NCBI GenBank assembly: GCA_973895155.1
Contig: OZ316891.1
Span: 10,851,875-10,915,874 of the forward strand
Source: Marsupella aquatica
Taxonomy: Eukaryota > Plantae > Marchantiophyta
Length of the DNA: 64,000 nucleotides
Reading direction: 5' to 3'
Position 1 is the first letter of the stretch. Every line of letters begins with the position of its first letter. The notes under the pieces are model-generated. The model saw nothing but the letters and a program-made list of their open reading frames with translations. It was not told the DNA's origin and ran no database searches. Positions 1 to 64,000 of the stretch are shown in pieces. The position numbers and the translations under genes are program-made.

Positions 1-2339
1 TACTCATAGCTAGCATTAGAAGTAATATGTTCCTGAAGTCTTGGAGCAAACTGGCAGGATAGAGGAGAAGAGTGAATGGAATTTAGAAAAAGAGGGAGGT
101 CTTGGTCATTCCTCACAGAGAGCCAGTGGTAGTTTAACGGCATGGAATTCATGTAGCTGATGTTTACTTCATGAGTGAGTCACATTGAGTCCCAGAGTGT
201 AAATTTGATCTTCTCTCTCCACCTTATGGCAGTTTTGCATCACCTGAAAACTTCCACACAGTATCAGAGCAGCAAGGGCTCAGTAAAAGTACTCCAAATA
301 ACTTCAGACTTAAGCCTAGATTCTCCAAAGGGCACCTTAAAAAAAAGACGAGTAGCTTTATGGGGCCACCACCTATCCTGTAATGGGGTCTTCACCGTTG
401 ATGAATGACTACTCAGACACAATTAGGTGTGGGAAACCGCACTAGAAGTAATGCCCCTTGTTATGACCCACCAGAAGAAGAAAGACCCCCATGTGATGAC
501 CAAGATTAATGATTCCATTTGACTCACTGTTACCTTTCCATGAGTTGATTCCCAATTATGACATGGAGTGTTGTTAGCTATGATATAGCAACATGGTTCT
601 AATACCTTCTTATCTTAACTATATAAAATATAAAAAATAAATTGTGAATTATGAATTATGAATATGAAGCCGGGATTGATTTCACTGGCCGTTTTGCATT
701 GAACGTTTTGTATTTGGACATTTTGTGTTTGGAAAGGAGTGTATGTTTCTTGATTGAAACTTGCTGAATAATTGAATATTGAAAGTGTCAATGTGTTGTG
801 AATGGGTATTGTCGGGAGTACAGTCGAGCGATTTCTCGTGGGCATTGGCGTGACTTTCGCCTTGGTGAATTTTTCAAACCATTTGACCAATTGAGTATGG
901 AGTAGTCTCTAATTGAGTTTGCTGTTTAGAGCTTGAATCTCTTGGTTACGTTTAATTATAGTCGACTACTTACCTTGTGAGGCCTGTGTGGGGTCGAGTT
1001 TTCTCGTGAAAACATCGAGGCCTTTAAACTTGCCATGTTTCTTTCTCTTTTTCGACTTGTGGTCGCCGCACCGCACCTTTTTTGGGGCAGCTTGAACGGG
1101 CCCGAGGTGCTAAGGGACGGAAGGGGGAGCGTAAGTTTTGTTTTCTTTTGTTTTCTTTTGTTTTCTTTTGTTTTCCGGTGGAGGCTTTTTAAACGCGGCG
1201 CGTGGCATCCACGGGGGTCTATAGCCGTATGCAGCAGCATTAATTTCAAAATTACTGAGATCTCCATGAAACAAAGGAGGAAAGCTAGTAAACAAATCGT
1301 CAACTACTATAGAGTGTATCATCGCTATCGTCTAGCCACGGCCGGAACTACATTTGAACTAGGTAAGGCCGTCCCAACTCAACGATGTTCTTCCAAGATG
1401 TACCTAGCTAATCTTGCAATCGAGTTTACCCTCGCGTCTGGCAATACAGTCATGCAAGCTCTTTCCAACATCAACTCTCTAAATGTCCAATCAGTATTCA
1501 TTTGAATCGTCATTCTTGTCTTGATCGCTGGCTTGAGTTTAGATGATCAGTTGGCAATCAGTGCTGTTCAGCCACAGCAACAGATCTGAACCTTTCCTTG
1601 CACCTGACTGCCACCATGGACTCTACAGCATTTCAGTGAATTTTAGATTTATAGGCTGCCTTGGAATCATCTTCTTTGGAGACTTCGAAATCCGCTGCAA
1701 AACATGATAGCAATAGCTCTAACAGAAACTGTCCGCAAGAGGATCGTTTAACAGGAATCAAAAGATCGTCGAAATGGTACAAATCTGTGGCTAAGCTGTT
1801 AGTTACTTCATTTGGAGATCTATGTGCATGCACTACACTGACTGGTGGGTCCTGGCAAAGAGACATATACTAGTCGATTCTCCCATTCTGTTTGTACAGA
1901 AATTGGATACAACTCCTGATTTTATCTCGTTTTCTGCCCGATTTGGTGGCAGTATGGGAGTAATTAAAGAGTTGCGTTGTACATATTTCGAGATGTTTCT
2001 GCATGCACGACGCTGGTCACTGGTCGGTCCTAGGTTGAATGGGGTTCAGGTTTGTGATGCCCGACGGCGTGAATGCAGTTAGGACCAGATGACTTGAATA
2101 AAAATGTATCAATGCAAGCAAGTAAATTCTTTTAGTACAGTAATGGACAGCAAGTTCGCATGATCCTCACATTGAAAGGGCTGGCGCGCCAAGTCTCGTT
2201 GCCTTGAGGGAACAAGTCCTGGATCTGTGAACGGACAGGGAGATGAAAGCTCCGTGGAACGAACTACTAGAGGATGGTTGAGATCTTGCTGACAATCCTG
2301 ATATATACTAGGCATTCCATAACGGAACTACCCCTACAC

Positions 2340-2751
2340 TGTCTCCAGTGGCCCTGTTTGGAGTTCCAAAAGTCAGCCCACCCGCTCCTCCACCGAAGCT
2401 GAGTGTATGGCTTCACCTAACAGCGCTCAAGAGGGGGTGTACCTGAAAGGATTAATAGAGAACTTCAACCTGACTCTATTCCAAAAGCTCAAGTTCATTA
2501 ATTGCTCGAATTCAGACATTCATAAGGTGACAAGAGCATCAACTCCAACAATTCAAGATCTCCACAAACAGTGCGACAACCTGGGTGCCTTGAAGCTTGC
2601 CAAACATCTTGTTTTCCGTGCTCGTACAAAGCATCTAGAGATCCATGAGCACAGCTTTAAGGGAGAGAGATTGTTAGAAGGCGAGATCGCAGTAAAGAAT
2701 GTCGCCTCAGAGTATCAATCGCCATATGTTGAGCTCGAGAGCAAAATTTGA
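2340..2751 (+). pseudogene. Ty1/copia RNase H remnant
   Basis: Translation SKSQPT-RSSTEAECMA...CDNLGALKLAKHLVFRARTKHLEIH...GEIAVKNVASEYQ matches the copia RNase H consensus (SSTEAEY, CDNxSA, RTKHI). No LTRs or other pol domains seen. Confidence 0.8.
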
Positions 2752-3540
2752 CTTTCGTACGTAGACACGCAAAAGCAATTAGAGCAAAATTCGACTATGA
2801 TAGACAGAATAGGAATCAAAGCAGAATTCGAGTAACATAGACACCCAATCGGTAGGAATGCCAAATTCGAATATCATAGATACGCATTGACAAGAATGGA
2901 CTCAGGTTCTCAAAATAACGCAAGCCTGCTCAAAACTTGCATTCTACAGATTAGATATATCGTAGAAGAACGTCAGGTGAGACCCAGTCTCAATTCGTAA
3001 GACACGATTCCTTTCTAACTCCGCGAGAAATCCATGCGGTTATAGTTGTGTCGATATTATTACACCATTCTTAGACTCGTGTGCTAGGAAGACATCTGCT
3101 TTTCTACCGACGGGTCCTCAAAAGTGTGAATTGATTTCCGCTGAAATGTCTCTCCACCAACGGACGTTATCTCCTCGGATTTTGATTCTTCATGCAAAAA
3201 GAATATCCACGATCGCAGCTGTAGCGATACTGTTTGCATATGCTGTTTGCTGTTTCCACGACGTTTTACACGAAGTTTCCACTGAAAATTCTCGTTGCCA
3301 TCGATCGTATCTTGCGCCTTCTTCTCTGCTGCTGTCTTACCGTTAATCTAGGAGTGGATGTCACTAGGCCTGGCATTCCTGTCGCTTACGTTTACTTTAT
3401 GAGTGGCTCACATTGAGTCACGTAGTGTAGATGCGATCTTACTTGTCCATCTTATCGCGAGAGTCCCTACATATGTACTTAATCTCCCGCCCTTGGGAAA
3501 CAGATTGAAGCAGTTTGCATTACGCGAAGATTTGCACACA

Positions 3541-4563
3541 ATGAGTCGTTTGCGCCATCCTCCCTTCATCGCCCTCGCACTCACATTCCTCCTCTTCCAC
3601 GCCATCGCTATAACCGACGCATCTTTTCCTCAGGGAAAGACCCCCTCTCTCCCCCTCCCCTCCCGCGTCTTATACCAATTCTCAAACCTAACATGGGTTG
3701 AGAACCTTGCCGTGCGCTCGAATGGCGAACTACTCGTTACGTTGAATACAAGTCCCGATCTCTACCTGATCAGTACCATCCAGAGATCTGCAACACTCGT
3801 ACACTCGTTCCCAGCCGTAACTGGCCTGTTGGGTATAACTGAGGTCGAGCATGACATGTTCTACGTTGTAGCGGGAAATTTCACCGGTCCCACGCGGCCC
3901 AAGAGTTTTTCAATCTCGGAAGTTGACATGCGGTCTTTCTCTCTCTCAGGAGCGCGCGTCAGGAAAGTAACAGACACACCAGAAGCAGTAGCTCTTAACG
4001 GACTCGTTACATTGTCAAAAGCAGATTACACAATTCTAATGGCCGACAGCTTCCTCGGAGTGGCCTGGAAACTCAACGTGAAGACTGGCGTCTATTTTAT
4101 TGCGATCTCGGAGCCCGCAATGGCACCCGTCGCCACTGCAAAGCTCCAAATCGGCATTAACGGCGTGAAAATCCGGGACGACTATCTGTATTTCACTAAC
4201 ACCAACCAAGGATTAATTGCTCGCGTTCCAATCTCCAACTCAGGGAATGCCACTGGAGGAGTAGAGGTCCTTGCCACCGGGATTGTCCCAGATGATTTCG
4301 ACCTGGATTGCGATGGCAGGCCTTGGATAGGGCAGAATACAGTAAATGTAGTTAGTGTGCTGCTTCAGAATGGCACGGTGGTTAATGTGGCCGGTGCAAA
4401 GGATCAGCTGACTGTTGCCGGTGTGACGAGTTGTTTGTTTGGGCGGCATACTTCGAATCTGCTGTACTGCACCACGACAGGAGGGCTAGCAGCGCCGGTG
4501 AATGGGACTGTGGTGGAGCCAGGGAAGATCGTAGTAATTGACACGAAAGCGTTTTGGCTATAG
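3541..4563 (+). CDS. Secreted six-bladed beta-propeller, SMP-30/gluconolactonase-like, fungal type (hetero-Diels-Alderase-like family)
   Basis: Intronless intact ORF. ATG 3541 is followed by a signal-peptide-like hydrophobic stretch (FIALALTFLLFHAIA). Motifs WVENLAVRSNGELLVT, LLGITEVEHDMFYVVAGN, LNGL, GINGVKIRDDYLYFTN, PDDFDLD and LYCTTTGG are typical of the ascomycete propeller family. Confidence 0.8.
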   Translation: MSRLRHPPFIALALTFLLFHAIAITDASFPQGKTPSLPLPSRVLYQFSNLTWVENLAVRSNGELLVTLNTSPDLYLISTIQRSATLVHSFPAVTGLLGITEVEHDMFYVVAGNFTGPTRPKSFSISEVDMRSFSLSGARVRKVTDTPEAVALNGLVTLSKADYTILMADSFLGVAWKLNVKTGVYFIAISEPAMAPVATAKLQIGINGVKIRDDYLYFTNTNQGLIARVPISNSGNATGGVEVLATGIVPDDFDLDCDGRPWIGQNTVNVVSVLLQNGTVVNVAGAKDQLTVAGVTSCLFGRHTSNLLYCTTTGGLAAPVNGTVVEPGKIVVIDTKAFWL

Positions 4564-5055
4564 TCTAGAGTGGGCGCCCGTTAAGAGTCAAGACAGATAG
4601 ACGACTCGCTCACCTCACTCTCGTTTTCTTCGTATATGCGGAAGCACGACTGAGTGATCGAAGTTTTAGCTCTGAAAGCTTACGATAACACGTCCATCAG
4701 CGAAATTGGCCGAGAGCGCTGCGAAGGTTTGTCACGAAGGCCGGCCGCAACCTCATCAAGGAGATCGCCATGGGCACCACTCGGTATCATCGACGACTCG
4801 CCCATCACCGCACCTTCTCTTGCTCTCTCCCGCGCTTGTCTCATGGCGGATGCAGCATTCTCAGGGAAGGGGCGACGGAGACGAATCACCAACGATATTG
4901 TCATCTGGTGTCGCCTACGTTTATGGTGAGATGCCATATGTATTGGACTTGACAGTTAATTTTGTTTGTGTCTCTGGTTCTGAACAAAGTAGCGAAACTG
5001 GAGAATTTGCATGACTATCGTGAGGGCAGCTCTGGTTTGTATAATTGTGGACACG

Positions 5056-5306
5056 TTTCTGGTACTGAAAATGGCTTTTTATGGCACTCAAATTTTCATC
5101 CCCAGATGACCGTATTGCAATTTACTTGCCGGGCAATAATTCATTCGGACCTGAATAAATAAGTGTGGATACCGTTTCCTTTCTGGTACTGAAAATGGCT
5201 TTTTATGGCACTCAAATTTTCATCTCCAGTAGACTGGTATTGCAATTTACTTGCCGGGCAATAATGAATTCGGACCTGAATAATAAGTATGGAAACCGTT
5301 TCCTTT
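5056..5306. repeat. Two-copy tandem repeat, ~124-bp unit
   Basis: TTTCTGGTACTGAAAATGGCTTTTTATGGCACTCAAATTTTCATC...CGGACCTGAATAA occurs at 5056 and 5180. Confidence 0.85.
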
Positions 5307-7464
5307 TCAAGACAGAGTAACTGTAAGGGCTGGTGTTTGTTTTGGTGTTTGTTTTGTTGGCGAAATTGTCCCAAATTCCTTCTCCATTTTTTGCACAGAA
5401 TTTTAAGGATATTTTGTGTTGGATTAGCCAATTTTCCACTCTGCATTATACAGATTCTGAAGGCTCTTCTTGAACCTAGGGAAGATAGATCGTTCTCATC
5501 AGTTTGAAGGAGGAACGTTGTTAGCGTCTAGTTTTGACATGAGGAAGCATTTGCCATCCTGGAAAATAAATTAAACAATCTTTGAATTTATGGTGCGTGG
5601 CACTGCCTCATGCTTGCTAAGGAATCTTTGGTATTGGCATTTACTAGATGGTGTTTCTGCTGCGGAATCTTTTTGGTGTTAAAAGTAAGTTGTAGCATGT
5701 TATCAGATAGTGATTTTGCTGCAAAATCTTTCGGTATTGATGTTTGCAAGATCTTGGTTGTTGACATTAGTGGGGTTTATAAGCGTTCTGATGGAGCCTT
5801 GGTTTTCCTCCAGTGAGGCTTCAGTTTGGTGTTCGTGACACTTTATTTTCCTCTTGTCCAGGTTCTGGCCTTTGTGGTTTAGTGTACCCCTGGTTTTGGT
5901 GTCCTCCAGACTTGATGGGGTTTCCCCAGACTGGACTTGTATTCAGTTGCAGGGCTGCTTGTCTAGGGAGGGGTCTAGGAAGGGGTTCATCAGTCTAGCC
6001 CCAAACAAACCAATAAAGGTGTGAAACTGGAGAATTCCCCATGGAGTTGGGTTGGTGAATAGTTTAGATGCACAACACTTCCTTCCTTCCATTTGTACAC
6101 AGGACAAACAACAGGTGACCCAAGGGAAGAGATGAGGGTGCCTTAGTTAGAGTAACACCAAGCCTCGATCCCCACCCCCCACTGATATAATGTAGATGAT
6201 AAGGTATAAGTAAGGTATAACATTTGGATATGAGGTTTACAAGTTGGTACAAGCTTAGGTGTGATTACCGAGGTGTAATAGTGTTTGGATAGAGGACTTA
6301 CTTCATAGCGTACCTCCAGGGCAAACATCAAATTCACAGATGAGGCTCCCGTTTCCACCCTGCTTTGCTGGTTCTCAAATACAATTATCATTGTCTGCCG
6401 ATAGAAAGTGGGATACATGAATTGCTTGACCTAATTGAGTTGTGAGCTACTCCCTCAGACCTTAATTACTAAAGGGATCAGAGTCATGTACCAGCTGGAA
6501 TGGGATGGGTGATTATAGACACAAGGGAAGAAAGGAGATGAGATCTTGTAAGGTGAAGTTTGAGTAGGACCCTCCATAAGTGTTCAGGGTTTGGCTTCTT
6601 TGTAAAACCTTAAAAAAAACCCTGCCTGGTTTAATTAATTTCTTAAGTGCAACATCATACATTATCAGAAACTGCAAACACTTGTTGATCAGATTACGGG
6701 ATAAGGTTTATGCATATATGATGAGATAAGTGTACTGTATACCCTTGTAGGGCGATTTTCCTTGATACTTTTGTGAGTAGTGAAGCCTCTATCTACCTGA
6801 TAAAACAAGATTGAAAGCTGCAAGGATAAATGCCACAGTTTAAAGTGAAACCTCTCAGGGGGCATAGTTGAACTGGCTAAGGGCACGAGACACTCACTAT
6901 TTGTGTATGAGCAAAACTTGGGCATTCAGGCTAATCAACCAATTCATTAAAAGTGGAAAATTATCAATGCTTTGGAATATTGCTTATCTCTATTTAGAAT
7001 ATTATAAAACCAAAATTGGAATTTAAATACCCAATTTTTGGAATTTCTTTACACACATTTTTGAATTTTTTTCATGATTTGTAATATTTGTTTATGAATA
7101 TATCAAAGTCAAAATACCTAGAAGTATTTACAATCCATGAACCTTGTATCATCCAAGACATTCTAAAGTGAAGTCAATTTTTTGGGGGAAAAGGGGGGGC
7201 ACAAAGCCTCAATACCACACAAAGAGAAGTCATTGACAAACGTAATATATATTTCATATTATTTTTAATAAATAAAATCCAAAATTGAAATGACGTAAGT
7301 ACCCTAATTACCTTGCCTAATCAATTTTAGACTCAGTGCCAAGCAGGCAAAACATAAGAGTAGATTACCAACCTAGAAAATAAGTCATCCTTATACTTTT
7401 GATAGACTTATCAACTAACTAAATCTATATAATCCTACTAAACAAATGATATCACTCTCAATAT

Positions 7465-9552
7465 CTACCTTTGCTCTTCTATATCAATCCTTGCTAAATA
7501 AACTTTGATTTCCTCCAGTTTCTTTTTGGGGATTCGAATGCCTTGTTCAGCTTTTTCCCCTTGATATGTCCAAAAGTGCATGGCTGCTGTTGCGTTACAC
7601 CATTCTTCTTTCTGCAAAATATCACATTCCCAAAGTTTTTGCTTCTTCAAACATCCTTCATATCGATCATACAATGATCTATCCTTTTTGGTGCTTTTGG
7701 GTCTCCACCATTGCAACAGAAAATCTCCACAATTTGGTAGTTCATGGTCCATTTGAACTTTGCTCAATGCTCTTCCCATCCAGAAGCATCCTGGCTTGTT
7801 ATCCTCAAATTCTTGTGTTGGACGAATAATGATGAAAACGCTTGCTTCAATATCTTCAAGAGGAACAAACCGATTGCTTTCCCTTTCAGAAAGAGGACCC
7901 ACAAATATTGTTTGACCTTCAAGCATTTCCTCATCAGCCTCACGTTGAAGGATAACAATATCTGGAGGATTCTCCCAACCCGTCACATCAAATGATCCAA
8001 GATCACTTTTATAGCCTGTACCATGTTTGGTTCGAGGCCAAAACCCATCCACCAGCGGTTGCTCTTCAATATCCACTATCTCCAAAAGGGGCTTTTGCAA
8101 AAGCTCAGTAACTGTCTTCCAATATTGCACTAAAGGAAACCTTTCCTTATATCCCTGCGAGGTCTTATCCTTCCATGTTTTCTCTATCCACTCTATATAG
8201 TTTTTGATGTAGGCTGAAACATCTTTGGCTTTCTGAAAAAGTGTAGTTGGGGTTTTGGCAAGTGGTTCTCCAATTGGAAGGACAAGTGTTTTACTTCCAT
8301 CTTCAACCCATATGCATCGTCCTTGGGGTGGTGACCATGAGTCATTGATATTCTCCTTGACTTGGTACATAGGGACATTATTTTTCATTGTAAATAGGAA
8401 TGCCATTGGTGCAGAGTGCCCTGCAATAGTCTTCACAAAAGCACTAACATAAGACTTGTAGCTAGCCACTTCTTGGATCAATGTGGGCACTGGGTGAATT
8501 GCTTCGCTTTCCCATACCTCTGCCATAAGTGAAAGTAGGGTTGTGACCTCACGATGCTTAAGTCGAGTGCTTACCCTAGAGAATATTGCATCAACATCCT
8601 CATGTGTATGCCTAACCATAAGGAAAGACATGACAATACTCTCAAAGTGTCCCCTCAGAACCAACTCACTACAGAATGCCATCATGGCCCAATTCTTGTT
8701 GTCCTTTGCAGAGTTGTCCATTTGTAAGTGTAGATGTCTTGGCAATTTCTTGAACAGTGTAGTGCTACTACTCTGACATTCTGTCAATCCACTTGCCACA
8801 ATTGGTGAGACACAATCCTTGTCCACAAGTTCCCCACGATATCGATCAGTTGTGACATTGTTGGCATCTAGATATCCAATTTGACAAGCTTGCTTTTCCA
8901 ATAATGCCTTGAATAAGGGGTTTGTTGCCTGATGAGAATGAACTCCAAGATCTCCACTTTTATCCCCCAAATATGCTTCCAATCACGCAGGCACTTTGCA
9001 ACGAAGGTAATAGTAAAATCCAGATTAGATGGCCACATCCCTGTCAAACTAAAGTGGGCAAAGACTCCAGGTTCCCGACCATGTGTCAACATCCCAGTCA
9101 AAGCCATTAGTAGTGGTTGACATCCACTAGCCATGCTTTTTAGTGTATCAACCATTTTAGGAATTTGGGTCTTGTTTTGATCCATCTTATCATGAATAAT
9201 GCAAAGAAGATCTTCTGGATTTCTTCTTGCCATCACCCGAGCTGCATATGAAAGGTTTTGACAAGACATTTGTTCTTGCATGTGTTTTTCCCTTGCTACT
9301 TCGTACCGCTTGCGAACTTCAGTTCTTCTCTCCTTCATCAACAACTCCTTCAAAGTGGTGCATTGAGTGCACTTTGCAAAAGCACTCTTCACATGGAATG
9401 AAAAATTTGCATAGTTCTCCCTCCACATCTTATAGAAAGACCCAATGGTAATTCCCTGACTCCCTTCCACCTTCATGCTCTCAACTACCTCATCATAGAT
9501 AGCATCTTTGTTATAGCAAGATGGTAATCTGTAGATGATGTTTGATGTTCCC
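7465..9552 (-). pseudogene. DDE transposase, C-terminal half (DUF7869/Sola1-like), frameshifted near 8980
   Basis: Motifs FAKCTQC...H, IIHDKMDQNK (D1), HLQMDNSAKDNKN (D2) and FLMV[G>R]HTHEDVDAIFS (D3). Two overlapping ORFs (8868-9584, 7465-8982) are joined by a frameshift. The C-terminal FWMGRA...LLQWWRP region is possibly SH3/Tudor-like. Confidence 0.8.
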
Positions 9553-9950
9553 TGTGTATTTGAGATGTGGCATAGGCTCGCCAAGGGTATTCACTACACG
9601 GTCAAGATGAGCACGAAACTCTTGTGTTATCATCCTTCGGGAGCTCAAAACCTACTAAGTTCGGCTTTGAGAGGTGTGAGAGGCCGGATCGACTCTCCTT
9701 CCTTATATCCGGATTCGACTGTGGTCGTGCCTGTGTTTGACTTATGGTTTTAAAAACTTTGGCAATGGACAGCTGTTGTTGAGTAGAGTCTCGGTATAAG
9801 CTTTATATCTCATTCCAGGCTTATAACAAAAAGTTCCGGGTTGATCCTCCTTCTCTAATATCAATCCGGGTTGACCTCAGATCAGCTTGAAAGTCTCATA
9901 ACACTTCAAAGTAGTCTTTAGGTCCCTCTTCAGCATTATTTAAGATCTTA
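9553..9950. mobile_element. Retroelement/LTR-like fragment at the left transposase breakpoint (right end approximate)
   Basis: Transposase homology stops abruptly at a TG at 9553. GC-richer non-coding sequence follows, with CCGGGTTGA motifs whose reverse complement resembles GGTCGACCCGG motifs at 16-16.3 kb. Confidence 0.35.
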
Positions 9951-10259
9951 AACGTAAAATTCTAAAATTTATGGTTAGTTAACCATTCTTTTATAAACAT
10001 CCTTATCTCACACTATTTCCACATACTCAAAAGATTTAACAATCACAATAATTTTACTTCAAGGGTCCAAACTTCTCATTCATTTAGACTTGAAGGGGGA
10101 ATAATTCCTTTGTATTAAATACTCATATGCAATGGAGTGCTTGCTACAAATGGAGGTAACAAAGTTGCAATCTTGCAACTGAGCGCTCATGAAATTTCTT
10201 CACACAAAAAGTGGCAAAAACTCTATTGCATATAGGCTAACAGAAACTAAGAGGCTTTA

Positions 10260-10587
10260 CACCGTGCCAGGAAACAGGAAAATGATTTCCTATTATGAGC
10301 AAAATTTACTGTTATCAGCAAAAATGAGATATAAAAAATTTCTCATTAAAACTCAAAATTTTCAAAATATTTTTAAAAACGATCATTTTTGGCTAGCGCC
10401 AGGCGCTACTATTACTAGCTTGGGCGCTAGTAAAAAAATATCAAAAATTTAAACCAAAAAAAAAAATTTCCAAAAGAAAAAAAATTCACAAAAAATTTCA
10501 AAAAAATTTCAAAAAAATTTCAAAAATTCTCATCCATTTTGCTGTTTACTATTTATTGTTTCCTATTTCCTGTTTCCTGGCACGATG
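10260..10587. mobile_element. MITE with 22-bp TIRs
   Basis: CACCGTGCCAGGAAACAGGAAA at 10260 pairs with TTTCCTGTTTCCTGGCACGATG ending at 10587 (21/22). The interior is AT-rich. No clear TSD. Confidence 0.7.
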
Positions 10588-11646
10588 GTTATACCCGAAA
10601 CTAAAGGGGAAAAGAGATAATGAAAGGACATGCCCTTTCATATCTTAAAGGTCATAAACTAAAGTAAAAAGTATGAAAATATGTTATAAGAGTACTCAAG
10701 GTTCACTAGAATGTTGCTGAAATGAAAAACTAACCAAAAGTTATCCCTAGTGTAAACTGAAGTAAAAGTGTTTTTTGTACTTTTGTGGTAAAACTAATAA
10801 ATAGTGAGTTTATCAAAATTTTAATTTCTAACATTAAAGTCAAAATGAGATGAAACTTTACTAGGTGGAATATTTATATACATGCTTCATGCTGCGACTT
10901 TTCTGAGGTGTCTAAGTGCCTTAATAAAATCGATGAAAAGTGCTGTCGGATAAAAAATACACTATTCCGGAAAATTTTCTAAGTGTCGGAAACGCCGTTG
11001 CGCCTTTGCGCACTCACGCTTAAGCAAAACTAAAAATGCTATAATTTCTAAACGACATGTCGGTTTTGGCCGATACTTTCAGGGTATGGTTCGCTACATA
11101 AGGGCTATCTCCTGAAAAAGTATGAGACTTTTCTAACTACTTTAACTATTTAACTAAAACTGCAGAGATCGACTGATCTTAACTATTGTCGTGGGAGAAC
11201 TAATCTTGTTGGAGTAGTGTTGTCTGATCTGGTTGCTGAACTCTTGTGTAGGTATTCTCTTGCATAGCTTCTTGAATTACATCCATGTCTTGAGTGTGAT
11301 GCCGATGAAAGGTAAAGACTTTCGCTGTCGTTCAATATTCAGAACAGGAAGTAGTCTCCGGTGTAGCATGACATTAGGTAAAGTGTTTAGTTGATCTAAA
11401 TTGCTACAAAAAGTAACTATAATGCACCTTTGAGTTAGAAAAAATTCAAAATTTATAATTTTTCTATCATTTCTAACTAATGTACTATATTACATCCCTC
11501 ATGTACGATGTACACAATTCTGAGGAATGAGTGTAGAGAATTTTGAGTTTAAATAGATATGTGAGCATGAACAAGGAGAAGTCTTGCGGCTGATCCCTCA
11601 TAGGGGCCTGCCAGCAGTACTAGGGCGTGCCAGCAGTAGCGCCTGC

Positions 11647-11764
11647 CAGCCTTTCACCTTCCACTAAAAATGCCCTGCATGCGCTCTTGCTACGGTTGTC
11701 CTCACAGCCTTTCACCTTCCACTAAAAACGCCCTGCATGCGCTCTTGCTACGGATGTCTTCACA
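11647..11764. repeat. Two-copy tandem repeat, 58-bp unit
   Basis: CAGCCTTTCACCTTCCACTAAAAAYGCCCTGCATGCGCTCTTGCTACGG occurs at 11647 and 11705. Confidence 0.85.
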
Positions 11765-14001
11765 CTACAAATCATCCTCTTCTTACCAACTAGGGCCTCA
11801 ATAAACGAGTTTTCAGGGCCTCAACAAATGACAGAGTTTTCTTTGGTGAAGTACCCCTGACAACTTCCCAATGGAGCTTCCGCCAACTCTAGCCGCTTTC
11901 TCTTCTTCACACGGAGCTGACACCTAGTAAGTCACATGACACCTTATATGGCATGCATCTATATATGGCTAATTATTTGGTACCAACTATTTGGTACCAA
12001 ATCCTAACAAGTCTAATGTAACGGTGTCAAATTTACATTCGTCTTTGGCCAAAAAGTTAAATCCATATTTTGGGGCCTCTAAAAAAATATTGAGAGATTT
12101 ACACTTGACCATGGCAAAAAAAGGCCAACTCCAACTACTCCACTAAAATCAAGTAATGTCCAAGAAGTTGGTGAAGTTGGTGAGGTCAATGGGCCAACAA
12201 GCGTTGCTAAAAGGAGAAAAAGTACTAAGAAACGGATGGCGGCTTGTTATTGCAAGACAACAAGCCAAAATACTTAGCCACAAGGAAAACCTGAAAATTT
12301 TCAAATTTCAAAAACACAAAAATTCTGACTACAAGGTTCCTCATCGTGCAAATACACTAGTCTGTACAATAATGGAGGAAAAATCACAAAATGTCCCTCA
12401 GTCATCATATTTTAAAAAATTAATATGTGTTGAGCAAATGTCGTTTACTTGGAGTCTATTAATGCGAGCTAGTCGACGAATCCCTCCAAAACTGGGTCAA
12501 TGAGTGGAAAATTAAAAAAACAGAATGAATAGTAACAATTTTTGAAACTCCCGTTTGATTCCATGTAAATACAGAGCTCTACAGTATATAGGAGGACAAA
12601 TCCAGCATGCAAAAGCAAAAGGTATGTCGCCATTTTTTAAATATTAAAAATGTGCTAAGCAACTTTGTTTTTTCTTCATTCTTATTGATAAAAGCTGACA
12701 ATTCCCTCCAAACCTGGGGCCAATGAGTCTTCGCCAATAAACTCAAACTCAGCAACATTAGTCAATCCATCTCACGCTGATCCGTTGCTCTCAAAGATAT
12801 ATTTGCAAACCCAGCCCAACACTTCCACATGTTCATTGTACTTCAGTTTTAGAGTTGTTTATTTTTCTTTATGCTACTCACACTTTTGCATTCTCTATTT
12901 GTGCCCACTCTTCTACAACTATTTTCTGAGGGAAGTCTAAGCATTTTCCTTCATTTAACCAATGAAAAGACCCTCCTCCTACTCCAACTCTCTTAGATCA
13001 TGGTGGACAATGCTGACACTGCAGTTGAGTCTGAACTGACGTTTGATGAACATTTGGGCGTCTTCTAATTGATGAGGACGCATGGTGGCACTCTTATACT
13101 CTATCTTCACCACATGCGGCAAAGACATTTATGATTCTGAATTTTGGGTATGTTTCTTTTACTTTGTTTAAGTTGTTTGTGAGTCTTTAGCTTTATTTTT
13201 GTCTTGTGCACTAAAAGTAACTAATTATGACCATCAATTTGCAACTTGGCCAAGCTCAATATGACATAGGTCTACATATGTTTTGTTTTGTTCATTGAGA
13301 TATAGAGGCATAAATTGTCATCCTCAAGATCATCTTGAGGTTGTAAGTTTTCCTGTGTGTGTCCATCATTCATATGAAGGTTACATGGACTAAACTATTA
13401 ATATCAATATTAAGAGAAAATAGTGAATGAATCATTTTTTAATGGTTTGTAAGACTTGATTTCTCTCAACCTCATGAGATTTTTCCCAATACAAGCCTTT
13501 AAGTCCATAGGTACTTCATTTTTGTTCTCATTCATTTATTCATAATTCAGTCTTCTTGAAGCAAGAAATGAAACCTCACGACAATCGTGAAGTTCTACTG
13601 TACTTTATTTTATGACCAATAATTCTCATTCTTTTGGGTTAAATTGAATCTCTTAGTAGGTCTCGTGAATGTATTGCTGCAAACATATTGTAGTCTAACA
13701 TTCTGTCAGTCCACATCCGTGTAATTACTTGCGGACCTTCTAGACCACTATTATTTCTAACATTATTGCCTTATACCTACATAATGGACTTTTTAATGCA
13801 AAGTTGACCCAACTATGCATGTTAAGCACTTGCATGGGACCATATTAAGTTTAACCACAAAAACTAGGTTTAGTGCCTAGATGAATTTCACTTTAGTATC
13901 CAAGTAGCCTGAAACCTCACGATGATATTGAGGTTTCTTCTGGACCCTGACAACCTGTCATCTTCAACTGATGAGTAATTTTCTTAACATTTTTTAATGC
14001 A

Positions 14002-15830
14002 GATCATGACTACAACTCGGAGTGCCAATTTTTTGTTCTCCCAAGGGTCTGAAGTACTTCTTCATCTTGAGAATATATTGGTTGCAAGGGGGGTTGTGTT
14101 TAAGACCAATCCAGAAGACACTTGTCATTCTGAGGCATTGTGTAACAACCGCATGAGTGTTCTGGTGGTTGAAATCTTTGAGCCAACAAAACCTCTTCCT
14201 TACCCAAATCCAGGAGCTGACACCACTGGGGAGGCTTTGCGTTCATATGTTATATGGGACTGTGCTAGTGCCATTTTGGCAAATGAGAACATCCCATTGC
14301 AGGTCCAAAAAGCATCCAATGATACTCCCAACCTTGTGAGACTTGAAAGAACTGATGATTCAAGGATTGTTGGAAACCAAGTCCCCAATTCCAACAATGA
14401 ACCGGTTGCACCATTTTGTTCAGGAGATGATGTGCTATTGCAACTTACAAGCATTATTGTTGCACGGGGTGAAGTTTCTAATACTCAACCAGAGGATACT
14501 TGTGGTGACATATTATTGGGATCAGGGCATATTAGTGTCCATGTGGTTGAAGCACTTCATGGGGTGACTCAATTGCCATACCATAACACTAACATAAAGA
14601 CAATTGAGCAGTCTGTAGGTAGTGTTGTCTCGGGGGGTTAACTAAGTGTATATTTTGGGGTACCACCTGTGATCCTAGCTTAATATAAATAGACCTATTT
14701 TATAAAGAAAATATTCCAAGAATATTCTCTATTTTCAATATTAATAACCTATTTTACTTTATAAAGGGTATATATTAAAGAATATTCTATAAACATGAGT
14801 TTATAATACCTTCTTTTGCCTCCTACGCTTTTTAAAAATTTAGTTAAAATCTGTCAAAAATACCTATTTTGGATTGCACGTGGTTCCTAAGATTTTTGAT
14901 AGTCAACCCCCCGAGAGTGTTGTTCTTTGGGATATAGTCAATGTATATCATGTTGGCGAGCAATTCAATGGGTGTGAATCGATTGAGATTCAAAATGGCG
15001 GACTCAGCCAAGGACCACATGACAACTACGATTTGAATGATCGTTCCAAGTGGTACCTAAAAGATGTGGAGATTTATACTGTTGATCGGGTGACATTGCT
15101 TGCAAGAGGATCAATCACAGCATGGCAACCCACAACAGCAATAAACAATGAAGTGCTTGGTGATGGTCATGTTGGGGTGCTAGTTGAACGTGTGATTTGC
15201 AATATCCACATGCAACAGAAGGAATTTCCCACATTTTTAGTGGGAACCCCGTGCTTGGTAAAATGGCCGGTTGCAACTTTGAAATTCTATCCTTCTGACA
15301 AGTTTCTTGGAGATCTTCTGTCAGAACTTGAGGATGAACAGACTGTACATAAAGAGGGGGATAATGATGAGGATGATTTGTTCTCTTCTATGGAGTACCA
15401 GCAAAAGAAAAGACATTATTCAATGGGCGGGTTGAGAAAACCAGCCAACCCAAATGCACGCCAAAAAAAGAGTGGAGCAGAGAAGAAGTGTGAAGGTGGA
15501 TGAGAACAAAATAGCTCAAGTGGGCATGAAGAAGTGCAAGTGTGGAATGGAATGTTGTCGGAACTTCCCCCGCACAGACATTGAAGAGGTCAGAACTGAG
15601 TTCTATGGTTTGGACAATGATAACAAAATCAGTCATATGATGAATGTTTTTGAAATGAGGGAGAGATCTATGGTTGAGCAAGGACAAATGGTTGTCAAAG
15701 GTTGCATCATTTGCAAAATGGCATTTGCAATTATATTTGGAATTTCTACAAGCACCTTCTACAACTATGAGAATCTATACAAGGGTGGTTGTAAAGTGGG
15801 GTTTCATGGCAATAAGGGCACCAAAAAACC
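14002..15830 (+). pseudogene. Transposase N-terminal half: three tandem Tnp1/En-Spm-like (DUF8039-type) domains plus a Cys-rich region
   Basis: Three ~80-aa repeats with the pattern VARGxV...PxD...LG.G...V.V...LP...W, then KCKCGMECC and ICKMAFAIIFGISTSTFYNY...HGNKGTKKP, which in this family precede the YRLP/CxxC/DDE part found at 7465-9552. Interrupted by a MITE and a frameshift near 15490. Confidence 0.7.
14629..14915. mobile_element. MITE, CTCGGGGGG...CCCCCCGAG termini, 8-bp TSD AGTGTTGT
   Basis: TSD at 14621-14628 and 14916-14923. Removing the element plus one TSD copy restores the frame (EQSVGSVV|LWDIVNV). Confidence 0.9.
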
Positions 15831-15834
15831 AACG

Positions 15835-18800
15835 CGCATTAGGCTGTTTAAGCAGTAGAGTGAGGAGGCTCTACCCTTTTGGTAGAGGATCTTGGGTCCG
15901 GATTATAGGACCAATCTTGCATTGCATGATGAGAGCCTGGATATGAGGGTACTAACTGATTCGTTGTGAGGGGAATGCCTACTCCACCGCTGGAAGTGAA
16001 GGCAGGAAGTTTGAGATCCTGATCGTGAATACATTGGTTGTGAGAAGGGAGGCCAGGTCGACCCGGACATCACCATTGCAGGCCCGATTGAGTCCAGATT
16101 TTCCCCACGTTAGATGACCCTGCATTGTGGTTGACGAAATCTTAATGCAATTCTTCCGAAATGATTTTCAATTGATCAGAAACGCTCCGGCCAGGTCGAC
16201 CCGGACTTTTCCGACCCGGCCTTCGTCGACCCGGCTGAATTTCCGGATGCACCCGGCCATGCCTCCCTAGACACCCTAGCTGATTTCCAGATCATCTCAG
16301 ACACATTCGAGAAGGTGAAGAGGAAGACCACTGTGATGGAGAAGGCCATCACTGACATTTCTCAGAAATTAGGAGTGAAACCAGGGCAGATTCTTGAGAA
16401 GATCTCCACCATGAGTGATGCCACAGATAAGAGGAAGTTAGAGAAGGAGAATGAGTTCCTCAAGAAGAAGGTATCTGAACTCAAACAGCAGTTGGAAAGG
16501 AGTAAGAAGAAGAATGAGCTTGAGCATACTCTCCAACTCAGTATCACTCAATCTTTGGATCTGATTGAGCCTTTGACTAAGATAGCTTCTCTGGATCTTC
16601 TTAAGGCCCAAATTTATAATGAGTATTTGGCCAAGAACACTACACCCATCCTTTTCTCCAAGATTAACCATTTAGTGGTAGATGTGAGTACCAAGGTGGA
16701 TGATGCATTTACAGGTCTCTCAAAGACCTGTGAAGCCTTAAGGGAGATGAGTGACTTAACTACTGAGGAGCTATTAGCTGATACTGAGATTCCTCCCTTT
16801 ACTACCAGATCTTTCTCTCCTAGTCCTCATGAAGGAGTCTATTCCACTGGCCCCTTATCACCCCTCAACCCTCCTGGTTTCCCCACTCCCAGTACACACT
16901 TCCACTCCCATTCTTACACTTATTCTCATGACCCAAGTGCCCATCAGGAGAACATGGATATTGACCCGTCCATCCCTTTTACCACTGGTCAGCAGGGAGT
17001 TTTCCTTCGACCAGAACCCCTTGCCATGGCTAACCCTGAGGAGGTTCCTTCCCAAAAACTAGGACCAGAATAGAGTTATATTTAGAGAGTTAGAGCCACA
17101 TTAGTTTAGACTTAGAAATATCTATATAGATTAGTATATGAGTAAGTAGACTCCAGTATTTTGTTGATGTATTCATTGGAGACTCTACTCCATTTTTGAC
17201 TAGGATAGTTCACTTTTATTTACATATTTCTTTAGACTTGGGTTTTGAAGAGGCATGTCTTTTCATAATCTCCACTTTTAGTACAAAAGGAGGAGAATCC
17301 AAAGTCAACCAGGAGAGAGAAAATATACATTTGATTTCCTCATTACCTTTGAAGGAATCTATGTCTTTTCTTCCCTTTCTTTTTACCATGGTTGAGTAAA
17401 AGAAAAAAGTTTTAGCAACCCTTGAGTTGTTGTGAAGTGTTCAATGAATGCTAGAGTGTGCCTTAATGATATTGAAAGATCAATGAGATTTGTGATCAAT
17501 ACATTTGGAAGATTCACCAAAGAGGAAATTGACATTTGCACAAAACTCAAACAAGCAATCTTAAGGATTGTAGGAGAAGTAAGCCAATTCGAGTATCCGA
17601 GTACCGTCTTAAGCAAGACCAGAAAAGTGTCTCGGGTTGATTTACATTGTTGTCTTCTAAATTCAAGAGATGGAGAAGAGTTGCTACGAGAAATAAAAAA
17701 GCATAGAAAATGTTAATTTCTGAATCTTAAATTAGGCCATAATCCTTATTGAAGGAGTGGTGATGGTCAGAAATTCAATTCCCTTGCACTTTGAAAACTC
17801 CTATCTACTCTCTCTCTAGTTTCAATCTTTGTTAATTCTAGTCTTTATTATTGCACTATGAATCCTAGGGATTATCCACTTGAGTTTGTGGTTAAACACT
17901 TATGTTAAGGAGATCATTAGAAATCTCTCCAACCTAAGAATGTTGGTGTAAACTTCTCAAATTGTGTTAATTCAGTCTTTTTGATCTTATCCACTCCTAA
18001 CCGGAACGAAATCGAGTTGTTAAGGAGTAAATAGTCATTTATCTCTTTATCACCTTGCTACAAATAGATTCCTTGTTGGTGATGTTTCACATATTCCTTA
18101 GTTCTTGATGCATAGTTTTTGGCGTGACATTGCTTGTGCATGGGATGCAAAGATTGTTACTTACCAATTACTTATGGCTTCAAATTTGATTATGATGGTG
18201 TCTCTTATTTGTGACACAAAGTACCGATTGGATACAGAAGTGATTGATTACTAGTCTCCACTCAATACCTTGGAAGGAAAAGTTGAGACATGTTGACGGC
18301 ATTTTAGTAATCATCCTAGTACCGTAATCCTTTCCAAAAATGTTTTTGCGGATATACCACCTAAATCATATCAAATGAAGTTATGTTGAGGAGTCACCTT
18401 GGTTGTTTCCTAACTCCCTCACCATACCTCAAGGTTTTCATTGTGTTTTATTAATTGTTTCCATTTGTTAATTTTATTTTTAATGTCAAGCAGACATTTA
18501 AAACTATGCCTTGCTGAGCAACCATAGTAAAAGGCTCAACTTTGTGTTTTTGTTACCTTATTCATTCATAAGTGCTAAATCATAGAAAATCATTCCTTAC
18601 ATGTTCTTCCATGGGAACCAATACCGAGTTTTGGATCTTAAATGTTTATTTATGTCTCTAGTGTGATACTACAAGGGAGGACTATTCAAGTTAGCTACAG
18701 TACCTCTGTCATAACTGTCTGCACAATCACCAAGGTACCGATAGTCAGTGTTTATGTGGAATAGTGGAGTAGATTCCTGTTGTACTAGAGGTGCCTATTC

Positions 18801-19231
18801 ATTAGTGTTTCCTGTATTGCTGGTAGCTACATGTGCCAATCATTGCACAGGCTAGACAATCCCTCTACTATACGTATGACTGGTGAAGGAGGTGCGTATC
18901 TCATTGTCCTTATCTTATCTTGGTTTGGTATCTGATTATCTTCTTTCTCAATTGTACGTGAGCTAATGGGTGTGATGAGTCTCCTTACGGGCTCAATGCG
19001 CTTTCTCATTTGTATTTGATGAGTTTTGTGACCGGTTCAATACGCATGTGCGCTTATTATCAGAGTATGCTCTGAGGAGATTGAGTTGCATTGTATTGTT
19101 TAGGGTTGCTAAATTAGAAACGATGAGTTTCGTGACCGGTTCAATACGCATGCGCGCTTATTATCAGAGTATGCTCTGAGGAGATTGAGTTGCATTGTAT
19201 TGTTTAGGGTTTGAGTTGCTAAATTAGAAAC
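15835..19231. mobile_element. Nested retrotransposon-like insertion with a coiled-coil accessory ORF (16315-17073); boundaries approximate
   Basis: Abruptly ends the transposase N-half. Contains a 252-aa coiled-coil/Pro-rich ORF resembling extra ORFs of LTR elements, purine tracts (AAAAGGAGGAGAA, AAGGGAGG) and UTR/LTR-like sequence. No RT or integrase motif is seen. Confidence 0.4.
19018..19231. repeat. Two-copy tandem repeat, ~104-bp unit
   Basis: GATGAGTTT..TGACCGGTTCAATACGCATG..GCTAAATTAGAAAC occurs at 19018 and 19122. Confidence 0.85.
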
Positions 19232-19460
19232 TTTGATTGAGTTTTGGTATACCAGAACGAGCAAGTTTACAGTATCTACAAAGAATCTTTTAAGATTCTT
19301 TGATAGGCGCACGGCTTTGGCATGGCTAAGCCCAAGAAGGATCTGGTAATGATGACAAAGCAAGCACATGTTGGGCTTCCAGGTACTTTTCATTTTCCAA
19401 CCTTGCTACTTTTGTTATTTTGGCATGTATTTTTTGACATTCTCATATTTTTTGTTTGTT

Positions 19461-20075
19461 AACCTCACGATCGTCGTGAGGTTTGACTATTCCAATGCTT
19501 GATTAAAGTTAGAATTTCAAATTTTTTTACTTGTTAACCTCATGATCATCGTGAGGTTTCTACATTTTCTTGCTTGACTAACTAAGATGAGGAAAGTCAT
19601 TTCTACTTGCCTAACCTCATGATCATCGTGAGGTGAAGGGTCATCATTTCATGGCTTCATGAGAGCTAGGGTGAAGGACATTTTTTCTTTTCAACCTCAC
19701 AATGGTGATGATCAAGGTTTCAAATTTTCATGCATGGATAGAGAATAGTAACATCTTTTTTCTGTGGATCACCTTAAGATATTTGTGAGGATTAGGGTCT
19801 TTTTTATGGTTTGGCTATAGGTTCAAGGATATTTTTGCTTAGAAAATCTCACTATCATTGTGAAGTTTAGCCATATTTTCATGGTTTGGTGAGAGGTCAA
19901 GGAGAGTGTCAAGAATATTTTTGTTGGCAGCTAACCACACAATTATTGTTTCATTTCATATTTATTTGCATGGTTTGGTTCAAGGGTAGAGCTCATGTTT
20001 TGTCATTTTTATGCTTCCATAGAAATTGTCAAGTTCTATTTTGCTTGCCAAAACCTCACGATTGTCGTGAGGTTT
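19461..20075. repeat. Intronic array of ~23-bp palindromes (AACCTCACGATnATCGTGAGGTT), ~75-80-bp period
   Basis: Copies at 19461, 19536, 19613, 19693, 19771, 19845, 19933 (degenerate) and 20051. The spacers are much more divergent than the palindromes. Confidence 0.85.
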
Positions 20076-20162
20076 GCTCATTTCTGCATCATTCCACCTA
20101 GTTTATTCTCAAGAATTGGATCTATTCATTTAATTAATGGACTTCACTTGTTTATTGTGCAG

Positions 20163-23100
20163 ATGATTACCATGATTTGGACCCAGTATCTACACCAAAA
20201 ATTTATGATAATGATGTATGTTTAACATACAGCTATGACATTGGAGAAGAGTGGGCAATTGATATGTACCCTTATGATGGAGAAGTTCAGTTGTGTTTGA
20301 TTGACATAAAAAAAGATCCACACCAATTGCGACAGCACATTATTGGTCCAATTGCATACTTGCAAATGCATTCTTAGGATCAAGTAACTGTTCTTGTAGA
20401 GAATTACACGGAAAAAAAATGGTATCAGTACTTGCTTGATGCAAATACATATGGAGTGCGGTTGAATACAACTTGGATTGATGATATGCCAACCAATGTT
20501 ATTTCTTTGGCATTCTTTCCTTTGGACTTTAGTTTCAAAGGTAGTTCAGATCAAGGACAACTTTCACACCAGGAGATTGCATCTGGTTATGCTCGAGTCT
20601 TACATTTGCTGAAAAGAAAAGCATTTCTTGTGTAGGACATTGCAGATGGAGCAGTGCATTGAGACAAGTGGACTAACCAACATTGATATTGATCCAGCTG
20701 TTCTTTTCCATAAGACATTTGGAAAAGAAACACTCTCCAAATGGATTGACTTGCAAACTTTGGTTGCAAACAAGGTGAAGAAAGTGCCAAAGTCTTTAGA
20801 AGATGACTTGGGAGTAGATATGTCAGAATATGAAGGGACCAAGGCTGACGAAGAAGCGGTACCAATCATTGATCCCAATAGAGAGGCATCTCCACAACAA
20901 AGTGAGAAGCTTGATAGTGTAGAGCCTCAAATTCATAGCATTCTTGGAATTGTCCAACAAAAGAAGAAACAAGCTACCAAGCTTGTAGTTTCTCAGCCAA
21001 AGAGACGACCGCCAACCACCAAGGCACAAAATGTGCAGAGGAAGAGAAAGCAGCCACAAGAAGAGGACAATGTGGAAGAGATTTTTGCACAACAAAGTGA
21101 AAGGATTGAGCCCATTGTACTTCAAATAGGAGGCAATGTATAGAGCAAGCCAACAATTGTGCAACCAAAGAGAAAGCCATCAACAAGAAAGAAATCATTG
21201 GGGAAGCAACCAGATAGCAATAGGGATACAGTTGCTGATCTTGTGCCACAAGGAGCACTAATCTTACGAGAAGTGGGTGACAATGAAGAGAGTGAGTTAC
21301 CTGGAGCCAAAGAGATTGAAAAATCTAGCAAGATTTTGCAAGAGGTGAAAGATTACTATCCTTTTGGAATTAGAACACATTTTGGGATTCCGGTGAAGAA
21401 TATCATGCAACCTCCTGCTACCATGTGTTATAGGAAAATCAACCTTTCTCATGTTGATGAGATAATGACTGGGATGATCTTGCATCCTGAGCAGCAACCT
21501 CATCCTGCTGATTTAGTTCCCTACAACCCTCAGACCTTGAAGCCAATGAGTTTTGCAAAAGATGACATGACTCAATTTCAGAAATTGATGCCAAGGTTAA
21601 AGTTCTTTGCTATAAGTGGACAGCACTCTGCACTTGCCGCTCAAAGAATCTGTGAGCATGCCAAAAAACAACCTGATCTTCGAGAGCTTGCAAATAAATT
21701 GCAAGTACGTTCATCTCACATTTTTAGTGGAGCTACACCAAAAAAGATCTTGCTGGAGTTCTCTAGTAGCTCAAATGAGATGAACAAGATTTCTGATTAT
21801 AAATCTCCATTCATTGATACTGTGGAGCATGCAAGAAATCAGTACGCTGATTTTGGTTTTCCAAAATGACCTGAGGCGGGACAAACAGCAAGTCCAATTT
21901 ACAAGGTAAGTTTGCCTTGCATAAAAGGTTTAAGTTTGTTGTACTGTGTTATTTTCTGAATCATGAATGCAATGCCTAAGTAACAACCTCACAATGATCA
22001 TGAGGTCAACTACTCATATTGAAAAGATATAGTTTCTTTTGACATGTGCAGGAATTTGAGCATACAGCAAAAATGACCATGGAGAAGAAACATCTTACTG
22101 AAGTACATTGGATACTTTTTGCATTTGAGAAGTTGTATTGTTTGTGGAAGGAAGTGTGTAACAAGTGGCTTGAGGGAGAGCTTCCAGATGGACAAGGTAT
22201 CATCACTGAAAATAAAAAAGAGTCTAAACTTCTAACACCGGAGTTTGGAGGGAGGCTTGCAAGATGATGATATCATAGCCATTCTCAAAGAGGTCGAACA
22301 TGGTGGAGTTCTCCTTAAGAAAGATGCTTCTTACAAAGGTGACATGCAATCTATGGAAGAGCTTGCCAAAACAACAAAAGTTTTCTCCAAACTGAAAGAG
22401 ATAATTATTGGATATTATCAAATCACTTTTTCAGACCAGTTTCCTGATAAATGTACTTGGAAGGAACTATGTGATAAAATTCCCATTGATGCTAGGGAAT
22501 TGGATCGATGCAGAGGAGTGACTGGTACCAAGTACTTGATATCTTGTACTTCTCAGAATATTGCATGTGAGAAAAATATTCCGCATGGTTTAGTATCAAG
22601 ACTAAATCAACTATTTTATGATGCGTTCGGTGGAAGCCAGAGAAAGAGATTAGAGCCATTTCTAACTTTTTTCACTGACAACTTAATGACAACATGTGAG
22701 CCTGGTGCTTTGGAAGAGGCAGCTCCTTTTGTTCCTCTTGCCATTGTGGATTTTGGAAAACAAAACCAAAAGGAGTGGTCAGTATCCCAGCTGGAGGTGT
22801 TTTTTAAGTACATTGTGGAAACACCAAAAAATGATGCAATAATGATTGTCATTTTTTTATTCCATGGTCATCTTTACTCCAATGTGCTAATTGCACTTTA
22901 CAATTTGCCCGATATTCACTTACATTTTGAATTTGGATCATTTGAGAGAGCCGATGGCTACATACATCCTGGGAGGTTTTTTAAAAATGAGCGAGAACAA
23001 ATAATTATTGCAGGTATGTAAATTTGAAATTTGTGTTTGGGTTTATGATACATTGAGAAAACCTCACAATGATCATGAGGTTTAGAATTATCACTAATTG

Positions 23101-26015
23101 TAGAATCTAAATTTATTTGAACTTAGTAAGTTTACTGATCATTTAGTGTCTTTTGGCAGCCGTTTCACACAGTGCAAAACAAGATTGGGTTGACATGTTG
23201 CCTGAAGGAGATATGAACTACCAATTTGATGAGAAAAATGATCGAGATTACCTTTCCAAAACTTGGACGACTAATCCAAAATCTATTCCAGTGGATGAGT
23301 CTAAAGAAGATCGAGAGGAACGCTTGAGGGAAGAAGCATTCAAGACGCTAAAAAATAGAGCTCCTCGTTATTCATTTTTGGATCAACTTGGAGGTTTAGT
23401 TAATCCTAATTGCAAGCCTGCTCGTGTGCTCAACAACATCATTCATAAATTTTCTACACGTGGCGCTACAATTTTTGATTTCTTTTCTGGAGGATCAATT
23501 TTAAAAAGTGCATTCGAGCTTGGAAGAGAATGCTTTGTGTATTCAGACTCAAAAAAAGAGTCTGAATTCCTGAAATTATATCCTAATATTTTGAGAACAA
23601 TTCTTGGAGTTAACAAATTTTGGGAGAAGGTTGGAAAGATCAATCGTGGTGATCCTCCTAAAGATTCAGAAGTTATTGTTGAGTATGCAATTATTGATGA
23701 TAATGACAAAGATGAAGATCTTTCTAGATTTGAGGAAGGGTCACCTGGTGTTGGTATTCCACGGGATAATCAACATCAAACTTTTGTTTTGATTGAAAAA
23801 ATCTTACAATCTTCAAGTTTGAAAAAATCTTCATCAACAATGAGAAGCCAAAATGATTTGATTAACCTTGCAAGTCCTTCACAGGTAAACATCTATTCTT
23901 CATTTTATTTGTAGTTTACTTATGAGGTATTTATATATATGTGAATATAATCTTATGTTGGAATTGTTGGGTCAAAATAGACCAATGCTTGCAGGAATGA
24001 AGAAATTACAAGTATTGTTGAAACTGAGACTATGGAGGTAGTCGAAATAGAGTCGGAGGATATCAAATTAGGCCAGGCAGGTTCTTCTCAAAATGAGAAT
24101 ACTGGAAATTAAATATTTTATGTACCAGGTAGCAACTTATATTAGATGATAATTTGAATTCAAACATGGATCATGCTTGCCATTCTCGGGGGGTTAACTA
24201 AGTGTATATTTTGGGGTACCATGTGTGATCCTAGCCTAATATAAATAGACTTATTTTATAAAAAAAATATTCCAAGAATATTCTCTATTTTCAGTATTAA
24301 TAACCTATTTTATTTTATAAAGGGTATATATTAAAGAATATTCTATAAATATGAGTTTATAATACCTTCTTTTGCCTCCTACGCTTTTTAAAAATTTAGT
24401 TAAAATCTGCCAAAAATACCTATTTTGGATCGCATGTGGTTCCTAAGATTTTTGATAGTCAACCCCGAGTTGTCATTTGAGAAACATGCTCATGTCCTTG
24501 AAAAGACAAGTATATATATATGTACTTTTTATTGACTTCAGATTTTTCACTGATGCTAACCTCATGATTATCGTGAGGTTTATGAGTGATATTTATACCC
24601 CAAATATGTACACAAAAAGCTTGTATTTAAAAATGTTAATACGATTGTTCCTTTGAATGATTGTATCAGCCAACTATCATAAGCATTTCTCACAATGAAA
24701 TGTCACCACTTGACAATTTACAAGAAGAAGTAGGACAAAATGATTCATATTCAGAAACAAGGGTACCTGGAATTGCATCTATTGAGTCACCCCTTTGGAG
24801 TGATTCATCATCTGAAGAAGGATTGCCTGCTGGAATATTTCCATTAGCACCAAAAGGTAAAGATTTTGTTATCTTTTATCTGTGTTCATATTTATATAAG
24901 ATTTTGAAATTAGTTGTTGTACATTTATTTTACAAAGTTCTAATTTATTTGTAATTGCATTTATAACAGGTCAACACGATCTTGATCCATGTCACGTTTG
25001 GTCTTACCTGCCAGAAAATATAGCTCGAGATCGTAAATTACTAATTTTTGATCTTAGTGGTTTATTTTTTCCATCGCAATATCTCGGAAAAACAATATGC
25101 ACCAAGTCAATATCAACGGCAACTGTGCACACATGGCGTGGTAACATGTGGACAATAAGACCACAAATTCATGAATTTTTGCAAAAGTGTTTCTCAAAGT
25201 TTGACATAGGAATATGGAGTTGTGAAACTGATCAAGAAGTCCAGATTCAAGTCAAGACTATCTTTGGACCCGAAGAAATTAAAAAATTTCTTTTTATCAA
25301 AAATCAACATCATGTTCAAGAAATTCTTGGGCTCAAGAATAGCAAAGGTGGACCTGTGTTTTTAAAGAACATATCAAAGTTCATTTGGGAAAAACATAGG
25401 TATTGGGATGACAAGACCACGGTGTTGATAGATGACTTACCTTATAGAACTTCAACAAATGCTTCTCATTCAGCGTTATTTCCACCTACATATGATGGAA
25501 ATCAAAAAGACAATTTTCTTTTGAAAATTTTATGGCCTTGTTTGGAAAAAATGAAAATGGTCTGTGATATCCGTGCATATCTTCAATTAAATGAGCCAAA
25601 ATGGTCCATGGAGAGTGCATCTCAAGATGAGATAATCAATGCTCATATCTATCTTCAGCTTCAAAGAAGAGGTCTTTTGAAAAAGTTTACACCGCCACAA
25701 ATAATCAAATACGCTAATGTTTTGCACATTTCTCAATACGAGATCAGCTGGGGCCAGAAGCACTTGGTCACAAATATGGGAGCTGTTGATAAAATGAGTT
25801 ATGAAGAGGTTTGCAAGATTGGAAAACATCTTGGAATGCGCGGTTGGCATACTGATCATGCTTATGATCCCATCCGGTTTTTGTCGTTGGTTCAAATAAC
25901 ACGAGATCTTTCTTCAAAATTTAAAAACTTGCGTACTCGAGATGGTTGTAATCGTGATAGAGAAGTAGATAAACAGGGAAAATTAGGAACATGCTCAAAT
26001 AAGCATTGTTCATAG
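20163..26015 (+). pseudogene. Multi-exon transposon accessory gene: ParB/Srx-like + N4/N6 DNA-methyltransferase-like + FCP1/NIF HAD phosphatase-like domains (decayed)
   Basis: GT-AG introns at ~21906-22051, 23014-23159, from 23885, and 24857-24969. ParB-like region: YRKINLSHVDEIM...FFAISGQHSALAA. MTase-like region: KPARVLNNIIHKFSTRGATIFDFFSGGSILKSAFELGRECF. NIF region: KLLIFDLSGLF, RPQIHEFLQKCFSKFDIGIWS, TVLIDDLPYR. In-frame stops at 20377, 21143 and 21869, and frameshifts near 20630 and 22250. Confidence 0.7.
24185..24469. mobile_element. MITE, second copy of the 14629-14915 family
   Basis: Highly similar to 14629-14915 throughout. TSD TTGCCATT / TTGTCATT (7/8). Confidence 0.9.
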
Positions 26016-28939
26016 TGTCCTTTAGTTCAATTTTCTTCAATCTTGGCCGAGCGCCATTAGATAGAGTAGACAAAGTTCAATGTGCAACTCAATTATATAT
26101 AAATATTTGGTTTCTTTAAAATTTCAAACTTTGTGATTCCCTTGAATGATCTATTTTGACCCTCATTTTGATCATGTAGTGAATAGTAGCACTATGTATT
26201 TGATTTTCAAACACAACTACGCAAGAATACTTGTTTATTTGAATAATGTTTTGAATATAGTAGTCACACTGATGGTTTTTTACTAAGATAGTAAACAATA
26301 AATTAAACTTGTACCTACATCCCAACATGGCTGAATTTGTGAAGAATCACAAGCACATCTATCAAATTTGATAACATTTTTGGAATTTTGTTAAATCAAT
26401 TTTGGAAATTTAAATAACATTTTTTGGAATTTCTTGACATTATTTTTGGAATATTCATTACATGTTTTGGAGAATTCAAATTCCAGTTTTAACGAATTGG
26501 TTGATGCTAGTGAAGAGGTGCAAAAGATTCAAAAGATTGGTGAAGGTTAAATTGGGAAGAAAATCTGTCATTGCAGTCACTACTTATAGAGTCTGCTCGA
26601 TCATATTTGTGGCCCTCTGTAGAAGGGCGGGGCACCACTCTATCCCGCACTCTGTCAGATCTAATAATGATATCAGGTTGGCTTAATCGGAAATTTAATA
26701 AAGAATAAAGGGTTATTGACGTGGAATCATTTCTGGAGGTTCCTGCTATTTCCATAATCTATTACCTAGAATGTATTGATCATAATTTTTTCTAGTACCG
26801 CATTTACATACTATAATGAAGGTCTGGGCTGGGGCCCTGGGGGTCTAGTCTGAACTTTGCTCTCATAACTCTCAGAAAAGCTTCCTGGCTATTGCTTGTC
26901 AATTTTTCTTCACTTTCTTGTCACAGGTTGCAGTCTAAAAACCTCAGCCCAAGCTATCATCATCCAAATATAATGTCATCATTCTCCCAGGACTTCAATA
27001 TTCTTAGTAGGGCAGAAGCAGTTGGTGTAGGGCCTATAAACACATCCCTTTTTGTATCTATACCAGGATTCTCAGGTTTCTGTCCCCCTGCAGGCCAGGG
27101 TTTTAGTTTGCTGCTGACTATGGGTTTAGTTCTTTTAATTGGGGATCTTTTTGGCTCTTTGATGGTCCAGTATTTTCCACTAAGTCGCCTTTTTTCCCCT
27201 TTGTCAATATAGGGTCCTCTACTCTTTGGGATCCACGTTTGTTGTTCACTAGCAGTGCTATACCTAGGTTCTATCAGGTTAGCCTGAAAAATCAATATTA
27301 TCAAAAGTTGCAGTCCCAAGACAATTTTGTATTTGTTATAAAACCCGGGAAATCATATAGATTTTTTTGCATTTTATGTAAAACAATGATGTATCAATGT
27401 TTAATAGTTTTAATTATCGGGGCTTACATGATATCAGTGTTTACACATCTGCATCATCAATGCTTAGGGCAGGACGGCTGTTAAGAAGCAGCTCTTTCTT
27501 TTAAGGCTTTGAGTCATAAACCTGAATTCTCCCTAATTTGTTGCAACTAGGTGTCACTGGGCCCACCTTTAGTGCCCCCCCTCATTGTCTTACTTAGATT
27601 TCACAAGTCATGGACTCAAGGGCAAGTTCTCCACTATTATGCCCTCACACTTGATGAGGAGGTTGAGACAGGTTAAAATTCTTGGTCAATATTTGATTAC
27701 CATCCCTTAAGGTAGTCCAGGCGATTCTTCACTTTTGGGGGCTTTCGGGTACTGCCATGCAAGCACCTTTAGTCACGATTTATATTTCATAATTGCGACA
27801 TACTTTCTACGATGTGCATGAGTTTGAATCTTGCATCCTGGACCAGGTGTTGAGCATTAGTCAGTGGATATGTCCATGTTGAAAATACCCAAAAAAATCC
27901 TTAACTTTAAGTCAAGGAAGATTGCTCATTCACTTACAAGATATTTTGCCTTCCATATATAGTCTCTCTGCATACGTGGAGAGATGATGGCCCTGGGGTG
28001 CTTTGATACTATTGGGAGGGGAATATTTTAATTTTTTTCTCTCCTTTTTCCTATTTCTACACTCCTATGCAACACCATTACTCCCTTTTTTTTCTTACAT
28101 TGGCACCATTAAATAAACAGAAAAATTGTACAAATAAATATAGAGAAGAAAAAGAAGCAGGAAATTGACCCATTTTCCTTCCTTCTAGAGTGTCATAGGC
28201 TCTGCAAAAATCCCAAAAAAAATTCATGCCCCAAAAGATTCTCCTTGTCTTCGTGTGTACTTTCATACTTGAAAAAAAACACATTTAAGATATGTCACAT
28301 AAGTATCTTCTCATACACAATGTGATCAGTATCATCTCCTAAACTTTGTATTCTACTATTAAAATGAGCATATCATTAGACATACCTGGTCAATCAATCC
28401 AAGAGTACAAAAAAATCTTTGAAAAAATATGATGGCTCAGATTTATTCCCACCATTTTTTAATTTGTAAGAAGCTGAAAGAGTTTTTTTGGCGGCATTAC
28501 ATATTATAGAAGTAAATTAAAACATGTTAAGATGCATATTATAGAAGTAGATTAGAACATTTTTAGCGGCGAAGTATTTACTTAAAGAGCTGAAAATTGG
28601 AGTGGCACATGTTAAATCAATGAGCAGCGGAAACGAAGGTCCGCGGCCTCATGCAATTAGCGTCCACCACACGGGAGGTTGCAGTTCCCGAACTTGCTAC
28701 GATGGACAGAAATAATAATAGAGCTTTACACGAGGGGGGTGAGGTGAGGCTTGATGAGGCTCGCTAGACATGAGCAAACAATTCGCGCACCGTGTGTAGA
28801 TGCTCTGTCCAATTGTTCTGCGGAGCTCGAAGAACCCTAGCGGAGCATCAGTATCAGGTCTCGACCTACATTTTGATTTCCGCTCGTCAGGCGCGAGGAG
28901 GGAGGCCGTCGGTAGGACGAGCGAGTTTGCGCAGATTGG

Positions 28940-31900
28940 ATGTCTACGTTCGGTGACATCGAGGGGATCAGAAACATGGAAGAGGACGAAGAAGACGATG
29001 AGGAGGAGGAGGAGGAGGAGCAACGGGTGTTCGCCAAGATTATGCTACATTCGGCTCCGGTCCCGTATCTGCAGAAGATGAATCTGCCGGGATTGAGCCA
29101 GACCTGCAGGTAGGTGCCCGCCCCTTGTCCTGCGACAATTATGCTTGTCATCCGCGTCAAAGGAATTTTGAAGCCCGTTTCCGCGCCACTGGCGTGTTCA
29201 TTTGACGAGTTCGTGTGTCGTCGTCCAAGCTTTTGAGCTGAGTACTGTGCAATTGGACGTGATTGCTGCTGTTGGAAATAGACAATACATTGACGGAGTG
29301 CGGGAACTTTCCCTCTCATTGCAGTGCCGTTGCGTGGTGCGCAAAATCAAACATCATAGCTTGTGCAACCGAGATTTGTGCGCGAGAGCCAGGGTAAGGC
29401 TGGCTGATGCCTCCACTGTAAATTGCTATTCGTTCCGTGTCTTTAAACATCCCGCCGATAGCTTTCTCGATTTGAATCGTCCGGGGAAGCCTCGACGTTG
29501 GCTGCTTGTAGGTTCATGAGAGAGGCGTACATATATGAGGCCTCCATAGAGAATTGATCAGTACCGCACATCGGAAATCATGCATTACAACTTTCTACCA
29601 TCGAAGCTGCTAAAAGTTGGGTATGTGACATTTACTAATTGTTCTCGTCTTTCGATTGCCAGCTCCAATCAGCAACCAGCATTCTGGATTCCAGTTCATA
29701 TATTCGATCCAGAACGCCCTTCTGAACATGCGATATTTAACGTGACCGCAGGTTTGTCAGCGTCCTTGCTCCGGACCTCAAAGGGTTTTGGCTGTTTTAG
29801 CTAGGGTTTAAGTAATAGCTCATTTCTCTGAGATGTGTATAATCATTTCAAAGTTCTTTTGACCTGAAAACCCGGATTGGTCCCAGAAGCCCCTGAAAGT
29901 GGCATTTTCGCAACAATGTACTAAAGAGGAATATGCCAGCGTCCACAAGACCATATCAGCCTCCCTGAAGAAACTGAGCTGACTATCTAGGACAACTGAA
30001 TACATTGTTTTCTGTATTCTCTATGTCAATCAGTAAATGCTGTAGAATGATTGCGAGAGCTTTAATGCATTCGTTTTGCAGAAACGCCCAATGACGGGGT
30101 GGAGTTCCTGGAGTGGTCTCCTGTTTGCTGCTCACAGGCTTTGCTAGTCGGTAACTCCTGTGGCCGAGTGACGGTCTGGTCTCAACCCACACAAGTGAGT
30201 ATCCGAACACGTTGGGGCAGACAAGGGTATCAATAGTCTGAGGCACCTGTTAATGTTCATATTTCCAATAATAGCTATTTGCATAATATGACTCCTTGCA
30301 TTCAAGTAGGGTTCTGCCAACGTTGCACATACCATCAATTGCTGGAGCTGTGAGCACGAGTGGCGACAAGAACAGGCAGTGAAGATTAAATGGGTGGCAG
30401 GTCTCCCTCCTGTATGTTTTACTGGCTCGATTTGTCTCCCTTTTAGCATCAGTGTTTATTTTGCAGTTCTGCTGCCACACCTATCCATGATTTCGAACAT
30501 GAACTAGTGCTTAAACTTTCATTTACAGAAGCTGTAAAATATAGCTGTAATCTGTCTAGCCTGTGGTGGCACGGGTTGTACCACCAAAAGATATTGTCGT
30601 CTCTTCAGTTTGCCCTTGTAGCCTTTGCGAGGTACTTCCGTGTATAACACCGTGCTAGATTCTGGCACGGCAGAGCTCTTGAAGGATTCGATTTTGCACA
30701 CGACTATACTTGAGTTCAGTTTTAATCTCCTCTCATGTTTTGCGTTTGGCGAAATATTCAGTATCGGTTTTCATCAACGCCTCCAACATCAGCTCCAAGT
30801 TCGAAGTCTTTGGAGGAGAGGTTTCTTGCTCACATTCCTCGTTCTTCAGGTAGCTAATATGGATTCCGCTCGTATTTAAATGCATCGGATAAATCGGTCA
30901 GTAGTAGAACTATGTCTGATTTCTCTGTTTAAGTTTTTCCTCCCTATTAGGTTTTCCAAATCTCATCTTTTCATTGTGGGCAATTGACCGTGAAAAGCGA
31001 TATACTTTACCTTGTGTTCATGAGAATGAATCTATGTCCACCACAACTTTATCTAAGGCTGTCCGTGTTTATGTGGCAGTTCGATGGCCCAATTTCTTGT
31101 GTATGTGCTCAATATTTTACTCTGGTTCTGTGCAACTGCACTGGCGTCAATGGCCCTCACCTCAGACAGGCAATTCTTCAAGTTGGTTTTCCACAAGTAA
31201 GGCTGTTTTGGGAGCTGGACCCAGCGGCCTATTTGCTTCGGATACAATGATATCCGACACTGGCAATTTGCTTGTCGCTGGAACTCCCGTCGGTACCCCC
31301 TCAACAGTGATTGTGTGGGAGATTAGTCCAGGGGCCGTGAATCATTCCAATGGGAACCAACAACCTCTCAAGTATGGCATGCCAGTACAAACACCACTGC
31401 CACTAGGGCCTCCTCCGTGGGCAGGAATTGCGCCGTTGGCTGCATGCTTGCTGAGCTGGCAGGAGCAGTCAATTACAGACACCAAACCAGCACAATGGGC
31501 TGGGCAATTGCGTGTGGAGGATGAAGTGAAACCTGGACCGCTGCTCCATTGCTCTCCAATATCAACCTTATCAGCATATGTGGCTCCTGATGCATCAACC
31601 TTAACAACTTGGGGATCGGGAGTTGCTGATATTGCTTTCGATCCATCAAGCGGAGGTTCTGCCCTGATGACAATGATCTGTGAAGGTAGGTCGTCTGCCT
31701 TAATAGCCTCATATCCGACCTTTTGCTATTGAACGAAGAGACAGGTGGCCCCTTTTCTTTCTGAAGGGATGATCATAATTAATTGATGAAACTTCAATTC
31801 GTCGAATAAGTTTCTATTTTGGTTGTGGGGTGGGTGGCAAATGAGCTAAATCTGTCTTTCAATTTCTTCTTAAGGTAGTGTCATTCATGAAATTGGTTTT

Positions 31901-34900
31901 TCTTGCACATTTGTCTCTGTTGGATTCCACTTGTACGTATTTATTCCGAAAACAAAAGTGAGATTTCGAAGAGGTTTTTAGCATCCAGCAGTTCTTATTG
32001 AAGTTGTCCCGGAATCTGGATTAGTTCTGTTAGTGTTGTCGGAATATCAAAGCTCTGCGTTAGCATATTATCTTGCTCACCGGAACTTTTTGGTTAAAAC
32101 AGAACAATCGTCTTCTTTTGTATCTCGTGTCCTTTTGTGCCAGGTTACTTTATATCCCCGGAATGCCCAGACGAGGGACCCTGTCTTACAGGATGGAGTT
32201 TTCAAAGGTGGGAAAGTTCTCGCCAACCAGTGGTTATACATCCTTTGTTTGAAGGGAGTGGAGCTTACCCTGCTTCTGCCCCTGCAAACATTACATCTTG
32301 GACTGTTGTGTCCAACCAAAGTATCACCCAGAAGAGCAATACTTCGAGGCAACAGACGAGCGCGGTTACCGCAGACTTTGTAGGATGGAAGAACTTTAAT
32401 CGACCGAACAATCCTAGATGTGTTGCAAAGATTCTATTCTCGCCAATAGGAGATTTTGCCATATCTCTTGCACCCGGTGAAGTCTATGTGTTCGCAGCAT
32501 CTTCCATGATTCCTACGAATAGCTTTGTGGTTCGTACTGGTATAAGCTACCCGCCCGGAGTTGCTTTCTCGCCTACGAGTTGCTGTGTAGCATTAGCGAG
32601 GCACCACAATCAGGAAGATTGTAGCCTCCTCAAAATTGCGTGCTTGGAGCCTCCTAGCTCAACTGGCTCTCAAGGAAGTATGGGTGGCTCTTTAACATGG
32701 GAGCGCCATCTAGCAGATAGGTAAGACTTTGAAGTATTTGATGATCCATAAGTCGATTGGCTGCAAGGCCTTTTTTTGTGCAGCTGCTTTTCCGAAATTG
32801 ATACTGAAGTTGCTTCTTGTTTCCAGATTCTGGTGGAGCCTTGTGAATGAATTGGACTGGTGGGATATTATTGCTTGCACTCAATTTGCTGTTGAAGACA
32901 GTATTGGTATGAATTCTCTGACTCATGACCGTCCATCGTCATCTTGCACAATACACAAAAATATCTAATACGATTTGATTCTGCCTTCCACGTAGTTTAG
33001 AGAATCAACATAGTTCAGTGATCTTGGAACTTCATAGCAACATCGGTTGGTTCACATTGCTGTCATTAGTCCTGAGTAGCACTTGAAAGATCTTGGTTCT
33101 TGCCCACCGAGGAGCGTATCACATGTTAAAAATTACTCCATCCATGGAGGCTTTTACACGTGTTGTTGTTGAACTAAAGCTTTGTTTAAAACGCGGACTT
33201 CATGTCGAAGGAATTCAGAAATCTGTGTACCTGCGGAGGCTAGATCATCATGGATAAAATGTTTTCGTCTGCGCAGTGACAGTTGCCAAGGTGGCAGCAG
33301 TATTGGATGGGGACTTTCATGCGCTTCCCAATTCTTCGCACCGGCAACATTACAGCAAGGTAGGAGAACCGTACCTCCTCTCCTGGTTACGCCAGAGAGA
33401 AAGAAATAGATCATTCGATTTTGAAGTTGTAAGTACGATTTGTTCATTAAACGGACTGGATGGACTGGAAATGACTCAAGGAGTTGGGAGATATCCCGAC
33501 AAAAACTTGTAATTTATCTTCGATCGCCGCTCTTGAGAATCACATTAATAGAAAGGGGCTGATAAATTTCTGATTTTAGGATTAATCAGGACATATTTGA
33601 TAGCTTTAGGACTTCCGATAACTTTACAGAAGACTCCAGCCCAATAAGGAGCTCGCTATGGATGTTAGATGCTTTTAAGCCTAGCGTATTCCAAGACTGT
33701 TCTGGAAAGACCAAGAAAAAGCTAGAAAATAGGACCTCTGCTGATTTCTAAGGAAAACGAAATTCGATTTCTTGGTTGTTTCGTATGTCCTGCAGAAAGT
33801 AAATGTTCAGGACTCCCGCATCGCAGGAGTTGATTGCAGATAGAGTTTCCTATTTTCAAGACTTCTCACGGGCTGGGTTGATATAGTGGGATGATCTGAC
33901 GTTAGTACTTGTGGTGTTGTACAGGTGTTAGACAAAATAAAATGCCGAATGCTCGAGGGAACCGATGCTGCCGATATCAGGGCTCTAGTATTAGACATGC
34001 AAGCAAGACTTCTTCTTGACATGTTAGGAAAGGGAATAGAGGGCGCGCTGACAAATCCTGCCTCTCTTGTTGTGGAGCCCTGGCTAGCATCTAGTGAGAC
34101 TTTACAAGCACTTGCAGCTGATGCAATGGCTGTTGATCCTGCGCTTGTGCCCTCGATTCAGGTATGGATTGTCGATCTTCTACGACTTAGACAATCTTAC
34201 GCCTCTGTACCCCTTCCCCATTTGATATTGTGTTAGTGTTCTAGCCGGCAAGTCATAATAGTGCTTTTTTTTACCGCATACTATCTTGCTAGAAAATAAT
34301 GGGGCCAATGTTAGATGGTATGGTCATAACAGTAGCTTTTGCTGAATCCGTGAATAGGTAATAAGCCAACCTGGATGGATCTCTAGTGCTAATCATTCTC
34401 TGATCTTGGTGTTGTGAAGGCCTACGTTGACTCTATTCTAGACCTCGCATCACATTTCTTGACTCGGCTCAGACGCTATGCCAGCTTCTGCCGAACATTA
34501 GCTTCACATTCTGTTGCCAACTCCTCTGGGGATAAATTTAGTCGACCTGGTGCAAATTTAAGCAACGGGGGGACTACACAAGCTGGACAAGGTCAGTTGT
34601 TGATACCAACCTTTGTTCGTCGCTCATATTTTGTGTTTCTTGGATTTTATTTTCTCCCCATTCCCGTGTCGGGAATAGAGCTGACCGTCGGCGGGCCCAA
34701 ATTCCGTACCATCTCGTTAAGGACAAACACACTTATTCGTATGTCAAGGGCTGGTAAGGTTTTGCGCGTTGAATCGGATTAAAGGTTGTTGCTCTATCCA
34801 ACTGAGCTAAGAATGCGGCGCAACACTAACCATTTCGCAAAACAAAAGTGAGTTCCAGAGAAGAAAGAAGCTTGTTTACCCGTGGTTATAAACAATCGTA

Positions 34901-37208
34901 TGCCTCTAAGCGTTTCCCCAGTTTTGGCGGGCAATGAATTGGCTCGGTTGCCAGTTTTTGGTCAGCGGTTTCGTGTCGGGTAGCTTTATATCGCCCCGAC
35001 CGGCGGCTCGGACAGGAACGATGACTGGAGATGAATTATTATAGAGAAGCTGACAGAAAGTCTAAAATGGGGTCTACGTTTGGTTCCCTTTAGAATAGTG
35101 CGGATGTTCTCAAATAGCCCATCTCTGTTCCACTTCAATAAGTAGTGTCTTTCGATTATACACCTTGAATTGAAGTTTCGGCCCCCCAAGTCCTCACTTT
35201 GCATACGACTTGAATTTCAGGGTCAGCAACTCAGCCAAACTCAGGCGCTAACGCAGGAGCCACTCCTGGGGTGAATGCATTTTTTCAATCAGCAATTGCA
35301 GTAGCTAAAGGCAATAGCAGTGCCGAAGGTGCTACTCCTAATGCACCAGGCTCTGGAACTGCACAATCTGCTCCCTTGCCCCTGACTGTGAGCACTGCAA
35401 CCTTCCCTGGAATACCAGCTGTAAGGCTCGTTGGAGATCCTCAATTTCTTCACAGGCTGTGCCAACTACTTTTCTTCTGCGTCATTTTCCGTAAAAAACA
35501 GGTTCCACGTTTTGTTCCTGGGTCCAGAATAGCACCAGACACTACCGCAGCAGCTGGAAAAGTTGTTCCCAAGACTGAAGATAGTAGCGCTACCAGTGCA
35601 GTTACAAGGTCTTCAAGTGGTGGTTCTATTGTTAAGGCAGAAGATGGCACACGGGTTGCATCTACTAGTAAGTCTGAGGAAAATCCGCGATCTGTTCGTG
35701 TTGGAAATGGAAATGCTGGTCAAGGCTACACACCAGACGAGGTAACCGATGTCTTTCATCTCTCACGTTATCCAATCCTAGTTTCTAACCGTTAGTTCCG
35801 AGTCTTTCCGCGTATGCGTTTGTGCAGCTGAGACTCGAGATCTGTCTTTGGTAGTGCGAGATTCGTTTGTCTTATCGTGTTGTACACAGAGTAGGTCCTA
35901 CACCGTTATCAAAAGATCATGTTTACTGTTTCAGGTTACCTCTCACGTTCTGGAAGTGAGTGATGTCCCATTCCCCTTATGGTCGTTCTGAATATGTAAA
36001 TCTTGAAATATGCAGGTGAAGTTCCTTTTTCTGGTGCTCGTTGATCTTTGCAAGAGAACTTCAATGCACCCACATCCAATGCCAAAGTCTCAGGTTGGAA
36101 TCGCCCAACCTATCATGAGACTGCACTATGCTGACGGTCAATGCAGTGTGACACCAGATGTTGTGGAGCAATCACTTTCACCTCACATGCAGGTGTGTTG
36201 CATTGTTCCAAAAGCTTGTTACTGGTGACATAGCGTAAGCCAGCTTGTTCAACTTAGGCTTATGTGAACTTTTTCGGAAGTAGAGCTGGTCAAGAGAACC
36301 GTGGTAGTGGTTTTGGCCCGATTAGTTATACGCCAACCCAATTTTCTGATTTCTTTGCAGAATTTGTTTAGTTATGCATTTGTCCTCAATCAGCATGAAA
36401 CGAAGTGAAACTCATATTCGTGGGATTGCAAGCAAGAGTAGATCCTAACGATCGTCGCTGTTTTGTCCCAGCCACAATTACCACGTCCACGTGGAGCTGA
36501 TGCTGCTGGACTGTTGATGAGAGAGCTGGAACTTCACCCACCAGCAGAAGAATGGAATCGACGGGTTGTCTCCCTTGGTCCTTGGAACAGTCCTCATTCT
36601 GATCTAGAAAGTGTGCAAGAGGAAGATCAAACTCCATTTGAACTTTGGCCAAGGAAGCGTAGATATGCTGAGCGGGATGCCGCACTTGGATTGAGAACGG
36701 CTATTGGCCTTGGGAGCTTCTCAGGTTTTATGGGCTCTCGCCGGGATGTCGTCACAGGAGCATGGAAAACTGCTCATCATGCAATTTGGCATAAGGTACT
36801 TTTCATCAAACCTCTCCTGGAGCTTTATGTTTACAGATTGTAGGAAGATGAGTGTGGTCAACTTGCAATGGAAATCCTCAGAGAATCATACAGCCTCATC
36901 TCTGGGAGTTCTTACAGAGATGAGTAGCAAACGTGATTGTTGTGACTGCAAGCGGAGCTACTCTGCTGGGACGACTTTAGTCCTTAGTCTCCAAATACTC
37001 TTTATCTATCTTGCCCACATTACTAAACATGTCTTCCTGTGTATAGTGTATGCGATGTGGGAGACAAACAGCCTCTCTTGCAGCTCCGACTTTGGCCTCA
37101 GGTGGTTCAGCTACTCCTTTGGCCTCAGGTGGTTCAGTTGCATGGTGGACAGGAAGGTGGGCATATGGTTGTCCGATGTGTGGCGGAAGGTGGGCACGGA
37201 TGCTCTAG
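28940..37208 (+). CDS. MED16: Mediator of RNA polymerase II transcription subunit 16 (SFR6), multi-exon
   Basis: Exon peptides AVAWCAKSNIIACATE, FWIPVHIFDPERPSE, SGSVQLHWRQWP, LDKIKCRMLEG, AYVDSILDLASHFLTRLRRYASFCRTLA, PRPRGADAAGLLMRELELHPPAEEW, and C-terminal CMRCGRQT...RWAYGCPMCGGRWARML*. GT-AG introns. The start is either 28940 or 28976. Confidence 0.93.
34699..34783 (-). pseudogene. rrn18: Mitochondrial SSU rRNA (rrn18) fragment, NUMT
   Basis: Minus strand reads TTTAATCCGATTCAACGCGCAAAACCTTACCAGCCCTTGACAT...TGTCCTTAACGAGATGGTAC. This is the plant-mitochondrial version of the conserved CAACGCGAAGAACCTTACC SSU rRNA segment. Confidence 0.75.
34782..34816 (-). pseudogene. 5' half of an organellar tRNA, probably trnR(UCU)
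   Basis: Minus strand GCATTCTTAGCTCAGTTGGATAGAGCAACAACCTT gives the acceptor 5' strand, D-arm and anticodon stem, truncated within the anticodon loop. Confidence 0.6.
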
Positions 37209-37308
37209 TGTTTGGGGTTTAGGTCATGGTGGACAGGAAGGTGGGCATATGGTTGTCCGATGTGTGGCGGAAGGTGGGCACGGATGCTCTAGTGTTTGGG
37301 GTTTAGGT
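37141..37308. repeat. Perfect 84-bp tandem duplication spanning the MED16 stop codon
   Basis: CATGGTGGACAGGAAGG...GCTCTAGTGTTTGGGGTTTAGGT occurs at 37141 and 37225. Confidence 0.9.
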
Positions 37309-39502
37309 CATTGCAGTTAAGATGTTAATTAGGGGAATCGGAGAAATCTCTTCTCTCAACTGTAAATTATTCCCGATTTCCATTCTTTGTAGATAATTTT
37401 AAGATGTGACGCGCAAATGACCCTTAGAATAGTCTATCTAGAAACTGGTAGAGCATGTACAGGCCCATTGTGGAGAGTGCCAAGTTCTTTTGACGAGAGG
37501 TGGGAGTAGAAATGCATTGTTTCTCTTACTGGGGACAACCTATGTCTGACGGAACCAGTTTTCCAATGGCAACGATCATATTGTCGTGATCCCAGCCGAG
37601 ACTTTGAAGGGTGGTCGTGTATGGCATTCGAAGTACACCAGGGACCCTCCCTAGGACGGAGAGGCAAGGAGACCCTTCTCGCTGGACCAGGGAACACCTA
37701 CAGTATTCAAAAAGCTTGGGTAAGTTGGGTCGCTTCAGTGCATGAATCAACATGGTGATGATCAACAGGAATTCCCAACAAATTGGCCTGGGACGGGCAG
37801 ATGGAAATAAAGTTTCCATTCAAGCTTGGGGAACTCATTTCTTCGCAAAAGTTTTGTTTGTGAATTTGGTACAGAGCCACCAATGTGTTGGAGGGTGTGA
37901 ATGCCAATTGAATTATATGAGTCTAGCTAAGGAGGTCGCTCGAACAAAATGGAAGCATATGGCACGGATGGCAATTAGATGTGGGTAGCTTTATCATCTC
38001 ACACTGATGGATCGTGATTGTCAGAGTAGAGAGTTTGCGGAGAATGTATGCGGAAACATCAGCCTTGACTTGCAAATCAAGACCCAAACTAAAACATATC
38101 TGCTAAGATCCTCGAGGAGATTTACTTTGATAGAGATGGCGGGGCACTGAAAGGCAACTCTGCAGAGGGCATTTCCATGGTTGCTAATGATATGGTTTTC
38201 GCTCAAATGCTTCAAATCATTTTCATTCATATGCTTAAAATTTTGCGGCATGTGTTTGTATCCACTGAAAGAACATCATTGTTTTGCCTCGTCTGGATTT
38301 GCATTATTGTTTCTCCTGGTTGGAGGAATATAAAGAGCAATTCAGAACTGTCCTACCTGAACGATCTCCGAACAGCAGGCTTGATCTGCATTCTTCACTG
38401 TCCAAAATTACTGGACCATGGTCCCACAACATATAGACGAAGTAAATGATAATAGCTTGCAGTCTACAAATTCTGGCCATAGGTTGATGATGGGTGAGCC
38501 CGTGGGTTTATCACGTCCATCAAAATTCCCATCCACTGTCTTCGTCAAGTGAGCTGCTGAATTTTCTCGTCAGTCGTAACTCGTACGCAACCTAGACCAC
38601 TGGAGAAGGTGAGGAGTTGTGGCAGAAAGGGGGGACGTTCCATTAGAACCAAAGACACCAACCACATGGAAAAACCTTTGAATGACTGACAGCGAAATGT
38701 TTATCCGTTTCAAGTTTTATCTGATTCAAGACTGCAGCTGACCAATATGAACTCTGCAATATTGTGCGAACGCATGGTCTAATTATTCCCTTGTCTTTGC
38801 ATCGATTCCTGACCCTGAAGTAGGAATTAATCGGTACGTGAGGAACAGTCTTTACATGCTTACTTGCTCTCTTTTCTGCTTTCCACGAAGTACCCGATGC
38901 TGGTTCGGTGCACCTGTTGATGTTGAAGGTCATACAGGGTGCAGAATCTGTCGAGTACATACATGCTCTTGCTCCCATCTCACCGACATATTTTTCGAAG
39001 GAGGCTGTGCAAGCTCTGCATCGTACAGCTATGGAGAACATTCCCCTTTGGTTCACGATGTCAACCAGACGTATGTCTACGGTACTGCGGGTAGTGTTAT
39101 GGAGACAGTCGGCAGTGCCTTCATCCGTATGCCTCAACTCCAGACAAGAAGTTTCTCAAGGTTGAAATTTGAGAGTCTCCAACAGCTACTGCTTCAAGGC
39201 ATTCCAGGTATCTAGCCAGGTTACGGCTCGCTCGTCTGATTCGATGTCGTCGCCATGGCTTTTAGGACCAAGAGTATATGGTACTCTATATAGACCCAGA
39301 CACCAAGTCTCCAAGAGTCCTAAGTGAAGCTTTAGCAAGGATCCTTGAGGTGATATATCAGATACTGGGGAACCACTTATGTACAGATGGGAAATTGTCA
39401 ACATTCTGTTTAATGTTCATTGCTTTTACCTCGAAAGGGGGCCGAATTCCATGCTTGAAGTAATTCTTTCTAACCGTGGCATCGGACATGCTCTATCAAA
39501 TT

Positions 39503-42500
39503 TCAAGGGATACAAGTTGCAAATTTGCACTGGCCCCCTTTGTGCCCTATTCGCATCTCACAAGCCTCTAAATCCAGCCACCCGTCTGGTACTTCGTCCT
39601 CAAAAGTCTCTTTGGTTGCGTTCACAGGGAATTCGTCGTAATATTTGTGATACCCACAAAGTACCCCTGCCTGATGTTCGTCACTGAGAAGCTCCTGAAT
39701 GATGTGGTTGTGGACTCTTTGGTCCAGCTGTTGAATTTCCACTTCGCTCAAATTACCTTTCAGAGACTTCAGTATTTCACCAGCTCGCCTGCGTGCCAAG
39801 ACATTAGCGCGCAACATTTAGTCTCACAATTGTTGCATTTGCAGCCTGCGAAATTCTTTCCTAAGCTTTGAAGGGATATTCCATACCTGCGCGCCAAGCG
39901 AGAGCGGAAAACTGCCAAGCTCCACGTTGACTGTCCACTGCCTAGAAAAACTTCTGCTTGATTGCAAAGCTCTTGTTCCACACCAGCATTGAGGCGACTA
40001 TTCACTTTCTCTTCAGGATCGTGGAGCCCAAAGAATTCTCTGAGTGCTATGCTCCCTTCGTCTGGAATGTACTCTCCGTTTGAGAAGTTTGGCAACCCCT
40101 CAATTCTCCACAGGCCCACCACTATCATGTTCCTCTCCCGCAACCGCTCCACAACCTGGCAGTCAGCAAAAATACCTTGTTTTAGAATACTATTTAGATC
40201 TTTCTAAAATCTGTATAATAGACAACATCTTTAATAGTTGTGCGGAATTTTGGATGATCGTAATTTATCTCTCACCTCTTTTATTAGACGAACGCCCTCT
40301 TCGCCTCGAATCCATCCATCAGTGGCCAAGTATATCGTGCTGAGATTTCTCTTATACGCTCGATCACAAATAGCACCTACAACATCCTCCTTAGTCACTG
40401 TAACAGCATGAAAGTGGCACGCCTTAGACGAGCTATCTATCCATTCCTTAGCCGAGGGATGCAGGCCTGTATTTATAATAGCTCCATCGCCACACCTCAG
40501 GAAGCAGCTTCCCATTTCCCGTTCTCCACACAAAGATTCTTCAAACCTCCAGTGCACTGCACACATACAGCAAAAGGTACGTAGCATTCAGTAATTCGAG
40601 ATCATGTAGAAATTGTTATGGAAAGGCCATCATACCTAAGTCCGATGAAGAATCCATAAAATCTTCAGCTCACGCTGTCTTAAAAAGAAAGGAGGAGGGA
40701 GGAAGTTAAGGAAATGGAGAAGCCAAATGAGCACCTGCTAAATATTTAATGTCGTGGCCGATAATCCGATTACTAATGGTGGTTGCAGAGTGTTCAAGGC
40801 TGCGGGAAGCCGTCAGGTAGGCAGACACTGCGAGGTATGCACCTCGCCAGCGTAAGCCTGGGAACAAACCACCCAATGCTACACAGCTCATTTTGGACTG
40901 CCCTAAAGCTTTTTGAACGTCTCCGGTCTTGGTCCAGCTCACAAATGACCAATTCAGGTCCTTGCCTTCTGACCAAATCTGCCAAGTCAATTCATAGATC
41001 AATCATTTCAACAATCAGGGGGTACACTGGACCAGCTAAGCCTTAATTTCCCGCAGACGAACTATGGCCATTGCAACTAAGGTCTGACAACTCAGGAAGC
41101 ATGCTTCACACCAAGGGTTGAAAATCGTGGTGCAGGCAAACCTCCACTTGGATTTTCCCACCCGCTGAAGCCCAGTGAACCGGTCCAATTAGAGCTGTCT
41201 AATTGACTTTTGACCAATGTCTAGACGTCCATTCCGTTGTTTCCTTTACGACTATCCGTGGAATATTGAAATCTGGTTCCCTACCAATAATTTCATATTT
41301 TTCATATTTGAAAACGTCCCAAACAGTCGTTGTGGATGTTTCAAATTGTGTGCAAGACAATATAGAATAAAGAATGATTGTTCGCAGTTTGCATCTTTCC
41401 AATCTGAGGTAGAATTCCAATCGTTGTTTAATTGTTTATCCATGACTGTGTTCAGAATTGTTTTCCCAGTGGGTATTTCAGAGTTCATTAATTCCAGATG
41501 AACGATTGAGTTTTACTGTTCTTTGTTAGAAAAACTAGGTAAAAACGAGCCTGCAAACAAAAGTAAAGCAATGACCCTAAACAGGGCTGAGAACACATCC
41601 TCACCGCATCAGTGGTTTTTTGGTCAAACTGCGACTCAAGCGATCTTTTGCGTGCACCTTTGAGGAACCATGAGTCATCCAAACTGTGGTTGCAACTCCT
41701 CAAGCATTGATCCACGTTGGCGACCCGCACAAACTTTGATAGTACCTCCATATTGTACCGTTCTTCAACCCCCAAGCCCTGCCCTTTAAGCCATAGCCCA
41801 CCTACAAGATATGATTCATCGTAATTGTAAGTCCACTGGCCAGTCTTTTGGAGTATTGTCACTGTCACTGCAGTAGTTAAATTTCTGGTTTGGATTCCAT
41901 CTTTGGTTCTTCCTCTCTCCTTCCTCTCTCCTGGTGCAGGCTTCTCCGGCCTTCTGGGCTTCATGACCTCTGTTCCACCTGGGTGCCGACCCCCTTTGCG
42001 GGGCCACCCATTTTCGTATGCTGGCTTTTTGAACGAAATTTAATTTGGTTTTCTTCAAGGCAAAAATTGTAAGTCGGTACTACTAAGAATGCTCACGTTT
42101 AGTTGCAGTTAAATTCATGGCCCACTACACTCAAGCTTTACTTCAACTCAACTGGCAGTCTACATCTATTTGAAATGGTCAAATTTACTTGCACTGAATT
42201 GTGAGCACTCTGTATCTCAACACACATGGTTAATTGGTAATTACAAAGAAAGAAACTAAGGACTAAATGTTCCTCTAAAATTAGGAATTTGAAGCTGAGA
42301 TGAACAACCTATTTTACCTAAAGATTTGCCTGAACTAGATGTTTTTCACACTAGAAAATTGAGCATGTCATAAACATTATGAGCATGCATTGGAACGAAA
42401 GGAGTTTGAGTGTAATACTATGTTTCAAACGATTGATGCATATTTACCAGTTTGTCGTGTCAACTGCTGTGATCTAGTAGTAGTTCTATTTCTAAAGTTA

Positions 42501-44376
42501 ATGAACCAATTTTTTAGAATGCGAACTTATACCAGTACATTGCTAGTGTGAGGAAGGTTGATGGCAGAAGCTGCCTTTCAAGATTTAAGGTCAGAATCCT
42601 GTAGGTGAGTGCTGTTCGTTACAGTGAACATTAATGGTGAGAAGGTGAATTAGTTGGATTATTGAACCGAGTTGCATTGAATCAAACTCTTCAACTGACA
42701 ACAATTGAATGAAATTCTTAAGCTGGGTCGAGTTAGATTCAGCTCAATTGTCAGTTCATTCATTGAAACTCAGCTATTTTACCTCTGTGCTTGGCGGGGC
42801 CATCTTGGAAGGGTGTAAGGCACAGCGTGCGGTTGAGGGAGTGCGCCACCACTGCTGCAGATATGTACTCCATTAGCTGGTTCCCAGTCCCCACAAAGTC
42901 GCTCAGGAGCGGCCATAAGTACTTCTCCCTTTCTTCCCGGGGAACGTCCTCCTCCTTCACGTACTCCTCGCCGACGACGCCCTGCATTCGTTTTGTCAAA
43001 TAATTGTTAGTACTCGATTACTCGGCCAAATCAACCTTACGCGACTGCCGTTAGAAAATCATCCTTGAACATATTGCAGTCTTCACTGCTGCATGCTGTG
43101 CCAACGATATACTTGAAAATTACCCTTGAGCATGCTGTTCCATCGATATGCAGGTTCAATAGCTGCTCGATAGTCAAAACTAACATTTACGAACATGAAT
43201 TGAATTGGTAATGAGATCGCTTGCGTTAAGTAAATTGAGTTGAGCAGGTGGAGTATGGAATGAACAGCTTGAATGGACGAATCATTGACAGGTGATCATA
43301 AGCGAGTTGTCGGTGAGGTAAGGTTAGGTAGACATTCCCCCTGAGTGATTCTTATATACTGGCAGCCACCAGGGTAGCTACGTCCTCAAGAGCGACGTAT
43401 GATGACCTTTCCAGCATTCAACTTCATTGAGTTCTAAATTGAAGAAGGCACTGTTCTGAGGCATTTCATCGCATTTTTGTGATGGAATCAATTCACTTAA
43501 TCAACATACTTGGCCTTGAACTCGGTCGAGAAACCTCCAGTTTTTATTTAGCATGTATAGTACAAGCATGCTGTACATCTAAGAAGTCAGTCCCCAGGGC
43601 CTGTTTTGAATTTCAAGCTAAGCTGTTCGACACAAATCGCGCACAACGAGCCGATAATTTTATTATTAGTCTCACAGTGCTTGGAGGCGTCGAATTCGAA
43701 CATGTCAACTACGGGGTCCTGAATAATTAAGTGAAGGGAACGGAACAGAATACTGTCGATCAGCAGGAGTACTCTTCATTGCTAAGCTTAGACCCTGGCT
43801 TCCTGAAGACACCTTCTTGTCGTTATTGTTTTCGCTAATGGAACTCCGGAAACTACGAATACTTGTGCAGTTCTCGATGCAGTTGTGAAAGGTTCCCGAC
43901 GGCGTAGGAACCAATCTTCGCATTGATTATGACAGTCCACGTACATCAGGCGTTCCACAATTGAGGGAAACTTTATCTACTGACCGCACGAAATCAAGAT
44001 TGTACTTCTCGGAATCCGGCTTCACCGCAATACACAGCTCCGACGTGTTCAGTCAATTTTACTGTTACGTAAGTTAGGAGGAAACGGACAGTGAGACGGC
44101 AACTATGATGTCCACGTCATTCCAAAAGTCTTACGGCATTCATGCACCGCAATCTGTCTCCAAACATCGGATCCTTGAAGCCATCGTTTGAACTATGAGG
44201 ATAGAATTTACCTTTTGCTGGATGATTGAGCCACCGAACCGAAAGGTGACGGTGAAGTCATCGGCCGAACGAGCGGCATAACGTCTAGCTGCCAACAGCG
44301 CCAGGCCGATTAATAAGATGCACACCAGCGTAATATGCGGCCGCGGAGGGGACGCAACCGCGACAACCATCGCCAT
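39503..44376 (-). CDS. O-fucosyltransferase family protein (POFUT-like GT-B fold), multi-exon, N-terminal membrane anchor
   Basis: N-terminal transmembrane segment (ITLVCILLIGLALLAA). Motifs KYLWPLLSDFVGTGNQLMEY...AHSLNRTLCL, AVHWRFEE, IYLATDG and VEQELCNQAEVFLGSGQSTWS. Exon boundaries are partly inferred. Confidence 0.8.
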
Positions 44377-45619
44377 TTCCTTTCAAGTGTCGACTGGCAA
44401 TAACCTCCCAACCTTAAATAATCCGACAACGAGTATAGGACCTCGCAGCAGTTTTCACATCTACTTGACTACTCCACGATTGCATCTGTAGCTTTCCGCT
44501 GTCGCCGACAAAATTTCGCAAAGATAGCGAGATTAACAAAGCATCCAGCTCTAAAGTCGATTGATGTCACCGAAAGCGTTACGTCGCAATCAACCAAGAA
44601 TTTAGTTATGCCAATGTAATGTAGCGCCGTGCGAGATGGTGTTGTCTAGTGTAGTTGGCCAAAACGAGTGCGGTTCAAATTCTTCCAAAGCACGCTCAAC
44701 CCTCTAAGATTTGAACCTTACAACCCTCGATCAAGATCTTTGAAAGACACACTTCCTTCCATCTGGACGGACACTACAGCCTTGTTGTATCTGGATCTCT
44801 CAATGCGGATGTCTGCGGTGGAGAGCAATATGTGCTGTACGTTTACAACATCAGAGTGAGCCAGGAAGCTACTTAGACAGCTCCATCATATATGCCAGTC
44901 GCTCCATGCCAGGCGATCGACCGTTACCGAAAATGGGTACCCGCAGCGTAATTCGGAACTGGAGATCTTAATTGCGTTCGATTTAAATTCCGTAGGACAA
45001 CACCGTCGATCATCATTGTTCACTCTCCGACAGCCTTCACGTTACTGATCGTAATCACTGGATGCCAATCACATTTGCGAGATCCAGTGCTTTCTACGCC
45101 TAGTAAGCCTCGGTTGTAAATCCTTATCACACTTATTTGGCGCCACTGACTCTCGTCCGAGGCTTGCTCCTAGTTCACCGCATCGATCTAATCATCTACT
45201 CCAGTACGTGAATTCGCGTCTTGCTTGCTGTTGTAACTAACATCGTTTATCACTCCAATTTGGCGCCTTTTGTACTCCAGGCTGAGCTCACGCTGGCAGG
45301 TGCTGAAAACATGCTTGATCGGCTCCGATTAGGAGCTTCCGTGCGCAATGCAATTCCCATTGCGCTCAATCAATGATCGATTGCATGCGTCCTGACAACC
45401 GTTTGGTGTCAAAGTTAGGTAGATGTACGAAAGTCAGCCGGTAGTCGGTTCATAGTCGATCGACCGACAAACGAGGAGAAGTGGGAGCATCAAATCCGCT
45501 TCGATCAAGCTTCATGAATTCACGTGTGATAGTGTGAAGTAGGTGAGACGGCGAGTCCAGTGCAGAAACCACTTCGATATCGGGGAATAGGGCGCATCAA
45601 AGCTTCAAGTTGGGGATGA

Positions 45620-45829
45620 TACAAATGGCCATAGCTACTTCATAGGGTTGTGTAAAATGGTTTTTTTTTGTTTCACTGGCCTCTAGGGTGACTTATGGTC
45701 ATGGCATATCACAAATAAATTCATGGACAATGAATTTGGTAGTCCATAATTTTTGAGTCCTTCACAAATGGCCATAGATTGTTCATAGGGTTATGCAAAA
45801 TGGTTTTTGTGTTTTTGTTTCATGGCATA
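45620..45829. repeat. Tandem repeat (~150-bp unit), left part, split by the Helitron
   Basis: Units ACAAATGGCCATAG...CATAGGGTT...GGCCTCTAGGGTGACTTATGGTCATGGCATATSACAAATAAATTCATGGAC continue at 54362. Confidence 0.85.
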
Positions 45830-47270
45830 TCAGAAACTTTAATACAAGGTTGCGCCATTTTTTGGCGTGGTCGTCATTCAAATATGGCGGCCCGTTTTGA
45901 CTGGGAACAAAGCAAATCAGGGAATAAGGAAGCAACAGCCGCAAATCAAAAAAGATTGCACTGCGTAAATGGCGTAGCGAGGCGGCGACCAAGCGCGGGA
46001 CTACTGACAGTTCCTTCCCCCCCGGGCGCGACTCCTCCCTCAACCGCGACTACCGCCGCACCTCCCAACATGCCTCGCGACTAGCGCCCTTCCTGCCTGG
46101 CCGAGCCGGCTCCCTCCCTCCCCCGGCCGCCCGACTACATCCCTCGGCCGCCCCTCCCTCCTTTCGCTCTGCCCCTCCTCACTCCCCATCCCGCTCGCTC
46201 CCCGTCCCTGCCCCTCCTCGCTCCCCGTCCCCGCCCCGTCTCCGCCCCTCCTCGCTGCCGCAGCCTCGGCCATCCTCCCTGCTGCCGCCGCAGCCGGACG
46301 CAGCCAGCCGCCCCTCCTCGCTCCCCATCCCCTCTCTCCCACCTCTCCTCGCTGCTGCGGCCTCGGCCCTCCTCGCTGCTGCTGCAGCCGGCCGCCCCTC
46401 CTCGCTCCCCATCCCCTCTCTCCCCACCCCCCTCCTTGCTGCCGGGCTCCTCGCTGCTGCCGCAGCCGGCCGGCCCTCCTTGCTCCCCATCTCCTCGCTC
46501 CCCACCCCTCCTCGCTCCTCGCTGCTGCCGCAGACCGCGGCCTGTGTCCTTGCGCTGCTGCTGCCCTCCTTGATCCCCTCGCCCTCCTCCGCGGCCTCTC
46601 TCCCCCGGGCTCTCCCAAACCCTCTTCAGGGTCGCTGCTGCTCTCGGGGTGCTGCCGTAGCCGTGGTCTCCCTGCGACCCTTCCCTCTTTTGGTCGCCTC
46701 TCTTCTGCGGCCCGAGCCGTGACCAGCAAGAATCGACGCAACCAACAAGCGGCGCGCGGGCTGATGAGCGACGACCTTGCCGAGCCTGGACTAACAATGG
46801 CCCAACTCTGAGCAAGGGCCGACAACGACGCGCGCCGACGACTTGGCTTGCCCCAGCCGACAACTCCGCCCTCGCGACTCGATTTATAAGCAACCACCGC
46901 GGGTTTCAGGTCCAGGCATCCTGGACTGCAGTTTCAGGTCCAGGCGTTGCCCTTTCATCAAAAACTCCTCCTAAAAGTGAGCCATCCCTGGCCCTAACTC
47001 AAGTAATTGCTATGATACCAACTCCCGGCCGAGCCCTAAGACTTGCCATGATCACTTGCCACCCGATTTAGAAGTGAAAGACGCAATGGTTGGGGGCCAA
47101 AATATGGGGACCAAGCATGGTCCGGGGGTGGCAGGTCCCTAGAAGCATATATGAGGGGACCACTCCTCTCAAAGATCCCAATGTTGAAAAGTTGCACAAA
47201 CCACACCACCACCCCAAGGGGGCATGGCGTTGGCGAGTGCGGAGCCGAGTAAGCTTGGATGAGGTTCAGT

Positions 47271-48035
47271 TGGGGCTGGGGGATGCAAGGGGTAGGAAAA
47301 GGGCCCATTGAAAAGTCGGCCAAGCCATGCCGTTGCCCCAAGGGTCTCGGCATTGGGGCGGCCAAAGCCAAGTAAGCGGCCGCGGCGACTTTAAGTTAAA
47401 AAGCTTGAAGTTACCAAACCTTTGGGGTTACCAATGGGGCTGGGGGATGCAAGGGGTAGGAAAAGGGCCTGTTGAAAAGTTGTCCAACCCATGCCGTTTC
47501 CCCAAGGGTCTCGGCATTGGGGCGGCCAAAGCCAAGTAAGCGGCCGCGGCGACTTTAAGTTAAATGCTTAAAGTAACCAAACCTTTTGGGTTACCAATGG
47601 GGTTGGGGGATGCAAGGGGTAGGAAAAAGGCCTGTTGAAAAGTTGTCCAACCCATGCCGTTTCCCCAAGGGGTCTCGGCATTGGGGCGGCCAAAGCCAAG
47701 TAAGTGGCCGCGGCGACTTTAAGTTAAATGCTTAAAGTAACCAAAAATCTGGGGTTACCAATGGGGTTGGGGGATGCAAGGGGTAGGAAAAAGGCCTGTT
47801 GAAAAGTGTCCAACCCATGCCGTTTCCTCAAGGGGTCTTGGCATTGGGGCGGCCAAAGCCAAGTAAGGGGCCGCGGCGACTTTCAGTTAATCAACTTTAA
47901 GTCACCAAAACTTTGGGGTTACCAATGGGGTTTGGGGATCATGCAAGGAGTGGCAAAATGTTTAGTTGAAAAGTTGGCCAAGCCGTGCCGTTGCCCCAAG
48001 GGGTCTCGGCATAGGGGCGGCCAAAGCCAAGTAAG
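47271..48035. repeat. Helitron-internal tandem repeat, ~164-bp unit, about 5 copies
   Basis: TGGGG..GGGGGATGCAAGGGGTAGGAAAA...GGCATTGGGGCGGCCAAAGCCAAGTAAG recurs at about 47271, 47435, 47598, 47762 and 47927. Confidence 0.9.
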
Positions 48036-48373
48036 CAAACATGGGTTAACTTAGGGGCAAGAGGCACAACTCCTGGAAGCAGGAGGAACGCCGCCAAGGT
48101 TGGGTGGGTGGGCGGGATGAAGGGGCCCTTATAGGATGTATCCTTGACGGATATTGGGCTCCTTCTAATATCCCATGTCTCTTGCGATGGTGTCCTCCAA
48201 CCGGCGTTCAACTTACTTAGGGTTTGTCAAGCTTGGAATGGGGCATGAAAATTTGAATGACTCATTTAAATTAGAATGACTAACAAAATATGTGCATTGG
48301 ATGCAGACAACGGACTATGGGCGGGAGCATGGAGTAATTAGGGCTTTCTTATGCTGAGGGTACCGTTGCCAAC

Positions 48374-51300
48374 ATGCCTCCTCCCGACCAGGTATTGGCG
48401 GCTCGGCGTGAGAGGTACGCCAAAAACAAAGACGCCATTAATGAAAAGCGAAGGGCGAGGCGAGCTCAGCGTCGGCAACAACAAAATGGGGTGGTTGGAA
48501 ATAATGGAGGGGCTGCGGGGGCTCCAACTGATGGGGTTCGGGCAGAGGCGAGCGCTCAACCAAACTTGGTTGGGCGTATGAACAGTGGGAGACAGCTTCG
48601 TCGTGAGGCTCGGGGCCAAGGGCAAGCATTGGAAAGGCCCCATGCCATTTTCAATGTTAGTGTTGGTGATCCGAGCACATCGGTCCGCCAACCCATGGTT
48701 CCCTGTGACCCACATGTATTTGATGAAGGATGGCTCATTCAAGGTGCTTTGGATGAAAGTGGGATTCACCATCCTCCATTGGAGTTAGCCTCCAACGCGT
48801 CCTATGAGGCAGCATCACATGTTCAATTGGAACCTTGCCTCTATGATGAGGAGTGGCTTATCAATGGGGCGTTGGATGATGGGGGGATTGATTGTCCGCC
48901 AGAGGAACCGATGCACGCTCTCGGGGGTTTCACTTCCACAAAAATGGCATATCACGTGCGACGAAGGATAGGGTCATTTTATTGGTTGTAAGGGAAGACT
49001 TAAGAATTTTTGTAGAAGAACAATAGGGTCTTTTAAATTCAATTTTGAGACTTATAAGAACACTAGGGCCTTTTTAATCCAATTTTTGGAATATTCCAAG
49101 AATATTCCAACTTTATAGGGGTTAAAAAATAATAATTTTTTCTTACATTTTAGGGGGTCCAAGGCCTAAAAACGTCACAGGTGATGGGGAGGTCCCCATG
49201 TAGTGAGACCCCCGAGTGCACGCTCAGACTGAAACTCATTTGTTTGATGAGGAGTGGCTCATCAATGGGGCAATGGATGGCGGGTTTGATCAACATGCGG
49301 TGGGGGAATTATATGACCCTGAAGAAGATTATGTCAACGATGGGGATGGTGAATTTGACACTTTTGTGGAGGGGACCTTGGAGCTGTCAAGTGGAGAAAG
49401 GGAACCGGATGTAGGGCCTGATGTTACGTCTAAAGTCCAGGAGAGTTTGGCAGCTGCACCAGTCACACCTGCATTGCGGAGCGAAGAAGAAATAGCGCGA
49501 CGAAGACGGAGGGCACAACTTATCAGTCGTCTTCCAAAGGCGCGAAGGCTGTTGGATCCTCATTTGGCCCGACATGGTTTGGGGCGTATGGACGTGGTTT
49601 GCCACACATGTGGGGCACTTCATTGGCTTCAGGAATGCAAAAAGGGCACCAAAAACAATCCCCTTTTTAGTGCCTATTGTGCTGATGGCAAGGTGAAATT
49701 ACCTCCTTTTGGTGCCCCACCCGAGCCTCTGCGAAGCTTGCTTACAAGGCAAGACAATGTTGGGAAGAATTTCCGCGACAACATAAGAGGTTATAACAAT
49801 GCCTTGGCGTTTACCTCCATTGGTGCAAAAGTGGATGAGCGCAATAATAGTCGAGGACCTTATTCCTTTCGTATCCAAGGAGCGTTGTACCATCTTGCGG
49901 GAAGCCTTTTGCCCCCTACAGGAGAAGGACCCAAATTCGCGCAATTGTACATTTACGACACCGCCAATGAAGTGGGGAATAGGTACCTTCCCCAATCCCA
50001 TGACCACTTGCTCTTCCATCTTGCTTAGGTACATTTTCATATATCTCCAACCCGAGTGGTTCTAATTGCTTTTGTTGCAGGCTCAACCGAATGCCGCACT
50101 TGGATCCAAGGATACTGGCTCAACTACAAGACATGTTGCATGAACATAATGGATATGTTCATCTATTTAAGAACGCAGGAAGTCGGATCGAGGGGGGCGA
50201 TGTGCCAGAGGTATCTTTACACCTCCTGGCCGAGCGCGACAGTGATCCAAGACGTTATAACAAGCCCACGGCTGATGAGATCGGCGTTGTCATGGTGGGT
50301 GACGAAGATATAGAGGTATGTCATAGGGACATCATCCTTAGGCAAACAAATGGGCATTTGCACGGGATCTCTGAGTGGCATAGGTCTTATGCACCACTCC
50401 ACTATGTTCTTCTTTTCTCGCGAGGCCAAGACGGATGGTCATATGATATCCCGTTGACGGGTTTTGAAATGAGTGACGGGGTTCTTCATCAAGCTGTTAC
50501 CGGGGCAAGGAGTGGACGTAACAGGTCCAAGAAGGTCACCCAACTACAATACTTTGCATACCATCTTCATGCACGATGCAATGATGATTGGCTCCTTCAT
50601 GGTGGACGGCTCCTAAAGCAGTACATTGTTGATGCCTACGCATGCATCGATCAAACACGCTTGACGTATATCTGCAATAATCAACGAAAATTGCGGACTG
50701 ACCTATATTCGGGTCTTCAAGATGCCGTGCACGAGGGAGATGCACGCGCAAGTGAGTTGGGCAAGACTTTCATCCTGCCCTTGACTTATGGTGGTAGCGC
50801 ACGTAGCATGGCCCAAGCATACCAGGATGCCATGGCTGTCATACGCACATACGGCCCGCCAGATCTCTTCATCACGTTCACTTGCAATCCAGAATGGCCG
50901 GAGATCAAAGCAGAGTGCTTTGAGGTTCAAAGTCCAGCCAACCGGGATGAGATTGTGGCACGATGTTTCAAACTGAAGCTAAGGGCGCTGTTAGCAGAGG
51001 TTCGCCAAGGGGTCTTAGGAAGGCCCGTTGCCTCTATGTATGTCATAGAGTTCCAAAAGCGTGGGTTGCCCCATGCCCACATGTTGATCAATTTGGCAGA
51101 GCAGCACAAGATTCGCACCCCTGACAAGGTGGATGAGTTGGTGTGTGCGGAGATCCCAGATAGAGTAAAATATCCTCGACTTCATGAGACGATAACCAAG
51201 TGCATGGTCCATGGTCCATGTGGCATAGGTTATCCAAACTCGCCCTGCATGGAAGATGGGAAGTGCACTAAGAAATATCCTTGCGAATTCTCCTCAGAGA

Positions 51301-53827
51301 CACAATTTGGGGACGGAGGCTATCCTTTGTATCGGAGGCGAGACAATGGCCAATCATTCAGCAAAGACAGTAATGGATTTAGGTTTGACAACAGGTGGGT
51401 TGTTCCCTATAGCCCATACTTGAGCATGAAATACAATGCTCACATTAACGTGGAGATTTGTTGTTCCATTAAGGCGATTAAGTACTTATACAAGTATGTA
51501 TATAAGGGGCATGATCGGGCGACGGTGGAAGTTGGAGAGTCACGGGATGAAATCAAAACACATCTTGATGCCCGTTATGTGTCTGCGGCGGAAGGGACGT
51601 GGCGGATTTTCCAATTTAAAATGGCAGAGAGTAGTACTTCTGTCCAGCGTCTCCAAGTGCATTGTGAAAAGGAGCAAGCAGTGATGTTCAATGAAGATGC
51701 AGACATCATGGACGTGGTTGAAAGGGAGTCGAACAGGGACATCACTTTGACAGGATGGTTCAAGACAAATGCAATGTTTGAATCGGCACGCCATGTCACG
51801 TACACTAATTTCCCTCAAGAATGGACGTGGAACAAGGCTGTATAGAAATGGTCTCCGCGTCAGCAAGGGTTTAGCATTGGGCGAATGTACTTTGTGGCAC
51901 CATCGGCTGGGAGAGATATTATTTGCGAGCCTTCTTGATTGTTGTCACTGGGGCTCAAAGTTTTGAAGATCTCCGAACTTTTGAGAACGTGGTGCATCCA
52001 ACGTTCAAAGAGGCCGCCCTCACGCGTGGATTGTACGAGAATGATGTAGAGTGGGATAGGTGTCTTGGCGAGGCGGGCCTCATACAGACCGGCTCACAAC
52101 TTTGACGGTTGTTCATCACCATCCTCATCTTTGGCGGCCCCACACAACCCTGTGATCTGTGGACAAGTTACGCTTCAAAGTTGAGTGATGATTGTTGTCA
52201 TCGCCTTCTCAACATGGGTTTTCTTGAGCCCTCGGAAGAACAACAAAGGAGCTTTGCACTGTATTTAATTGGACAGGCATTGCACACCCAAGGGAAGACG
52301 TTGGGTGAATTTGGGTTGCCCCTCCCTTCAGAACAGTTTTGTGAAGATCTGGCAAACACCAATCAATTGATACGGGAGGAGATGTCCTATTTCCAGGAGG
52401 ATTTGGAACAACAATTGGCTGAGCAGGAGCCATTGTTGAATGTTGGGCAACGCACTGCTTACACTGCAATATTGGAGGCAGTTCAGGGTCGTGAGGCTTC
52501 CACATTCTTCATAGATGGGCCAGGAGGGACAGGGAAGACCTTTGTGGAGAATGTGCTTCTACGTAGGGTGCGGGCTGATGGGGACGTAGGGTTGGCTGTG
52601 GCCTCTTCGGGAATTGCAGGTTTGTTGTTGGATGGAGGTCACACAGCACATTCAAGGTTTAAGCTTCCTCTCAATCCCGATGCTCAATCACTATGCAACG
52701 TGAAGAAGCAAATGGAGCTTGCTGAATTGTTGCGAAGGACAACATTCATTCTGTGGGATGAAGCGCCTATGGTTCATCGACATGTTGTGGAGGCGCTTGA
52801 TAGGACACTTCGCGACATAAGAGAAGACAACAGAAACTTTGGGGGGCTGGTGGTTGCATTTGCAGGGGACTTTTGACAAGTGTTGCCAGTGAAAGCAAGA
52901 GCAAGCCGTGCGCAGATTGTGGGAGGATGCTTGAAGAAATCTCACATTTGGCACTCTATGAAAACATTCAAGCTTACGGAGAATATGCGTGCCCGGGGTA
53001 CATCCACTTCAATTGAGTTTGGGAACCAGACTTTCCAAGAATGGCTCCTTCAACTTGGGGATGATAAATTGCCAAAGCAAGGAGCGTTAAATAACATGAT
53101 TATGGTCCCGCCATCCATGACGGAGGACATTGTTGACACCGACTCCTTGATTCGTGCAATTTATCCATCATTGGAGAATATTGATGACAAGTTCCTAAGC
53201 GAGAGAACAATATTGGCGCCAACGAACGAGGAGGCGCTGAAGATCAACAGTTCAATATTGGAAGGGCTCGTAGGAGATGCGCACACCTTCTTAAGTATAG
53301 ATTGCCCCGATCAATTGGAAGGACATGACTTTTACCCTACTAAGTTCTTGAATACGCTAACACCCAGCGGTTTGCCTCCGCACAAGCTGGTACTTAAGGT
53401 TGGATGCCCTGTTATTCTTTTACGTAATGTCGACTTCACTACAGGATTATGTAACGGGACACGACTCATAGTACGTACAATCAATAGTCGTGTCATAGAG
53501 GCGCGGGTTCTTGCAGGCACACATGCAGGGAACATAACGTTCATACCACGTATTCCGTTGACGTCAGATGAGGGACTTCCTTTCATGCTGCGAAGAGTCC
53601 AATTCCCGGTTCGAGTGGCATATGCCATGACTATTAATAAGGCACAAGGTCAGACTTTAGAACATGTAGGATTGCAACTTTCTAAGTCGGTTTTCAGTCA
53701 TGGTCAATTGTATGTTGCCTTTTCAAGAGCAACATGTCCTACAAGGATAAAAGTGTTACTTCCAGACAATGAAGATGGAGAAGCAAAGTTGACCAAAAAT
53801 GTTGTATATGATGAAGTTCTCTACTAA
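48374..53827 (+). pseudogene. Helitron Rep/Pif1-helicase (RepHel), with stops and a frameshift
   Basis: Zn-finger CHTCGALHW; HUH motif VIEFQKRGLPHAH; Y2 motif YLYKYVYKG; Walker A GPGGTGKT; WDEAPM; TINKAQGQTL; HGQLYVAFSR. Intron ~49983-50080. Stops at 51845, 52105 and 52876. Confidence 0.93.
48920..49216. mobile_element. MITE, CTCGGGGG...CCCCCGAG termini, 8-bp TSD TGCACGCT
   Basis: TIRs CTCGGGGGTTTCACT / AGTGAGACCCCCGAG (14/15). Perfect TSD at 48912-48919 and 49217-49224. Removal restores EPMHA|QTETHLF in RepHel. Confidence 0.9.
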
Positions 53828-54004
53828 ATCAATAAAGACCTCATCATGTGTATTCTCTTCAAAATATTGTATCAAGTGTGAATGTTATTCTTTCACTTTT
53901 GTATTTAACAGCATCTTTTACTTCATAATGTCTTTGACTAATGACATGTTTTACTTATTGACCATATTGTACTCACAACATTTTTATACTTAGCCAATTT
54001 TTTT

Positions 54005-54330
54005 CTCAACAACTTCTTGGGCAGCATAACATCTTTTCTCTCAACACCTCTTGGCCGGCACAACATCTTTTCTCACCACGACCTCTTGGCTGGCACAACA
54101 TCTTTTGTCTCCACGACCGCTTGGCTGGCATGACATCTTTTCTCTCCACGACCTCTTGGCTGGCACAACATCTTTTCTCTCCACGACCGCTTGGCCGACA
54201 CGACGTACATCTTTTCTCTCCACGACTTTTTGGCGGACACGACATCTTTTTTTCTCAACGACATCTTGGCCAACACATCTTTTTTTCTTAACGATATCTT
54301 GGCCGACATGACATCTTGGACGCCACGACT
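54005..54330. repeat. Helitron 3' minisatellite (~30-35-bp unit)
   Basis: ACGACCTCTTGGCTGGCACAACATCTTTTCTCTCC-like units, about 10 copies. Confidence 0.85.
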
Positions 54331-54361
54331 TCTTTTGTGCAACGCACGGGTATTGAGCTAG

Positions 54362-54720
54362 TGACAAATAAATTCATGGACTATTAATATGGTAGTCCAT
54401 AATTTGTTTTTGAGTCTTTCACAAATGGCCATAGCTTGTTCATAGGGTTGGGTTATGTAAAACTGTTCTTTATTGTTTTTTTCATTGGCCTCTAGGGTGA
54501 CTTATGGTCATGGCATATGACAAATAAAATTCATGGACAATGAATTTGGTAGTCCATAACTTTCGAGTCCTTCACAAATGGCCATAGTTTTTTTGTAGTA
54601 TTATGTAAAATGGTTTTTTGTGTTTTGGTTTCATTGGCCTCTAGGGTGACTCATGGTGGTGGCATATGATATGTAAATATATGGACTATGAATTTGGTAG
54701 TCCATAACTTTTTGAGCCCT
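54362..54720. repeat. Tandem repeat (~150-bp unit), right part
   Basis: Same units as 45620-45829. Confidence 0.85.
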
Positions 54721-56912
54721 TAACCTCAATTACCAAGTTAGTAATTTTTCTGTCTGTCACCTTATCTACCACCTTATCTACCAAGTTAAGGTACATCAAA
54801 TTTTGAAGTTTGAGAACCCGTACCAGAGTCTGTACATCACATCACTCCGGTGTATAGCCTAATTACACCTTCCTTGACTGAATTAGATATGATCACAAAA
54901 AATGACATTGCCCCCAAAAAATTATACTATTTCCTTTTCATATTTTCCCCATCATCACTTGTTTCTTCCCCATTCGTCTTTGCCACATCATCCCTGGTTT
55001 TTTGTGACATTGCGAAACCAAATTCCTTACTATTTCCCATTCATGTCTGCCCCATCATCCTTGCTTGTGTGCATCCTCACTTTCACTTATCCTTTAGAGT
55101 TACACTTGACCCCTATCCCTGTTTTTTACGAATGCTGAGGAAGTTCACATAAATGAAGCACTGTAACAAAGTGACTTCTCATAAATATCGAACAAAATAT
55201 AGTAATTATGGATGTGGCTTTCACACAGTTCAACTTGACTTCATTTTTAAAAGCAAGGTTGGAGGCTGTCCATGTGCAAGGGAGTGATTGGGTGCGCACA
55301 AGTTCTGAAGATTGAAGTCTACAAAGGAGGAACGTATCGTTGAGCCCATGGTCTCCTGTACATGAGTGAGAGATTCTTGCTTCCTCACTAGAAAAGAGTA
55401 CTCTAGCTCTGACTGTGGGGACACAATTGAATCGATTTTGGCTGCATGCCCAGCATGATCAATGTGGCCTGAGGTTTTCTCATCCTCAATTTTTAATTCA
55501 GTTCTCAAAAGTTTACCCTAACTGTTTACAGTAATGCTAAACCTTTTTCTGCATCCATTCAATCATTCTCAATCCTCAATTCAGTTTTGAAAGCTCTGTT
55601 CCGCATTTTGCTTCAAAATGTGTTCTCTAGATGAAATTCGTCGTGCCTGGCTCCAATTAGCGGTCACTCGAAGCGAGCTACCCAATGAGCCCAATATCGC
55701 TGATTTGCATCAGCGGTAAGGGAATTGCGAGTTTCTAGAAATTGGACTTACTCCTTGTCATCATATGTGGGAATTTCAACGGCTGTGTTAAAGGATTCAA
55801 AGCTTTTGGTTGTCTTAAGTATTGTGGAGTGAGGAAGGGGTAAACCTACAACCAAGGCAAAGCCAATTCAACCGAGAACTCAGAATGTCAATTGGAAACC
55901 TGAAACGAAATCAAGCTTATACATGTCAAGTTGCTTGCTTAAGTTTATGGATGGAATGTATTCACCATCCACACAAAACCCGCTATACAGGTAGTACACA
56001 GGAGATCCAGTGATATCAAATTACAGGTCATTTGGACAGAACTTTACAGTGTGTTTCCAAGCATTTTTTAGTGTTAAGCAGTCTACGGGGGTTGGGACAG
56101 TAATAAGAGCATAGTGACAAAGGTGACAGTCCATGGGAGTTCGTTTTCTGGATGCTAACTATTTAGGAAATTAGGAAATCAATTCCTCAGGAAGTTATTA
56201 ATACCCCGGAAACTATTTAGGAAATTTAAAATTAAACTACTGTAATTTCGATAGGAAATGTAATACCAATAATTATACCCAGAGCACATTTCGGAAAAGG
56301 GATTCATGCACTATAGGATCATCTTGATCCTCGTGCGTTCTCATTGATCTCATCTTAGCTAGCTGAATCAAATACAGGAAATAATGCACAAGTTATCCCT
56401 TTGTCGAATTGACAACTGTCTCCTGGGAACAAAGAATTTGACTATGACTGTGTAAACAAAAGCAGAGGGATCATACATCATATGATCATCTTCATCCTCT
56501 CGTGTTCTCATTGCTCTTAACTTGGATTGCTTAAATCTAGGAAATAATGCAAAAAGCTATACGTATCCGAATTGACCATTGTCCTGGGAACAAAGAGTTT
56601 GGTCATAATTGTGTGACGAACTTCAAAATGTATGCCATGCTCAACCTGTCATCCATCAAGGCCCCGGGTGCACCTTAAAAACAAATGGGTCTCATCACTT
56701 CACTGCGAAGAACCTTTCCCACGCTTGAGAACTGGGAAACCTTTGGAGGCAAGGTAACAGACGACATCCAAAACTGGCGCAACTCTGACCCACCTCGACA
56801 ATTTTGAGGTGACGTCATTCACTGCTTATGTGCACGGTTGTCCACGGAAAAAAAAAGCAAATCAAGACGTAACGGAGAAGGCACCTTTCGTGTACCTGCA
56901 TACCAGCAGTTT

Positions 56913-60736
<3,824 letters not shown>

Positions 60737-60777
60737 TTAAACTAGATGAGGTCCTTCGGTGAAACCAATTTCTACAC

Positions 60778-60943
60778 ATATCAAACGCACAACATTTCAG
60801 TACAGGTTGCAAAGAGAAGAGTTTCTGTAACAACATCGAACAGAGTCCTCAACAGAAAGGATATCAAACGCACAACACTTCAGTACAGGTTGCAAAGAGA
60901 AGAGTTTCTGTAACAACATCGAACAGAGTCCTCAACAGAAAGG
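60778..60943. repeat. Two-copy 83-bp tandem duplication upstream of the GDH start
   Basis: ATATCAAACGCACAACAYTTCAGTACAGG...CAACAGAAAGG occurs at 60778 and 60861. Confidence 0.9.
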
Positions 60944-63713
60944 AGCCATGAGGGAATAGTTAGCAACCAGGAGTGCTTTATGATCCAAGTAAAATGCCTC
61001 TTCGAATGCCACAGTTCGGGCAAAACATTGGTCGTCGTCAGGAAAAAGAAAATTTAAGGCACGCCAGCACCGTCTTAGTAGTAAGCTTCCCCGAATCAAT
61101 CAAAGGAGATGGACGAAGAATCTGACAGTCACATCGAAGGGAAAGGAAGCTGACAAATTCCATAGCAGACTGTCCTCGGTCATGATTGCCTACAAGAACA
61201 GAGATAGATGTTTTGCAACTTACAGTAGAGAGATGGTTTGCAACTTACTGTAGAGGTCAGTTTCTCCTTAAGTGGACGACAACCCTCAACAAGAGCTACA
61301 TTTACCGTTGGTAAATCATCGGAAACTGCTAGTAGGCGCCGAGCAAGTTGCAGGATGCTTCCAACTTATTGATGACAGAGGAGGCGGGTGGTGGGGAGGA
61401 TTGGGTGGCGAGGGAATGAGAAAATCGACACAAATTGTGACGCAAGAACAGAAATTCACTAATGGCTGGAACAAATCGCACGAGTCCAGCAACACTTGAA
61501 GCAACGAGCAACCGGGGAGCAAAGTGCTGCCAAAGCTCTGATCTATCGTTGTTTAAGCTCTTCCTTGCAGCTCGCGCATGATCGAAGGTTAAGTAAATGC
61601 TGAAATAAATAGGGCAGCTACATGCCAGACCCGTGAAGGAATTTTTATCCTTACAAAACCGTGATGAGATGGAAGCATGAAAAACTCTGTTGACACGAGT
61701 ACACGGTCGGTAGCACGCAAGGACATGGAAAACAACTAAGTTGACTGTGCCTAAGCAAAAGAAAAAGTGACGTGTAAGAATATTCGAGTTGTCGGTCCCA
61801 CACTACTCCCAAGCATTCTCCCCTAGCTTAGTACTTCCGCTGAATTCGCGTATTCGCGATTATGCTGTGCTCAAATACTTTGGATAAATTGAATGGAGGA
61901 CAAGATTCTCATGGTGCTAATGTCTTCGACTTGGGTGATTCAGTAGCCCGTTCAGTCGCGATAGTATTACAAGCAAAATCTGACTTCCGGGTGGGCTCAT
62001 TGACTGGACTCCCTGACAATTGTCTCCTGCAGCTGCTGGAAGGCCACTAGGAGCATCGACTAAAACACTTCTTCGGTTGCTGTAATACACCAAAACAATC
62101 CGATCGCATTCCTGCATCCCCTAATGTTTCGCACCAGCAACTCAAAGGATTTTATTTTATTGCTATGCCGTTCATGCTCTACTCATTCATCCGTTGATTT
62201 ATTCTACCATCTTCCTTACACACATTCTAAGATATCTAACAGGATTCGAGGATAAAGCCAAAGATGCTTTATCATAGACTTCACAGGATTTCAGCATGAC
62301 GACATTAGATAACTCACTATCGTCGTGGACACGGACGAAACAGCACCAAATAAACATGTGAATTAGAATCCATCCACTTGAGAGTTACGAACGTTCCCCT
62401 TCTCCAAAAAAACGCCAAACGGACGAGCACGAACTTCAACGGACTCGGCAGGGAGACATACAAACAATTTGACAAGATGTCAGCGTTAGCAATAGAGCGC
62501 ACTCACGGGCAGACAGCAAAGATTATTGTAGTGAATAGATTACGAAAGGCCTCTTACTGGACCACTGCAGCTAGATGATTCGCGTTCAAAGTCTAGTTCT
62601 AGAACCGTAACGATTACGTTCCGACGCGATCTCTTCTACATTAGAGCTGCTTTTCGAGCTGCAACTTCAACGCTTCCGTAATTGACTGCGATCATCGACA
62701 GTCCGGGGTCGTCCAGCAGTATTGAAGCTCCCCGACAAGAAAATCCCCGTCAAATTGCAACACGAGAAAAGCACGCGTGTCGAGCATTGAGCGAAGTTCA
62801 ATGGAATTACCGACACGTCAATACGAACATCGACCTTTCACGCGAGTCAGACGCGACTCAGGAAGAGTGGCTGTCAGTGGTCTAGCTGAATCGGTCTAGC
62901 TGAATCCAAAGCGCTCCGATTTAGCATTGAAAAACATTATTCGAGATAATTCCCGACAATTCTCACATAAAAGCTTACCAAAGGGATGTCGAGCAATTCG
63001 CCACTGCAAACCGGTCGTGAAGCTGTAATCTACAACGTGCTTGGCGATGGCGGCAACGGAGCTCAATTAGCGCGGAGATGCTCGTGCGGAGATGAAAATC
63101 CGCAGACCTACACAAAGCGGAACTGAAACTTGCGGGAAGTAAGACTCCGCTATACTTACACAATAAGCAAAATTACGGAAGAAACATCCAGCGGAGATAA
63201 GATCGTCAACCGCTTTCGATAGGAGAACTCACAACAAAACTATCGAGCGGAATTGGAGTGAATGCCCAAGGGAAAATCCCTCTCGAAGAACTCACCGTGG
63301 CTGCAGCCAGGAACAGAGGTTTCATCAAGCTAACAAGCTGACTTCCTGGGCGAAGACGCGTGCTCACTCACTCTTCACGCGGATTGGCTCCGCATTCTCT
63401 AAAATCGCCCTCCGAACAAGTTTCGTGGCTCGAACCACGAATAAGGCATTGGCGTGGAGCTTATATGAATTCTTAGCCGTAATCATCACTTCGGGAAACC
63501 TGGAGCACGTCGAGGCGATTTATGTGGGGGGAATGTTTTACGGTCTACGGATATGGTCACCGTCATGATGTGAAACGAATCGAGAGGAGAGGAGATTAGA
63601 GGAGAGGAGAGGAGAGGAGCAGTTCAGAGTTGGGATAGGCAGAGAAGCAATAGACCTCGGGGGTGGATTCATGACATGGAAAGCCTCATATTACACGGAG
63701 TCAGATTGGTGCT

Positions 63714-64000
63714 GACTAGGACTCAAACCTACTGTGCCCTCTTGGGCCAAAAAGGGCCAACTGGACTCATGTGTATAATTTTTGTTGGCCAACTGTCCTC
63801 ATGTGTATATTTTTTTTAGATCATCTATATCACATCACACGCCAAATTAGAAAAGAGGCCAAACAGAGAAACTAGGACTCAAACCAAGGGATGGCTGCCC
63901 TGAAGGGCCAACTGGACTCATTTGTATAATTTTTGTTGGTTATAATTTTTGTTGGCCAACTGGACTCATGTGTATAATCTATATCACCATCACACTGCCA
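63714..64000. repeat. Short repeats (GGCCAACTGGACTCATGTGTATAATTTTTGTT), probably a TE subterminal region running off the window
   Basis: About 4 copies, plus a repeated ACTAGGACTCAAACC. Confidence 0.6.

Follow-up and report, generated by a model that had tools for sequence, protein, structure and literature searches.

The window, a stretch of 64,000 nucleotides of liverwort DNA (Marsupella aquatica), contains a Sola1-like cut-and-paste element that spans positions 6934-26505, with 25-bp terminal inverted repeats, a GCTA target duplication, and a DUF7869 transposase gene. It also carries a second gene, in the following referred to as the helper gene. The element and its later insertions are laid out as follows:

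6930-6933, plus strand: left target-site duplication GCTA
6934-6958, plus strand: left terminal inverted repeat, ATCAACCAATTC..., 25 nt, 92 % match to the right arm
7468-9637, minus strand: frameshifted 3' portion of the gene for the DUF7869 (Sola1-like DDE) transposase (Pfam PF25273, E 1e-36)
9638-11550 (right end approximate), no strand assigned: piece of a high-copy repeat inserted in the element, from contig depth
11550-15830, plus strand: inverted segment with the 5' portion of the transposase gene
14628-14910, no strand assigned: 283-bp MITE, missing in other copies
15831-19000 (right end approximate), no strand assigned: second piece of the inserted high-copy repeat
24184-24466, no strand assigned: 283-bp MITE within intron 4 of the helper gene, missing in other copies
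26481-26505, minus strand: right terminal inverted repeat, the repeat contig ending at 26505
26506-26509, plus strand: right target-site duplication GCTA

The element with terminal inverted repeats claimed in the preliminary description is real: GCTA flanks both sides, the boundaries at 6934 and 26505 match contig breaks seen across sequencing runs, and on the left the repeat contig starts at 6934 while the contig of the unique flank stops at 6963. A CACTA end was considered on account of a CACTA-like word at 26509-26513 (minus strand) and weak Transposase_23 matches, and was ruled out by reads that place the terminus at 26505 with a 4-bp duplication. The description as Sola1-like draws on this 4-bp target-site duplication, on the inverted repeats, and on the transposase (79 homologs found), which carries HDxMD, QxDN, and GHTH motifs, a probable mark of Sola. 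The 5' part of the transposase is coding from about 14006, and tblastn of Riccia transposases covers 14006-15876; a literature search found no published papers that use the name DUF7869. Sola1 elements prefer AWWT as target (PMC3845634), from which GCTA, the single site available here, differs. The target sites of Sola1-1_Ec32 from the brown alga Ectocarpus are said to end in A (PMC12477816).

Contigs of the sequencing runs reveal several near-identical copies of the element, which is about 14 kb long when intact. In other copies, positions 15830 and 9637, from opposite strands, are contiguous (joint 9637/15830, sequencing runs X1 and X4), and the inserted high-copy repeat has a contig depth of >1000 as compared to 50-70 for the element. 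The copy in the window is dead: its helper gene carries lesions, an inversion cuts across the transposase gene, and there are nested insertions.

The helper gene lies on the plus strand and comprises the following exons:

19322-19382, plus strand: predicted first exon with ATG at 19322, from an in-frame GT-AG junction
20163-21905, plus strand: exon 2, with an unnamed N-terminal domain, a low-complexity linker, and a ParB/Srx-fold domain (21288-21866)
22052-23013, plus strand: exon 3, with a helical region and the first half of a beta-class methylase-like domain; the position of the preceding intron is shared with homolog L001
23160-23884, plus strand: exon 4, with the second half of the methylase-like domain and the SAM-binding block NPNCKP...DFFSGG...GREC
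24670-24856, plus strand: predicted linker exon 5 of low complexity, from in-frame junctions
24970-26015, plus strand: last exon, with a NIF/FCP1-like HAD domain, a helical region, and a Cys-containing tail

A spliced gene with three successive regions, starting at 20163, had initially been proposed. The three domains stand, the first two as ParB/Srx and beta-class methylase by fold and the third as NIF by Pfam, and all five motifs quoted in support were located on the plus strand (YRKINLSH at 21429, FFAISGQHS at 21603, LAIVDFG at 22737, KPARVLNN at 23414, and DLSGL at 25050). Splicing is predicted by an in-frame GT-AG path that links the ParB, methylase-like, and NIF parts and runs stop-free for 910 codons from the helical region through to the end. 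The start has to be revised, as the gene probably begins upstream of 20163, at ATG 19322 with a small first exon, and the intact product is predicted to be a single protein of about 1,570 residues. The gene in the window is a pseudogene with three stops (20375, 21141, and 21867) and two frameshifts (near 20618 in exon 2 and near 22237 in exon 3), at least three of these five lesions being absent from other copies. Among the sequences inspected by eye, the Cys-rich tail occurs in the window copy only.

The resemblance to the ParB/Srx fold is borne out by structure without a sequence-profile match. For the domain model (pLDDT 93.9), the top 11 rows of a VIA structure search all belong to the ParB/Srx superfamily (best match Z 8.2, rmsd 3.1 over 99 residues), and the top Foldseek matches are Noc, ParB, and PadC (prob 0.94-1.0, with E values of only 5e-3 and up). 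Pfam returned no ParB match (DndB appeared in 2 of 49 family sequences at E 0.04), and none was obtained with PHROGs, NCBIfam, PDB profiles, or hhalign to KorB. In place of the ParB motif GxxRxxA (GARR in KorB) the family reads SGQHS, in which G and H are invariant (42/42) and Ser replaces Arg in 40 of 42 sequences, which makes ParB-type nucleotide gating doubtful. Behind this domain follows the helical region, a low-confidence model within the longer chain, in which an HTH was not identified.

The proposed beta-class amino-methyltransferase block is recognized by Pfam N6_N4_Mtase just below the cut-off (E 1e-5, 26.1 vs 26.7 bits) and in its C-terminal block alone, while the whole fold emerges from the model of homolog P0002 (pLDDT 54). 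Residues 169-448 of the latter align to residues 1-256 of M.MboIIA (1g60; Z 15.8, rmsd 4.0 over 189 residues), with motif IV preceding motif I as in the beta class. In standard enzymes such as M.RsrI and M.PvuII, both prolines and the aromatic residue of motif IV position and stack the target base. Motif IV reads LAIVDFG in the window, and inspection of the homologs, as had been suggested, yielded the pattern D-F/L-x-R (D in 37 and subsequently F/L in 38 of 40 aligned sequences, with no proline), whose D aligns to that of the YhdJ DPPY in a low-threshold alignment. A DPPY-type motif ([DNS]PP[YFW]) occurs in 0 of 167 family proteins. The homologs were collected by means of a profile built from DF-type sequences, and 82 of the 232 matches lie beyond those listed, so that catalytically standard relatives may be missed.

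Such a domain might nevertheless be an active amino-methylase of a non-standard kind, in which D-F/L-x-R and the SAM pocket would methylate C or A (or transfer another SAM-derived group) and thereby self-mark the element. The beta-class fold is entire, the SAM block (D 46, F 45, S 44, G 46, and G 45 of 49) and the 'KP' lysine (49/50) are conserved, the motif IV acid is retained in 39 of 40 sequences, and self-modification was proposed by the Ectocarpus authors (PMC12477816). However, the motif IV prolines and aromatic residue are missing throughout the family, motif I (DFFSGG in about 45/49) is one residue shorter than the standard form, M.RsrI, and YhdJ, and the acid that closes the next strand varies (D in 17/45); we consider activity of this kind unlikely. 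As the catalytic motif is absent family-wide, standard-chemistry 'self-methylation' is not possible in the liverwort lineage, and the hypothesis shifts from a writer to a reader or shield.

The NIF/FCP1 HAD domain was confirmed by Pfam (PF03031, E 1e-12, above cut-off; about 25038-25574), and the last exon also matches UBLCP1 at E 7e-4. Catalysis by FCP1/SCP phosphatases depends on the motif DxDx(T/V). The window reads DLSGL at HAD motif I, and all three Riccia models in which this motif was read have DVEGL; the first Asp is kept and the second replaced in all four motifs. What had been a caveat on lost catalytic residues in one copy hence becomes a rule of the family for the methylase, with a parallel in the HAD domain, and the notion of active 'DNA-modifying and phosphatase machinery' is not supported, judging from the replacement of the standard residues in both domains.

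Methylase and NIF parts are joined, in the same order, in a single predicted protein in five Riccia gene models, three of which match the last exon of the window with their NIF parts (E 1e-16 to 1e-22). Alternatively, the NIF/FCP1-like exon could be separately captured cargo and the ParB-methylase protein end earlier: NIF is present in only these 5 of 167 family proteins, all of them automated models, homologs P0004 and P0155 terminate without it, and so do 20 of the 25 proteins that extend farthest beyond motif I. ParB and methylase motif I coincide in five proteins, two of which are single reading frames on short contigs, and all three domains in 0 of 167. The Riccia fusions and the in-frame path with its 910 stop-free codons speak against two genes, an arrangement that we regard as quite improbable.

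The helper-protein family encompasses 232 homologs, and its named members are liverwort genes. The initially suggested transposon association holds at the window locus and in Riccia, where 4 of 20 family genes are at most two gene numbers away from one of the listed DUF7869 genes (p about 1e-4 against an expectation of 0.26). H3-tail-like N-termini are found in 4 of 167 family proteins. No relatives were found with narrow patterns in viral contigs, prokaryote genomes, or phage records, and the donor was not identified; of the metagenome scans, one found 0 loci and another 1, on a contig too short to show a transposase. The pseudogenized and inverted state of the window copy would fit neutral, decaying cargo without any role for the element, but motifs are invariant among proteins of 25-45 % identity, other copies lack several of the lesions, and linkage to a transposase recurs in the distant liverwort Riccia and in Ectocarpus, which leaves this scenario a very faint chance.

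A 23-bp palindrome, AACCTCACGAT-N-ATCGTGAGGTT, is present in 11 copies in the element (0.39 expected; 0/100 shuffles), exclusively in non-coding parts:

13320-13935, no strand assigned: three palindromes upstream of the transposase coding region (starts 13320, 13572, and 13913)
19461-20074, no strand assigned: five palindromes in predicted intron 1 (starts 19461, 19536, 19613, 19845, and 20052)
21985-22007, no strand assigned: palindrome in intron 2
23060-23082, no strand assigned: palindrome in intron 3
24558-24580, no strand assigned: palindrome in intron 4

At least one copy resides in four of the five predicted introns and none in a predicted exon. The protein that binds the palindromes could equally be the transposase. 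The CpG o/e ratio is 0.24-0.36 in most parts of the element vs 0.69 in host DNA, and changes in the palindrome sequence fall mostly on CpG, which indicates that the element has been methylated and that any protection is partial.

The palindromes may, with somewhat less than an even chance, be the target of the helper protein. As the product of this Sola1-like transposon's second gene, the protein would then bind its own element and, acting as a non-catalytic chromatin factor instead of a working methylase, maintain the element's transcription and mobility. Judged by sequence, a self-binding chromatin (anti-silencing) factor is the most likely role, over an active methylase. One spliced transcript would encode the ParB, methylase-like, and FCP1-like parts, and a dimer would recognize the palindrome via the helical region that follows the ParB domain, in the manner of ParB proteins. 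The methylase-like domain would still hold SAM/SAH and grip DNA without standard methylation, and the FCP1-like domain would dock on a phosphoprotein such as phosphorylated RNA polymerase II, resulting in local relief from host silencing like that by VANC on VANDAL elements. A bolder version, which we deem unlikely in full, is a eukaryotic ParB-parS-like system in which a dimer of three pseudo-enzymes loads on the intronic palindromes and spreads, its dead methylase pocket, FCP1-like dock for polymerase II, and H3-tail mimic (the last in some lineages) holding the element open against silencing.

Palindrome binding might instead serve transposition, as in CACTA TnpA, by bridging or compacting the 14-kb element so that the transposase can pair its short terminal repeats, without a chromatin role. 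The repeats measure just 25 bp, DNA bridging is known for ParB proteins, and DUF3723, a ParB-like look-alike, is carried by giant fungal Starship elements. However, the palindromes are intronic or upstream and keep at least 1.9 kb away from both ends, and the retained SAM pocket, the NIF domain, and the H3-like tails would be left unexplained; to this option, too, we assign a low probability.

The chromatin-factor reading can be set beside several known systems. In a language-model comparison, DUF3723 (PF12520) is the top look-alike for the ParB exon (score 0.95) and is annotated on 31 % of the look-alike cluster; with no Pfam match of the liverwort family to it, the likeness is a lead only. 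Such auxiliary genes are likewise passengers of large transposons. A published description of the land-plant family, its family-wide catalytic-motif loss, or the FCP1-like fusion was not found, with subscription journals, Repbase reports, and bioRxiv supplements outside the search. Related green-algal proteins may be described by Iyer et al. in 2011, a study cited in the Ectocarpus paper.

VANC proteins of VANDAL elements bind non-coding regions and share with the helper protein the setting of a plant DNA transposon's second gene with repeated non-coding motifs (PMC10398659). They are a functional model only; VANC is an unrelated protein of MULE elements whose function has been experimentally shown. 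Marchantia MpDN4MT1 and rotifer N4CMT (PDB 8s9m) also represent the beta-class amino-methylase fold in eukaryotes, but they are domesticated active enzymes with TSPPY (10.1101/2021.02.12.428880), whereas the liverwort family lacks a TSPPY-type motif and is still transposon-borne. In Bostrychia Plavaka elements, PAG2 combines an N6-methylase with SET and PAG3 a ParB with a 2OG oxygenase, and inverted-repeat arrays beside ParB genes are proposed binding sites (10.1101/2025.02.11.637652). ParB-like and PF01555 domains are common to both as DNA-transposon cargo, although in Bostrychia they occur in separate genes with other partners, in EnSpm/Plavaka elements with tandem repeats.

Among the closest counterparts is Sola1-1_Ec32 of Ectocarpus, whose accessory gene, opposite the transposase, encodes a ParB and an N4C/N6A methylase; a ParB-methylase gene on a Sola1 element is therefore already known, and the liverwort case is less new than first assumed. 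By its description, this element shares with ours the Sola1 type, a 4-bp target duplication ending in A, nested insertions, similar termini (AACCG vs ATCAACC in the liverwort), and an accessory gene opposite the transposase strand with a ParB-like part followed by a methylase (PMC12477816). The liverwort element differs in its land-plant host, its length of about 14 kb, its terminal repeats (25 vs 282 bp), an added FCP1-like domain, and its dispersed intronic palindromes (PMC12477816), and its helper family is without the standard catalytic motif. The liverwort helper gene extends a design already described in algae and, with a young multi-copy element, mapped ends, and a candidate binding site, brings it into a genetically testable plant lineage.

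The helper gene, which combines ParB-like, methylase-like and NIF (FCP1-like HAD phosphatase) regions, lies inside a transposon whose ends, at 6934 and 26505, are inverted repeats of 25 bp, with GCTA flanking each side. In the public sequencing run X1, a repeat contig spans from 6934 to 26505 and so matches the element ends, and depth is about 50-70 within the element versus 12-14 on unique flanks, with a like pattern in a second run, X4 (a rough guide only; the window's own source may be among these runs). The transposase carries a DUF7869 domain (Pfam, E 1e-36) and is split in two by an inversion in the window, while in other copies 15830 is joined to 9637 and the gene is continuous; transposase and helper gene are divergent, pointing away from one another. 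Two 283-bp MITE copies entered the element later, as did a high-copy repeat that this inversion also divided; without these insertions the element measures ~13.9 kb, its inner boundaries being approximate. Assignment to Sola1 fits the 4-bp duplication, the termini and the layout; the superfamily call derives in part from likeness to Sola1-1_Ec32 and leans partly on transposase motifs that we take to be typical of Sola.

The pieces of the high-copy repeat (9638-11550 and 15831-19000, separated by the inversion) include a coiled-coil ORF of 302 codons at 16165-17070, for which Pfam gave nothing above cut-off. The MITE copies (14628-14910 and 24184-24466) belong to a sequence of very high copy number in the runs and are absent from other copies of the element. 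At 14006-15490, the transposase N-terminus contains a set of small, repeated domains that weakly resemble Transposase_23 (E 0.02-0.16) and are conserved in Riccia transposases. Elsewhere in the window, a Helitron at 48300-54700 (Helitron_like_N, E 8e-54; Pif1 domains) is flanked on both sides by tandem repeats.

All motifs quoted in the preliminary description were located on the + strand, and the gene model is as follows.

Predicted helper gene
19322-19382, 20163-21905, 22052-23013, 23160-23884, 24670-24856, 24970-26015; + strand; six predicted exons

Each of its five introns is GT-AG, the exons total ~1,570 codons, and the position of the intron behind the ParB exon recurs in a metagenome relative (L001). 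The window copy is interrupted by stop codons at 20375, 21141 and 21867 as well as by frameshifts near 20618 and 22237; among the public-run contigs listed, ~98% identical copies lack the stop at 20375 and both frameshifts. The gene is a genuine feature, but a dead copy belonging to a young family. A conserved N-terminal domain at 20189-20756, blank in Pfam and without a name, is matched by the homologs P0003, P0051 and P0166.

Pfam matched nothing in the ParB-like part of the window. The model of this exon (pLDDT 93.9, 46-sequence alignment) gave Noc, ParB, PadC and sulfiredoxin as top Foldseek matches, none with E below 0.001, and an independent VIA search returned ParB/Srx members in rows 1-11, the middling best Z of 8.2 carrying weight because the hit list is uniform; model and both lists support the ParB/Srx resemblance first seen by inspection. 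The GxxR motif reads SGQHS in the family, with Arg replaced by Ser in 40/42, and R279 (35/38) and N395 (39/40) are conserved. The closest look-alike among the language-model matches seen is DUF3723 of fungal Starships, and unnamed ESM Atlas clusters, one with mollusc members, also resemble the exon, suggesting related domains on animal elements.

For the methylase-like domain, Pfam N6_N4_Mtase at 23147-23911 reached E 1e-5 and 26.1 bits against a cut-off of 26.7. Folded on the homolog P0002 (pLDDT 54), the domain matches beta-class enzymes over its entire length (Z 15.8 to M.MboIIA; 37 Foldseek matches at E<=0.001), and the family profile finds M.RsrI at E 4e-9, bearing out the beta-class amino-methyltransferase fold proposed earlier. 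An enzyme that is non-standard but active is nevertheless unlikely: the SAM block DFFSGG is conserved in ~45/49, and motif IV retains D (37/40), followed by F/L (38/40), a small residue and R (27/40), this D falling on that of DPPY in a low-threshold alignment with YhdJ, but the catalytic [DNS]PP[YFW] occurs in 0 of 167 family proteins. The abnormal DPPY/SPPY position noted in the window thus holds family-wide, in a set from which standard-motif relatives could be missing because the profile used to gather it was built from sequences with the altered motif.

The NIF domain was confirmed by Pfam at 24900-26012 (E 1e-12), and its suspect motif, DLSGL in the window, is DVEGL in Riccia, with the first Asp retained and the second gone in both. 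From these residue surveys it follows that the three domains retain fold and binding-site core, each without a standard catalytic residue. Among the 167 proteins, ParB plus methylase motif I share a chain in 5 and methylase plus NIF in 5; all three domains are joined in none, most entries being fragments. That NIF is a separate gene, which would be compatible with the other readings, appears quite improbable.

At E<=0.001 the family profile retrieved 232 proteins, and the listing gave 150 of them; adding cluster members and matches from earlier searches brought the set analysed to 154 and later to 167. Thirty sources looked up comprised 19 Riccia sorocarpa gene models, one from Calypogeia fissa and 10 environmental or read assemblies, the nearest named matches being from C. 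fissa (63-74% identity). The element's host is thus probably a liverwort. In Riccia, of 20 family genes 4 are no more than 2 gene numbers away from a DUF7869 gene, versus 0.26 expected (p ~1e-4 with global and local nulls alike; distances by gene number to 72 listed DUF7869 genes, an incomplete list), and the remaining 16 lie 6-722 gene numbers from the nearest listed one. Neutral cargo is a highly improbable reading. A transposition helper resembling TnpA is a rather unlikely one.

The palindrome AACCTCACGAT-N-ATCGTGAGGTT occurs in 11 copies versus 0.39 expected (0/100 shuffles), all within the element and none in predicted exons. Helper intron 1 contains five, introns 2, 3 and 4 have a single copy apiece, and the other three lie upstream of the transposase coding sequence. 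Inspection by eye of the single readable relative intron (L001) revealed none. Deviations mostly fall on the CpG, and most of the element is CpG-poor, which shows methylation by the host. On the best, if tentative, reading the protein would be a non-catalytic chromatin factor that binds its own element: a dimer would sit on the palindromes, the pseudo-methylase domain may hold SAM and the FCP1-like domain may serve as a dock, so that silencing would be relieved locally. H3-tail-like (MARTKQTARK-like) sequences at the N-terminus or an internal Met of four of the 167 proteins (P0138, P0147, P0153 and P0246, all Riccia sorocarpa models) may point the same way as far as sequence goes; the predicted helper start in the window has no such tail.

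The literature searches turned up neither an account of the land-plant family nor one of the FCP1 fusion. Ectocarpus Sola1-1_Ec32 carries a 1104-residue ParB plus N4C/N6A methylase gene opposite its transposase, for which self-binding and self-modification were proposed (PMC12477816), and Bostrychia Plavaka elements carry ParB and methylase genes with inverted-repeat arrays (10.1101/2025.02.11.637652). A 2026 preprint on DAM domains concerns retrotransposons, and the Dam-type enzymes fused to ParB-HTH in chlorophytes (PMC4738411) belong to a different methylase group from the helper family. The helper gene is a variant, not described before in the literature searched, of this recently reported type of transposon accessory gene.
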